Shown here one piece after another: positions 1 through 64,000 of a DNA stretch of 64,000 nucleotides (the first letter of the stretch is position 1; every line of letters starts with the position of its first letter). The notes beneath the pieces are model-generated. The model was not told where the DNA came from. It made no database searches and saw nothing but the letters and a program-made list of their open reading frames with translations. The translations under genes and the position numbers were made by a program. Source of the stretch: Prorocentrum cordatum (taxonomy: Eukaryota); NCBI GenBank assembly GCA_963575745.1, contig CAUYUJ010000002.1:620001-684000 (forward strand). The letters run 5' to 3'.

Positions 1-52
1 CCCTCCCCCTCAGAAATCGGGGGGGGTAGGGGTAGGGTTCGCATGCGGCCCC
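1..52. mobile_element. Partial (right arm) copy of MITE family D (GGGCCACATGCG..CGCATGTGGCCC)
   Basis: cagaaatcggggggggtaggggtagggttcgcatgcggcccc matches the right arm of the complete copy at 29727-29838. Confidence 0.7.
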
Positions 53-99
53 CTATGCCAGTCGCTGCTTAGCTGGTTCCGTCGTCTGGAACGGCACCA

Positions 100-290
100 C
101 CAGCACAGCAGCCCTGGCTGCTGAGCAGAGCCATTCTTGGGCCACCCAGGGCAGGAGAAGTTGGGTTCGCCCAGCCTCTACGTCGTCAAAGGCCTTCGTG
201 AGGTCAACTCGGGGTCGTGTAAACAGGTGGGACCAGGCAAAGTTGACAAGGCTCGGCCCTCAGGCCACCCGTGACCCCAAGACCTCGTGG
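100..290 (-). pseudogene. Short degraded non-LTR reverse transcriptase fragment
   Basis: Minus strand 208-176 reads VDLTKAFDDVE, the DLxKAFD motif of LINE RTs; no other RT motif is seen nearby. Confidence 0.4.
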
Positions 291-562
291 GTTTGTTTGG
301 AGACACGCTGTTGCTAATTAGCGCCTGTGCCTGGTAAGGGTCGCACGAGCCTTTGGATTAAATGTGATATTTGCCTTGTTCGGGGGCCTCGCCGTGTTCG
401 GGCGCGTCAGTCAGTCCCTCATCAGTATTCTTCTTCGTCCTCCTCCTCCTTCTCCTCCCCCGCCACCTCCTCCTCCTCCTCCTCCTCCTCCTCCTCCTCC
501 TCCCTCCTGCTCCGTGAGAACCTCGCTCGAATTTCAAAGTTCCAGCTTTCTGGGCGCAGAGT

Positions 563-692
563 TCGGCATCGCTCGGACGTGTGCATGTTTTTTGATGGCG
601 AGGACCATCGAGGAGCATCTTGACTCATCTGGCGAACGACACTCGCATGACATCGAAGCATGCACGGGGAATGGACGTCCGAGCGATGGCGA
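563..692. mobile_element. MITE/introner family C copy
   Basis: 18-bp TIR tcggcatcgctcggacgt / acgtccgagcgatggcga (1 mismatch); internal sequence aligns with 50833-50961. Confidence 0.85.
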
Positions 693-693
693 G

Positions 694-1090
694 AGAGGCC
701 CATCAGTTGTTGTGGAAGAGGAAGAGGCCCAGGTATCCAGGGCAAGGCGGGAGCACGTGCTTTCTCTGAACCAGCCACCCGTGCTGCTATGGGGCGAGGC
801 GGCCCAGGCGGAGGAGCCCACGCATGTCTTGGAGGAGGTCCGTTCGGAAGTGCAGCTGCTGGCCGTGGCTGAGTCGCTCGGGGCTGATAGAGATGCGCAG
901 CCGTTGGTCAGGGCTGCCCGTGTACGCTTCGAGGAGTCAGACGGCTCCGATCAGTTCTTGTGCTCGTCTCCTGGTCCTTGGTCACTTTTTACGCGCGTGA
1001 GCCGCCGCAGGAGGCGCAGTCTACGAGAGCCGCTGCTACACTCAGCCTCAGGAGCAGCAGTCCACGAGAGCCGCTGCAACCCTCGCCCCT
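694..1090 (+). CDS. Possible exon of unknown protein
   Basis: Non-repetitive open frame (RGPSVVVEEEEAQ...EESDGSDQ) directly after the AG at the end of the family C element; no recognisable motif. Confidence 0.3.
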
Positions 1091-1419
1091 CTTTACGGGA
1101 TCCCGTTGAAAAGAGTCTCCTCATCCTTCTCCTCCTCCTCCTCCTCCTCAATGCTTGGCTGAAACGCCGACACCGTATTCGGTCCTCCCTCCTCCGCCTC
1201 CTTCTCCTCGCTTCTCCCCCCGCTATTCCTTGTTGTGTGGCTTGTCTTGTTCGCCGATTGGCAGGCATTTTTATAAGAAGTTCCCCGGTATCTCCTCTTC
1301 ACTTTGTGTTCTTCTCAGTTCGTTTTTACCGAACGTCATCCAATTGTTGCCATCACGATTCACGACAAAACATCAAAACTCGCCGGGTTCAAGGTTCGAG
1401 GTTGTTGGACGATAAGGAA

Positions 1420-1735
1420 TAGTAGTGTCTGAAGGGTTTGAGATTCTAGGGTTAGGGTCTGCAGGGTTAGAGTCCGTAGGGTTAGGGTGTGTAGTGTCGG
1501 GGTATGTAGGACCAGCAGGGTCTGTAGGGATACGGTCCGTAGGGTTAGGGCACGTCGGATTAGAGCCTGTAGAGTTAGAGTATGTAGGGCGCTAGGGTCT
1601 ATAGGGTTAGTAGGGTATGTAGTGTCAGGGCGTGTAGGGTTAGGGTCTGTAGGGTTAGGGTCTGTAGGGTTGGGGTCTGTAGCGTTAAAGTATGTAGTGT
1701 TAGGGTCTGTGGGGTTAGTAGGGTCTGTAGGCTTA
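1420..1735 (+). repeat. Degenerate TAGGGT/TTAGGG telomere-like minisatellite
   Basis: Repeated tctgtagggttaggg-type ~15-bp units. Confidence 0.85.
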
Positions 1736-1744
1736 GTGCACTGG

Positions 1745-1905
1745 CAACGCAGGAAGGAGGAAACTAGAGGTGCACAGAGAAGAGAGAGGATGCTCAGAAA
1801 CATACTTGTGAACGTTCGGGGAACCCATATGTATCCGTGGTGAACGTTGGGGGAGCTCGCGTACATTACATGTGATCGTGATGGTGTTGTACGTCCTTGC
1901 GAATA
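1745..1905 (+). repeat. Dispersed repeat adjoining the TAGGGT arrays (second copy 5940-6105)
   Basis: cgcaggaagg...agagagaggat.ctcagaaaca...gaacgttcgggg...agctcgcgtaca is shared with 5940-6105. Confidence 0.75.
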
Positions 1906-2279
1906 GCATCGCTTTTCCGCGAGGCCCGTTCATGACGGGAAAGGTTTGGGAAATGAGCGTTTCGCCTGAGACATGTTTTCCACATCGCGATCTTGGGGGT
2001 CGTATCTTAAAACGCCGTTTGCTAACCGTGAGCGTTTCGCCCGAGGCATCCTCGGAAAAAAAACGGTGATGTTGTAATCGTTGGCCGAATCTCTGGAACT
2101 TCAAAGTTACCCTTTCGCCAGAGGCATTCTCGAACGAATGCGATGCGCCAAGAGTTGGTTCGAAACATCTATTCGGAGCGCTCTTGGGTGACCTCCGTGG
2201 TGGCCCAAGGAGCGGAAGCATTGAAACACTCAGGGTTTAAATTCAGTAACACGCTCGTTCATGGTAACGTCCCAGGCTC

Positions 2280-2592
2280 TGTATGGTTAGTAGGGTCTGT
2301 GGAGTGAGGGCGTGTAGGGTTAGGGTCTGTAGGGTCAGGGTATGTAGGGTTTGGACTTGTAGAGTTAGAGTCTGTAGGTGAAGGGTGTGTAAGACTAGTA
2401 GGGTCTGTAGGGTTAGGATCTGTAGGGTTGGCGTCTGCAGGGTTAGAGTCTGTAGGGCGCTGGGGTCTATAGGGTTAGCAGGGTCTGTAGGGTTAGGGTT
2501 TGTAGGGTCAGGGTCTGTAGGGTTAGAGTCTGTAGTGTCAGGGTCTGTAGGGTTAGTAGGTGTTGTAGGATCAGGGTCTGTAGAGTTAGGGT
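2280..2592 (+). repeat. Degenerate TAGGGT telomere-like minisatellite
   Basis: Same units as 1420-1735. Confidence 0.85.
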
Positions 2593-4461
2593 CGTCCTTT
2601 GCTCCGTTCCCCTCCCCCCCCCTGGATGGTGCCGAAAGCGTCCGCGGCTCGCGCGGGGGAGCGCCCCTTTCCACCTCCCCCATTCTTCCTCGTTCCTCTT
2701 TGCCTCCCTGCTCCACCGTCCGTCGTCGTACCTCGTCTTCCCTCCTTGTTCGAAAAGTGAAGTCCCTGGTGCCGCCTGCCCGCATCAGCGGTATATCGCC
2801 TTTTCGATGTCCGACGACAGCGGCGCAACCAAACAGAAGGGATTGCCAATGCGAGCGTTCGGGGCGCATTCCAAACGCGGGTGGCACGGCCGCCGAGCAC
2901 AGTCGCATCGCTAACCTGTAAGACATCGGTGCCTGTGGAAAGGCACCCCCTAGCCAGAGCAGCGATCTGTATGGCGACGCGTGGGGCTCTGACCGTTAAG
3001 AGGTCCATGACATATGACACCTTTCGTGTTCTCGGATGGCTGTGCGTTTTTTGGGGCCCTTCGAAGCCTCCTGAGACTTCTTCGGGCCGCTGCGGGCCAG
3101 GGAAGCGCGCATTTGCAGCTCCCTCGGGGGCGCCCTGAGTAGGGGAAGTGTGTATTCGCATTCCCCCCCCAGCTGGGCATGTCGACCTCGATGCTGGGTT
3201 GTCAAAGCCGGGGCGCCCTCGAGGTGGCGAGCGTTTACCTTTTTTTTTTTCGAGATGCACAGATCAAGGTGTGATATGTGTACACCGCTTGCGCATTCAA
3301 CTGTATTGTCTTGTGTGGGTCCACTGCTTACACAGATCGTGGTGTGATCTGTGTACACAGATCTCGTTCCCATCCATGTATTTGGAGTGTGCCCCTCGCG
3401 GGTGGCGTTGACTGGGCGGGAACTCTCACGTTTCTCTCTCGGCTGGTCCAGGGGGGGCGTCGTGCGCGGTCGAAATGCACAGCTCGTGTCTCCAATTGCG
3501 CATACGTTGCGCTCCGTTCGCAGGAGTGGTCATTTAGCGGGAGTTTCCGCGGGTCTCCCGGTTGGTACGGGGCCATGGTTTAGGAGTGCGAAGGCGTGGG
3601 GGGGTGGGGATGGTGGGCTGTGGGAAGGAAGGGGTTTGATAGGAGGGGTGGCCAACGGGCCAGGGATGAACGGGACTGGACGAGAGGGGAGGAAATGGGC
3701 CCAGGAGGAGCTGCATCATCGGTGTCAGCATCACGAGGACGAGGGAGGCGGGGGGGGGGGCACAAGGAGGGGGCATGATCTGCACTAGGGCGTAGAGGAT
3801 GGGAGGAGGGCAGGCACGTGGACGATGGGGGAACCAATCTGGCGGAGGAGGGCGAAGAAGAACGACATGCATTGGCACACTGACGGGTGACAGTGCGGAT
3901 GGGGGGCATGGTGAGGACTGGGGGTAGTCGGAGGGGCATGAGGAGGGCGGTGCCGAAGCGAAGGGAAATTGGGAGGAGGCGGGGGATGGGGCATGAGTTC
4001 GAGGCGGGCGCCAGCTAACGATCAGCTGAACAGCGTCTTGCGTGTCCGTGCACCTCCCAGAACACAGTGACCAGTTGCAGAACTTCATAATATGGGAAAT
4101 CGTGCGCTTCGTGCTCCCAGGCCAAAGGCTCGAGTCCACGACGCCCCTTGGTGTTGCATTGATGCCGCCCCGATTTGCCAGACCGCATATGCACATATAG
4201 GCATAAAGTACGTTTCAGCGTTATTTTTTTGATACCAGCTCTATAATAACAAGCACACGTTGGAATGCAATTCGGGACATATGTTCGGAACGCCCTTGGA
4301 TGACCTCCAAAATGGCCCAAGGGGCGAAATGAGTGAAACCACGCTTGGTTGTTCAACACATTTGTTGTAACGTATGCGTCCCCATCGGAACATCACATTC
4401 AAAATGCCTTCGATCGGGTCCTTGAACTGATCACATCATGATGGACATGCCGATGTAAATC

Positions 4462-4712
4462 AGTTAGGGTATGTAAGGTTAGGGCTTGTAGGTTTAAGGC
4501 ACGTAGGGCCAGTCAGGTCAATTGGTTATGTAGGATTAGTAGGGTCTGTACGGTCAATGTTTATATGGTAAGAGTATGTAGGACATGTCAGGTTTGCAGG
4601 GCTCTATTATTTTAGGATGAGGGTTTGTAGGGTTGGTAGGGTATGTAGGGTTAGGGCGTGTAGGGTTATTGTATGTAGGGTTATGGTATCCACGGTTAGG
4701 GTACATGAGGTT
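4462..4712 (+). repeat. Degenerate TAGGGT array, resuming at ~5872-5925 after the foldback insertion
   Basis: tagggtatgtagggttagggcgtgtaggg units. Confidence 0.75.
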
Positions 4713-4716
4713 AAAA

Positions 4717-5865
4717 CAGCGTGTTCTACCGCTGCTGGCGGAAAACCCGGGGGGGTCACTACCGGTTCGAACCCCTTCCCCCCCCCTTCCGGAAAACCGG
4801 GGGGGGGGTTCATTACGGTTTCGAACCCCTCCCCCCCCTCCCTTTCATCATTAAAAGGGGGGGGGTCACTACCGGTTCGAACCGCCCCCCCCCCCTCGAA
4901 AACCGGGGGGGGGCCACTGCCGGTTCGACCCCGCCCCCCCTGCCCCTCCTCGAAAACCGAGGGGGGGGTGCGGACAGTGGTGGGGACAGTGGTGAGGGGA
5001 CAGCAGTGAGGGGACAGCGGGACAGTGGTGGGGACAGTGGGACAGTGGTGGGGACTGTAGTGGTGGGGACAGTGGTTAGGAGAATGGCGGGAACAGTGGG
5101 GACAGTGGACATTGGTGGGGACGGCGGTGGTGGGGACAGTGGTGTGGGGACAGGGGGAGGTGGAAACAGTGGGACAGTGGAGGGTACAGTGGTGGTGGGG
5201 ACAGTGGTGAAGGCGGTGGCGAGGACGGCGGTGGGACAATGGGACAGAGGTAAAATGGGGACAGTGGTGGGGACAGTGGGGACAGTGGTGGGAACAGTGG
5301 GACAGTTCAGTGGGACAGCGGAGGAGTCAGTGGGACAGTGGGGACAGTGGGGATAGTCGGGCAGTGGTTGGGGCCGTGGAGAAAGTGGGGAGAGTGGAAC
5401 CGTGGTGGGAACAGTGGCGGGGACAGTGGGGACAGTGCGACAGTGGTGGGAGCACTGGTGGGGACAGTAGGGACGGTGGTGGAACCAGTGGGGACAGTGG
5501 TGGTGAGGACAGTGGTGCTGGGAACAACAGTGGGGGATGTGGCGCGGACGGTGGTAGGGACCAGGAGTCGTTTGCAGGCGGTGAGTGGGGGTGGTGGGGA
5601 GGGGTTCGAACGGTAGTGACCCCCCCTCCGGTTTTCGAGGGGGGGGTGGAGGGGGGGGGGTTCGAACCGGTTGTGACCCCCCCCGGCTTTCGAGGCGGAG
5701 GGGGGGGGGGGGAGGGGTTAGGGGAGGGGGGGGGCGCGGGGGAGGGGAAGGGGGGGGGGGGTCCAGCAGGGGGGGGGGGGGATTTTCGGAGGAGAGGGGG
5801 GACCCCCGGGTTCCGGAGGAAAAGGAGGGAAATGTTTCACGGTAAAGCGGCGGTGGATCACGCTC
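4717..5865. mobile_element. Foldback-type non-autonomous DNA transposon
   Basis: Terminal IR agcgtgttctaccgctgct / agcggcggtggatcacgct (16/19); subterminal arrays ggggtcactaccggttcgaacc (4750-4930) are inverted at 5600-5680; central gggacagtggtg minisatellite (4970-5560). Confidence 0.75.
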
Positions 5866-7407
5866 TCGCCAAGGTTAGAAAAGGTATGTAGGATTCGGAT
5901 ATGTAGAGCTAGGGCATATCAGGGCTACTGTTTTGAAAAAGCGCAGGAAGGTGGACACTGGAACTGCACAGAGGAGAGAGAGGATACTCAGAAACAGGCT
6001 TGCGAACGTTCGGGGGCCGTTTGTCCTTTGGCATCCGTTGTGAACGTTCGGGAAGCTCGCGTACACGAACTACATTTGATCGCGATGATGCTGCACGCTC
6101 TTGCGCAGCTCACCGTTTTTTCCTCGTTGTTTGGTCATGGCAGGAAATGTATATTTGTTGCGGCTTGGTGCGGTGCCAATAAATATCGCTCCGCTGATTC
6201 CGCCAACCCACCAGATAATGTATTTCCCTTTTGGTGCTAACGATGCCACTGGGTGGTTTTGAATAGCTTCTTCGGATTATGCGCTGCGCCGAGGTGGGAA
6301 CGCCACTTTCAGGCGAACTCTGCGCGGCGCCGAAGCGAAACGACATGTTTGTCCAGTCGCGCGTCGACGAACACGCGTGCGAAAAATGGGCACCGCGTCA
6401 GGGCGGGAACGCAACTCTTTAGAAACATAAAAGTGGTGCCTCAGGGAGAGCGACATCTGGGCCTTTCGCGCGGAATGCGTGTCCCGTCCCATTCCGGCCA
6501 CGCATGTTGCAACATCGACGATGGAACGTCCATGTCAGGACGAAATGCGTCGATGTCGCATTTTTTTCTTTGACAAGTACGGTGGAACGTGGGGCCAGTC
6601 GGATGGGGCGGCGATCGGGATCGGCCGGCCAGGTGACAGAGTGGGCGTGCATAGTCGTCAGGGTAGCCAGGTCGAGCGAGTCAGAGGGCCCCGCCTTTTT
6701 TCACCCCCCCTCCCACGACACACGAATCAAGTGTGGCACATTTTGATACTGGTATTGGAGCCCCCACCTCGCAACGACTGGGCGGAGAGAGAATAATGAG
6801 GGCCGCGCACAGGCGGGAACGGCAAAAGTTCCGATGGGCGCGGCGAAGTCGAAGCGTGCGCCGCGCTGACACACCACTGCCCAGAGGCGGTGGGAGGCGG
6901 CGGCCACCACAATATGATTTCCGATGGCTCGCGCATTGCTACCATCCGTGGCCCGGGCCAACCGCGGAACCTCACAGTCGGGCGTTGCGTAATCGAGGGG
7001 CGATCAGTGAGGGGGTGAAGGTGCGCGCTTTCTGCCCCAAGGAACCCCTACAAGGGGCACGAAAGGTACACGTTCCCCCCTCTTGTTTGATCGCCCCCCA
7101 TCAATATACGCCTGACACTGGCGAAGCCTGTTTCAACGTTGGCGGTCTTTTACGCCTTGACCGCCCGCGTCAACACGAAGAGGACGAGAAGGGGAAGGGG
7201 GGGAGGGAGGATGGTAGGGTGCCACAGTTGGATGTCCTCACCTTGGTGGGTTAAGAGGCGGCAAAGAGAAAGCGAGGAGGAAGAGGAGGAATAGGGGGAG
7301 GAGGAGGAGCAGGAGGAGGAGGCGGAGGGGGAGGAGGAGGAGGGAGCAAGGGGGGAGGGAGGGATGACGGGAGGACGATGGGAAAAAGGGAGGGGGAGGA
7401 GAGGGAG

Positions 7408-8455
7408 GACCAGTGGAATCCAAAGACGCACTAACGATGTTGCAGTAAACCCAGCCTCCAAGCTCCCTCTGCACGGGTCCCTGGAAGGATTCATGTCCAC
7501 TGTGGGACGTGCCCCGTTGACAGACGACCGTGTGAATGTCCTGAACCGTGCAAGGGCGTCCTCTTTGGACTGCGACGCCACGAACCAACCTGATTGTTAT
7601 GATGTTCCAACCTACTTTAGCCTTGACCACCAGAAATAATTTCGAGCGCCAAAGAAAGTACCGAAACTCGAGGATGTTCACGTATGGGGCCCTGGGAGAC
7701 ATTCTTTCGACATTTTCCCGGGTGCTCGAAAGTACTTTTGGGATGTGGTCCTTAAGTACGATGGGAGCAATATAACCTTACTGTTGAGTTTTGACGATAC
7801 TGCATTTTGCCTGAACACCATTCCTGGGACTTCCACGTTGCGCATCCACGTAACTGTTACGTCTGACAATCCAACATCGCTCTAAAATACCATCTCTAGC
7901 ACTGTGAACCATGAGAATTCGTGAAACCTTTGCACATGTTCAACACGAACGCTCGTGGCGCTAAAGTGAGAGCCACATCTTGGAAAGGAACCGCTTTCCC
8001 TCGGTGGAACTCTTGCATTTGTCAAACGAATGTGCGCGGCGCTCAGGCGAGAGCAACATTTAATACATGACCTGTTCTCAATCCGTGAAGTGTTGGCATT
8101 TGTTTGACGCGGATGTGCGCGGCGCGACGGCGAGGGTCATTTTTCAAACGACCCGCTTTCATTCCGCGAAGTTCTTACACATGTTCAGCACGAGAGTGCG
8201 CGGCGCTATGGCGAGCCACATGTTGAAGACGACCCGCCCTCAAGCCTCAAGCAGTGAATTCCTTGCAAATGTTCAGCTCGAATGTGCGCGGAGTTCGGGC
8301 AAGAACCACATTTTGGAAGCGACCCGCCCTCTGTCTGTGAAAAGGTTGCCAGAGTGAAAGCTTCGGGGTCATAAGTGGTAGGGAAGTCTCCAGCGAAACG
8401 CCCGGCCCGCCCTTCCGACTGGCCTCGGGGTGCGACGGGGAGGAGTTATTTACAA
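7408..8455 (-). mobile_element. Composite SINE-like repeat, copy 1 (contains a family K insertion at ~7595-7775)
   Basis: Shares both ends and the internal gcgcggcgctaaggcgagagccac array with 11103-12085 and 26920-27760; abuts a GAG-rich tract. Confidence 0.7.
7595..7775. repeat. Dispersed repeat family K (also 26275-26450 and 31655-31845)
   Basis: gatgttcca...ttag..ttga.c.cca...cgagc.cca...gggccctggg...gtggtcct..agtacgatgggagcaa in three copies. Confidence 0.75.
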
Positions 8456-8759
8456 TGAAAAGGAATTGGAGGAGTGCAGGAGGGATGGAGGAGGAGAAGT
8501 GGGGGGGGAGGGAATGGAGGCAAGGAGTAGACATGAGGGAACAAGAAGGGAGGACGGGGGGGAAGGAGGGAGGGAGGAGAGAACTATCCGTTGAGCTATC
8601 CGTGGGTGTCTATACCGTCTACACCCCGCGGGGTCGCGGCCACCCCTCGCCGAGCGCCAGCACCCAGCAGGGCCTGTAGGCCATCGCGGCGCCGGGGTGC
8701 GGGCGTTGTCCCTCAGGATTTGGCCATGCGGGATGGCCGCATCCCGAAGCGGACCATTC

Positions 8760-8947
8760 AGGCGATCGCAAACATGGATCAAGGGGGCGTGGATTAGCGA
8801 CGGGTCCCGTTTCCATGGGAAATCGCGGATTTCCGCCACCGAACGGGGCGGCATTGGCAGCATTTCTGGGGAGGGCACCTCCCCCGATCCATGGATTTCG
8901 AGAATGCGCGCCAACTCCATGGATCGCTAGTGCATGCTTGCGCGCCC
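8760..8947. mobile_element. MITE; empty-site paralogue of 52655-52988
   Basis: Imperfect TIR ggcgatcgcaaacatggatc / tagtgcatgcttgcgcgccc; body aligns with 52840-52988. Confidence 0.6.
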
Positions 8948-10099
8948 TCTGAAAACGACGGAGGACTGGGCGGGTGACCCGCGGGTACGGGCAAACGCGC
9001 AGCGAGCCCGCAAGGCTGGGGAGGGACCCGCAGGCCGTGGATAGGGCTCGCGGGATGGGCCCGCAGGCCAGGGTGGGGCTCGCAGGCCGATGCAACGGAC
9101 GCCCGATGCAGGGACGAAGGGGGTAAGAGGGAGGAGGTAGGAAGGAGGAGGCAGGGGGGAACAGGAGCGAATGAAGGACGGACACGCACATGAATCCACG
9201 CTGGTTGCGAGAGTTCGCATTGCGCGAATTGTCTTATCACGTGGCCGGTCTCGCAGGTCAAGGGGCCCTGTTCATGTACATAGCTGGGTGCGTACGTCCT
9301 CTGTGGGCTCCCGAGGGAAGGAGGGAGGGAAGGAGAGAGGGAGGGGGAGAGGGAGGGAGAGAGCGCAACATTTCGGGCGATGATGTCGTCCGCGGCTACG
9401 AGCGCCCGCTGCCTGCGCCTCTTCGGCGGGAGGAGCCGCTTGTAGAAACGGGGCGGCGAAAGATGTCACCCCGGTGCCGTCGGGAAGACTACGTTTGGAA
9501 AAGCAAGCAGGGCGTTGCGACTCGGGAGTGGCACTCCCAATCAGTGCGCCCAAGGCGGTGGAAGGCCCGGGTGTAGCACGTGTTGGCATGCGTGCCTCCA
9601 GGTCCTTGCAGGAAGGGAGGAGCGGAAAGGCATCCCCCGCCGCAGCCCGCGGCGTGTTCGTGGAAAGTGTTGCCAGGTTCTGTCAAAGGAGGAAACACCA
9701 CCCGGACCGGACAACTGGCGTTTATTAAACGGCCTTGGGCGTTTACTAAACAGCCCTGCCCTGCCCTGCTTGATTCCTTCTTTGGGTGCGTTTACTAAAC
9801 GGCTTCACGTGTCGGGGTGGTTATTATCGGGGTGGGTTTTCCGCCCGCAGGAAAGAAGCCAGCTGTTGTTGCGTTGGCACTGGGCGTCGTGTCTCGTGCG
9901 GATCATCTTGTGGAGGCCGAACGGGTGGCGTCCCAGGCGGACGAGGCTCGTTGAAATCGTACGAGGAGAGGCCCCACCTGTTCTTGGGCGCGACGCAGCG
10001 TTTGCACGAGGCCGAGGCACGCCCTTGGAGCGCGGAGATGCTGGTACGACGGCCCGACTCACGGGCAGCTTGGTGGCGGTGCGCCGTAAGGAAGTGGTC

Positions 10100-10705
10100 A
10101 GGGAGGATGAGGAGGAGGAGGAGGCGGAGGAGGAGGAGGAGAGGGCGAGGATCAGGAAGTAGGAGAAGGAGAAGCAGGAAGAGCTGGAGGAGGAGCGGGA
10201 GGACGACCCCCCACTCGCACGCCTGCTACCCCCCCACCCGCCGCTACCGCCCGTCTGACCGCCCTCACGTCATTTTGCTAGCCTCACTTCTAGTTGCGCC
10301 GCACTGGTTGCACTTCGTTCGGGGGGTGGAGGCTGGGGAAGGAAGAGGAGGAGGAGGAGCAGGCAGAGGAGGAGGAGGAAGAGGAGAAGGAGGAGGAGGA
10401 GGAGGACGAGGAAAAAGTCTAAGAAAAGGGGGAGGAGGAGGAGGAGGAGGAGGAGGAGGAGGAGGAGGGAGGAGGAGGAGGAGGAGGAGTAGAGGAGGAG
10501 GAGGAGGAGGACAGAGGAGGAGGAGGAGGAGGAGGAGGAGAATGAGAAGGGGGAGGAGGAGGAGAAGGAGGAGAAGGAGGAGGGCGACGGCGACGACGAG
10601 GAGCAGGCGAAGACAGGAGGAAGAGGCAGGGAACGGCAGCAGGTGGGGGGCGGGCAGGAGGCAGGCGGGAGGCAGACGCAGGCGGGCGGAAGGAGGACGA
10701 GGAAC

Positions 10706-10759
<54 letters not shown>

Positions 10760-10864
10760 CAGCAAGCCGAAGCCCGCAAGACCCCCGCGAGGCGGCGCGC
10801 CTGCTTCTGCCGCACATGGCGCGGGGCGGGCCCCAGGCCAGCGCGGCCCCGGCGGTGCCCCCCC

Positions 10865-10950
<86 letters not shown>

Positions 10951-11000
10951 GACGAGGACGACGACGACGACGAAGACAAAGGCGATGGCGATGGCGGAGA
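10100..11000 (+). repeat. Compound microsatellites (GAG)n, (GGCA)n, (GGC)n, (GAC)n
   Basis: Directly visible; explains the poly-R/S/P/D ORFs in this region. Confidence 0.9.
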
Positions 11001-11102
11001 CGAAGGCGGCGGCGGCGAAAAGAAAGGAGGACAAAGGAGAAGGCGGAGGCAGCAGGCGGGGGGAACGGAGGCCTGTGGGGGGAAGAGGCCAGGAGGACGA
11101 GG

Positions 11103-12085
11103 GGGACCAGTGCAAACCCAGGACGCATCAACGATGTTGCAGCAAACCCTTCCTCACTCCTTCTGTGCAGGTCCCTACAGGAATGCATTGCCATTCGTGC
11201 GCGGATTGCCCCATTGAAAAACAACCGTAAGAGAATCTTCGATCCTGACAGAACCTCCTAGGACCCCAACTCCGCGAATCAAAGATACGGCCACGTCGTG
11301 ACAAGGCTTAATCGCATCATAACATCCTTTTCTGGCACGTCGAAGCCGCGAATCAGCGTGAGTGGTGCGCCTTGACAAGTCGAATCGTGCAATCACACCA
11401 TGTTTGTGAAAAGCGTTGCGCGCGGCGCTAAGGCGAGAGCCACAGTTTGAAATTGAACCGCCCTCCATCGTTGAAGCTGCTGCGAGCTTTCAGGACGAAC
11501 GCGCACGACGGCGAAGTGAGGACCAAACTTTGAAAACCACCCGTCCTCCATCCTGGAAGTTGCTGCAAATTGTCAAGACGAATGCGCGCGGCACGAATTC
11601 GAGAACCACATTTCGAAGACCACTGGACCTCCATCTGCGAAGCTGTTGCAATTGTCTTAAAGTAATGCGCGCAGCGCTAATGCGAGAGCCAGTTCGAAAG
11701 CCACTCGGCCTCCATCCTAATTATGCTGCGAGATGTCGGGACGAACGCGCACGACGCTCAGGCGAGGGCCAAATTTTGAAAGCCACCCGTCATCCATCCT
11801 GGAAGTTGCTGCAAATCTTAAAGACGAATGCGCACGGCACGAACTCGAGAGCCACAGTTCGAAGACCACCTGCCCTCCATCTTTGAAGCTGTTGTAACTG
11901 TTTTAATGTAGTGCGCGCAGCGCTAATGCGAGAGCCAGTGCGTAAGCCACCTTGCCTCCATCCTTGAAGCGGGTACACATCTCAAGCTTCAGGAGCAGAA
12001 CTGGTGAGGAATTCTCGGGCGAAATACCTCGCCCGTCCTGCTTGCGCGCGTGGGGTTGCGACAGGGAAGAGTTCACTCACAAGGT
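11103..12085 (-). mobile_element. Composite SINE-like repeat, copy 2
   Basis: ggaccagtgcaaaccc end, internal tandem array at 11400-11990, and conserved other end ...ggggttgcgacagggaagagtt. Confidence 0.75.
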
Positions 12086-12220
12086 AAAGGACCAGGGTGG
12101 TAGGCAGGATGGTGAAGGCAGAGGGCGGGCAGATTTCGCCAGCAGGGAGCATGAACAGGAGGAGACGGACGGCGAGGAGGACGGCGGGGCAGAAGGAGGA
12201 GGCCAGGAGGTGCCCCGAGG

Positions 12221-13020
12221 ACTACCTCGTCTTAGCCGGGAGGGGTGACTTGCGACGTAACCAGTTGCACTCTTCCCCCTTGCAGCCCACGGCGGCCCCC
12301 GTCGATCCCCTTTTTCCCTTCGTTCGGACTACCCCCCCCTTACTCCTCGCCGTCAGAGTCAACGCTACCCCGTCGGGGCACGGCGGAAGCGGACGTGGTC
12401 TACGCCACCTGAGCGGTAGCCACGTGCACAGGCGGCTTCAGGCGCCGCACACGGCCAGCCTTACGGCAGCGCCCCCCGCGGGAGCGCTCGCGGCGCGGAT
12501 CGAGGCGTTCATTGAGTCGAGCAGCGGCGGCGGCAGGAGGGGGATGAGGAGGAGGAGGAGGAGAAGGAGGAGGAGTGGCATGCCCAGGAAAAGCTGCACA
12601 AACGACTGCGACAACATCAACTTCGCATACTCCATAGTCATCGTTTACCTTCCGTAAACGACGTTCCACTCGGTCTTCTGCGGGCTACTTCGTCTTAGCC
12701 GGGCGGCGTGACCTGCGACGCAGCCAGTTACAATCCTCTCCCTTGCAGCCCGCGGCGACCCCCGTCGACCCCCTCTTGCCTGACGTTCGTGCGACCTCCT
12801 TCACCCCCCCTCCTCGCCGTCAAAGTCAACGCTGCCCCGTCGGGGCACGGCGAACGGACGTGGTCTACGCCGCGTGAACCGTGGCCACGTGCACAGGCGG
12901 CCTCAGGCGCCGCATACGGCCCGCCTTGCGGCAGCGCCCCCCGCGGGGGCGCGCGCGGCGCGAATCGAGGCATTCTCCGAGTCGAGCAGCGGCGGCGGCA
13001 GGAGGGGGATGAGGAGGAGG
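12221..13020 (+). repeat. Local direct duplication of ~340 bp (12221-12560 and 12685-13020)
   Basis: Both copies start ctac.tcgtcttagccggg and encode HVHRR.QAPHTA.L.AAPPAGA.AARIEAF.ESSSGGGRRG. Confidence 0.85.
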
Positions 13021-16000
13021 AGGGACTGGGGGAGGTGGAGGAGGAGGAGGAGTAAGACCAGGAAGAGGAAGAGGGGGAGAAAGAGGGGGAGAAGGAGGAG
13101 GACGACGAGGAGGAGGAGGAGGAAGCGGAGGAGGAGGGGGCTATATACGCACCTCCACCCTCGCCCCGGCCTCCTCCTCGCTTCGCGCCGCCCCCGCCTC
13201 CCTCGCCTCGCCCTCGGTTGCCTTCGCCCCGGCCTAGGGCGGGCGCTGGGCCAGCCACGCGCTGGGGGCAGCGCCCGGGCCTTTCGCCCGACACGTTCGG
13301 CTGGGTTTGGACGAGGAGCAACGGGGGCAGGGAGCATCACAGGCAAATGGGAGAGGGGCCACGGAAGCGAGCGAGACGAGGAGCCACGGAGGCGAGCGAG
13401 GCGAAGAGCTACGGGGGCAGGTTGCGCGGGAGGCGAGGAGGCGAAAGAGGCGAGGGAGGCAAACGGCCCCAGCGGGAGGCGGACAGGAGAACCCCGAATG
13501 GAAACGTTAAAGAAATACCTGATTCTGGCATAGCGGGGCCCTCTGGGGAGGGCCCTGGGCGTTCTTCTGGGGCGTTTCGAATGTTTCTTGGGCCATTTTG
13601 GAACCAGGCCCTGAACGTCTCGGTCCGATCGTGTAGCGATTCGGGATACCCTTAAACCGACTGGGCGGCCTCCTGGGGCCCGTCGTGGAGCCATCACGGC
13701 TCCGAAAAAATCATGCCACAAAACGCGGGTGAGCCCAGGAGGCGCGCGGGGAACCCCGAAAGGTTTGAGAGTCTGGGGTCTGGGCCCATTAAAGAATCGT
13801 CATAAATTAACGCTGAGGCCCACGGGTTGAGCTTGGCACTTTCGGACACTTCACCTTCGTGCCACAGGGTTCGGTAGTGGATGCCGCTTTGTTTTCCTCT
13901 GAAGAGGGGGTGGGGACGTGGGCGAAGGGGGATACCATGGCCAGGGCAGCGACCTCCCGAATCTCGCGGCCCTCCCTTCGTCTGTCAACGCCGTTCCCTG
14001 GACCCCGTTCGTGCTCGCACGTGCTTCGGGCAGCGATGCGCTGACCTCCCTCGCCATGGCCCCCTCTCTGTCTCAGACAAGGAAAACCTACCCGTGCATG
14101 ACTTTTCGACGGTTTCGAAGGCATGCGCTGCGCGAACGTTCGTAACACAAGGCCCGCCTCGGGGCGTTGTGGGTCGTACTCAAAGGGGTCATTCGGCGCG
14201 TGTGCATCTGCCGTCTGCCCTTGTCTGCGGCTCCATATCTTGAGTGGGCTGGACGGCCTCCTCCCTTATTTCCAGTCTCGAATTCCGAGCGCTGGTGCGA
14301 AGAGAGGCCTCCGCCTGCGCGCAGCGAGCGCCAACGCCCCGAAGTGTTCCGGCGGGGGTTCGGCTTTCTGCACGCAGGATCGGGGCTGAGATCGACGCGG
14401 CACCCCACGGCCTCGGCAGTGCCCCGAACTCGAGCAGCGAAGCGGCTCGGCTCGACACGCCTGTAAGGGGGACGTGCCTGTAAGGGGGACGTGCCCGACC
14501 TAAACGTAAGAGTAGCCTTTATCCAGAGTGACCTTTGGTGCGGACGCATTTCGGCCCCGAGATGGCTGCACGTGGTGCGATGGCAGCGGCTTGCGCGCTC
14601 CGATTATGCTGCCCCGCGGCCCCCAAAATTCACGCGCCAAAAGTCAGTCTTGCCCAGGGTCGCCCTTGCGTCTGGCCGAGACACGTCGGGGGTTGTTTCG
14701 GGCGCCCCTGGCCCGAGGTGCCCCCAGCTTCCCGGTGCACCTTGGAGCCCCTGGGGCCTCCTTGGCCTCGCGAGGGGCGCACCAGAGGCCGCGGCGGCCT
14801 CGTTGAACACCCTGGGAGCGCCTTCGGGCCCAGGGCGCCTGCGGCCACCCCCCCTGCCGACGGGGGCAGGGCCGCGCCCGGCGAGGTCGCCTGCGTCCTG
14901 TCGCCGCGGAGGCCGGACCTCGCGCGGTGGTCGGCGCGGCTGCCGCCGGGCACCGTCGAGGTGCAGGCCCCCGCGGCCGCCTCGGTCGCCGCAACGGTCG
15001 TCGCCGCCGCCGCGGTCGTCGCCACGGTCGTCGCCGACGCGGTCGTGCCATTTTTGTTCCGCCACCATTTCCTCTCATCGCCCTGCCTGCTCCTCCCAAT
15101 CCCCAGTGTTTTCGCATCTCCCTCCCTCGTCGCAGTTATCTCGTCCCTCTTCCTCCAGCTTCCTTTCCTCGTCCTCTTTCTCGCGTGTCTTCCTCCTCCT
15201 CCTCTTCCTCGTCCTCCTCCTCCTCCTCCTCCTTGTTCTTCTTCTCTCACACTTCTCCTTCCCTTCATGCCTCGCTAAGGAGACCGTCGCGACGTGTTCA
15301 GGCACAGGGTGGCCGAGCGGAGGGGTCTGCTGGTGCAACCTCCTTTGCCTCGCGTAAACCCCCGGTGCCTCCTTGTGGTGTTTCTGCCTCCCTCCTTCGC
15401 TTCTCCTTACTCACTTCTGCATTTCTTCTCCGCCTGCCTCCGCTTCCCCCATCTCTCATCTGGATCCCTTCTCCGCCTCCCTTCGCTTCTCCTCCTTTTC
15501 CTCCTCCTCCTGCATCTTCCTCTTGATATGCAAGGTCCCTCCGCCTCTCTCCTTTCCTCTGCCTCCTCTCCTCTGCCTCCCTCTGCCTCCCTCCTTCTGA
15601 TCGGTTCACTCGCCCTCATTATCCCCCGCGGCAAGGGAAGGATGACGGCGACGTCCACGACCACGACGACGAAGGCTGCGGCGGTCGCCTGCGGCCCTGG
15701 GGGTCCCGAGCTGGTGGGTCCCTCGATTCCCTCGCTCCTCGATCGCCCAGCTGCACGAGCCCAAGAAAGAGGGTGACGGGGGGAGCAGGGCAGGAGCGGC
15801 AGGAAGGGCAGTGGAGGGAGAGCAGGACGAGGAGGAGGCCCGAGAGGGTGGGCAGGCGCAGCGAGCGAGCGAGTAGGGGAGGGGGGGCGGAGGGGGACGA
15901 GGAGACGGAGGAGGGAGGGCGAGGAGGCGGAGGATGGAGGGGGGAGACGGGATGGCGAGGCACGGGTGGGCCCCCGCGGGTCCCCGCGGCTCGTGGCGCG

Positions 16001-16573
16001 GTGGCGCGGCGTCGGGGTGCGGATCCGCCCCGAGAGCGTCGCCTCGGAGGTCGGCGGCGCTGGCCCCCTCTGCCACTGGGCGCCGATCGGCCATGGACTG
16101 AGGGGCCTCCACCTCCTCCTCCTCCTCCTCTTCCTCCTCCTCCTCCTCCTCCTCTTCGTCCTCCTGATCCTCCTTGTCCTCCTCCTTCTCCCTTCCACCT
16201 TCTGGCGGCGGTGGTGGAAAAACAGGCCCATCATGGACTGGGGCGCGTGGATGATTCGCAGCTGCTCCGGCTTCGGTGCAGAGTCGCCGCTAGCTCCGTC
16301 GCTGCGTCGGGTGGCATTGGTCTCACGGGCTTGGGGGGTGCTCTCGCCGATCTGTGGGATCCGGCGCTTCTCCCTGCCAGATCCGTGGATCCCCGGGCGT
16401 GGAGGAGCCGGGAAGCCAAGGCGGGTGCAGGCATGACGCTGGATCCAGGGCAGCGTGGCTGCCAGCAGGGGCTCTCGCTTCGGGGCCGCTCCCGGGGTCC
16501 AAGTCGGGGGAGCCAATGTGTGGGCGAGGCTCGCCGTGGCCAGAAAGAGCCTCCTCGCTCCCTGCAGGCGAGA

Positions 16574-16740
16574 GTTCGGCCGGGCGCGTCCCTCTACGAT
16601 CTGCGGGCGAGAGTTCAAAAATAGTCAAGACATAGTCTGGGAACGACTTTTTTGTATTTGTTGTTTTTGACATTTTCGAACGTTAGTTGATTATTTCTGT
16701 CACCCAAAATCCGCCTGTAGGGGGACTTGCCCGACCTAAG
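16574..16740. mobile_element. MITE family A copy (a right-end-only fragment lies at 14459-14504)
   Basis: Right TIR cctgtagggggacttgcccgacctaag, degenerate left TIR, and the AT-rich core shared with 45347-45508. Confidence 0.7.
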
Positions 16741-17689
16741 ACAAAAGGTAGTAAAAAGGAGCAGCTCGGGTTCGGAAGGAGCTCGCTTTTCTGGAGGTCA
16801 TGTAATGGTTGTTTTTTTGGCGCTCTCCGTGCAACTAGGTGCTAGTCGGGCCAACGTGGGACCTCGTGCCTGATTTCTAACGCGTTTCTCATGGTAGTAG
16901 CTTGACTGTTGTAGGCGTTCTTTGTGGTAGCACGGTGACTGTGCGTTCTGGCTCGGGCGGGGGCAGACCTTGCCTGACACGCAGTTCAAGCAACCGACTG
17001 AGTTCGGGAGGACGAGGGCGAGGACGGAGGGGGGCAGGGATGGCGAGGACGAGGACGAAGACAAGGAGGGAAAGGAGGAGGAGGACACGGGACGGCGAGG
17101 AGGAGGAGGAGGAGGAGGGGAGCCGTTGCCCGACTCGGGTGCGTGGCCCCCCGCCCGGCCCTCGACGCAGGGGCGGGGGGTCACGCAGCGGGCGACGGGC
17201 TAAGCGCAGCGCCCCGCCGCGCCATGGCGGTCGAGATGCCCGCGGCCAAGGCCATCACGAACGAGGGCTTCACGGGCGCCACCTTGGTGCCCAGGCCTCG
17301 AGACTGGGCCTCGAGGCTACGAGGCTCTAGGCGACGCAGCCCGCACATGGAGAATACCCAGAGCACGCCACATCGCCATCGTTGTCAGCGCTGCAGGTTC
17401 CAACAGAGACCGTGACACCAATAAGGCGGAGCTCAGGACATACAAGTAGATTTGCTATACCAGTCACCACAGAGACCGAGGATGGCAACCGCAACGCTTC
17501 CTATGGCGTCTTCGCCGTGGCCGGGCCGCCCGGCTTTTGGGCCACCGACGCCAGAGCCACCCACGGCGACTACGAGGCCCTACGCCACGACCCTCTGCCC
17601 GACGACCCCGACGACGGCACCCACGACTCTCTGCCCAACCCGACGGCCCCCGCGACCTCCCACCCAGGGGCCCCCGCGACGACAGCACC

Positions 17690-19330
17690 ACGAGTGGCCG
17701 CGTGCCTTGAGAGGGAGCCCACGGGGGGCATACCCGGGGAAGCGGCCATAGGGGCCGCTGGCCAGGCCGAAGCTGGCGCCGCCTGCCCCGTGGCGGGCTC
17801 GGCATCCCGAGTGGCCGCGTGCCCTGAGAGGGAGCCCGCGGGGGGCATATCCTCGGATACGGCCATGAGGACAGCCGAAGTCAGCCCCCTCGGAGCCCCC
17901 TACCCGACCAACCACTACGTCGGCTCCCACGGCCCACCACCACGACGGCATCCCACGACGTGCCCTGCTCACGCTTTCCCCAGCCCCCCGCGACGACCCC
18001 CGCGACGGCCGCCACGCCTCCTTACCGACGACCACTGCGACGGCCGTGCCCCGAGTGGCCGCGTGCCTTAAGAGGGAGCCCACGGGGGGCATACCCGGGC
18101 AAGCGGCCATAGGGGCCGCTGGCCAGGCCAAAGTTGGCGCCGCCTGCCCCGAGGCGGGCTCGGCATCCCGAGTGGCAGCACGTCCTGAGAGGGAGCCCGC
18201 GGGGGGCATGCCCGGGGAAGCGGTCATAGGGGCAGCCAGAGCCAGCCCCATGGAGCCCCCCTCCCGACCCCCCGACTGCCCCACGACCCCCGACCCACCC
18301 AAAGGCCCCCACGACCCACCACCACGACGGCCCCCCGAGACGGTCTCCACGACGGCCCCGACACCGCGCCCGACGCGCACCCCGCGCCCGACCCCCCCGC
18401 TGGGACTGCCTAGGCTACGCGGACAGCGCTTCAATCGCGGACAAATGGACGGCCCACAGAACGGACGATTGGACCGCTGAACCGCTGACCCCACGACCCC
18501 GTTCCATGGACCCCGTGCCCGACGGCCTCTGCGACGGCTCCCCACTCAACCCGACCTCCTCCTGCGCCCTTCCTCCCCAGGACCCCTCGCCCGACCTGAC
18601 GGCCCCAAACGCCCTCCCCTTTGCGACGCTGACGCCAGCGACCGCCACGGTGGGCGCGAGGACGGCCGCGGCCACAAGGGAGGCCCCAACGACGGCCTCA
18701 CCGAAGAAACCCAACGAGGACCACGGACACCACGACGACTCCGACAAAGGGGAGGCAGCCGAAGCGGAGGAGGGCGCGCCCGCCCCGGGACCCTGGGCAA
18801 GCAGTTACGTGTCCTACGCGCTCGCCACTCCCTTTGCAAGAGGCGGCCGCCACGCCCGGCGGCGCACCGAGAGCGAGAGGGGCCAGCAGCGCGGCCTCCG
18901 CCCGCACGCCTCAGCGCAGCGCCTATGATCCAGCTGCTGCTGCGGCGATCACAGCGTCTACTGCGCTCAGCAGCACGAGCGGAGCCACAATGACTGCGAC
19001 GTTTCCTCAGACGAGACGAGCGGCGAGGACGACGAGGACGAGACCTCCGACGACTCCGACACGCCGAGCCCACTTCTTTGCCGCCTGGCGACAGAGCCAG
19101 CGACAGTTCCAGCGGAGATGGCCATTTCACCCCTTCCCCACGACCTCTCTCCCCGCGCCCCGCGCGACCCCTACCTACGACGGTCCCCATCGACCCCCTG
19201 CCTTGCCCGACGGCCCCCACGACCCCCACGACGGCCGCACCCAGGATGGTCGCGTGCCCTGAGAGGGGGCACGTGGGGGGCATGCCCGGGGAAGCGGCCA
19301 CAAGGGCAGCCGGGGCCACCCCCCGACGGG
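17690..19330 (+). repeat. Locally repeated module (RVAAC.EREP.GG.PG.AA), about 5 copies
   Basis: cgagtggccgcgtgcc.t.agagggagccc.cggggggcat at ~17691, 17808, 18052 and 18169, plus a variant at ~19245. Confidence 0.75.
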
Positions 19331-21309
19331 TGGGCGACCCAGAAGACGGGACGAGGCGGTGAGCTGCCACGTTTGTAAATCAGCGGCCGGAGGTTTGAAC
19401 CATGAGCCGCCTCACTATACCTCCCCCTCCCTCCCGGCCGCTCTCGCCCCACTAACCCCCTCCGTCTTTTCGCATACTTTCCTCGGTCTCTCTCTCCCCC
19501 GGGGACCCGCCGTCTCCGCGGCCGCCCCCCGGGGGCCCCTCTCCCCCTCCTCGCCCGCCCGCGCACTTGCCTGACGGGGGCGGGGCCCAGACCGCACTGC
19601 CCGCTTGAAGGCTTTCATTGTACCCTTCGCCACCAGAGGGTTGGCGCTAAACCCAGATAGTGGGACAACAAAAAAAACAGTGGACCCACAGCAGCGTTCT
19701 CTCGGACGCGCTTGCACTTGTTTGGGGCTGGGAGGAGGTTTTCGGGGCGAACTGCCAAACCCCAGGGCTCGGCGAGTGTATAGCCGCCACCAGGCCCGAC
19801 CGAGCACGGGCCGCTCGGACCCTCTGTACTCGGCGCGCGGCGGACAGACCGTCGGCCAGCCACCGCTTCACCGACGCCAGCGCCGGCGACCTGACTATGG
19901 TCGCCACGGGCTGTGCACTGCGACAGCTCCCTAGGCACGTCCTCTTACGCCCCCCCCATCCGCCACATGGATGCTTTCATCCCTGTGTTGCACACACCGC
20001 AGCGCGGCAGTTGAGAAAGGCACTGCCCTACCAGCCTGCCTGGGCGGCGTGGGAGGCGGAGTGCAAGGGCGTCGAACCCGAATTTTCACAGCGCACCTCA
20101 CTGAGGACCACGACGGCGCCACACCCAGCCAACGGGGGGGAGCTAGGGGAGCTATATCGAGAGAGGAGGGGGAGGAGGAGGAGGAGGAGGAGGAGGAGGA
20201 GGAGGAGGAGGAGGAGGACCGGGAATCCGTGTCCATAGTCTTCTTTGTTGCTTTCAACTCCCCCACTGTCGGCCGACCAGCCCCCATGGGGGAAACGGCA
20301 GCGTGCGGAGCGGAGGAGGGGGGGAGGCAGAGATCCGGGAGGAAGCGGTGGCCATGGGTCGTCGGCCGCTCCGGACCATGCCTTGGCGGGGCCAGGCGCC
20401 TCCCGGAGCGGTGGTACCGGCCCTCTGCGACGTCAGCTCTGATGTCGGTCGTCCTCCCTCCTCCCCACCGTTTCCCTCCTCCCACCCATCTCCCTCCTCG
20501 CCCCTCCCCATGCCCCGCCCTCCCTCGCCCTCCTCCCCCTCGCCTCTTCCCTCCCTTGCACGTTCCCGTCCCCTCCTTGGCCCCCTCCCTCCCTCACCCG
20601 GATCCCCTCCTCCGCCCCCCCCATCCCTTTGACCTACCTCCTTGCCCTCCCCATCACCCTCGGCCTGGGGGCAGCCGAGTGGGCCCCCACCCCCATCACA
20701 CAGGGGGACCCTCAGGCATTGGAATTCATGTCCACGCCTCCACATCAGCGACTGCCCAGGCCGGGGCCCTTCTGTTCAGGCCTCCCTCCCTCCGTCCCCT
20801 CCCTGGTTCTCCTCCCATCCCCGTGCCCCCCGTCCCTCCCGTCTCCCTCCCTCCCGCCCTCCCTCTCTCCCCTCCCCCCCTCCCCCGCCCTGCCCTCCCC
20901 CTCTCCCTCCCCTCCCCCTCCCTCCCCCTCCCCTCCTCTGCCCCCCTCCCTCCCCTCCCCCCCCTCCTCACGGCCCCCTAGGCTCCCTCGGGGAGGGACC
21001 GACACCCCCGTAGGGGACCTAGGGGGCAGGCCGGAAGGAAGCGGTCCGCCTGCTAGGCCACGGTGGGCCTGCAGGCCGCTTTAATTCCGGCCAGGCAGAG
21101 GCAAGGGGGGGAGAGGATGAGGAGGAGGAGAGGAGGAGGAGGAGGAGGAGGAGGAGGAGGAGGAGGAGGAGGAGGAGGAGGAGGAGGAGGAGGAGGAGGA
21201 GGAGGAGGAGGAGGAGGAGAGGACGGACGCACAGAAGGCGTCCCGGCAAGGGCGGCCCGGCAGGGGAAGGGGAGGGCGGGGGAAGGCAGAGGGGGACGGG
21301 GGGCGGCGG

Positions 21310-24300
21310 CGGGCGTCGTCGTGGTGGTGGTGGTCATGCTGGTGGTGGTCGTGGTGGTCGAGGTGGTCGTCCTGGTGGCGGTCGTCGCGGTGGTCGTGAT
21401 GGAGGTGGTCGTGGTGGCTGGTAGGCGTGGTCGGTCTGCTAGTAGTGGCTGGTATGTGTGGTCGGTCTGTTGGTGGTGGTCGTAGTGGCTGGTAGGAGTG
21501 ACCCCCGCACGGCGGCGGTGGTGGTGGCCGCAGTGGTTGGCTGTAGCCGCCGCGTTCTGGTCGTTGTCCTGGTCGTAGTGATTGTGTCTGCCGCAGCGGC
21601 TGTCGTGCTGGCGCTGGTCGTTGTCGCGGGGGCCATGGGGCTTAGCGCCCGAGCGCGCTCAGCAGCATCTCAGCATTTCCCCTTTGGAGGGTCCTGCTGA
21701 TCTGCCGCCAGAGACCGCCCAGCAGCTCGGAGCGGTCGGCGTCGTCTAAACCGGCTCCGTAACTGCGGACAAAGTTGGCTGCTTCGTCGCTGGGCCGGCC
21801 CCCCGTCTCGAAGACAAGAGGACCAGTTTTCCTCCGTGCGGAGGGTAGCGCTCGCGCTTCTGTTCCACCGCCTGCGCGGCCGCCAGTCCGTCTCTCTCGG
21901 CCCGGGCCCCCCTGCGTGGAGCGTAGGTTGAGTGTACGCAGGTGATGCTCGCGTCGATGAAGATCTGGCGGCCGCTGGCCGGGTCGCTAGTGGAGAGGTC
22001 GAGCACTGCCTGTTGGAGCTCGCCCGTGCGGGTGTGGCGGCGGTCCCAGGCTGGGGCGGCCTGCTCCGTGGGCGCCGCGAAGCCAGTGAGTTCCTTGTGC
22101 TTCGCGGAGTGCCAGTCGCGGCAACTGTTGTGGCGGTTGTTGCGCGACGCGCCCACCCCGCACTTGACTGCGTGCCAGCCATGCGGGTCGAGGGGCTCGT
22201 TGCAGAGGCTTCCGTCCTGGCGGTGGTGCTGGCATGGAGAGCCAGGCGGCCAGACGGGGATGCCGAGCCGACGCTTGAGATTGCAGCAGAAGTGCGGATC
22301 TGGCTGGCGGGGTTCGTCTGGCTGGCGCGGGAGGAGCCAACTGCCGGCGCCAGTGCCTCCGTTTTCCCGCAGGCGCAGGCGGTGGTTTTCGTCGTGCGCC
22401 CGCAGCAGATTCCCCCTGTTGGCCGCGGAGGCCGCTCTGCCCCAGTGCCCCTGAAGCTTCGGCTGCGGTTCGGCGGCGCAGCCAATCCAGTCAAAGGGCG
22501 CCTGGAGGACGTCGGCCGCCCGGAGCGCCGCTTCTGCCTGGTCGAGCGTCTGTTTCGTCCTCGGGCAGCGGGTCCGGAATTCCTGCAGCGAGTTCGCCCC
22601 CAGGCAAGCCATGACGTCGTGAAGCAGGAGGGCCCAGCTGGCGGCGTAGGCGGCGGGCGCCGCCTGGGTGGCTGAGGGGAAAGCACATCCGCCGTCGGAG
22701 AGTCGCAGGGTGGCTTGGAGGCGTAGCGGCGCGTCCAGGGGCCCGCCAGCGAGCTGCTCGAGGCAGCCGAAGAGGACAATGTCGAGCTGCTCTGTCCAAT
22801 CCCCCTGCAGGTTGGCGCGGAGGTGGTGCGCGAAGCACCCCCGAGCGAAAGTCAGGAGGAGAGCGAAGGCGCTCTCAGCCCGCAGGCCCGCCTGTCGCAA
22901 CTCTTGCAAGCGGGCAGCAAACGCCGCGGCCTTGGCCACGGCCGTAGCTCCGTCTAGCCCAGCGTGGACGGCCACTCGTTCTTCCCCCCCTCCCTCCCCT
23001 CTCCGCTCCTGCTCGAGCCAAGGGGCGGTGTTCCCCAGGCAGGTGAGGTTGTCCACCCAGCGCCCCTGTGCGGCGGCAGGCAAGTGGCCGCGCCCTCCGG
23101 CAGACCACGCCTGAGTCTTCGTCTGGTTGACTGCAAGTCCGTGCCGCGTTAGGGAGTCGGTGACCACCTGCATGGCTGCGTCCGCGTGTTCTGGCGGGGC
23201 GAAGACCATGATGTCGTCGAGGTAGCTGAACACCCTGCAGGAGGTCGAGAGGGCCTGGAGGCGCGTGTAAACATCGTCCAAAGCGTCCGCAATGCCGATG
23301 GCAAAGAGCGCTGGCGAGAGCGGGCACCCCTGGTCCACGCCGCTGGTAGCCCGAATGCGGTGGGCGTCTTCGGCGGGGTCGCCCCACCAGTAATGCCGCG
23401 TGGTTCCCGTGAGCCAGTGGTGGGTGCACTGGAACAGCCGCGGGGCCCGACGACGCCAGCTGTCCAGGACCCTGTCGCGGGGGACACTGCTAAAAGCGTT
23501 AAAGCAGTCGAACGCCAGAGCAACCCCGAGCGGGCAAGCCTCCGACAGGGCTGTGAGGCACTTGTGCACGAGCTCGCACCCCGCCGCGCGCCCGACGGCA
23601 TATTGTTGGGGGCCGACTGCGCCCTGAACGTCGTCTTTGTAGACATCGCAGGCGGCTCTCGCAGCGAGCCGGCGGAGGACAGAACCGCACGCAATCGGCC
23701 GGAGTGTTCCGTTCCGCTTGCGCTGGGCCAGCAACCGGGCGCCAAAGTTGGCTCGCGTCGCCTCGGGGCTGAGCTTGCCGAGCAGGAAGGCGACCGCGAC
23801 CCTGGCCACCACTTCCAGAGCGTGGGTGTCGGCAAGCAAACGTGCGCCAGTGTTCAAAGCGGCTGCCGTTTGGGCCAGGTCCAGAGCGGCGCGGGCTCTT
23901 TGCGAGGCCCTTGACCACGGCCGCGGCCAGGGCAGCGCGAGTGTCGTCGTCTCTCGCTGATGGCACTTCCAGGAGGCGTTGTTCTGGCTGCTCTGGGAAT
24001 AGGCCTTGGAGGCCAGCCTGGACGCCAGCCCCCGAGGCCAGCGCGCTGGGGCGGAGGGCTCGCTGCATTGCCTTGCTGACAAGGTGTTCGTCCAGCAGCG
24101 TCTCTACCGCCCGCGCGTCCTGCTTCGCCGTCGGGGCACCATCTCCTCTTCTCGGCCCGCGGCTCGCAGTCGTAGTGGATTCGCGCCAGAGACCTCCCCA
24201 GTCCCCTTGCTCCGCCATCCGCACGCGCCTCGTGAGGATGCGTGCCAGGCCACCCGTTTTGCGCGCCTTCTGGCCACCGCGGGTCTTCCCAGGTTTGAAG

Positions 24301-25540
24301 AGCAACACTCTGTCGAAAAACGTGAACGCCTTCTCCGCCCGGGCCTGCGCGGCGGCGTCGCCAGCAGTCTTCGCGGCAAGGAACTGTTCGGCCACGCGTC
24401 CGCGGAGCTGGGCCAAAGCTGCGTTCACGTTCGTCGGCACCTGGAGAATCGTGTGGACGTCTTGCTCGAGGGCGGCGTAATCAATTGAATCCCACCACTC
24501 CAAATTCGCAGGCTGGGGCGGCATACTGCTGGAAGGGTCCTCGGGCTCGGGGCCCAGCGCCCCGTCGTCTTTCTCCAGAAGGGGCACGCCCAGCAAAGCG
24601 GCCTGGCGGGCAGTGTCGGGATCGGTCCTCGCGCGCTTGGCTCTGCCGAGGTCTGCGACGTTCTCTGCCCGCGTGGGCTGGCCAGGGCGGTCACACAGGC
24701 CTCGGACGGCGTTTTGTTGCTCCGGCGAGAACGCGCCTGTGCCCTGCACCTGATCGTAGGGCCCCAAACCGCCCTCCACGCAGCCCGGGTGGTAGTAGAG
24801 CGGGTTGGCCAAGCCACGATTGCATATTCGCAGGTCCCCTTTGGCGAGGGGTTCCCGGCATGTTGGCGCGCGGCAGAGAGCGCCGCGCCTACTCGGCATC
24901 ACACTGACGGCCCAGGAGGTGGCCCGCAGGTGTCGCCCTCTTGGTGGCGCGGGCTCGGGGTGCGGCTCTGGCGGGGGCGGGGCCGACGCTGCCGCCTCCT
25001 CTAGAGGGAAGGCTGGCCAGCAAGCCGCGGCGAGGACGGGCACGCTGGCCTGAAGCCCCAGCGTGGGGCAGCCTGCCAGGGCGACAGTGGCGCTAAGGAC
25101 GCGGCAAAGCCATGGCGTAGTGTGCGCGCCCCTCCAAATAGCCACGAGGCTTCCAGCCCCATAGGCCGCGCGGAGACCTCCCATTCGCACGGCGCTGACG
25201 GCCATGACTGGCACTGGGGATCCCGAAGCGACGGCGAGCAAGGACATCACGGGCATGCTCCCGCCTGCGATGGCGCGCCCGGTTGCGGTCAACATCACTG
25301 TGGCGATCGCCTCCGGGCGCAGCGCTTGGAAGAGGCCCCACAGCATGACCCCGGACGTGAACCGCGTAGCCACGAAGGCTCCGAAGAAGAACTTGTCGGT
25401 CCCCGAAGATTCAGGTTCACGGCGCGAGGGCCCGGCGATACTCCACCAGCAGCGCTGGTCGTGCTGGCCGCGCCACTGGCGGACGCAGCGCAAGAGCGGA
25501 GATGGTGTAGGTAGTAGAGCTCCGCGCTGGAAGTCGCCCG
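21310..25540 (-). mobile_element. RLE-type (CRE/R2-like) non-LTR retrotransposon
   Basis: Single long ORF with RT and restriction-like endonuclease domains; 3' flank is a degenerate (ACC/ACG)n tract; both boundaries are approximate. Confidence 0.85.
21642..25346 (-). pseudogene. zf-PARP + reverse transcriptase + CCHC knuckle + restriction-like endonuclease ORF with two 1-bp frameshifts
   Basis: Motifs SGPGPNG, RPIACGSVLRRL, QYAVG, FDCFNAF, GVDQGCPLSP, YLDD (23213-23224), C..C..HAVKC, RNNRHN, DL..IDAS, KRERY, then shifted PLVFETGG...GNAEMLLSALGR* (TAA 21642-21644); frameshifts at ~23839 and ~21821. Confidence 0.9.
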
Positions 25541-26919
25541 GCCGGCTGGGCTCCTCCCTCTCCCTCCCCCCCCTCCCCTCCCCCCCTCCCCCCCTCCCTC
25601 CCTCCCCCTCTCCCTCCCCCTCTCCCCCTCCCCCTCCCTCCCCCCCTCCTCCCCCCTCCCTCTCCTCCCTCCTCCCTCCCCCTCCCTCCCTCCCCTCCCT
25701 CTCCCTCCCTCCTCCCTCTCCCTCCCCCTCCCCTCCCCTCCCCCAGGCCGCACCGGCCAGGCCCTGGTGGTCACGCGCGAGGCGCCGGCTCCCCCCGCGC
25801 GGAGGGGCCCGGGGCCACGAGTGCCTCTGCCCGGCTCCAGCGCCTCGCCTCCCTGGCTGCCCCCCCCTCCATCCTCTCCCCTCTCCCTCGCCCTGCCTCT
25901 CCCTCCTCTCCCTTTCCCTCCCTCTCTCCCTCCCTCCCTCTCTCCCTCCTCTCGGTCTCCCTCCCTCTCCCCTCCCTCCAGCGCCGCCCTCGGCGCGCTC
26001 CGCGCGCCAGAGGGGGGGTCCAGGGTTCCGGCGCCGATCCAAGAAATCCGCGCGAAGCCCCGAAAAGGTTATGTTTATGCAGCTTTTTGTTCTTCTCATT
26101 CTGACTCCCTTCCTCCCCCCTCTCGTCCTCTGGTTCCACCCCCCCTGGACGGAGGGATGAGGGAGCGAACGGACGAAGAGGACTCAGGGCTCGGAGATGA
26201 GTTAGGCCATCACCAGGCCCCAGGATCGTAACAAGAGCAATTCGGGATGAGAATCGTGGTGAGGGATACTTAGGATTATGATGTTCCAGCCTACGTTAGC
26301 ATTGATCACCACAAAGAACTTCGAGCACCAAGAGAGTACCCACACGGGATGGTCTTCACGCGTCGGGCCCTGGGTGGCGATACTCGTTACTGTTTCGATA
26401 CTGTTCTGGGATGTGGTCCTTAACTGAAGTACGATGGGAGCAACATCAAATTAGGAGAACGACGAGGAGAAGGAGGATGACGAAGAACGAGGGACGGCGA
26501 CGATGGAGTCGCAGCGGCGACCACGACGACGACGACGGGGGACGAGGACGAGGACGAGGAGGTTGGGGACGACGAGGATACAGTGGTGGCGGAGGAGGAC
26601 GACGACGACGAGGTGGACGACGAAGAGGAGGACGGGACGAGGCAGAGGAGATGGAGGAGGAAGAGGAGGAGGAGGAGGAGGCGGAGGAGGAGAGTGAAGG
26701 GGGATGACGAGGACGAGGATGCGGGTAAGGAGGAGAAGAGGGAGGACGATGGCGATGACGAGTGAAACACTGACGCGTACTTGCGCCACAGGTGCAGCAT
26801 CATGGCGCTCTGCCCGCCGCTGAGAGGAAGAGAAAACGAGGCGGAGGGAGGCGCCAAGCGCCAGTAGGCATGCGCAGCCTTCTCCTCCTCCTGCTCCTCC
26901 TCTTTCCCCTTCTCCATTA

Positions 26920-27760
26920 TTTTCCGTGTAACTCCCCCCTGTCGTACCCCGAGGCCGGTCGAAGGGCGGGCTGGGCGTTTCGCCTGAGATTTGTGCACCA
27001 GTCATGGCCTTGATGCTGACACATTGTCAACAGCTTCACAAATTGAGAGCCGGTCGCTTTCAAAATGTGGCTCTCGCCTCAGCGCCGCGCACACTCGTTC
27101 TAACCATTTGCGAGACTCTCACGATTTGAAAGTGTGTGGTTTTCAAAATGTGACTCTCGCCTTAGCGCCGCGCACATTCGTTTCAAACAAATGCAAAAGT
27201 TTCACGGGTTGAGGGCGAGTCGTTCTCCAAACGTGGATCTCGTTTTAGCGCCGCGCAGATTTGTTTTAAACGTGTGCAATGTGTGTCACGGATTGCGGGC
27301 GGTTCGTTTTTAAATGTGGTTCTCGCTTTAGCGCCGCGCACAATCGTTCTATACATTTGCGAGGGTTTCGCGGATTGAGGGCAGTTTGTTTTCAGCATGT
27401 AGTGTTCGCCTTAGCGCCGCGCACGTTCTTCGCAAATGTTTGCAAGAGTTCCATTGGCTCTTCTGGTTTACGTACCAGAGATGGCGTCTTGAAACGATTA
27501 AGGATTGTCAGGGCACAACAGTTACGTTGATTCGCGTTGCTCGAGTCTCAGGAAAGGTGTCCTGGCACGGTTCAGGATCGCCAAGGCGTATCAGTCTGGT
27601 TAATTCGTGGCGTCGAAGTTCTGAGGATGTTGACACATTTACCCTCCAACGTGGCAATCCCCTCAGTGGAAATAACCCCTTGCAAGGAGCCTGTGAAGAG
27701 GGATCTTGGAGAGAGGGTCTGTTTCAACATCGTTCTTGAGTCTTGGGTTTGCACTGGTCC
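26920..27760 (+). mobile_element. Composite SINE-like repeat, copy 3, ending ggtttgcactggtcc(tcc)n
   Basis: Reverse complement of copies 1 and 2, including the internal ctcgccttagcgccgcgcac array. Confidence 0.75.
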
Positions 27761-28059
27761 TCCTCCTCCTCCTCCTCCCCCTGCTCCTCCTCCTCCCCAT
27801 GCTCCTCCTGGCCGGCTGCAGCAGAGAGGAGCCCTTTCCCCGTCCGCTGGGAAGCAGGCGCTCTTCGCACTCCGACCGGGGCGCACGGGGCGGCAGGGAG
27901 CACCCGGGCAGCGGAGGAGGCGGCCCGCCAGGCGGGCTCCGCTTTCGCATCGGCGCGGTGGCCGTTCGTGCCGCAGTTCGAGGCCCCCGCCGCGCCAGCC
28001 GCGCGCCCCGCCCGAAGCCCGCGCGCCGCCGCGCGCGCGCGCTGCGCGCTGGTGTCTTC

Positions 28060-28310
28060 GGAGGCCCCCAGCGGCCCTCAGAGGCGCCCTTGGCGTACCC
28101 GCCCAGGGGCGGCCCTCGGAGGCCCTCGGTGCCCTTCGGAGCCCCTCGGAGCCCCTCGGCGCGCCCCTCGGCGGCCCTCGGAGGCCGTCGGTGCCGTTCG
28201 GCGGCCCTCGGAGGCCCTCGGCGCGCCCTTCGGCGGCCCTCGGAGGCCCTCGGTGCCCTTCGGAGGCCCTCCCTCGGTGGGCCGCGGAGGCCTTCGGGCG
28301 CCCTCCAAGC
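28060..28310 (+). repeat. GC-rich minisatellite (ggccctcggag)
   Basis: Short tandem units cctcggaggccctcgg. Confidence 0.8.
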
Positions 28311-29005
28311 CCTCCGCGCGCGCGCGCGCCCGCCGCTGGAAGGCGGCGGGGCAGCCCGAGGCCCGGCGTGTCGCTCCCGAGAGGGGCTGCGGCGCGCGCC
28401 GTCCTCCCGGCGCTCCTCCGCGGCCCAGCTCCTCCGGCTTCCCCGGGTCCGCTGCTCCTGCCGCTGCTGCTGCTGCCGCCGCCGCCGCCGCCGCCGCTGC
28501 TCCTGCTGTTGCTGCCGCTGCTGCTGCCGCTGCTGTTGCTGCCGTGACGTTGCTCCTCCCCTCCCTCCCCTCCCCCCCTCACTCCCTCCCACTGCTCCCT
28601 GCCTTCCCCTCTCTCCCTCCCCTCCCTGGCATCCCTTGCCTCCCCTCTCTCCACTCCCTTGGTCTGCATCCGCATCTGCGTTGTGCACGCCCATGGCACT
28701 GATCCTAGCATAAGATTGTTTCGCAGATGCGTATACGAGTCTTGAGTCCTGAGTCCCTCCGCTCCTCTGCTCTTCCTGATCGTTCCCCTGCTACCGCTGG
28801 GACCCTTGAAGCTGCTTGTCACCATCCTCCCCCTGTTCTGCCGTAGCGTTGCTCCTTCTTCCCCTCCCTCTCCCCCCTAATCCGCCACCACCTCGTCCTC
28901 CGATGCTCGCAGCTCCCAGGTCCGCTACGACACGCGTCGGCGGATAGAGAAACATATCGGAACGGTGGGAGGGGCAGAACGTCAGATATGGCGCGAGTGC
29001 ACCTA

Positions 29006-29173
29006 CGGTGGGGGCGTTCGTTGAGGAAAGTGCCCAGGAGACGTCAAACCCTGGAGGGTTCCTTATCTCATGAGGGCGACGGCGATATCCATGGCAAGTT
29101 CGCGATTTGAATTCCGCTGGCTTCCAGACCCTGGATTCCTTATCGAAGGTTTCCTTATCCAGTGCCCCCACCG
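29006..29173. mobile_element. Tc1/mariner-type MITE family F with TA TSD
   Basis: TA|cggtgggggc...gcccccaccg|TA; second copy in opposite orientation at 52669-52836. Confidence 0.85.
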
Positions 29174-29726
29174 TAGCTTGCCCCCCTCCCCTCTCTTCAC
29201 TTCACACTCGGGGACCGCGGCAGCTGCTGCTCACCATCCTTCTCCTCCTGTTCGTCCACCCTCCGCCTCCTGTTCCTGCACCTTCTGCCCTTCATCCAAG
29301 GAGAGGAAGGAGTGAGGGAGGGAAGGAGGGAGGGGGGGAGTAGGGGGAGGGTGGGGCAAAGGGGGCACGAGAAGCAGGAGCAAAAGGGGGGACGAGGAGG
29401 AGGAGGAGATGAGGAGGAGGAGGAGGAGGAGGAGGAGGAGCAAGGGAGGGCGGGGCAGGAGGAGGAGCAGGAGGAGGAGAAGCAGGAGAGAGGAGTCAGA
29501 GCATGAGGGATGGGAGGGAAGGAGGAGGAGCAGGATCGGGAGGGGGGGAGGAGGAAAGGGATGAGAAGGAGGACGAGGACTCGCCTCAGCAGGAAGCAGG
29601 GTCAACACGAGCGATGTCAGTGGGAAGTAGTTGGGCACCCGTTGGCTGCCGCAGTGTGCCCCTGCCGAGGGCCTTGCTGCCACCGGTGCGCTTGCGCGGG
29701 ACGCCCTCTCGCTCCCCCCCCTCCTA

Positions 29727-29838
29727 GGGGGCCACATGCGAGCCCTACCCCTACCCCCCACGATTTCTGAGGGGGAGGGTGGGGTTCACTCCGCTCCAGA
29801 AATCATGGGGGGTAGGGGTAGGGTTCACATGTGGCCCC
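29727..29838. mobile_element. MITE family D, complete palindromic copy
   Basis: ggggccacatgcgagccctacccctacccccacgatttctg / cagaaatcatggggggtaggggtagggttcacatgtggcccc, ~40-bp TIR. Confidence 0.85.
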
Positions 29839-30613
29839 TTACCCTCACCCGCGCAGGAGAGGGGAGGAGCAGGAGGAGCAGAGAAGAAGACACCCACGAA
29901 GAGGGAGGAGCAACAGGAGAGAGAAGAGGGCAGAGGAGGTCAGGAGCAAACATGTCGTAGAATGTTCGTAGATAGATTCATGTTTATGCATCTCGTTCGC
30001 AGGTTCGATGAAGCGAATGTGGGGACAACGCAATTCTGCAGTCGTCCCCTGCTCGAGGTCTTGGGCCTAGACTGCAGGCCCCTTCCCCGGGGCCGGATTC
30101 CCGCGGCGGGCCGTTTTCTTCGACGGCCCCCCCCCGGGGCCGCGGCGAGGGCCCCCGCGGTGCCGCAGCTGGCCCCAAGGCCGTCTGCCGTGCCCGCGGC
30201 GCGCGCCGCGACGCCAGCGGGGAGCGCGCCCCTGGGGGGCGGCGGCGCGCCAGGTCGAGTGCCCCGCCGGCGGGAACGCCACGGACGGCGTCTGCGCGGC
30301 GCGGGGCCCAAGCGCCCTCTCGGGGGCCTCCTCCTCCTCCTCCTCCTCCTCCTCCTTCTCCTCCTCCTATTCCTCCTCCAATTCCTCCTCCTCCTCCTCC
30401 TCTTCCTCCTCCTCCTCCTCCTCCGCCTTGCTCGCGCTGGTGCGGCCCCCGGCGGTGGGGATGAGCAGCGGGGCGGGCCGAGGAGGGGAAGAGTCGAGAG
30501 TCGGAGGGAAGGCGAGGGAGAGGGCTTGGCGACAGGCGGGAGGACGACGACGACGACGACAAGACGACGACAAGACGACGACAAGACGACGGCGACGACG
30601 GCGGCGGCGGCCG

Positions 30614-30659
<46 letters not shown>

Positions 30660-32019
30660 TGCGACGGCGGCGGCGGCGGCCGCGGCGACGACGGCGGCGG
30701 CGGCGGCGACGGCGGCGGCGGCGGCGACGACGACAACGAGGACGGTCGGGGGGGGGGCGGGGGGCGAAATACGTTTTCGAATCTTTTTCGTGAGTTCCGT
30801 ATGTGCTCGGGTGTCTGCCAGCCTCGGGTCGCTCTCCAGCAGTTGCGCCTTGCCGAGGGCGTTCTGGGGTCGCCCGGACCGCCCGAACGGCCGCCGAAGA
30901 CCAGAGTTGTGGATTGAAGATGATCATACGGGTCGGGCGAAAGGGGAGATGAAGTTGCTAAAGTTGCTGGCACTGCTTGGCGTTGTGTGGTGTTGTTTGG
31001 CATTGCTTGGCGCTGCTAGGAAACAAGACCTACCAACCCGGGGAATTCAGAAAGGTACGGATACCCAGCAACCCGAGGAGGGCCTGTTCAGACACGGTGA
31101 GGGAACAAGACCAAGCAACCCGAGGAACGCCTTTCCAAATACAGTAAGGCAATAAGACCAAGCGACCCGAGGAGGGTTTCTTCGAAACGTGAAGCAGCAA
31201 AACCAAGCAACAACACTTTGTAAGGCCAGCCAGCGCAGGCTAGGCACCCACCAGTTCTTCAACCACCCCCCCCCCCCCTGCCCCCCCCCACCCCCCATTC
31301 AGCCCGTCTTCCCCCCCTCCCCACTCCCGCGGCCGTTGACCCCCCCCCTCCCCCGACTCTTCTCGGACGGGGCTAGGACGAGGATCAATTCGTTCCAGAG
31401 CGTTCCAGAGCGGTCTCAGAGCATTCCTGAACGCTCTGAGAAGGCAGCAGCGCCCGAGGCACCCTCCAGAGCCGCCAAATCTCAGAGACTCTCGACTTAT
31501 CCTCCACCGATGCTGCCCTCGTCAGGGCTTCGTCTGAACCTCTCTCCCCTTCTCCCCCCCTCCCTCCCCAGACCCCCGACGTCGTGAACTTTTCACAACG
31601 TCGACCCCCAGAGGTCTGGAAACTTTTCCGGGACCCGTTTTCATTATGAGTCATATGATGTTCCAGTTTATTTCAGCCTTGATCGCCAGAAATACTGTCG
31701 AGCACCAGGAGAAATACCGAACCTTGAGGGTTTGCACGTGTCGGGCCCTGGGAGGCGATACTCGTTCGACATTGTTTCGATACTTCTCTGGGTGCTCGAA
31801 GTTGCTTCTGGGGCGTGGTCCTCAAGTACGATGGGAGCAACGTAGCCTGAGTCGTTTTCTTCACGGCCCCAGGGCCCGGCAAGGCCCCCAGAGGCCGAAA
31901 GTTGGGCGTTGCGTGATGGGGGAGTCATAACCCTTATCGGGCGATAACAAAACCCGCTGGGATAATAAAGTTCGCGGTTCCCGCAGGGGATAATAAAGGA
32001 TTATCCCGGGGAAGGTAAG

Positions 32020-32072
<53 letters not shown>

Positions 32073-32135
32073 TTGATGCTGATGCTGATGCTGATGCTGA
32101 TGCTGATGCTGATGCTGATGCTGATGCTGATGGTG
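32020..32135 (+). repeat. (GAT)n and (GCTGAT)n microsatellite
   Basis: Directly visible. Confidence 0.95.
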
Positions 32136-32837
32136 GTGATGACAACGATGGAGGAGGAGGAGAAGGGGGAGGTTAAACCAGGCGCACGACAGAAGCCTGA
32201 CTCGAACGATCTTGGCTCGTGGCTACTTGCCCGCAGAGAGGCGCACTACACAGACATAACTCGAGAGATCTCGAGGCTCGTGGCTACTTGCCCCAGAGGC
32301 GCAGGACACAAGGCTGACTCGAGCGATGTCGAGGCTCGTCGCTGGGCGCTTAGATTGTGCCAGCGCAAGAGAGGTCCTTGGCCGATCTGGCCAAAAAAAA
32401 CGCTTGCGCTGGATTTCGAACCACTCCCATGCAAGCACGGCATCCTTTCGAGCCGTCCTTGCATGGGAGACACTTGGTGCAAAGCTGGGCGGCGGCGCTA
32501 GCCTCCTCCTAGGTGGCGTACTTCGGTTCGGCCGCCGCGGGGTCCTTGCAAGGATTGGACTTGTGTTTAGCCTTGCCCTTGGCCTTGGCGATCGCCACGT
32601 CGTTGTCGCTCGCACCCTTGAGTTTACTGGTGAACTCTTTCCCTCGAGCGACCACGGCGTGGAGAACTGCTGGCATTTGGCGGCCCTCGCCTCGGATCTC
32701 GCGCAGGGCGCGGTCGATCCAGCGACTTGCCCAGAGGCCGCAGCTCCAACCGTCTACTTGGTACATTTGTTGCTCGGTGCTGGGCAATTCTCTCCAGGGC
32801 CAATGGCGCCGAGTTTGCGGAGGATCCTCGTGGCGGC

Positions 32838-33000
32838 CTTGGGGGGGCACGTGCGAACCCTACCCACGATTGCTGAGGAGGAGGAGGAGGAGGAGGGCGG
32901 GGCGCACTTCGCCCGGCAGCTCCCGAGCAAAACGAACCCCACCTTTCCCCCTCAGACATCGTGGCTTCTAGGAGTGAGTTTGCATGTGGCCCGTTTGTGC
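32838..33000 (-). other. GC-AG intron derived from MITE family D
   Basis: cag|gcacaa...ccaag|gcc joins EYAKQ to AATRILRKLG; contains the gggccacatgc and ggtagggttcgcacgtgccc arms. Confidence 0.75.
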
Positions 33001-33078
33001 CTGCTTGGCGTACTCGGACGGGTGCTTGAGGGCTTCGCGGTAGTCCACCTCGACGCCGCCCCCGTCGATCCTCGAGAC

Positions 33079-33193
33079 CTGGCGGGAATTGCCGCAAGTG
33101 CCCCCTGCCCAGGGCGCTTCCAGGATTCGCTCCAAACCGGAGCGAAACGCTGGAGGCACCCTGGGGCGGGGGGGCATTGCAGCAACCGCCGAC
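33079..33193 (-). other. GT-AG intron that is one long hairpin
   Basis: aag|gtc...cag|gtc joins HYAHLK to VSRIDG; the arms pair along almost the whole length. Confidence 0.8.
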
Positions 33194-33543
33194 CTTGAGG
33201 TGCGCGTAGTGCGCGGGCGCCTCGGAGCGCACGCAGACCAGCACGTGCTGGGCCTTGTCGACCCTCTCGGCCCAGCGTTTCTGCTCCTCGGGCTGCTGGG
33301 CGGCGGGTGCGTCCTCGCTCTTGCCCTCCCGAGCCCAGGCGACGGTCACCGTGGGCTCACTCGCTCCTCGATCTCGCCTAGCAGCGCGCGCACCGTGCCC
33401 AGCTCGAGGGTGTCGCCCTTGACGATCTGCTCGCAGTTTATGATCGCGCACTCCTTGGCGAGCGCGGTGCGGCGAGCGTGTCTTGTCTGGCGCCAGTCGA
33501 GCTTCTGCGGCCTGGGGAACTTGTAGTCCTGCTCGATCGTGAC

Positions 33544-33763
33544 CTGTGGCGCTCGGGATTCGCAGGCGTTCGTTAGCTTCCGCTTGCTTCCGCTTTCCTT
33601 CCGCCTGCTTCCGCTTCGCGTTGCTTCCGCCTGCTTCCGCCTGTTTCCGCGCTTCGCGTTGCTTCCGCCTGCTTCCGTTTTCCTCCCTGCTCGCGCCTGC
33701 CAACTTCCGCCTGCTTCCGCCGCCCCAGGCAAAAGCAGGCGGAAGCTAACGAGCGCCTGTGAC
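33544..33763 (-). other. GT-AG introner-like intron with 27-bp IR and GGTCAC direct repeat
   Basis: IR at 33563-33589 / 33733-33759 (2 mismatches); agg|gtcac...cag|gtcac joins SEASR to VTIEQDYK; internal gcggaagc repeats. Confidence 0.8.
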
Positions 33764-35435
33764 CCTCGAAGCCTCGCTGATGCTGATCTGGAAGATCGCC
33801 GCGGTCCCCACCTCGAGGACGCGCGGGCGGCACCCGCTCTCGGTGCCCAGGTCTAGCCAGACGTCCTGCGCTCTGCCGCGCCTGCCCTCGCGGCTGCCCT
33901 CCTCGGTGACGCGCGCCACCTTGCCAGGCCAGGGGAGCTCCTCGCAAGCCTCGAGGCCGCCTTTTTGCTCGGCCATGTCCTGCTTCCTGGCGCCCTCCTC
34001 CGCTTGCGCATTATGCTTGAATTTCTGGGAGAACCTCGCGCGCGGGTTCGGCGTCCTTTCTGCGAGCGTCGCCATGGCCTCTGCCGAGGTGCCCGAGCGA
34101 GGTCTCGCCGCCAGCCATGTCCTTCTCGCGCTGCCACTTGTGAGCGTGCTTGCCCAGGAACTGGCCCGCGAATTTGGACGCCCACCTGTGCTTGCGTTTA
34201 CTTGTCCGTTTCAGCTTGATCTTGTTCTCGAGGGCGGGCGGGAACTTGATGTCCTTGATCCGCTCCTCTGGCGGTTTGACCACGCCTTTCTGCTCGTCGG
34301 TGAGCTCGAGGTCCAGCTTTCGGAGCTCCATGAGGCCGGGGTTCTCGCCCTCCTCGTAGTCCCTCGGCGGATCGTCGTTGTGAAAGCAGTCGCCGTCGAG
34401 GACGCTCCACTCGTGCACTGGCGGCGCGCCCTCGGGCCAGCTCTTCATGCCCTCGAGGCGCTCTTTCGCCGGGCTGCTCTCGATGCCGCGGCCGGCCTCG
34501 GTGGAGTAGCTCCGCGGCCCCGTGCCCGTGGCGACCTTGAGCTCGCCGTGCTCTGTCGGCCGGGGCACGAGCATCTGGTCGGCTTGCATCCCTTGGGGCG
34601 GCACCGCGCCCTTGTTGTGCTCGCGGGAGCGGGTGTAGGCCTCGGAGATGCGGTAGAGGCACTCGCATGGCCCCCAATGTGTCGGGGACTTCTACTCCCT
34701 CTGGGGCTCGGCCTTGGCCTTCTGGAGCCAGTCTTGCTCCATGGCCCAGTGCATCTCGGCCTTGACCTCTCGGATCTTGGCCCTGAGCTGGCTGTGCTCG
34801 CGGGCGTCGGGCTCTTGCAAGAAGTTGCGACAGCGCAACTGCCTCGGTCCACTGGCTCGAGAGGCAGTCTGCGAACACGAGGCTCTGGCCGCGCTCCTGC
34901 CCGATGAAGTCGATGGCCCAGCTTGCCACCAGCTCGTCCGCCCAGGCTCTTCGGCTGCCCCCGCGCGTCGATGGCCTCGAAGGCCCTCGTGCGTTCCGCC
35001 TCAGAAAACTCGAGCAGAGCCTTGCGCCAGCCCTTGAGTAGCGCTCCTAGGGGGCTCGCCTGCTTGGAAGCGCCCCCCCCCGCCAACGCGCCGCTCGCGG
35101 GTGGCGTCTCGCCGCCGGGCGCCCTCCTCGAGGTTCATGCCGCTGACTCGGCAGTGCCTTGCGCAGGGGACAAGGAGCACGCTGCGCCTCTTGGCGGACC
35201 TCGCCCCCCTGCTCGGGTCGAACCAGTTCTCGACCGCGGAGACGTTGATCCGGGTGATCATGTTCTTGTCTCCAGCGCTCGAGTAGGCCTGCTCCACTTG
35301 CTCCTTGTGGTTGGGGCGGTCTGCCAAGTACTTTGCTTTCTCCGTCTCGAAGGCTGCCCTGCCCTGCTCGTTGCGCGTCTCGCCAGACTTCTTCCGGAGG
35401 TTCGCGAGGCGCTTCTTGGCGCCCGCGGCGCGCGC

Positions 35436-35633
35436 CTTCTGGCGGCTCGAAATGCGCGCAGAAAGAATGGGCACTTTGCCCCGCCGTGCCAGCAGCGGCC
35501 GATGTTGGGCAGGCGGCCTTCTGTCTCGACTGGGCGCAGGCCGCGGCGACACCGACGGCGAATCCTGTTCAAAATGAACAGGAACTGCTGTTGGGCATTG
35601 CACCCTTTCCTTCCGCACCCATTTCGCTCGCGC
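35436..35633 (-). other. Probable GC-AG intron formed by MITE family E with GGCGCG direct repeat
   Basis: TIR cgaaatg..gc.ga at 35448 and 35626; body homologous to 46755-46918; ccg|gcgcg...aag|gcgcg; 198 bp and in frame, so read-through is also possible. Confidence 0.6.
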
Positions 35634-35790
35634 CGGGACCTCGGTCTCGCGGACGCGCACTTGACCCTCGCCCCTGAACTTGAGCCAGAGCGCGGTGGCG
35701 TCGACGACGGCCAGCTCGGCGAAGGTCTCGGGGCCCACGCAGAGGAGGCGGAGGTCCTCGGAGCCGCCCTTCGCCACCAGGTGCACGAAC

Positions 35791-35798
35791 CTCGCCCA

Positions 35799-35869
<71 letters not shown>

Positions 35870-35891
35870 GCTACTGCTACTGCTACTGCTG

Positions 35892-35923
<32 letters not shown>

Positions 35924-36399
35924 GCCACTACTGCCACTACTACTACTACTCACTACTACTAACTACTACCACTAACTAACTACGACTACTACTACATCTA
36001 CTACTAACTACTACAACTACTACTACTTAAACGACTACGACTACTACTACTACTCGACCAACTACTACGACTAATGCGCTACTTTTACTACTACTACTAA
36101 CCTACTACCTACACTACTACCTACTACATAAACTACACTTACTACTAACTACAACACTACTAATACAATACTACTACTACTAACTACTACTACTACTACT
36201 GTTACTGTTACTACCTGTACTAACTGTTACTAACTTGTTTACTACTACTACTACTACCAACTACTACTACTTACTACTACTACTACTACGACGACTACTA
36301 CTACTACTACTACGCACTAAAACTACTACTACGAACTGCTGCAACTACTACTACTACTACTACTACGAACAAGTACTACTACTACTACATTAAACGACG

Positions 36400-36430
<31 letters not shown>

Positions 36431-36616
36431 ATAACACACCTACTACTACTACTACTACGAACTACTACTACCACTGAATTACTACTACTACTACACTACT
36501 ACTACTACTACCTACAATTTCTAATTTCCTACGAAACTACTTACTAACCACTACAACTACTACTACTACTACTACCACGATTTCTATCTAACACCACCAC
36601 TATTACTACACTACTA

Positions 36617-36662
<46 letters not shown>

Positions 36663-36689
36663 AACTACTACTACTACTACTACAACTAC

Positions 36690-36757
<68 letters not shown>

Positions 36758-36823
36758 GTACTACTACTACTACTACGACTACTACTACTACTGCTGTTAC
36801 TACTACTACTACTACTACCACTG

Positions 36824-36869
<46 letters not shown>

Positions 36870-37085
36870 GACTGTTACTACTACTATTAATAGTACATGG
36901 TAGGTGTGCCTGGTAGCAGTGCTTGATAGTAGTAATGGCAGTACTACCTGGTAGTAATAATTACTTGTCCCACCTGGTAGTAGTACTTGGTAGTAGTCGT
37001 ACCCGGTAGTAGTAGCAGTAGTAGTAGTAGTAGTAGTAGTAGAATCTGGTAGTGGTAGTGGTAGTAGTAGTAGTAGTAGTAGGTC

Positions 37086-37122
<37 letters not shown>

Positions 37123-37323
37123 TAGTAGTAGTAGTAGTAATAGTAGTATTACCTGGTTGTACTAGTAGTACCTGGTAGTAGTGGTAGTAGTAGTCCTAGT
37201 AGTAGTAGTAGTATCACTTGGTAGTAGTAGTAGTAGTAGTAGTAGTACTTGGTAGTAGTAGTAGTACTAGTACCTGGGAGTAGTAGTAGTAGTAGTCGTC
37301 GTCGTAGTAGTAGTAGTAGTAGT

Positions 37324-37383
<60 letters not shown>

Positions 37384-38184
37384 CAGTAGCAGTAGCAGTA
37401 GCAGTAGCAGTAGCATAGCAGTAGTAAGTAATAGTAGTAGCTAGTAGTAGTGGTAGTGGTAGAGTAGTAGTAGTAGTAGTAATAATAAATAATACTAAAT
37501 AATATAAAATGTTATGAATAAAAATTAGTAGCAGTAATATATTTATATTATGTATGGTGAGTTTTAAATTAAAATAATTATTTTATCATTTAATATTTAA
37601 ATTAATATTTTAGTTTAAGTTTTATATTAATATCGTTTTTTTTTAATTGATATTGATTTCTTATAGATTAATTTAAATTAAGTCATTAAGTCTTGAACTT
37701 ATGATTTCTTTATTTTACATTATATATGATAAATTTTTATTTTTTGCTTTTATTTTTAAATTTAATATTTATTATCATAATTGATTGGATATATGTTATT
37801 AAAGTTTTCCTTGTTCTCCAAAGCCGCCTTTCAGCATAACTAGTGGTTTCTGCGGTTGTAAAATTATCTAATATGTACAAGACTGTCTCAAACCTCGTAT
37901 TAGTAACAGTACTAAGAATAACCAGTAGTGGCCAAGTCGTTGTCGCTGGCCCCCTTTCGCCGCCGCGGGCGCGCGTCGCGCGCTCGGCGGCCCTCGCCTC
38001 GGATCTCGCGCAGGGCGCGCTCGATCCAGAGACTCGTCCACTTACTCGCAGCAGTAGTTGCAGTGTCGAGCAGTACTCGTACTGATCACTACGAGTCACT
38101 ATTTTCCGACAACCACTACTACTAGTAGTATTACTGATTACGACCGCTACTACGACGAACTACTGCTACTACGATTCGTACTGC
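35791..38184 (-). other. 2.4-kb GC-AG intron made mostly of (CTA)n then (TAG)n microsatellite plus an AT-rich block
   Basis: gac ag|gcagta...gggcgag|g ttc gtg cac joins TWATADR to FVHLVAKGG in frame. Confidence 0.65.
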
Positions 38185-39879
38185 CTGTCCGCCGTGGCCC
38201 AGGTGAGCTTGGCCTTCTCCTTGCTGAGGGTCTGCCTCCTCGCGCCGGAGAGGCGCTGGCCCTTGCGCCCGCTCGCGCTGATCCTCGAGACGACGAACTC
38301 GCCCACCCACTGCATGTCCTTCTTAGTGGTCTGGTTTACCTGGAAGGTGCTCGGGCGCTCGGTCACCCTCTGAAGGATCTCGGCGTTGTAGCTCTTGCGG
38401 CCGATCTTCTGCAGGTGGAGCTGCATGTCCTGCTCGAAGGCCAGCTCGTAGCGCAACCGCGTCAGACTGGTCCTCTTCCTGATCTCGCGGCCGCGCTTGC
38501 GCTCGCGGTTGAACCGGAGCTCGAGGCGGTGCGCGGGGCCCTCGAGCGGGCGCTTGGCTGTGACTTGACCAGGGGTCTCGCGGCACAGCCTGGCGCCTTG
38601 CCCCCTGTTGCGCCTGCGCGCGTTCACTCGGGGGCGCCCGCGGGCTCGGGCGCCGTTTTTGCCGAGCCTCGCCGTGGCAACCTTGTTCCCGAGGGCAGCT
38701 CGAAGGCCGCGCCGCCGGGCTACCGTCTCGCGGTTCCAGTGCCACTCGCGCTGCAGCTCGGCCCTCGCTCGAGGCGGCAGGGGGGCGAACTTCTCCACGT
38801 TGTGCTCGTCCGCGTGCTTGCCCCAGTCGAGGGGGATCTGGGGCTCGACCTGCGCCGCTGGGTCTCCTCGCAGCGCGGGCGCCGCCCAGGGCTTGCGAGT
38901 CCCCTTGTGCTCTGCCAGCCTGCCCTGCGGTCTGCCGCCATTGCCGAAGCCTCGCTTCGCGCCTCGGCCGAAGTCGCGCGGGGCGAGGGACTTGCCCCCG
39001 GCGCTCGCAAGCTCTCGGCGCGCGGCCGCGGCCGCAAGTCGCTCCTTGGGGCGGGGGGGAGGGGGCGCTCGTTGCATTGCAGTCGACCCGCGTAGTAAGG
39101 ATGGGCGGCAAAGATGCAAGGCCCCTGCAAGGCCTAGAGATGGGCCGAAGTGGCAAGAATGCAAGGGCGTAGCAAGATTGCCTATCACTACCACGCGGGA
39201 TGATTTTCTTAAAAATGCCACTAGGAGAACGGGGGGGAAGAGAGGAATAAGAAAGGCGGGAGGTGGAATGGAGAAGAGGATGGCCCCCGGATCGATCTTG
39301 ACAAAAAAATGGGTTCGGGGTCTACGTTTTCTATATGTAAAAACAAATGATTTTAATTCGTTTTCAGGTGCGCATGGGGGGGGGCCCATGACGGGGCCAC
39401 GCGGGTGATAGAAAAACCCGGAGTTGAAAAAGTTCGGCCCCGGGGGGGGGGGAGGTAGGAGGAAGAGAGAGAGAGAGAGAGAGAGAGAGACGAGGGAAAG
39501 AAGGAACAGGAAAGCAAGAATAAGAAAAGCAAAAGAGAAGGAAAAACAAGCAAAACGAAAGGGCAGGGATATGCGAAACATAACAGAAGAAAAAATAATA
39601 ACACATAACGACAAACTAAAGGAAGATAAGAGGAATCTTGCTCGGCCGTCTCAGCCTCGGGCCTCGCGGCCTCGAGTTGCTTGTAGGAGCTCGCAGCAGA
39701 GTCGGCCGTCTCGTAAGGCGAGGTTCTCAGCTTCTCGCGCGAGCTCGGGGCCGCGGGCGGCGACATCCGCAAAACCCAGAGGGTCGACGAGCACGTCGGC
39801 GTCGTCGGCGCGACTATCGGAGTCTCGCCTCAAGGCTGCAGTATCTCGGAACAGATAACCTCGAGCCAACGCGGCTACG

Positions 39880-41040
39880 GAAGGTTGTTCGTGTTAGCTT
39901 GTCGTTGGTGCTCCTTGGTGTTCGCTCGTTGTTCTTGCGGGTTTCGTTGCTGCTGTGGTTTGCTGTTGTTTATGTTGTGATTGTTGTTGCTTCTGCTGTT
40001 GTTGGTGGTATTGTTGTGTTTTCTGTTGTTGTTGTCGGTTGTATGGTTGGTGTTGGCGTTGGCGTTGCTGTTGTTCTTTGCTGTTGCTCCTGCTGCTGCT
40101 GGTGATTATGTTGTTGTGCTGGTTGCGGTGGCAGTTTTTTTTTGTGGCCGCTGTTGTTGTGCGCGCGTGGTGTGTTGCTTGCGTGTGATTGTGTTCTTTG
40201 CGTTGGTTGTTTTGTTGCTCTGGCACCTGTCTCCTGTTTTTTTTGTTGGGGGGGGCGCCCTGCCCTCGAGCCTGGGGGTCACCTCGCTGGGAGCTCCAGG
40301 CACCTCGTCCCCACTCTGCCCGAAAGCACCTCGTTCAGAGCTCCCAGCGGCTGGCGAGGCGCCCCCAGGCTGAGTCGGAACTCGGGGCCGAGGCCTGCGA
40401 GGCATCGCGCTGCCTCGTCGTCGCGGGCTTGCAGAGGCGCCCGCGCTCGTTGTCGTCGAGCTTCTTGTCCTCGAGCGTGGCCTTCTTGTCGTCGAGCTTC
40501 TTGACTTCGAGCGTGGCCTTCTTGTCGTCGAGCTTCTTGTCCTCTAGGCTTTTGCCCTCGTGTTTGTTGGCGCCCCCCCCCGGCGCGGTGGGTTCCGTCT
40601 CCCTCGCCCACCCGTCGCCCTTCGCCCGCTCGCCGACGCTCTCGTCGCCCGGCCGCCCGGCGACAGGTCGACGATCGTCGCTGTCCGATTCGGGAATAGG
40701 GCGCTGCGTCTCGGCCATGGTGCGCTGCGTCCTCAGATGGCTTGAAATGCTTGAGCCTAAATTGGCGACTGTTGTTTGTTGTTCGTGTTGTTTGTCTTGG
40801 CATTGTCATTGTTTGTCTCGTTGCTTTTGTTATCATTGCTTGTCATGCTGCTGTTGGCGAGCGTGCGGGCGTGCAGCTGTTGTTTGTTATCCCTGCTGTT
40901 TGTTTTGGTGCTATTATGCCCTGCTGTTGCCTGCTGGTTTGCTGTTTGCTGTTGCTGTAGAGCTGCTGTTGTTTGTGAATGTGTTATTGTGTGTGAGTGT
41001 GCGTGCGTGCGCGTGTGCGTGTGGGTGTGGGCGTGTGGAA

Positions 41041-41075
<35 letters not shown>

Positions 41076-41195
41076 CGCGTGTGTGGGCGTGCGAGTGTTG
41101 TGGTGTGCGAGTGTGCGTGTGGGTGTGTGCACGCGCGCGCGCGTGTGCGCGCGTGTCTTGGTGTGCGCGCGTCGGTGCGCATGCGTGCGCGCGCG
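39880..41195 (+). repeat. (TGT)n-like and (GT/GC)n simple repeats flanking the 40270-40740 exon
   Basis: Directly visible. Confidence 0.85.
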
Positions 41196-41204
41196 TAGCC
41201 GCCG

Positions 41205-42325
41205 GGCGTCGAGGCTCCACCCTCGACCCTCGGATCGACAACCCGAGATCCTGGAGTCTAAGCTTGGTGCTCCTCGGGTCTGCGGTCCGAGGTGCTCGCA
41301 GATGCCCCAGACCAAGATCTCGGATCCTCGATCCGAGGATGGAGGATCGAGCCTGCTCGGTGGCAATGTGGGCCCGAGGACAGCCAGGAAAACACCGCGC
41401 TCGGTCCTCGAACCTCGGATGTCGAACCCGAGATCTTCCAGTCCAAGCTGGGCGACCATCGGATCCAGGATCCGAGATACCCGCAGATGTTCCAGACCAA
41501 GATCTCGGCCCCTAGGTCCGAGGATGGAGGATCGAGCCTGCTCGGTGGCAGCGGGGGCCCGAGGACGACCAGAGAAGCGCAAGGCTCGGTCGTCGAGCCT
41601 CGGGCGTCGAACCCGAGATCTTCGAGTCCAAGCTTGGCGGCCATCGGATCCATGATCCGAGGTGCTCGCAGACGCTCAGGACCAAGATCTCGGATCCCCG
41701 ATCCGGGGATGGAGGATTGAGCTTGCTCGGCGGCAATGTGGGCTCGAGGACGGCGAGAGGGGCGATCTACCATCGCCGAGGCTCGGCCCTCGAGCCTCGG
41801 ATGTCGAACCCGAGATCTGCCAGCCCAACCTTGCCGACCCTCGGATCTAGGACCTGAGGTGCTCGCAAATGCTCATGACCTAGATCTCGGATCCTCGGTC
41901 CGAGGATGGAGGGTCGAGCCTGCTTGGTGGCAGTGCGGGCTCGAGTACGGCGGAGAGGGCGATCTACCATCGCCCATGCTCGGTCCTCGAGCCTCGGGCG
42001 TCGAACCCGAGATCTTCGAGCCCAAGCTTGGCGGCCCTCGGATCTTGGACCCAAGGTGCTCGAAGATGCTCGGGCTCAAGATCTCGGAACCTCGATCCGA
42101 GGACGGAGGATCGAGCATGCTCGATGGCAATGTGACGATCGAGGGTCGCCGAGGCTCGACCCTCGACCCTCGGATCGCGAACCCGAGATCTTGAAGCCCA
42201 AGCTTGGCGACCCTCGGATCTAGGACCCAAGGTGCCCGAAGATGCTTGGGCTCAAGATCTCGGATCCTCGATCCGAGGATGCAGGATCGAGCCCGATTGA
42301 TTCTTCGATGATTGATCGAGGATCA
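41205..42325. repeat. Tandem satellite, about 6 units of ~175-195 bp, rich in GATC/TCGA palindromes
   Basis: gaggatggaggatcgagc-like anchor recurs at ~41335, 41520, 41705, 41902, 42098 and 42275. Confidence 0.9.
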
Positions 42326-42488
42326 CTCGGCGAGAGGGGGGGAGTAGCACCCCGCAGCTTGGAACGCCACTCGCGCGTGCCCGAGCGCTCTCTTGGAGCT
42401 TGAAAAGCAGATGGGGTTTGAGCGCGCGCCCCGAAACGGCCCTATCGCAGCGAAAAAAAGGGGCGTTTGGCTCGGGGAGCACGTGCGC

Positions 42489-43577
42489 TCAGGCGTCCAC
42501 GAGCATGAGCGAGGCGGGCTCTGACGCGGCCTTCGCGTCGGCCTGGCTCTTCTCGTCATCGCTCCTGTTCATGTTGAGCTTGTCGCACTCTTCCTGGATC
42601 GACGCATACTTGTCGAAATGCAGGATGGTGTGGTTCTCGAGAAGCACCTCCGCGCGCTTCTGCTGCTTGACGGCTTTCGAGTAGTCCCGCTTGGCGCGCT
42701 TGTCTTGGTAGCTGTGCTCGCGCAGCTCGTAGCTCGCGCCCGCGGTCATCTTGATGGACCAGCACCCGACGATGGCTAGGGTCGTAGCCTTGGCGACCCC
42801 GTCGGTCGCCATCGAGACCATGGAGGTCTCGTTGCACCACCTGACGCACTCTCGGGCCCTGCGCGGAATCACGTTGAAGAGCATCTCGGCACTCTCGGCG
42901 GGCCTCTCGCGCAAGTGCTCGACGGGCTCGATTTTCTTGTTGATCGGCAGCACTAGCTCGTGGAGGTGGAGGAGCGCGGCGGGGGTGCTTGGGAGGGCTA
43001 ACCCGGTGCGCTCGGCGTAGCAGCCGTGGGTCAGCTTCTCGACGTTCTCGGCGCCGAGTTCCATGTCATTCTTCTTGGCGAGCTCTTGCAGCTTGGCCTT
43101 GCAGGTCGGCATGAGCCAGAAGAGGTCATCGGGCGGCTCTCCGTGGTTCTCGAAGATGTCGCACGCGTGCTCGTTCTTCTCGACGTAGGTCTTGCAGAAC
43201 GCCGCCACGGCCAGCCCGATGCGCCTCTTGCCCTTCTCGTTGAAAATGTGGCCGTACTCGATGCTCTTGCGGCACCCGCCTTCGTAGACCATCTCCAGCA
43301 CGGCTTGCTGGGCGCTCGACGACCACGAGGCTCTCTCGGCCTTGAAGTAGCAACTCGTCATCCTCGCTGCATCCGTGCCTTGCGCGCTCGACTGGCACTG
43401 GCGCATCTCGGAGATGCTGACTTTCTCGGCGATGTCGCTCAGTTTCTCGATGATCTTCTCGTTCTGCTTGGCCATGCGCTCGAGAATCTCGTTCCAGCCC
43501 GGGCTCGGCGCCGCCACGTGCTTCAGCGCCTCGACGGGCAGGCACGCGGCAGCTGCGCGCTCGGCGGGCTGGGCCAT
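42489..43577 (-). CDS. Intronless hypothetical protein, 362 aa (MAQPAERAA...LMLVDA)
   Basis: Uninterrupted non-repetitive ORF with GC-ending codon bias and protein-like composition; no family recognised. Confidence 0.7.
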   Translation of the reverse strand: MAQPAERAAAACLPVEALKHVAAPSPGWNEILERMAKQNEKIIEKLSDIAEKVSISEMRQCQSSAQGTDAARMTSCYFKAERASWSSSAQQAVLEMVYEGGCRKSIEYGHIFNEKGKRRIGLAVAAFCKTYVEKNEHACDIFENHGEPPDDLFWLMPTCKAKLQELAKKNDMELGAENVEKLTHGCYAERTGLALPSTPAALLHLHELVLPINKKIEPVEHLRERPAESAEMLFNVIPRRARECVRWCNETSMVSMATDGVAKATTLAIVGCWSIKMTAGASYELREHSYQDKRAKRDYSKAVKQQKRAEVLLENHTILHFDKYASIQEECDKLNMNRSDDEKSQADAKAASEPASLMLVDA

Positions 43578-43622
43578 CGTTGGGTATCGCGACGCAGTCA
43601 GGGGCAACGATGTGACGGGATA

Positions 43623-43742
43623 GGCACTGGGGGGGGGGACATCGACCTGGAATCGGCAATACATCGCCGATGCATCGGCGATGCGCGCCTGATGCGTCGG
43701 CGATGTATCGCAGATTCCAAGTCGATGTCCCCCCCAAATGCC
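43623..43742. mobile_element. Palindromic MITE with a catcgccgatgcatcggcgatg core
   Basis: ggcactgggggggggacatcgacctggaatc / gattccaagtcgatgtcccccccaaatgcc. Confidence 0.75.
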
Positions 43743-45169
43743 AATGCATCGGGATAGGCATGCCTATACATGCCGATGCATAGACATGCCTTTCCCACCC
43801 TATCGCTGCCCCTGGGGCGAAGAGGCTCGGCGCCTCGAAGAGGCTCGACAGCTTCTTGGAGTCTTGGAGACTCGGGGAAGCTTGAGCCTTGGCAGCTGCG
43901 AGGGCAGAGGGGGGGGAGGAGGAGGAGGAGAAGGAGGAGGAGGAGGAGGAGGAGGAAGAGGATGAGGAGGAGGAGGGGGGGGAGGAGGGGGAGGAGGAGG
44001 AGGAGGAGGGAAGGGCCACGAACCGTTTGAGGGGTGCGCTAAAAAAGTAGTTCACTTTATTAACCAATTAAGCAACTAACTAACGAATTAACTCACTAGC
44101 TAGCTAGCTAACTAACTAACTAACTAACCAGCTAACTAACTAACTAACGAAGTAACTAATTAACCAATTCCAATGCGATGCCTGCTCGAAAAACGCATGC
44201 GCAATCAAAATCCAATCGGTCCCTGTGGCCCTGCCACACGTTCTGGATTCGGGAACGGCAAGGAAAATGATAACCCCATGGCCTTGCCGCACGGTAGTAC
44301 CGTGGGCAAACTGAACTGGTGAGAGTCTCACAACCGTGCCACACGCTCGTGATTGCGGAAGCTGGTGTGGCGAGGCCACCATGGCCATGCTGAGCGTTTT
44401 TGATGTTGCTGCCAGTCAGCATGATATGATAGCAACTTCCATCCCCGCAACTTTCCCGTGGATTTTCAAATTCGGCCCCCGCGCCTTCCCCACATAGATC
44501 TCTGTGGTCGGGGGTAAAAATAGAGAGGGGAAAAGGGGGGGGGTACTTTACTATCGCCCGTTCGGGGTTTAGTGAGGGGGCGGGCAGGGTGCCCCGAAGA
44601 GGTACGGTCCGTAAACCAGGCCCCAAGGGCTCCGGGAGGGGCCCGGCGTGGGGCCTGACCCCCCCGTGTATGACCCCCCCAGGAAGCCACGCCCGAGAAA
44701 GTAGCGATGAACCCCCCGTCGCGATTTTTCTCGCGGCGCGAGGGGAGGCCTGGTGTCCCCAGCCCTCCGCTGCCCGCGCCGCCGCTGTCCCCGGGGGCGC
44801 CGGCCCCGCCGGCGGGGCCCCCGCGCGGCCGCCATGCCGCCGGGTCGCGAGAAAGGCGGCCGCTGGCGGCGTGGCCCGCGGGCAGCGAGGCGGGCAGCCT
44901 CGGCGCGTGGCGGCGCTGGGACACGGGGGTGAATCGGCCACGCGCAGAGGGGCAAAAGGGGGGGGGCCTATAGGCCCACCAAACAATGTTCGCCGTGCGG
45001 TTTCCACGAAACGTTCTTGGGCCATTTCTGGCTGGGGCTGTGTTGTTTTAACCTATCGGGCTTATGTTCAAAGCACATTGTGTTTGCTCTTAGAACATTT
45101 TTGGGTTCTAAGAACATTTCGTTGTAGGTCTAGGGGAATGCCGGGACGGCCAGTCCCTGCTCAAGTGGA

Positions 45170-45312
45170 GGGAGGGGGAGGGCTTCTTAGAAGCACCCTT
45201 GCTTTTTAGAAGGCGTTGGCCTTATCTATAGATGTAAGGCCGGCGCCTTCTAAGGAGCAGCCTCCTTCCAAGAAGCCCTCCCCCCTCCCTCCATCCCCTG
45301 GTGCGCGCCGCC
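45170..45312. mobile_element. Palindromic MITE family H (also ~46956-47091, 48484-48695, 48955-49060, 49262-49310)
   Basis: ggggagggcttcttagaag...gatgtaaggcc.gcgccttctaag.agcagcctcctt...aagccctcccc. Confidence 0.75.
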
Positions 45313-45346
45313 AAGTAAAGCCAGTGTCGTTTCACCGATACCTGTC

Positions 45347-45508
45347 CTGAAGTCGGGCCTGTCCCTCTACAGGAGGAATATTCCGAAATAGTCCGAGAAT
45401 AGTCTGGGGACGATCTTTTGAGCTTTTTCGATTATCTATTCAGTCTTCTTGTGGTGTTTTTCAGTTTTCGTCCAAATTGGGCCTGTAGGGGGACATGCCC
45501 GACCTAAC
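45347..45508. mobile_element. MITE family A, core-size copy
   Basis: TIR agtcgggcctgtccctctacagg / cctgtagggggacatgcccgacct; flanks cctgtc / cctttc. Confidence 0.85.
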
Positions 45509-46010
45509 CCTTTCCCCATCCCCATCCACATCTCGAGCCCCACCGTCTCACCACCTCAGTTGGGGATGTGCCCCTCGAAACCCGAAGAGAGCAGCCTGCA
45601 TCCCCATCAGGGGGTTAAATCGGCCAGTGGGGCCCAGCCCACGCTGGTGGGGATGGGGATCGGTCAAACGATGCTCATGAAGAGCAGGGGCGAAGCTCTA
45701 ATCGCAACCCTACAGTCAACCCGTATCACAAGGGCGCACGATGAGCATGCAAGGGCCTCGGGAGGCCATGTCGAAGCTTTTCGAGCGGGGCGCGGCCAAC
45801 GAAAGTGGCCAAGGATGGACCGAGGACGAGGAGGCAAGGATGCAAGGACGCCTGGCGGCGCCAGGACATCGGGGTGAAGAGGAGGGGCGAAGCAGATCGA
45901 TCTGGCTCGAGAAATGTCGTAGGAAGTTGGGGCCGAGGGTTCCGGTCAAGTTGTTGTTACGGACGTGCATTTTTCGGCATGAGCATAAAGTGAAGACGCT
46001 GGAATAGTTC

Positions 46011-46238
46011 AGGCTTCCCAGATGGATTCGGAGTAGATGGGGTCGGAGGATCGCGCCGCATCGCCGATGCATCGGCGATGCGGACCCGATTTCCTGCACG
46101 CCAGCAGCGCCGATGCACCGCCGACAGCGCCGGTGCATCGCGAGTGCAACGCCGATGCATCGGTGATGTATCGCCGATGCATCGTGGATGCGGCGCGATC
46201 CCCCGACCCTATCTACTCCGACCCCATCTAGGAGGCCT
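46011..46238. mobile_element. MITE family G (also 47269-47432 and 47756-47963)
   Basis: ~45-bp TIR aggcct....gatggggtc.g...agatggggtcggaggatcgcgcc with internal catcgccgatgcatcggcgatg palindromes. Confidence 0.85.
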
Positions 46239-46536
46239 CTAAATAAGAAACAAAGCATCCTCCCCCTTGACCCGAGTATCTCTTTATCCACGGGGTTGAA
46301 TGTGGCTCAATTGCCACAAAGGGCGGGGAGGCCGAACTTTCTGATCTCGTCCAAAGTTCCAATCGTAGCTCCGATCTTCATCTTATGCATTGCACCATGA
46401 ATAGTCCCATCATAACATAGATATCCCTGGGAATCTATACATATATATATATATATAGATCATCCCGCCTGGGCCCCGAACTTCAATATCCCCAGGGGAT
46501 CATTCTCACCAGTATAGGGTTACTCTCGGAGGCGAT

Positions 46537-46918
46537 CGAAATGGGTACGGAATGAATGGATACCCAGACACCCTTGCGCTGTGAAAAAAATCACGACTGG
46601 TGGCTTTGTTGCTAGTTTCAGTCTCCCGGAGCCCTCACCAGGCCTCGGGACCGCCAAAAAACGACTCAGGATGAAGAACCGGTAATGGGGAAAGGGTCGA
46701 GACCTCTGGGGGTCGACGTTCTGGAAAAATCACGATGTCGGGGGTCTAGGCACGAAGACCGACAGCAGTTCCTGTCTATTGTGAACAGGGTTCGCTTTCG
46801 GCGTCGCCGCTGGCGTGTCCATTCGAGACACAAGGTCGCCTGCCCAACAGCGGCCGCTGTCGGTTTTGGACAACATCTGTCGTTGGGCATCGTACTTATT
46901 TTCTCCGTACCCATTTCG
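46537..46918. mobile_element. MITE family E, longer copy
   Basis: Perfect 15-bp TIR cgaaatgggtacgga / tccgtacccatttcg. Confidence 0.8.
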
Positions 46919-48807
46919 GGCGTACGAGCACTCGGCCACGCGCAGAGTGGAGAAGGGGAAGGGGGAAAGGCGTCTTAGGAGGCTGCTTTTCAGAGGGCGT
47001 GGGCCTCGTCTATAGATGTAGGGCCGGCGCCTTCTAGGGAGCAGCCTCCTTCTAAGAAGCCTCCCCCCCTAACCCCCCAGTGCGCGCCGCCAATCTACAG
47101 TGCAAACGTTCGAAGAAGGACTACTCTGGGCTCAGGCTGGGCTGTATCATGAGGCCGTTACTGAGATCCAGGTCGTGGAACCTCTTGGTGGCCGAGACTC
47201 GCCGTCGCCAGACATGCCCCCTCATTCCTTATTCAGCGTCTCTTATGGTAGCACGATGACTGTGGGGTAGGCCTCTCAGATGGGGTCCGAGCAGGTTAGG
47301 TCGGAGGAATTCGCCGCATCGCCGATCCAGCTCGATGCGGAGCTCGATTTTCTTCACGCCGACATTGCCGATGCATCGGCGTGGCGGCGCGATCCTTCGA
47401 CTCCATCTGTTCGGACCGCATTTGGGAGGCCTCCAGAAGCGCTTCCCCTCGTGGTGAAATGATCACGGCGGGCGTTGGGTTGTCATTTTCGGTATTTCGG
47501 GCCTTCATCGGGCCCCATGACCGTCAACGAACGACGCAGTGAGGAGCAGGTTGCTACGAGGAAGGGGTCCAGATCTGGGGTTCCAGGTCGGCAGGCCCCC
47601 CCGAGACCAGAGCACGAAGAAACCAGAACACGGAAAGCCAAGGAAACGGCACCCCTTTCTTGCAGAGGCACATTTTTCAGCACCCGTGCATGTTTTGTTG
47701 GCTGCGCTGCAGGATTCTGGCGTGCGCTTTTAGGACCTGCGTCCGGTTTGTTTCTAGGCCTCTTGGATGGGGTCCGAGGAGACGGGGTCGGAGGATCGCG
47801 TCGCATCGCCGGTGCATCGGCGATGCGGCTCGATGTGGAGCCCGCGTTTCTCCGCGCCGACGCATCGCCGATGTCGCCGATGCATCGACGATGTATCGCC
47901 GATATATCGGCCAAGTGGCGCGATCCTCCGACCCCATCTTTTCCGACCCCATTTAGGAGGCCTCTATTGTTCTGGACATGTTGCAGAACAGTGTGTTGTT
48001 CGTGCCGGCGTCTGGGAAGATTGGTTTCGAGGGGTGCTGGGTGTCCGGGTCCAGCGTGTACAGGGTTGCGGGGCCCTACCTCAGAGTTCAGGGATGGTCC
48101 CAGGCAACGACAGGGGGTTCAAGCAGTGCCGAAGCGTCCTGGTGCGCCTGCAGGCTCACACAGGCATGTTATAATGATCCGCCGTGAATTGTATGTCGTG
48201 CTTTGGAAACATTTGGGCCGAGGCAGTCCTGTTTTGAGACATCGGTTTCAGGTCATAAGAACATTGCTCTTGCTCTTAGGGCACTCTGTGTTCTAAAAGC
48301 CTGTCGTGGCAGGCCTAGAGAATACCAGGACGGTCGGTCCCGATTCAAACTCCGAGCGTTTATTTATACGTCTAGGCTGTGTGTGTCTCCTTACACTGAG
48401 GCTGTCGTCCTTAAGTCCCCGTCTCCCTCGGGGTCCCATTACTGAGTCGCCGAGGATTGCCTCTGAAGTCCGTCTCCGTGCCAGGGAAGGGGGAGGGCTT
48501 CTTAGAAGCACCCCTGCTCCTTAGACGGCGCGGGCCTTGTCTGTATATGCAAGGCCAGCGCCTCCTAAGAAGCAGCCTCCGTCAAAGGCTTCTTAGAAGA
48601 ACCCATGTTTCTTAGAAGGCGCGGGCCTCGTCTGTATATAGATGTAAGGCCAGCGCCTTCTAATAAGCAGCCTCCTTCTACGAAGCCTTCCCCCCGAGGC
48701 GGGAATGTAATATATATAAATAAATAAATATATTATATATATATTAGATATATAATATATATATATATATGACCACGTCCTGGAGGGTCAGTTTTCGGAA
48801 CCTCGGC

Positions 48808-48923
48808 AGGCGGTGGATATGGACATATTCGGGCTCTCGGGGGCCGAAATATATCCATATCCACCGCCCGCTGGGGCACCAGGACGTCGGCTCCCAGGCG
48901 GTGGATATGGATAAATCCCCGCC
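48808..48923. repeat. Double hairpin ggcggtggatatgga
   Basis: ggcggtggatatggacatattcgg...ccgaaatatatccatatccaccgcc followed by a shorter copy. Confidence 0.7.
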
Positions 48924-50459
48924 TCGCATTCCCCCCTTCCCCTTTCCCCTGCTACTTAGAAGCACCCCTGCTCCATAGAAGGCGCGGGCCTCGTCTGTAG
49001 ATGTAAGGCCAGCGCCTTCTAAGAAGCAGCCTCCTTCCACGAAGCCCTCCCCCCTCCCCCCACCAAGCCCCTTTATCGCCGCCGCCATGAAGGAGGAGGA
49101 GGAGCAGGAGGAGGAGGAGGAGGGAGCGAGAGGAGCGCGGAGGAGCGAGGAGGAGGAGGAAGAGGAGGAGGAGCGAAGAGGAGGAGGAGCGAGGAAGCGA
49201 AGGCGGAGCGAGGAGGGGAGGAGGTGGAAGGAGGAGGAGAGGAGGAGGAGGAGCGAGAGGGCCCTCTAAGAAGCCGAGCCTCCTTTTACGAAGCCCACCC
49301 CTGTGCGCGCCGACGAGCAGGTCCTCCGCCGCCGCCTCCCCCGTGGGGTCTCCGTGGCCCCCCTCGCCACCGCGGCCGGCGCCCCAAGAGGAAATCCAAA
49401 AGGAGGCGCCTCTGTCGCGAGACTAAGGGCGCCCGCGAGACGAAGGCGCCCTCGAGGGCGCGAGTTGTTCTATCTTCGCCGGCCGGCTCCCGATTCCTCC
49501 TCATCCGCCTCTTCTCCCCGGAGGCGGGGCGCGAGAGCGCGAAGTGATTCGCGGGAAGCCCAGTCCGCGGACCAGGCTGACCTGAACGCACCCTGTGTTG
49601 CTGGGACTTCGGGCTGTGTTATGTTTTTCGGTTTTGGCGGGAGGTGCAGAAGAACAAGTAGAGCAAAACGAAGCACTAAACGAAAAACAAAACGACAAAC
49701 AACGTTTAGGTCCAGCCCTGGGAAGGCATCTCTGTCTCGAGGCGTTACAGACGCCCAGAGCCCCCTGGACACAGAAAAAACCCATTTCGGACGCGGAGCC
49801 ACCCTCTCCAGCCACCGAAAGCCCCAACGGGATACATGCGGAGACCCATGCTTGGACGCAGCACAAGCCGAAGTTCTCTCTAGAGGGGGGAGGGCCCGGG
49901 GACCGGCTGCGCGTGGGGAGGCATTTGCCGCCAACGCCAAGGCCCGCTCGAGGAGCCAATTCAGCGTACAGTCAGCACAGTCATTGAGGATGAGCGGCTT
50001 TCCAAGGGTACACCCACCCAGGATTTCACAGTGAAAACAGGGGGGGTCTGGTTTGAGTTGTCTTGGAGGATTCTGGTGGTCTAAGTGGGCAAATCGGAGA
50101 CAAGACATCAGTGGCTTCGAGGTTTGGGAGAGCAAGTACAATGAGCAGACTGCCGCGACGTCACGTTCACGACATCATGTCAATGGGGTCGCATCGATTT
50201 CAGCCCCTTGTGATCGAGGGGATGCTTCCCGATTTCGTGTCGGAACCGCGGCGCGGGCCCAGCGCGGGCATTATCGGGTGCTTGTGGTCGATCCATCGGT
50301 AATGTATCGTCGAGTCTTGGTCGCTATCCATCTGTAGTCGATGCTTCCCCTCCTGAGCTGGGTTGAGAAGTGACTAATCCTGGTCGATGTCCATTCCTGG
50401 TCGCTATTCATTCTTGGTCGCTATCCCCTCCTGGTCGACATTCCTGCTTCCCCCCACAG

Positions 50460-51124
50460 GAGGAGCGACTGATCGCACGGAGCGCGAGTCCTCCGCACGG
50501 GTGGAGAGGTGGCGGCCGCGAATGCCGACCGCGCGGAGCGCCGGCGCCGGCGCGCCAGCGCAGGCGCAGGATGATCCCGTGGAGCGGTTGTTCCGCGCCC
50601 TGGACGAGGACGCCGACTCGAGGATCTCCTTGGCCGAGTGGCAGCAGGCCTTTGATGGCATAGACAGGGATTGCGACGGCATCATCACGCGCAAGGAGTT
50701 CGCGCTCGCGGGGGGCGAGACGCGCATGTTCGACTCCCTCGACCGTAGGCACAGGTGCGCCCTGCGGCGGACCGAGTGGCAGGCCGCGTTCCTGAGCGTG
50801 GACGCAGACCAGAGCCGCGAGATCACGGTGGCTTGACATCGCTCGGACGTGTGCATTCATTTTTCTCTGCGAGGACCATCGAGGAGCATCCTGGATCATC
50901 GTGGGGAAAATACACACGACATCGAAAAGTGCACATGGAATAAACGTCCGAGCGATGGCCAGGTGGCGGAGTGGAGGGAGTGGGTGAGGAACGCCACCAG
51001 CAGGGTGGGCCTCTCGGGCCAGCAGGTGCAGCGGCTGGCGGAGGCCCTCAGGGGCAACGCTGGCGGGGGGTATAGGCTCAGGGGGGGAGGCATCGACCAC
51101 CAAACGCCCACTGATCGTTCGTAG
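50460..51124 (+). CDS. EF-hand Ca-binding protein; exons 50460-50827 and 50963-(51124)
   Basis: Loops DEDADSRISLAE, DRDCDGIITRKE, degenerate DRRHRCALRRTE, and DADQSREIT|VAE completed only by splicing; upstream acceptor cccacag|g at 50459 (in-frame ATG at 50522). Confidence 0.8.
50828..50962 (+). mobile_element. Introner: 129-bp MITE (family C) plus 6-bp TSD forming a 135-nt GT-AG intron
   Basis: GGTGGC at 50827-50832 and 50962-50967; TIR ttgacatcgctcggacgt / acgtccgagcgatggcca. Confidence 0.9.
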
Positions 51125-52668
51125 GGGCCATCAGGCCTAGGAGTGTGCGGTTTCGCCATCGCGGGTCCATGGCCGACCTGTCGGCGTTTCATCGTCGATT
51201 CCAGCCCGATGCCCCCCCCCCCCTGAGCTGGCCTTTCCCCGTGACATCCTCCCTGTAACTCTGACGTCGTGTTTCCTATTCACAGCGCGGACCCCCAGAG
51301 GTCTCGATCCGTTTCTCAGGGCCGGATTTTTACTCCGATCCGCTTGGAGGGGCATCCCGGTGCCAGGCGAGGGCCCCCGGAGGCCAGATCTTTGCCAGAA
51401 ACCTCCCGTCGTCTGATTCTTCACATCGAGCGGACGCGGGGGGCCCTCGCCCCCGCGGCTGGCGACGGTGCGCAGACCTCCGCGCCCTGGGGGGCGGGGC
51501 GCTGCGGAGGAGGAACGGGGAGGAGACTCTGCGAAGGAGGCGCGGGGAGGAACGGCGAGAAAGAGGAGAAAGAGGATGGCGGGAGGGACGAGGCGGAGCG
51601 AGGAGGCGGAGAGAGGAGGAGGAGGAGGAGGAGGAGGAGGAGAAGGAGGAGGATGGGAGTGGAGGAGTCGGAGGAGGGAGCGACCCCCCCTGAGTTCTGA
51701 CGTGGCGAAGGAAGTCTGCAGCGTCACGAAAAGTCATGACCGGAGCCTCAGACCCCACCTTTCTGCGCTATGTTTCGAGCCAGGTCGGTGTGCGACGGAC
51801 CTGGGGCCCGAAGCCGGGTGAAGACATCGCAGTGCAAGGACCTCAAGGAGGGGAAGTGAGAGTGGGCAGGCCGCCTCCTCCGAAGGCGGTGGAGCTTTCA
51901 GAAGCCCTGGCGCCTTCTGAGAAGCTTTCTAAGCCTTCCCCGTAGACGGAGACGGTCTCTCCAGAGGCTGGAGAGCTTTGAGAAGGCCCGCCGCCTTCTA
52001 AGAAGGCCTGCCCCCTCACGAGCGGCCGACAAGCAGAGCGCCTCCTGAACCCAAAGATGGTCCTTGCTTCCCCGATTGGTGTCCGCCCTCTTTGCGCCGA
52101 AGTAGAGATGCCAACCTGTCGATGCCTTCAGGTCCAGGCCCGTGCTTCTTCTGGCCGCGCAGGGGTGTCTGGGATCGAGGGGGTCTCTCAGGTGCAGCAC
52201 CTGGCGGAGGCCTGGGACGAAGACGGGCGGGGTGGGAGGATGGAGTGAGGGGGGAGGCGGAGGAGGCGGGAGGGGTAGAGGAGGCGGAGGGGGCTGAGGG
52301 GGGAGGAGGAGGAGGAGGAGGAGGAGGAGGAGGAGGAGGAGGAGGAGGAGGAGTGAGGAGGAGGAGGAGGAGGAGGAGGAGAAGAAGATCGGTAGGTAGA
52401 TAGGCAGGTGCCGTCCCGAAGAGAACTCCATGCTGGCCTGCGGGCTCGGGTCCTTCGGCAGAGGGCCGCAGGGCCACGGATGCGACTGCGCCGGCTCCAC
52501 GACGTCCGCCCAGGATCAATCGATCGGAAGCATGTCAGAGGCGACGATAGGGGCGAATAGCCCAGGGAAGAGCTATACATGTATCCAGGGGCGCCGATGA
52601 TCTATGTCTTCGACAAGGCTCCCGGGCGAATAGGTGTGGGCATTGGATAACGGTGGGGGCGTGGATTA

Positions 52669-52836
52669 CGGTGTGGGCATTGGATAAGGAAGCCTCAGAT
52701 AAGGAATCCAGGGTTTGGAAGCCAGTGGAACTCCAATCGTGGATCGGCCATGGATATCATCGCCGCCCTCATTGGATAAGGAATCCTCCAGGGTCTGGCG
52801 CCTCCTGGGACTATTCCTTAACAAACGCCTCCACCG
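52669..52836. mobile_element. MITE family F inserted after a TA of the 8760-type element
   Basis: Reverse complement of 29006-29173; flanks match the uninterrupted site gggggcgtggatta|gcgacgggtcccg at ~8783-8810. Confidence 0.8.
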
Positions 52837-53220
52837 TCACGACGGGTCCCGCTTCCATGGTAGACCGCGGATTTCCGCCGCCGAACACGGCGGCACTGGC
52901 CGCATTTAGGGGATGGCTCCTCCCCGGATCCCCGGATTCAGCGACCGCGCGCCAAATCCATGGATTGCTGATCCATGTTTGCGCGCCCCCGATTGGGGAA
53001 AGGGCAGGCTCGCTCGTGCGGGGGGGAGGGGGGCAGGGCGGGGGGGGCGGCCCGCGGCTGCCTGGCCCGCTCCTGCTCGCCTCCGAACCCTGGCCTGCGC
53101 GGAGGAGCCGCACCCTCGCCCGAGGAGCGCCGGGGAAAAGGGGGGGAGGCTTGAGTCGGGCATGCCCCCCTACAGGAGGACTATTCAAAAAAAAGAGATC
53201 GTCAGGGGACGATGTTTTTT

Positions 53221-53318
53221 TCCCAACCATCCTGTGGTGTTGGGTCCTCGTTTTGAAGAGACAGCGCCCCGCGTTTCCTCCTTCCTCCCTCCTCCCCTCC
53301 TCTCATTACCATCAGCAC

Positions 53319-53361
<43 letters not shown>

Positions 53362-56300
53362 TTCATCATCATCACCATCATCAGCAGCAGTCCTCGTGCA
53401 ACTCCCTCAAGAACACGATCTCTCTGAAGACGTTTTCGAAAGGATCAGGGAAATCAAAACTCTCATGTTTGAAGCAGGCAAACTGAGAAAAAAACGGTGT
53501 TTCCTCCACCCCCCCCCGAATCGCGGGCGGAAACCTTGCCGTGGGCGTTCGCGGTGAACCGTGCCATGAAACGCCAAGACTCGAGGACTGTCCTTTCTGC
53601 CATTCATGCGGTCCCCGAGATAGGAACGTTCATCAGCACTGCGCCGTTGATGTGGCTGGACAAGCCCGCCTTCCACAGCTTTTCTGCCGCCCGCGGTCGT
53701 GCTCTCCCTGAAGAGCAGCTCGATGAGGTTGAGAATGGTCATCGCGCCTCTGCTTTCACAAAAGCTACCCGCAAACAAAGGAGTGCCCATCTCATGGCCC
53801 AGTGGGCCACCAGATCGCGTAGATTCTATATGTCAGGCGCTTCCCTTCCAGACGGTTCAGTCGAGTTCGAACCTCATGCTGCTGCCGCCGCTCTCGCACG
53901 ACACTTGGGGTGAAGTCCATCGCGACCATTCGACTCACACCGATGACCAAGAATGGTTTCTTCAATTTGCGCATGCCCGTCCATTCGACATCGATTGGAA
54001 GATCCCCTACCCCCTGTTCTTAAAGTATATCGAACAGCTTACGGACTCCAGCCCTGGCATCGATGGCGTACCATTCTCTGCCTGGCAAGCCAGCGGTAGC
54101 ACTGGCCTTAGTTCGCTGTACAGCTTCTACCTTGCCATCCTCGAGGCCTGCGAGGTCCAGGAGGACTTCAACACTGGGCTATGCGTTTTCCTGCCCAAAG
54201 TTTTCGGTGCTGAAGGACCCTCGGGTGTTGAAAGGTACCCTGAAACCACTCGTCCCATCACCCTTAACAATACCGGCATGAAAATCATATGTGGCCTCCT
54301 CAACCTTAGCCTTGCTAAAGCTGCGGAGTCCATTTGTGACGCCCACCAGAGAGGTTTCATAAGAGGACGCAACTCGTCCGACAACATCGACGGCTTTCTC
54401 GCGTTTGAAGCTGTGTTCCACGCGAACACAGAGGTAGGCTGCGCGTTCTTCGATTTCACCGCGGGGTTTCCCTCCCTGGACCATGGCTGTGTTTGGAAAG
54501 TCTTGTTGCGCATGGGTATCCCTGGGGCCATAGTTCGCGCGTTTCAAAACTTTTCCAATGTTACCATCAAGATTATGTTTGGAGGCGTTATTTCTGACGG
54601 CTTTCCTCTGTTGCGCGGAGTACGTCAAGGTTGCCCGCTCAGCGGCTCTTGATTTGCTTTTGCTCTTGACCTCTTCGCGCGCGCCCTGCTTGCCAAGCTC
54701 CCGGCTGACACGGGCGAGCTGGGCGCTTTCGCTGATGACATAGGTATCGTTTGCCGAGATGTGTTTCGCCAGCTGCCTGGCATTATCTCCGGCCTCCAGC
54801 GTCTAAGCCGTGCATCTGGCCTTACTGTCAATTGCAATAAATCTGTCATTGTCCCCTTTCGCTGCGACAGGGAAGCTGCTCTTCAGAAGTTCTCAGTACA
54901 CGGCCTAGACAATGCGGGGTTTAAGATCGATGACCGTGCAAAATACCTTGGGGTAGTGATTGGTCGTTCGGCGGCATTGCGCCCATGGCATGCCCCATCT
55001 TGTAAAGTTGTGTATCGTGCTCGACAAGTGAAAGCTGCTGGCCTGTCGCTATTAAACTCTATTGCCAGATTCAATTATGTGGGGACATCGGTCCTCCTCT
55101 ATGTCGGCCAGTTTTTTCCCGTCTGTCGTGAGGTTCGTAATGCTTATCGTGAAGCTGGACAGCTTCTCGCCCACAGCCCCAGATTCTCTATCCCTCACCT
55201 TGCGCTCCTCAAGCTCGAAGACCTCCAGCTGAAACCAAATCTGCGGGACCTGGGGTGCGAAGTCCGTGCCTCTATGTATCGGAATGCGCTTAAAGCTGCT
55301 GCATACCACCGCCAGGTTGGGATATTTGAGGAGCTATGGGAGGATGGGGACTACGTTGTGGCATGCAAATTTCAGCCTATGTTTCGTGACTCGACCTTCT
55401 TCTGTATTCACGAAAACGTTAAAGCTCTGTCTACTATCCCCGGTGTCCCTGTAAATTATTGGAACGAATCACACTTTCAGAGGCCTGTTTGCAAGCAAGC
55501 ACTTGTTTAAGTTGGACTCCAGACATGTTCGCGAGTCCCTTACTTTTCGGCTTAAGTACTGGAATCTAGAGCTCTCGCTTCAGGAAGTTGATACTGCGCT
55601 AATTCGTTTCGGGCGGGCTGCCAAACAGCTTGCCCCATTCGTTTTCATCGCCACCTTGAAAACGTGGACTAACAGTTGGAATGCCGCTGCTCGATACAGG
55701 AACCGAGCGACCCGCTGTAGATTCGGGTGCAGCTGTGAAGGTACCGACACGATGAAGCACTACCTTCGCTGCCCGCCCGTACTGTCTTGTCTCCGTCTTC
55801 TTATGCCTGCGCTTCCGTCATGGTGGGGGGGGGCCGTCTCATTCTCTGCCGCCTCTGGTCTTGCTGCGCCGCCCATCCCCAATTCCGACTCTCTTCTCTC
55901 CCTGTATATCGCCACGGATGCGATTAACGTTGCGTTTAATTCTCTCTGAGCTCGAGATATTATTCCTAGAGCCGCCGCCGCCTCCACGGTTCACGCCAGG
56001 GTAAGGGCCCTGTGTCGTAAGTGCGCCCGAGTGCGATGTCTGGCTGCTTCGCGAAGGAGAAGGACTGCCGCGGGGGGGAGTCCGCATCACCATCATCAGC
56101 AGCAGCAGCAGCATCATCAGCAGCAGCATCATCATCGTCATCGTCATGTCAGCATGGTCAGCATCATCATCATCAGCATTCAGCGTCATCGTCAACTTCA
56201 TCAAAATCATCACACGTTTCGTTTGCCTATAGGTAGCTCCACGAAGGTCCCAATGGCGCGGTTGGCATGCGTCTCCCCCCCCCCCGTACAGCGTTTCGTG

Positions 56301-58126
56301 GCCCCACTGGGAGCGGCACCGAAGGTCCCCGTGGCGCAGTCGCATGCGTCTCCCCCACCCAGTACAACGCTTCGTGGCCCCATAGGGGCTCCGCCAAAGG
56401 TCCCAGTGGCACAGTCCGCAAGCGTCCCCGCCATTCATTCGTGCCCACTCCTACACGTTTCGTGGCCATAGGAGCTCCGCCGAAGGTCCCAGTGGAACAG
56501 TCCGCATGGCGTCCCGCCATTTTTTCATTTCGGCCCTCCCCCTCGCACGTTTCGTGGCCCGTAGGGGCTCCGCCGATGGCCCCGTGGGGGCAGTCCGCAT
56601 TGCGCCCCCGCCGTTCATTCGGACACACCCCTCACAGTTGGAGGGCCCATAGGGGGAAGGGGGGGGCGCCTTTGACCCGGGGGGACGGCCAGTGGCACAG
56701 TCCGCATGCGGCCCCGCCAGTTGTCGGCACACCCAACCTCACACGTTTCATGGCCCCTTAGGGGCTCCGCCGAAGGTTTTCCCTGGGGCACAATTCGCAT
56801 TTGCGCCCCCGCCACTCATTTCCGGCCCACCCCCCACATTGTTTCGTGGCCCCATATAGGTCTCCACCGAAGGTTCTCAGTGGCACTTCCGGCACGCGTT
56901 CCCCGTTATTACATTTCGCACCCCCTCACACGTTTCGTGGCGCCATAGGGGCTCCGCCGAAGGTCCCAGTGGCACAGTCCGCATGCGTCCACGCCACTAA
57001 TTTCGGCCCACCCGTCATACGTTTCGTGGCCCCACGGGAGCTCCGCCGAAGGTCCCAGTGGCACAGTCCGCATGCGTACCCGCCACTCATTTAGGCCCAC
57101 CCCTCACACGTTTTCGTCCTGGACCAATAGGCAGTCCAGTCGGTCAGTGGCACTGTCCGCATGCGTCCCAGCAATTCATTTCGGCCACCCTCGGCACGTT
57201 CCGTGGGCCCAGTAGGGGCCCGGCCCCGTAGGGGCTCCGCCGAAGGTCCCCGTGGGGCAGTCCGCATGCGCCCCCGCCACTCATTTCGGCACACCCCTCA
57301 CACGTTTCGTGGCCCCATAGGAGCTCCGCCGAAGGTCCCAGTGGCACAGTCCGCATGCGTCCCCGCCATTCATTTCGGCACACTCCTCACACGCTTCGTG
57401 GCCCCATAGGGAACTCTACCGAAGGTCCCCGTGGCGCAGTCCGCATGCGTCTCCCCCGCCCAGTACAGCGCTTCGTGGCCCCATAGCGAGCTCCACCGAA
57501 GCGCCCAGTAGCACCGCCCGCATCCGCCCCACACCCAATTTGGTTTTTTTTAACTACCCAGTACAGCGTTCCGTGGCCCCATAGGGAACTCAACCGAAGC
57601 CCCCAGTGGGACCGCCCGCATGCGTCCCCCGTGCACAATTTGGCACTGTCACCCACCCAGTACAGCGTTTCGTGGCCCTATCGGGAGCTCCACCGAAGCC
57701 CCAGTGGGACCGCCCGCATGCGCCTCCCACGTATCCAGTTTTGCACGTTCACCCACCCAGGGCAGCGCATCGTGGCCCAATAGGGAGCCCCACCGAAGCC
57801 CCCAGTGGGGCCGCCCGCATGCGTCCCCCACATCCAATTTGGCATTTTCACCCACCCAGTACAGCGCTTCGCGGCCCCATGGGGAGCTCCACCGAAGCAC
57901 CCAATGGAACCGCCCGCATGCGCTAATGTGGTAGCTTCGCCCACCCAGTGCAGCGCTTCGTGGCCTCATAGGGAGCTTCAGCGACGGCCCCAGTGCTACC
58001 GCCCGCATGCGTTCCCCCCCCGCCCAGCGCAGCGCTTCGTCGCCCCATGGGGAGCTTCAGCCGAAGAAGATATTCACAATTGCGGTACCCACAACTTCAT
58101 ATGGTTGGGTCCTTTGCCAGGATAAT
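53221..58126 (+). mobile_element. Helentron/DINE-1-like non-autonomous element B with ~85-95-bp tandem array (56215-58060)
   Basis: 5' cccaaccat plus adjacent IR (tggtgttggg), microsatellite, tandem array, 3' atggttggg then tcctttgccagga; same ends at 59491-60030 and 62561 (minus). Confidence 0.65.
53391..56084 (+). pseudogene. 5'-truncated LINE (L1/Tx1-like) reverse transcriptase, with stops and frameshifts
   Basis: SPGIDG, RPITLNN, QRGFIRGR, DFTAGFPSLDH, GVRQGCPLSGS*, FADD, KYLGV, CRFGC..HYLRC; flanked by 21-bp direct repeat catcaccatcatcagcagcag (53370-53390 / 56085-56105). Confidence 0.9.
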
Positions 58127-58357
58127 GTGTTGCATAATTGTTTCACTGTGCTTCATGGTTCCTCCGAAATCCGCTTGTTAGGGGACATACCCGACCCAAA
58201 ACTTTTGCCCGATAGGCGCCAGGGGGGAGGCCTGGGAAGAGGCTCCCTGGCGGGGACTTATTCGGCAAGGGCCCCTCCTCCCTGTGCCCCCGGCCTGCCC
58301 GCGTCGACGCCAGCGGCAGCTGCGGGAGCAGGAGAGCGGGAGGGGGGCACGTGCAGG

Positions 58358-58514
58358 GTTAAGTCGGGCCTGTCCCTCTACAGGGGGGAGATTCAAACGT
58401 ATTTATAGTCTGGGGACGATTTGCTTGCATTCTTGAATTATATTTTATATATTTTGGGGGTATGTGTTTTTTCCCGTCCAAAATCCCCCTGTAGGGGGAC
58501 ATGCCCGACCTAAC
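58358..58514. mobile_element. MITE family A with TGCAGG TSD
   Basis: tgcagg|gttaagtcggg...cccgacctaac|tgcagg. Confidence 0.9.
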
Positions 58515-58819
58515 TGCAGGGTGCGGCTGCGGGGGATGCCGCCGCATCGGGTGCAGTTCTGGCGACGAGCCCACGAGCGCTCGCCCCCTGGCGTGGGTAA
58601 GGTGCGCGCAAGGCGGAGGCGAAGGCGCGGCGAGCGACCCTCGGGCCTTGGAGCGTGTCCGTGTGCACTCCCAGTGGTCAAGCCTGGGGCACATCGCGCC
58701 AGACCCCCCCCCAGGGAAAGGTGGGGGAGTTCCGATGCAATTCCTGGGAAGGCAAAGTCTGGCTTTGCCCTGGTCCGAAATCCGGCTTCTTCCCGCTCAA
58801 ATCCCGGTTAATCCCCGCT

Positions 58820-60560
58820 AGCCCTGCTCAGTGCCGCTTGATCCGCGGCCGAATCCAGCGTAGTAGCCCCCCATTGGGGCGTAATCCTCCTTGTTCTTTC
58901 CGACGAAGACCTCCCAGCAGTTGCCTCCTAAAAAGAGCGGTCGCGTGTGCAGGGCTAGCTCTTGGACCAGTTGTCTCCGACAACGCTCTTCCACGATCTC
59001 CAGGCTGGCCGCTGGCCAGTCAGGCAGATCCCAGGACCCCAGTAGATGCAGCGATGCTCGCCACCGCGTGCGCCCTGGCGCCAGGTGCGCGCACGACAGT
59101 TGCTTGTAGAGATCGGATTCCAGCAACCTCCAAAGACCCGCCCGCCTCGAGGCGACGTCTAGGACCGCGCACCCCGAGCCCGACAGCGTCCAGCCCAGCT
59201 CAGCAGAGGCTGGGGCCGCCTGCTTCATGGCGGGCAGTCGAGGAATGTCCGCACCCACGTTGCAAATAGCGTTCGTCCGCTCTGGAGGGGGCCCTCTCCG
59301 CAGTGGCATACAGCCACTTGCCAAAGCGGAGCGATGGATCGATCTTGGACTCGAAGGACCTGGCGGCCGCGGCCAGGGGGTTAAGTCGGGCGTGTCCCTC
59401 TTCAGGAGGAATGTTCAGAAATAGTCCAACAATAGTATGGGGGCGATGTTTTGTCTATGTCTGGCTATGTTTGAGTTTTAGTTCAATGTGTTCCCAACCA
59501 TCCTGTGGTGTTGGGTCCTCGTTTTGAAGAGACGGTCCCCGCGTTCCTCCTCTCCTCCTCCCCCTCCCTCCTCCCCCTCCCTCTTCCTTCTTCCATGCGT
59601 TTGGGACCGTCCGCATGCGTCCCCCACACACGATTTGGCATTGTCACCCACCCAGTACAGCGCTTCTTGGCCCCATAGGGAGCCCCACCGAAGCCCCCAG
59701 TGGGGCCGCCCGCATGCGTCCCCCACACCCGATTTGGCATGTTCACCCACCCTTTACAACGCTTCGCTGCCCCATGGGGAGCTCCGCCGAAGCCCCCAAT
59801 GGGACCGCCCGCATCCGTCCCACACGCCCAATTTGGTATTGTCACCCACCCTGTGCAGCGTTTCGTGGCCTCATAGGGAGCTTCACCGACGGCCCCAGTG
59901 CTACCGCCCGCATGCGTTCCCCCCCGCCCAGCGCAGCGCTTCGTCGCCCCATAGGGAGCTTCACCGAAGAAGATATTCACAATTGCGGTACCCACAACTT
60001 CATATGGATGGGTCTTTCGCCTGGATAATTTATGTGTTGTTCATCAAAATCCGCCTGTAGGGGGACATGCCCGAGCGAAGGCCAGGGGTAGGAGACCGCT
60101 GGAGGCCTGCCCCGCCAGGGCAGCACGCTGCGCGGATGCCGCCCCCAGGCGGGAACCCAACGTGGCGCTCCAGGGACAGGCTCCAGTTCCATTGGCAGTC
60201 CGAGCCACACGTGCGGCCAGGGCATACGAAGCAGATTGGGCTGCAGGCCGCGCAGCGGGAGGAGCACTGGCGGGGCAGCTGCTCCTGCGGCTCGCGCGTG
60301 CTCGCCTCCGTGGGCCACGATATCCGATAGCATGTTGAGCAGGCGTGCTGCGTGAGGAAGTCCCCTGGCGAAGAGCCCACCCCGCCATCACCGAGTGCAA
60401 CTGCTGAGCGGCTCCGCGCGAGGACGCCAGCAGCACGGAATCGTCCGCGTGGGTGATGACCGCCAGCCGCGTCGTCGCGATAGAGCGCCCAGCGTTGCGA
60501 TGGCAGAGAATTCTAGGTCCACCTCCGCAACCTCTCTCATGGCGCCAACATCGCAGAGCG
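58820..60560 (-). pseudogene. Degraded LINE RT remnant interrupted by MITE A+B
   Basis: THADDSVLLASS..AQQL..VMAGWA (YADD-like), HVWLG (KWLG-like), then DLYKQLSCAHLAPGRTRW resembling the LINE C-terminal Cys motif. Confidence 0.5.
59380..60080. mobile_element. MITE family A containing a short element B (59491-60030)
   Basis: TIRs as in other family A copies; gccagggg on both flanks (59372-59379 / 60081-60088). Confidence 0.8.
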
Positions 60561-62223
60561 GATCTCGTTCAAAAAACGATCGGATGGACCCGGAGTGTCT
60601 TGAATAATTTCGTTCCAGATTTCGAGGTGAATTTCGTGCGGATTTTGTTGGCCAGGGATGTAAACTAAGAAAAATCCACGCGAAATCCATTGCGATTTTC
60701 ACTCGCCGCTTCGGGGTTGTGCATGGACAGAAATCCGCGCAAACCTCCGCTGCAGCACGTCTGCACGGGAGCGTCAGCGTGAGCGGGAGCGGGAACGGCG
60801 CAACCTCCAGTTGGGAGGAGTGGAGCGCCGGGCTGTTCGGCAGTGCGGGGAGCAGCGCCGCGGATGCCCACCCAGGCGGGGGGGGTGCTGGCCCCATGTG
60901 CCCACCCCGCGGCCTGCTGCCCGCAGCATCTTCGCCAGGGAGGAGGAGGAGCGAGGAGGAGCGAGGAGGAGGAGGAGGAGGAGGAGCGAGGAGAAGGAGC
61001 AGCGAGGAGGAGGAGGAGGAGGAGCCGGGAGCGAGGAGCGAGGAGTGAGGAGGAGGACGAGGAGAATGAGGAGGAGGAGGACGAGAGGGATCCTGTGGCG
61101 GACTACACGGCCTTACTTGTGCATGGTAAAATGCGAGAAGGAGGAGTGACTGACGAGCTAGGGGCGGCGATGCCACTGGGGAGACACAGGTTTCAGGGAG
61201 GGGATGAGGAGGAGCAAGAGGAAGAGGAGGAGGAGGAGGAGGAATAGTATATATATATGCGTGTATACAAGACTGCAGTGGCGCTTCGCGCCATGCACCT
61301 TGGTCCTTGAAGTTTGGTATGCAGGCGGACTGGCAGGAAGTTCCAGCCAACAATTTAGCGATAACTCCTTGTTGCCTTTTCCAGTATCGCCGCTAAAATT
61401 ATGTTATTCGTTATCCTTCCTCCATGTTTCTTTCTCCTCGTTCTCGCCATACCCTGCGCATTTTCCCCATCCTCCTCAGCTCTTTTTGCGGAGGCTCCTC
61501 CTTGGAGAGCCTCTGGGGGCCTCATAAAAGTTTCAGGCTTTCTTAAGGCCTTCTGGAGGCCTCCTGGGCGTGCTCCGGAGGTTCTGGGGGCTTCCTCGGG
61601 CCACCCTGCCTCAAACCGCGGTCTCCCTGAACGACCGGGTCTCGATTTGGAATGTTTCGGAGGGTGTCTTGGGGCCGTCTTGGGCCGCCACGGGGCTCTC
61701 TTAGGGCCATCTTTGACCCCTGTTGTGCCGTTTTGGGGCTCTCTTGGACTGCCTGGAAGCCTTTTCGGATGGTTGTGGGGCGATGTTGGAGCCTCCCAGG
61801 CGGCTTCGGACGCCCAGAAGATTGCCGTATTGGAGCGTCGGGAAGCCGAAAGAGGAGAACCCCACAGTTCACCAAAAACCCGCAGAAAATCAATGATGTT
61901 TGCCTCTTGGGGCCTTCTTGGGAGTGCTCTTGGAGGCTTTTTGAGGCCTTCGGGGCAGTCCTGGAGGCCTCTTGGGTTATCTTGAGGTCACGTCAGTCAC
62001 TCTTGGAGCGCTCTTGTGCTGTCTTGGGGGACTCTGGGACGTCTCCGATGACCCCCCTGATCACCCCAGGTGTGCTGGGAAGACTTGGCAAAGCGCCCTG
62101 CGAGGCCCAGGGGGCCGCTTCGAGGCCCGTCCGGAGGGATCCAAAGCCCCAGATCCTGGGAGTCCGTTTTTTTTGGGGGGGGGGGGGCCGCCTGGGCTTA
62201 TACAAATATAGGAAGAGGAATAC

Positions 62224-62256
<33 letters not shown>

Positions 62257-62560
62257 AAGAAAGAGAGAGAGAGAGAGAGAATGGAGGAAACGAGAAAATG
62301 GAGAGAGAGAGAGAGGGAGAGGGAGAAAAAAAGAGAGAAAGAGAGAGAGAGAAGACAAACAACAATACCTGTCAAGGAACCAAGATGCAGTCAGCAGCCA
62401 GCGGCGCAAGCGAAGAAGGATTAGGAGGAGGCGGATGAACGAGGGGCGAAGAGCGAAGAGGATGAGGATGATGATGATGATGATGAGGATGAGGAGGAGG
62501 AGGAGGACAGAACAAGAGAAAGAGAGAGACAGAGAAACAAAAAGGAGGCAGCGATAACAC

Positions 62561-63795
62561 AATTAGCCTGGCGAAGAACCCAACCATATGCAGTTGTCAG
62601 TGCCGCAGCTGCGGGTTTCATCTTCAGTGGAACTCCCCATAGGACTACGGAACGTGTGAGGGGTGTGCCGAGATGGGTGCCACTGGGGCATTCGGCGAAG
62701 CTCCCTATGGGGACATGAAACACGCGCGGGGCGTGCCGACATGGGTGGCGGAAACGCATGTGAGGGCCGCCGCTGGGGCCTCCAGTGGAGCTCCCTTTGG
62801 GTCCCCGAAACATGATGCTGCTGCGGGGGGTGTGCCAGGATGGGTGGCGGAGACGCATGTAAGCGCCGCTACTGGGGCCTTCGGTGGAGCTCCCTATGGG
62901 GCCACGAAACGTGTGAGGGGTGTGCCGAATTGGGTGCGGGTGGTGACGCATGCGGGCGGTGCCACTGGGGCCTTCGGTGGAGCTCCCTATGGGGCCACGA
63001 AACCTGTTGTTGTGAGGGGTGTGCCGGGATGGGTGGCGGGGACGCATGTGAGCGCGGCCGCCGGGGTCTTCGGTGGGGCTCCCTATGGGGCCACGAAACG
63101 TGTGAGGGGTGTGCCGAATTGGGTGGGCGGGGGTGACGCATGTGAGCGCCGCCGCTGGGGCCTCCGGTGGATGATGGGGCCACGAAACCTGTCAGGGAAG
63201 TGCCGAAATGGGTGTGCGGGACACATGCGCATGTGAGCGCCGCCACTGGGGCCTTCGGTGGAGCTCCTATGGGGCCTCGAAACTGTGAGGGGTGTGCCGA
63301 ATTGGGTGTGCGTGACGCATTGCGGCGGCAGCACTGGGGGCCTTCGGTGGGGCTTCCCCTATGGGGGCCACGATAGTTGTGAGGGGTGTGCCGAATTGGG
63401 TGTGGGTGACGCATGCGGGCGGCAGCACTGAGGCCTTCGGCGGAGCTCCTATGGGGCCACGAAACGTGGGAGGGGTGTGCCGAATTGGGTGTGGGTGACG
63501 CATGCGGGCGGCAGCACTGGGGCCTTCGGTGGGGCTCCCTATGGGGCCACGAAGCGTGCGAGGGTGTGCCGAAGTGGGTGTGGGGGACGCATGCGGGCGG
63601 CAGCACTGGGGCCTTCGGTGGGGTTCCCCGCGGGGCCACGAAACGTGCGAGGGTGTGCGATTTGGGTGTGCGGGCAGCATGCGGGCGGGGGCAGAACTGG
63701 GGCATTCTGTGGGGTCCCTATAGGGCACGGAAAACGTTTTGTGAGGGGTGTGCCGAATTGGGTGTGGGTGACCGCATGCGGCGCGGGCAGCACGG
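62561..63795 (-). mobile_element. Element B, minus-strand copy with tandem array (other end not seen)
   Basis: aattagcctggcgaagaacccaaccatatg is the reverse complement of the B 3' end; units ccttcggtggagctccctatggggccacgaaacgtgtgaggggtgtgccgaattggg. Confidence 0.8.
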
Positions 63796-64000
63796 TGTTT
63801 TATTTTCTTTGTTTGTGTGGGGACTGAGTGTTATATTTTCGGTTTGTAGGGTGCTCGCTTTTTCGGTTGAGGTGTGGCTATCTCTTTTTTGATTTCGTTC
63901 TGTCTGTTCATGTACTTTTTTCCTTAATTTCTTTTCCATTTTTTCCGCCTTTTTTTTTTTTTGTTTCTTTCTCTTTGTCTTTCGTTTTTTTCCCTCTCAT

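What the first reader, a model, noticed from the sequence alone, without database searches (positions are those of the whole stretch)
24690..24915. PARP-type zinc finger at the N-terminus of an RLE retrotransposon protein
Seen: WAVSVMPSRRGALCRAPTCREPLAKGDLRI...YYHPGCV...VQGTGAFSPEQQNAV, in the same frame that runs into the first RT motifs. Known: this matches the zf-PARP pattern (S.R..C..C...I.KG.LR...H..C...G...L...Q), a DNA-break sensor in PARP1 and ligase III, whereas R2/CRE elements typically use C2H2 fingers and Myb domains. Inference: the element may recognise nicks or breaks rather than a fixed target sequence.
Basis: partly seen in the sequence, partly recalled or inferred. Interest (0 to 1): 0.78.

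Follow-up and report, generated by a model that had tools for sequence, protein, structure and literature searches.

The report
PARP-type zinc finger in a retrotransposon
A dead copy of a jumping gene of the R2-like kind carries, ahead of its reverse transcriptase, a diverged but genuine copy of the zinc finger that PARP1 and DNA ligase III use to grip broken DNA, a combination I found in no paper.

Summary
The quoted residues are on the minus strand at 24690-24915. They form a CCHC finger (C-x4-C-x22-H-x2-C).

**Is it zf-PARP?** Alone it matches Pfam zf-PARP only weakly (E 0.014, 16.5 bits, cut-off 39.3). The family evidence is decisive:
- 28 related fingers keep all four zinc ligands.
- Their profile hits PARP1 Zn1-Zn2 at 3e-10; 15 of 16 PDB hits are PARP or ligase III fingers.
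- A 4-sequence profile reaches true multi-zf-PARP proteins in 1.8 billion sequences.
- The AlphaFold model matches only PARP1 and ligase III fingers.

**The host element.** It is a single-ORF non-LTR retrotransposon. Its RT is nearest R2 among solved structures, and a CCHC motif plus an R2-like restriction-like endonuclease follow. At least four intact relatives carry finger, RT and endonuclease in one frame. The window copy has three frame breaks; at two of them, related contigs from other runs differ by one base.

- The finger is not at the N-terminus. A conserved hydrophobic region of about 250 aa precedes it.
- An RT tree suggests one origin of the finger and its replacement by another module in one subclade.

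**Open.** Nick or break sensing is plausible but untested. The backbone-grip arginine is kept; the base-stacking loop is shortened. Target specificity is unresolved.

The parts
21320..25560 (-). Approximate extent of the retrotransposon copy. The 5' end is placed where similarity to relatives begins. The 3' end lies inside an imperfect (ACC/ACG)n-type tail. Both ends are uncertain by tens of bases.
   Evidence: Related contigs from other runs cover bins 21252-25667 only. Protein similarity to P0008, P0001 and P0003 starts about 10 codons before SSAELYY. Repeats flank the copy.
24933..25531 (-). Conserved N-terminal region (SSAELYYLHHLRSC motif at 25490-25531; hydrophobic stretch; WPAFP at 25005-25019). 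In this copy it is broken by a frame shift near 25400.
24617..24932 (-). zf-PARP-type CCHC zinc finger domain (105 aa) ending in a basic AKRAR motif. Ligand codons: 24873-24875, 24858-24860, 24789-24791, 24780-24782.
23839..24616 (-). Acidic linker and conserved pre-RT region (NLEWWDSIDY block at 24477-24506; ...SGPGPNGSRFEHWRT at its end).
23830..23838 (-). Frame break between the finger-bearing frame and the RT frame. Relatives have one base fewer here.
   Evidence: (left out 1 at 23838/23839: X1 5.36 of 5.36; X2 3 + 2.8 of 5.8)
23045..23722 (-). Reverse transcriptase domain (Pfam RVT_1; FSYLDDIMV at 23204-23230).
22160..22234 (-). C-terminal CCHC motif (C-x9-C-x9-H-x3-C) ahead of the endonuclease.
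21839..22135 (-). Restriction-like (PD-(D/E)xK-type) endonuclease core, from RHNSCRDWH to KRERYPP. It holds the residues that are invariant in 6 relatives (E-Q, W-D-R, L-D, D, K-R-x-R-Y-P).
21815..21825 (-). Third frame break, near the C-terminus. Most related contigs have one extra G here.
   Evidence: (put in G at 21817/21819: X1 30.5 of 37; X2 13 of 16)
21642..21644 (-). Stop codon of the family's reading frame (...GNAEMLLSALGR*).

Best explanation
Window 21.3-25.6 kb (minus strand) is a dead copy, with three frame breaks, of a multi-copy single-ORF non-LTR retrotransposon. In intact relatives (1250-1580 aa) the protein reads: a conserved hydrophobic N-terminal region; one zf-PARP-type CCHC finger ending in a basic KRxR motif; an acidic linker; a conserved pre-RT region; the RT; a CCHC motif; and an R2-like restriction-like endonuclease (RLE).

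Shown: the finger is a real, diverged homologue of the PARP1 and DNA ligase III fingers. It sits in the slot where R2 carries its C2H2 and Myb target-binding domains.

Inferred: it is the element's DNA-binding module for target-primed reverse transcription, and it recognises DNA backbone or structure (a nick, gap, end or junction) rather than a base sequence. Because the RLE residues are conserved, the element most likely still cuts its own target. The finger would then hold the nicked intermediate, or bias insertion toward DNA discontinuities that already exist.

My odds: true zf-PARP homologue 0.95; DNA-binding role in integration about 0.6; nick or break recognition specifically about 0.3-0.35.
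For: **Homology**
- The 4-sequence family profile finds 55 proteins at E<=1e-3 in 1.84e9 representatives.
- 5 of those 55 are bona fide zf-PARP proteins above Pfam's cut-off: P0016 (289.5 bits, five fingers; 1.3e-21), P0044, P0048, P0049 and P0058.
- 22 further hits score zf-PARP below the cut-off (E 2.3e-6 to 0.082).
- 28 aligned fingers keep C20, C25, H48, C51 and L56 invariant.
- Their profile against PDB gives PARP1 Zn1-Zn2 at 3.1e-10 and ligase III at 3.6e-4; 15 of 16 hits at E<=1 are zf-PARP chains.
- The AlphaFold model has pLDDT 77.1 and pTM 0.65.
- In Foldseek all 21 rows listed at E<=0.018 are PARP1 or ligase III fingers, TM by target up to 0.63. The next hit has E 0.24.

**Element type**
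- RVT_1 scores 5.3e-21.
- The family RT profile hits R2 proteins at 4e-12 to 3e-6, ahead of L1 ORF2p at 8e-5 to 3e-4.
- The C-terminal CCHC and acidic/Lys residues are invariant in 6 sequences.
- The C-terminal model's top 5 Foldseek hits are R2 proteins (3e-5 to 4e-3), followed by other PD-(D/E)xK nucleases.

**One ORF.** P0003, P0060, P0061 and the L004 DNA (285..4880, 1531 aa) carry finger, RT and RLE in one frame.

**Multi-copy, LINE-like.** 459 and 176 related contigs were laid from two runs, and depth is biased toward the 3' end.

**The slot is swappable.** In an RT tree of 60 rows, all 17 finger-bearing proteins lie in one 43-row clade (SH-aLRT 97). A nested 16-row subclade (SH-aLRT 96) has 8 of 8 scorable members with a different, unrecognised N-terminal module instead of the finger. 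The fewest state changes needed is 2.

**DNA-contact residue.** The Arg aligned with PARP1 R34 is kept in at least 90% of the 28 fingers. That R34 is the 'backbone grip' is recalled, not from a call.

**Precedent for the idea.** R2 workers have already asked whether an R2 finger might sense the first-strand nick, citing the PARP1 and ligase III fingers (PMC11204384, passages read).
Against: - No binding data exist for this finger.
- None of the retrotransposon fingers scanned against Pfam reaches the zf-PARP gathering score. The best is 28.7 bits against 39.3.
- The knuckle is C-x4-C in this subfamily. More distant members have the canonical C-x2-C.
- The loop that aligns with PARP1's base-stacking loop (around F44; recalled) is 5-6 residues shorter and mostly small residues in the family consensus. 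Recognition of exposed bases at a break may therefore be lost.
- The conserved RLE argues that the element does not depend on breaks that are already there.
- Most RLE clades are sequence-specific (PMC4640811, passages read).
- This copy lies among low-complexity repeats, which leaves room for repeat targeting.
- The RLE model has low confidence (pLDDT 56.1).
Confidence: 0.55

Rival explanations
1. The finger is the element's sequence- or repeat-specific target reader, functionally like the ZF and Myb domains of R2. It would direct insertion into a particular repeat such as a purine-rich microsatellite.
For: Four of the five RLE clades are mostly target-specific, and some HERO families target microsatellites (PMC4640811, passages). 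The copy is bordered by (GGGA/GGAG)n-like arrays at 25553-25744 and again at 20781-20979, and by (CCT)n at 21113-21223. The finger occupies the slot of R2's target-binding domains.
Against: Known zf-PARP fingers read DNA structure, not sequence (recalled). Sequences upstream of the conserved 5' start differ in the window, L002, L004, P0001, P0003, P0006, P0010 and P0020, though these are different subfamilies. Low-complexity DNA is abundant all over this window, so repeat flanks are expected by chance. The two flanks do not have the same strand polarity.
Confidence: 0.2
2. The finger does not bind target DNA. It binds the element's RNA or a host factor, or it competes with host PARP or ligase III at the integration nick.
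For: The family has a strongly conserved signature right after the H-x2-C (CVEGGLGP) that PARP1 lacks, and a shortened loop. Both hint at an altered ligand.
Against: The Arg aligned with PARP1's DNA-contact R34 is nearly invariant. The position ahead of the RT parallels DNA-binding modules of other RLE elements. I made no test.
Confidence: 0.15
3. The match is a chance CCHC pattern, or a host exon joined to the element by assembly or insertion, and not a zf-PARP domain of the retrotransposon.
For: The window sequence alone gives only E 0.014 against Pfam. The whole 866-aa frame gives no hit. The 4-sequence profile against PDB was not significant (E 1.5).
Against: The profile and fold evidence is significant and specific. 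The finger is in frame with RT and RLE in four intact ORFs from different sources, and is present in 17 of the 71 proteins found by RT alone. In the core clade 12 of 12 scorable rows have it.
Confidence: 0.03

Closest known systems
zf-PARP fingers of PARP1 (Zn1, Zn2) and DNA ligase III (Pfam PF00645; PDB 2n8a, 4av1, 3od8, 3odc, 1uw0)
   Same: CCHC zinc ligands in the same order. The motif after the second Cys (x3-[IL]-x-[KR]-G-x-L-R) and the [WY]-[YF]-H-x2-C motif match. The Arg aligned with PARP1 R34 is kept. Same fold by Foldseek.
   Different: One finger only, with no PARP or ligase catalytic domain. The knuckle is C-x4-C in this subfamily. There are 22 rather than 28 residues between the second Cys and the His, so the base-stacking loop is shorter. 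A family-specific CVEGGLGP motif follows the last Cys. Scores stay below Pfam's gathering cut-off.
R2 non-LTR retrotransposons (PDB 8gh6, 9dou, 9nl2, 9nl3)
   Same: Single ORF. The RT is the closest among solved structures. C-terminal CCHC plus restriction-like endonuclease. A DNA-binding module lies ahead of the RT.
   Different: No C2H2 finger or Myb domain was detected. The finger profile does not hit R2 chains in PDB. No rRNA was found around the copy. An extra hydrophobic N-terminal region is present.
Other RLE clades (CRE, R4, NeSL/Utopia, HERO) as summarised in PMC4640811
   Same: The general plan: N-terminal accessory domains, then RT, then a zinc finger plus RLE. Accessory domains vary, for example Ulp1 protease or RNase H in NeSL/Utopia.
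   Different: The passages read list zinc-finger motifs, protease and RNase H as accessory domains, but no PARP-type finger. Clade membership of this family was not tested, because no reference sequences were at hand.

Membership tests
zf-PARP (PF00645) | Four zinc ligands in the order C, C, H, C | tested here: met
   C20, C25, H48 and C51 are invariant in 28 of 28 aligned fingers.
zf-PARP (PF00645) | Canonical spacing C-x2-C-x28-30-H-x2-C (recalled from PARP1; PARP1 numbering read off the alignment) | tested here: not met
   The window has C-x4-C-x22-H-x2-C. Distant family members have C-x2-C. Bona fide zf-PARP proteins found here also vary: C-x4-C in P0049, C-x3-C in P0058.
zf-PARP (PF00645) | Score above Pfam's gathering cut-off (39.3 bits) | tested here: not met
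   The window scores 16.5 bits. The best retrotransposon finger scores 28.7 bits (P0025).
zf-PARP (PF00645) | Significant profile-level homology to solved zf-PARP domains | tested here: met
   The A3 profile against PDB gives 3.1e-10 for PARP1 F1F2, and 15 of 16 hits are zf-PARP. The A2 profile reaches 5 bona fide zf-PARP proteins in 1.84e9 sequences.
zf-PARP (PF00645) | zf-PARP fold | tested here: met
   Model pLDDT 77.1. All 21 rows listed at E<=0.018 are PARP1 or ligase III fingers.
zf-PARP (PF00645) | Binding to DNA nicks, gaps or ends | not testable with these tools
   Needs a binding assay. Only the conserved Arg and the shortened loop can be read from the sequence.
RLE-bearing non-LTR retrotransposons | LINE-type reverse transcriptase | tested here: met
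   RVT_1 5.3e-21. R2 and L1 ORF2p are the best PDB matches.
RLE-bearing non-LTR retrotransposons | C-terminal CCHC motif followed by a PD-(D/E)xK-type endonuclease | tested here: met
   Invariant C, C, H, C and E, D, D, K columns. The top 5 fold matches are R2 proteins, but the model is of low confidence, pLDDT 56.1.
RLE-bearing non-LTR retrotransposons | Single ORF and no LTRs | tested here: met
   One ORF in P0003, P0060, P0061 and L004. tblastn found no second copy of either ORF in the window. The window copy itself is broken in three places.
RLE-bearing non-LTR retrotransposons | Assignment to a named clade (CRE, R2, R4, NeSL, HERO) by RT phylogeny | not tested
   No reference sequences were available. 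The tree holds only unnamed database relatives.
R2 clade | N-terminal C2H2 finger(s) and Myb domain | tested here: not met
   Pfam reports only RVT_1, plus weak zf-PARP, in the window ORFs and in 4 full-length finger-bearing relatives.
R2 clade | Insertion in 28S rDNA | tested here: not met
   No rRNA match in 20000-27500 at E<=1. The flanks are simple repeats.

The most novel reading that the evidence does not exclude
A lineage of restriction-like-endonuclease retrotransposons captured the cell's own DNA-break sensor, a zf-PARP finger, and uses it in place of sequence-reading fingers. Integration would then be guided by DNA structure: the finger clamps the element's own nick for priming, or steers reverse transcription to nicks and gaps that already exist. 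The slot is modular, because a nested subclade has swapped the finger for a different, still unrecognised domain.
Probability: 0.3. Interest if true: 0.8.

Novelty: new variant of a known kind. Interest (0 to 1): 0.6.

Why it matters
How non-LTR retrotransposons choose and hold their target is an open question, and R2-type elements are being developed as gene-insertion tools. R2 workers have already wondered whether one of R2's own fingers senses the first-strand nick (PMC11204384). This family offers a natural case in which a recognisable nick-sensor fold is built into the enzyme, so that idea becomes directly testable.

The family also shows that the pre-RT slot is exchangeable within one clade. 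Because every scanned member scores below Pfam's cut-off, routine annotation would probably not label the domain.

If the finger proves to be an ordinary non-specific DNA clamp, the finding shrinks to a new domain architecture in a little-studied protist LINE family.

Tried and rejected
**Searches and scans that gave nothing**
- No whole genome is held for this window, so insertion sites could not be compared within the host.
- The window holds only this one copy.
- The 4-sequence profile against PDB was not significant (E 1.3-1.6). Only the 28-sequence profile was.
- Rfam over 20000-27500 gave two sub-threshold miRNA matches and no ribozyme or rRNA.
- The ESM Atlas gave nothing for the N-terminal region of P0003 or for the replacement module of P0077.
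- A PDB profile search of the fingerless sister clade hit only RTs.
- Earlier-findings look-ups found nothing on this element.

**Sequencing runs**
- No RNA holder was listed.
- The two holders carry small shares of the words (0.19 and 0.05).
- Their contigs are short and were cut at the flanking repeats. Element ends, target-site duplications and target preference therefore could not be read.

**Metagenome scan**
- A scan with A3 failed for lack of a conserved stretch. It was repeated with A2.
- That gave six loci. Their flanks share no sequence with the window's flanks, apart from one 24-base simple-repeat match.

**Step not done**
- A profile-profile comparison of the family with an alignment of bona fide zf-PARP repeats was not made.

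**Literature**
- No paper held 'zf-PARP' with 'retrotransposon'.
- None held 'PARP-type zinc finger' with 'reverse transcriptase'.
- None held 'PF00645' with 'reverse transcriptase'.
- None held 'nick sensor' with 'non-LTR retrotransposon' and 'zinc finger'.
- 'PARP-like zinc finger' with 'transposable' gave one unrelated plant BER review.
- Of 72 papers, the one holding all four terms, by its title, deals with human L1 ORF2p (listing only).
- Repbase reports and subscription journals are not in the library.
- (PARP2 and LINE-1) was seen as a listing only and is not used as evidence.

Full report
**1. The observation**

The quoted peptide is real. The minus-strand frame 23499..26099 (866 aa) reads ...WAVSVMPSRRGALCRAPTCREPLAKGDLRICNRGLANPLYYHPGCVEGGLGPYDQVQGTGAFSPEQQNAV.... 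The finger domain as later defined spans 24617-24932. Its four zinc ligands are encoded at 24873-24875 (C), 24858-24860 (C), 24789-24791 (H) and 24780-24782 (C). The spacing is C-x4-C-x22-H-x2-C.

On its own the sequence is only a borderline match. A 120-aa piece gives Pfam zf-PARP at E 0.014 and 16.5 bits, against a curated cut-off of 39.3. The whole 866-aa frame gives no hit.

**2. Is it really a zf-PARP finger?**

A search with the 350 aa downstream of the Met at 24899 found four relatives. Three of them are 47-51% identical over 91-100% of the query, and they carry the same motif.

A profile of four fingers (A2) was not significant against PDB (E 1.3-1.6). Run against 1.84 billion representative proteins, it found 55 hits at E<=1e-3. 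Pfam on all 55 sorted them as follows:
- Five are bona fide zf-PARP proteins well above the cut-off: P0016 (289.5 bits, five fingers; E 1.3e-21), P0044 (177 bits, three fingers), P0048, P0049 and P0058.
- 22 others score zf-PARP below the cut-off (E 2.3e-6 to 0.082; best 28.7 bits).
- P0053 is an unrelated repeat protein, a false positive.

An alignment of 28 fingers (A3) keeps C20, C25, H48, C51 and L56 invariant, and R35, G55, G57, G64 and L68 in at least 90%. Its profile against PDB gives 16 hits at E<=1. Fifteen are zf-PARP chains: PARP1 Zn1-Zn2 at 3.1e-10, a PARP finger (1v9x) at 5.3e-7, and DNA ligase III at 3.6e-4. The sixteenth is a PHD protein at E 0.36.

AlphaFold2 on A3 gave pLDDT 77.1 and pTM 0.65. 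In Foldseek against PDB, all 21 rows listed at E<=0.018 were PARP1 Zn1 or Zn2 and the ligase III finger, with TM by target up to 0.63. The next hit, a RING domain, had E 0.24.

I conclude that the domain is a diverged but genuine zf-PARP homologue. The knuckle spacing does not argue against this. More distant family members have the canonical C-x2-C, and bona fide zf-PARP proteins found here also show C-x4-C (P0049) and C-x3-C (P0058).

**3. What carries it**

The neighbouring minus-strand frame 21746..24082 holds RVT_1 (E 5.3e-21) at 23045-23722. Behind it lie a CCHC motif (22160-22234) and a region from RHNSCRDWH to KRERYPP (21839-22135).

*RT.* A profile of seven full-length relatives hits R2 proteins best (4e-12 to 3e-6), then L1 ORF2p (8e-5 to 3e-4), then a group II intron maturase.

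*Endonuclease.* In six C-terminal sequences the CCHC residues are invariant, as are an E-Q, W-D-R, L-D-V, a second D and K-R-x-R-Y-P. The C-terminal AlphaFold model is poor (pLDDT 56.1). Even so, its top five Foldseek hits are R2 proteins (3.1e-5 to 4.2e-3), followed by other PD-(D/E)xK nucleases such as Cas4, RecE, cap-snatching endonucleases and restriction enzymes.

The element is therefore an RLE-type non-LTR retrotransposon. I could not assign it to CRE, R2, R4, NeSL or HERO (clades as listed in PMC4640811, passages read), because no reference sequences were available. It lacks R2's defining N-terminal C2H2 and Myb domains, and it is not in rDNA.

**4. Finger and RT in one protein**

Four intact ORFs read finger, RT, CCHC and RLE in a single frame:
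- P0003 (1330 aa)
- P0060 (1252 aa)
- P0061 (1581 aa)
- the DNA locus L004, ORF 285..4880, 1531 aa

P0001 and P0029 are cut by contig ends but hold both finger and RT.

The window copy is broken in three places:
- near 25400, in the N-terminal region;
- at 23830-23838, between the finger frame and the RT frame;
- near 21815-21825, close to the C-terminus.

At two of these breaks, related contigs from two other public runs differ from the window by one base. One base is absent at 23838/23839 (X1 5.36 of 5.36 depth; X2 3 + 2.8 of 5.8). One G is added at 21817/21819 (X1 30.5 of 37; X2 13 of 16). So the two breaks are private to this copy, or are assembly errors.

The same call laid 459 contigs (X1) and 176 contigs (X2) at 85-99% identity. 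Depth was biased toward the 3' end: 40-64 at 21620-22171 against 0.7-3 at 24932-25667 in X1. That is the pattern of a multi-copy, often 5'-truncated LINE family. These are contig depths, so they are only a rough guide.

**5. The finger is not at the N-terminus**

Relatives read through the window's Met 24899 from about 250 aa further upstream. An A-E-L-[FY]-[FY]-L motif lies 245-278 aa before the finger His, in the same frame, in seven sequences, and nearer in P0008, which has an internal deletion. A P-A-F-P motif lies 67-95 aa before the His in 15 sequences.

Because the frame is kept across indels in so many diverged copies, I take this region to be coding. It contains stretches with Kyte-Doolittle means of at least 1.6 over 19 residues in 12 of the 14 finger-bearing proteins examined. 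The G+C-rich composition may inflate this. I cannot explain the region. The Atlas gave nothing.

**6. History of the finger**

A search with the RT region alone found 71 relatives, and 17 of them contain the finger by the A3 profile.

I built a quick IQ-TREE tree of 60 rows. Eleven of the 71 were dropped because they covered fewer than 300 of the 501 query residues. The tree shows:
- All 17 finger-bearing proteins lie in one 43-row clade (SH-aLRT 97).
- The core 20-row clade (SH-aLRT 100) has the finger in 12 of 12 rows long enough to judge.
- A nested 16-row subclade (SH-aLRT 96) lacks it in 8 of 8 such rows.
- The fewest changes of state is 2.
- 32 rows are too short at the N-terminus to score.
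- Support values are SH-aLRT only, and the root rests on distant, long-branched relatives.

The fingerless subclade has, in the same slot ahead of the WWD block, a different conserved module (G-S-T-D...G-R-N-x-K-G-D-G-P...Y-Y-G...Y-R-T-W-A-P...S-P-x-W-L-P). Some members also carry Cys-rich motifs further upstream. This module matches nothing in Pfam, PDB or the Atlas. The pre-RT slot therefore looks like an exchangeable module, which is what one expects of a target-binding domain.

**7. How it most likely works**

Shown:
- a zf-PARP fold sits in the position where R2 carries its target-binding ZF and Myb domains (PMC11204384, passages);
- an RLE with conserved catalytic-type residues follows the RT.

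Inferred: the finger is the DNA-binding module for target-primed reverse transcription, and, like its relatives, it reads DNA structure rather than sequence.

In favour of a DNA-contact role, the Arg that aligns with PARP1 R34 is nearly invariant, and basic residues precede the first Cys as R18 does in PARP1. The roles of R18, R34 and F44 in PARP1 are recalled, not from a call.

Against a full PARP1-like end or nick recognition, the loop aligned with PARP1's base-stacking loop is 5-6 residues shorter and mostly small residues in the family consensus.

Because the RLE is conserved, I favour a model in which the element makes its own nick and the finger grips the nicked or branched intermediate. 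An alternative is that it biases insertion toward existing discontinuities. Pure dependence on pre-existing breaks seems less likely.

Rivals are listed separately: a repeat- or sequence-specific reader (0.2), RNA or host-factor binding or competition with host PARP or ligase III (0.15), and chance or chimera (0.03).

**8. Target site**

This is unresolved.
- The copy is bordered on its sense strand by (GGGAGG)n-like DNA at 25553-25744 upstream.
- Downstream it is bordered by an (ACC/ACG)n-like tail, C/T-rich DNA, (CCT)n, and then (GGGAGG)n-like DNA again at 20781-20979.
- Such low-complexity DNA is common throughout the region.
- Upstream flanks of other copies differ. They often contain tandem repeats that could be 5' UTR rather than flank.
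- The run contigs were cut at the repeats.

**9. Novelty**

Six literature searches found no report of a PARP-type finger in a retrotransposon. The earlier notes of this scan hold none either.

The library lacks Repbase reports and most subscription journals, so 'not in print' holds only for those searches. Because every retrotransposon finger scanned scores below Pfam's cut-off, routine annotation would probably not label it.

I class it as a new variant of a known kind: an RLE LINE with a previously unreported type of pre-RT domain.

**Verdict**
- The zf-PARP and RLE-retrotransposon readings are supported.
- 'N-terminus' is corrected.
- The nick-sensing inference is plausible but untested.

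Noticed in passing
window 24933-25531 (-); P0003 residues 1-245; L004 285-1580: A conserved, in-frame region of about 220-330 aa precedes the finger. It has an AELFYLHHxRSCAA-like motif and hydrophobic stretches that look like membrane segments. This is odd for a retrotransposon protein. It has no match in Pfam or the Atlas.
   Followed up: partly
P0076-P0092 (for example P0077 residues 115-240, P0081 residues 1-100): The sister subclade of the same retrotransposon family lacks the zf-PARP finger. In the same slot it carries another conserved module (GSTD..GRNxKGDGP..YYG..YRTWAP..SPxWLP), sometimes with Cys-rich motifs upstream. It matches nothing in Pfam, PDB or the Atlas.
   Followed up: partly
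window 25852-26200: A short segment just upstream of the element is extremely abundant in other runs. Summed contig depth is about 936-1294 in X1 and 110-305 in X2, with many loose ends at 26018-26065. It is a separate high-copy repeat.
   Followed up: no
window 27021-27450: Tandem repeat with an 83-base unit and 5.2 copies.
   Followed up: no
window 36001-38000: An A+T-rich island (GC 0.345) in a window that otherwise has GC 0.53-0.71.
   Followed up: no
window 20964-21036 (-): A hairpin-like stretch between the (CCT)n and (GGGAGG)n arrays gives a sub-threshold Rfam lin-4 match (31.9 bits against 40). It is most likely chance.
   Followed up: no
P0114 (1344 aa): A distant RT relative carries a C-terminal ubiquitin hydrolase domain (UCH, E 2.5e-39) behind the RT. 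This is another unusual accessory domain in this wider group.
   Followed up: no

Follow-up and report, generated by a model that had tools for sequence, protein, structure and literature searches.

An intron very probably made by a short inverted-repeat transposon in an EF-hand gene of Prorocentrum cordatum

An EF-hand gene of Prorocentrum cordatum, lying in a 64,000-nt stretch of genomic DNA (the window), is interrupted within one of its EF-hand loops by a 129-bp element that carries inverted repeats at its ends. The locus raises the question of whether this element is removed by splicing and, if it is, how the intron came to be there. A sequence-only reading of the same DNA had proposed that the element is a mobile one that built its own splice sites on insertion. 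The analysis reported here leads to the same view, that insertion of a non-autonomous DNA transposon into an EF-hand coding exon created the intron, i.e. that the element is an introner, and we put the probability of this at roughly 85%. The features of the locus are listed below, with a slash marking a splice border; all lie on the plus strand.

50458 to 50459, plus strand: acceptor AG of the upstream intron (ccccccacAG/G); contigs of runs X1, X2 and X4 fit from 50459 and have other letters before it.
50460 to 50827, plus strand: exon 1 of the EF-hand gene; contigs cover it and match it at every letter; GC3 0.89.
50827 to 50832, plus strand: left direct repeat GGTGGC, presumed to be one copy of the target-site duplication; exon 1 ends with G50827, and the 5' splice site is the GT at 50828-50829.
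50828 to 50962, plus strand: intron of 135 nt, GT..AG, phase 0; it consists of the 129-bp element, preceded by 5 nt of the left repeat and followed by 1 nt of the right.
50833 to 50961, plus strand: MITE-like element of 129 bp with termini 5'-T...A-3'; homology to the sibling copy stops at the same borders.
50834 to 50836, plus strand: in-frame TGA that ends the unspliced protein; the frame upstream reads ...gag atc acg gtg gct TGA.
50837 to 50850, plus strand: core of the left terminal inverted repeat, CATCGCTCGGACGT; its reverse complement is at 50944-50957.
50944 to 50957, plus strand: core of the right terminal inverted repeat, ACGTCCGAGCGATG; 14/14 match with the left core.
50962 to 50967, plus strand: right direct repeat GGTGGC; A50961 and G50962 form the AG acceptor, and exon 2 runs from 50963.
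50963 to 51043, plus strand: exon 2 (VAEWREWVRNATSRVGLSGQQVQRLAE), 27 codons; contigs fit to 51044 with 0 other letters; GC3 1.0.

The element differs in composition from its surroundings, with 50% G+C and no codon periodicity against about 70% G+C and a GC3 of 0.89-1.0 in the flanking exons. It starts TTGA-CATCGCTCGGACGT and finishes ACGTCCGAGCGATG-GCCA; beyond the perfectly matching 14-nt cores, the inverted repeats agree at 16 of 18 positions when the four outer bases are added, and the motif CATCG occurs four times within the 129 bp. Between 50701 and 51100, GGTGGC is found solely at 50827 and 50962. The element has the features of a MITE, being short and non-coding, with 14-nt inverted repeats, a direct repeat identical at 6/6 positions and more than one copy (the repeat of the sibling copy matches at 4/6). 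No transposase with the inverted repeats of the element was found within the window, and a search of the whole window against Rfam gave 0 matches.

As expected of an introner, the element accounts for essentially the entire intron, and the splice sites come from the target duplication and from the border between element and duplication. The GT of the donor is taken from the left repeat and the AG of the acceptor is made of the last A of the element and the first G of the right repeat, in the sequence as in the contigs. The sequence-only reading had described these splice sites, and the rest of its anatomy stood equally well: a 129-bp element with terminal inverted repeats flanked on both sides by GGTGGC, for which all coordinates hold, and an unspliced frame that stops at 50834. 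It had also claimed that exactly 135 nt are removed and the EF-hand loop restored. In a script comparison, exon 1 joined to exon 2 was letter for letter the sequence minus the element and one copy of the repeat, and the same junction was present in contigs from 4/4 runs.

At the protein level, exon 1 ends with ...DADQSREIT, the final T being residue 9 of the 12 that form an EF-hand loop, and its open frame was matched by the Pfam families EF-hand_6 (7e-10) and EF-hand_1 (2.9e-09). The joined product reads ...SVDADQSREIT/VAEWREW... and contains a 12-residue EF-hand loop (D1 D3 S5 I8 E12) that the intron interrupts in phase 0, between residues 9 and 10. The restored loop resembles the first EF-hand loop of the protein (DEDADSRISLAEW), which is not interrupted.

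Splicing was assessed in public sequencing runs. Twenty of the 24 runs listed hold part of the locus, with shares of at most 0.22, and four (X1, X2, X4 and X14) were compared with positions 49500-51900. X14 is on record as poly-A RNA-Seq, X2 is guessed to be RNA, and the records of X1 and X4 give no kind. The evidence for the junction consists of assembled contigs, in 4/4 of the runs compared, rather than raw reads. In contigs of X1, X2 and X4, 50826/50827 is followed directly by 50962/50963; the 135 nt left out have GT..AG borders, and six letters fit on either side. These contigs agree with the window at every letter of 368 nt upstream and 83 nt downstream of the junction (451 nt). The X14 contig covers 50488-50832 and continues into a 9-nt loose end, GGAGTGGAG, which is identical to window positions 50968-50976 and represents the joined form. 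The joined form was therefore present in all four runs, and the junction of 50827 to 50963 predicted by the sequence-only reading was seen in RNA-derived contigs.

The contigs leave the window at 50459, at an AG that follows a pyrimidine tract, and at 51043/44, at a GC donor, and all three junctions of the gene share the form G/G(T/C)...AG/G. Because they carry three splice junctions, the contigs are taken to be cDNA, and they show true splicing at the predicted borders. The GC donor after exon 2 appears to lie at 51044-51045, a placement that carries a one-base ambiguity. The genomic stop codon at 51125-51127 is not the end of the transcript, which is spliced at 51043/44 instead. The exon that follows opens with a near-repeat of the preceding 19 nt; when a 16-letter word from the continuation past 51044 was searched for, the only similar stretch within the window was 51031-51046. 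Since the continuation is absent from the window, the next exon lies outside it or is unassembled.

The structure of the element was compared with a null model of 100 dinucleotide-preserving shuffles of the window, in which perfect inverted repeats of at least 12 nt at a spacing of 40-400 nt were counted. The shuffles held a mean of 1.95 such inverted repeats, and of 0.12 with a flush 5-bp direct repeat, so the structure of the element exceeds chance, with about 0.1 such structures expected per window. Folding of the 135-nt intron RNA gave one long hairpin of -56.6 kcal/mol, against a shuffle mean of -36.95 (z = -5.1), and 0/200 shuffles folded as well. In this fold UGGC (50829-32) pairs with GCCA (50958-61). 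Among 21 inverted-repeat structures, the EF-hand element is the only non-repetitive one whose removal joins open high-GC3 frames. The 20 other inverted-repeat structures of the window were rejected as introners because their removal joins no two such frames; 28278-28427 does join frames on removal and was discounted, since it lies in a low-complexity tandem-repeat region.

Taken together, these features suggest the following course of events. A 129-bp MITE-type transposon would have inserted into the EF-hand exon and duplicated its target, GGTGGC. Since the duplication begins with G-G-T, its left copy offers a G/GT donor, and the final A of the element with the first G of the right copy would give the AG/G acceptor. 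The spliceosome would then excise the 129 bp and one copy of the repeat, 135 nt in all, leaving an mRNA equal to the sequence before insertion; the loop D-A-D-Q-S-R-E-I-T/V-A-E would be regained because the message equals the pre-insertion sequence. Pairing of the inverted repeats in the RNA would place both splice sites side by side, which may assist splicing. Both ends of the element present an A beside the repeat, so that either orientation may be spliceable, provided that the target starts with GG(T/C/A).

The element is not alone in the window. As the sequence-only reading had noted, a sibling lies about 50 kb away:

563 to 692, plus strand: sibling element, oriented alike; its inverted repeats are at 567-580 and 675-688.

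The sibling aligns with the EF-hand element end to end at 77% identity (99/128) and shares with it the 14-nt inverted repeats and, letter for letter, an inner block of 22 nt. Its flanks, CAGAGT and GAGAGG, match at 4/6 positions, a weak agreement (about p = 0.04 by a by-hand binomial estimate). No strong GC3 signal was seen around the sibling, and none of the GY..AG segments there, if removed, would bring together two open frames of high GC3; intron status is demonstrated for one of the two window copies, that in the EF-hand gene. Searches with blastn-short and with an nhmmer profile built from the two copies found no third copy within the window. The family is represented more widely in the RNA contigs: many of them, derived from other loci, match sections of 50828-50901 with 1-5 differences and have flanks of their own. 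Added together, their depth rises to about 800 (X4), compared with about 5-10 for the gene. These many other-locus contigs indicate that the family is multi-copy and present in RNA. Both window copies start with T and finish with A, and two more left ends, seen as loose ends of contigs, also start with T. The inverted-repeat pair of the family and a looser pattern of its left half gave 0 matches in metagenome_contigs, and the family pattern gave 0 matches in viral_contigs.

The proposal that the family was recently mobile was upheld in part. The perfect direct and inverted repeats of one copy and the high depth of RNA contigs with near-identical words of the element speak for it, whereas the two window copies differ by 23%, the sibling repeat matches at 4/6 only and the sibling has no evident coding flanks. 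As to the intron-less relatives that the sequence-only reading had proposed as a check, the exon 1 protein search gave no relative among near-length or longer proteins, and no related locus came up in the collections scanned.

Other repeats occur in the window, which holds 27 perfect inverted repeats under the definition used for the shuffles (at least 12 nt, 40-400 nt spacing; 1.95 expected) and is therefore rich in hairpin-type elements. A second short repeat family of about 171 nt is present at 29003-29176 (plus strand) and 52667-52837 (minus strand), in opposite orientation and at 82% identity. The 29003-29176 copy is bounded by a 13-nt inverted repeat (CTACGGTGGGGGC...GCCCCCACCGTAG); neither a clear flanking duplication nor coding flanks were found for the copies of this family. 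Foldbacks at 46034-46230 and 47784-47935 share the arm GGGGTCGGAGGATCGCG and have inverted repeats of 15-17 nt, which are nested in 46034-46230; they lie a few kb upstream of the EF-hand gene and probably represent a third family of MITE type. Reverse-transcriptase frames were detected at 21749-24103 (minus strand; RVT_1, 5.4e-21) and at 53651-55507 (plus strand; 2.7e-09 and 0.002, split by a stop), and are probably the remains of non-LTR retrotransposons. Tandem repeats comprise arrays with a 15-nt period and GGGTTAG-like units (telomere-like words) at 1391-2628 and 4605-4715, internal to the window and not at its end, and arrays of an approximately 99-bp unit at 57363-58020 and 59632-59925, with 61-92% identity between copies and inverted relatives at 63364-63538. 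Trinucleotide repeats, namely (CTA)n/(TAG)n, (GAG)n and (GAC)n, form very long arrays at 35730-37430, 10300-11070, 21120-21220 and 30290-30440, some of them as inverted pairs.

The sequence-only reading had described the GGTGGC repeat as a 6-bp target-site duplication. The repeat itself is present at 6/6 positions at the EF-hand copy; its length as a duplication is insecure, as GTGGC also precedes the element in contigs from other loci. In X1, X2 and X14, such contigs, about 360 nt long, begin to match the window precisely at 50828 and continue through GTGGC, TTGA and the inverted repeat with one difference. The letters before that point are unrelated to the window exon (12/30 and 11/28 matches by eye, not above expectation). 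In addition, three 31-letter contigs of X2, at a depth of 95-155, fit 50830-50857. Because GGC or GTGGC left of TTGA is common to other copies, the same introner might be read in a shifted register, in which the element begins with GGC at 50830, the duplication is GGT (3 bp) and the remaining three bases of the 6-bp repeat match by chance.

Several observations fit this shifted register. The other-locus contigs share GTGGCTTGA... from exactly 50828 after unrelated letters, the deep 31-letter contigs include GGC left of TTGA, and UGGC pairs with GCCA in the fold. Moreover, published dinoflagellate families mostly have duplications of 2-5 bp (2 to 5 or none given in 30 of the 293 rows of a published catalogue). 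Against it, homology with the sibling and with two other left ends, seen as loose ends, reaches no further than the four bases that precede CATCG (TTGA, TCGG, TCGG and TTGG), and the sequence beyond them differs between copies (GGTGGC, CAGAGT and CTGAAC). The shifted register also requires a 3-base chance match (about 1/64), and the 4/6 match of the sibling flanks is found at the 6-bp borders. On balance a 6-bp duplication is the likelier of the two, with reasonable though far from full confidence, and the GGT register is unlikely. The splice outcome is identical under either.

The GTGGC shared directly left of the element by two independent insertions, the EF-hand copy and that in the other-locus RNA contigs, also bears on how targets are chosen. 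It is a speculative suggestion, somewhat less likely again than the shifted register, that this is an undescribed introner family whose transposase itself picks splice-competent, GTGGC-like targets. If so, insertions at G/GTGGC-like sites would be born, in either orientation, as scarless GT..AG introns, and target choice by the transposase, beyond later selection, would explain the survival of the element in exons.

It might be argued that the element is not spliced at all, and that the transcripts come from an insertion-free allele, paralogue or strain, the window copy being a broken gene. An empty site and a spliced product are identical in sequence by construction, no contig representing an unspliced precursor, bridging exon 1 into the element, was present among the 32 pieces listed of 77, and dinoflagellate genes are often multi-copy according to a review. 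However, the contigs equal the window exons without a single other letter over the 451 nt, in four runs from several studies. A search with tblastn found no paralogue of either exon within the window. The borders are canonical, G/GT..AG/G, like the two other junctions of the gene, and many copies of such elements are reported as spliced in related systems. A broken, unspliced copy is accordingly improbable.

Still less probable is that the mobile unit was the 135-nt intron itself (GT...AG), spread by reverse splicing and reverse transcription instead of DNA transposition. The other-locus contigs do begin to fit exactly at the first base of the intron, 50828. Against reverse splicing stand the perfect terminal inverted repeats and the direct repeat on either side of the element, which are typical of DNA transposons that move by cut and paste. 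GTGGC is also absent from the sibling and from other left ends, and reverse splicing would leave the GTGGC after the acceptor as a 5-base coincidence.

That an older intron was later hit by a MITE can be dismissed, even though introns are frequent landing sites of MITEs and short inverted-repeat structures abound in the window, because nothing of another intron is left: the 135 nt consist of element and repeat bases only, which indicates an intron made by insertion and not one hit afterwards.

Insertion of a DNA transposon remains the preferred origin of the intron, and the mechanism is that already published for introners, in which the target-site duplication of a DNA transposon supplies splice sites. 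The statement of the sequence-only reading that introner transposons create introns in dinoflagellates agrees with work on Symbiodinium and Polarella glacialis, where short inverted-repeat DNA elements constitute whole introns (Roy et al., bioRxiv 10.1101/2020.10.14.339549). For P. glacialis the same preprint reports 12,253 of these introns, belonging to 15 large classes whose duplications measure 3, 4, 5 and 8 nt; each splice site may lie in the duplication, in the element or across the border, depending on the class. The EF-hand intron resembles these elements, as they are described there, in taking its 5' site from the target duplication and its 3' site at or across the border, in its exact removal and in belonging to a multi-copy family; it differs in its 6-nt repeat, the length of which is insecure as a duplication.

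Roy et al. credit the principle to earlier work on Aureococcus. In the introners of Aureococcus anophagefferens and Micromonas pusilla, the element brings one splice site and the target duplication creates the other (Huff, Zilberman & Roy 2016). The principle is the same here, while hosts and element sequences differ; set beside those introners, the EF-hand intron has a donor wholly in the duplication and an acceptor that spans the border. The introner elements of Amoebophrya have inverted repeats of 8-20 nt and direct repeats of 3-5 nt at the intron ends and show a transposon-like spread (Farhat et al. 2021, PMC7789003). Amoebophrya introns are mostly non-canonical as described there, whereas the EF-hand intron is GT-AG and is not of the Amoebophrya type in this respect.

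For P. cordatum itself, and for other dinoflagellates, 'introner elements' were counted by pattern by Dougan et al. (Genome Biol 2023), who give a genome G+C content of 59.7%, compared with 61.4% for the window. The passages concerned provide a pattern count and describe neither the sequences of families nor where splice sites come from nor how long the duplications are. The G+C content of the window and the form of its junctions, G/GY..AG/G, are suggestive of a dinoflagellate. Gozashti et al. (PNAS 2025, PMC12130899) list dinoflagellate introner families in 293 rows, with categories that include 'co-opt 5' carry 3'' and 'co-opt both', both of which the EF-hand element fits; their DNA elements with terminal inverted repeats are about 100-300 bp long. 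The duplications given in the 30 rows cited above are shorter than the 6-bp repeat found here, again with the reservation on its length. The name Prorocentrum did not occur in the main text of that paper or in the 12 of its 14 supplementary files that were searched. Three words of the element (13-15 letters) had no match in the literature text searched. As to whether the element had already been described, a point left open by the sequence-only reading, its kind is well described and its family was not found in the text searched.

The general picture is unchanged by this locus, since transposon-made introns with duplication-derived splice sites are established and hundreds of families have been catalogued. 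With the EF-hand intron comes a further family, whose target duplication may be 6 bp long, from a G+C-rich genome in which introners have at most been counted by pattern. Set beside the known systems, it offers an unusually clean single-locus picture of the birth of an intron, in which one insertion accounts for every intron base and the message, split inside a recognisable protein motif, is exactly restored.
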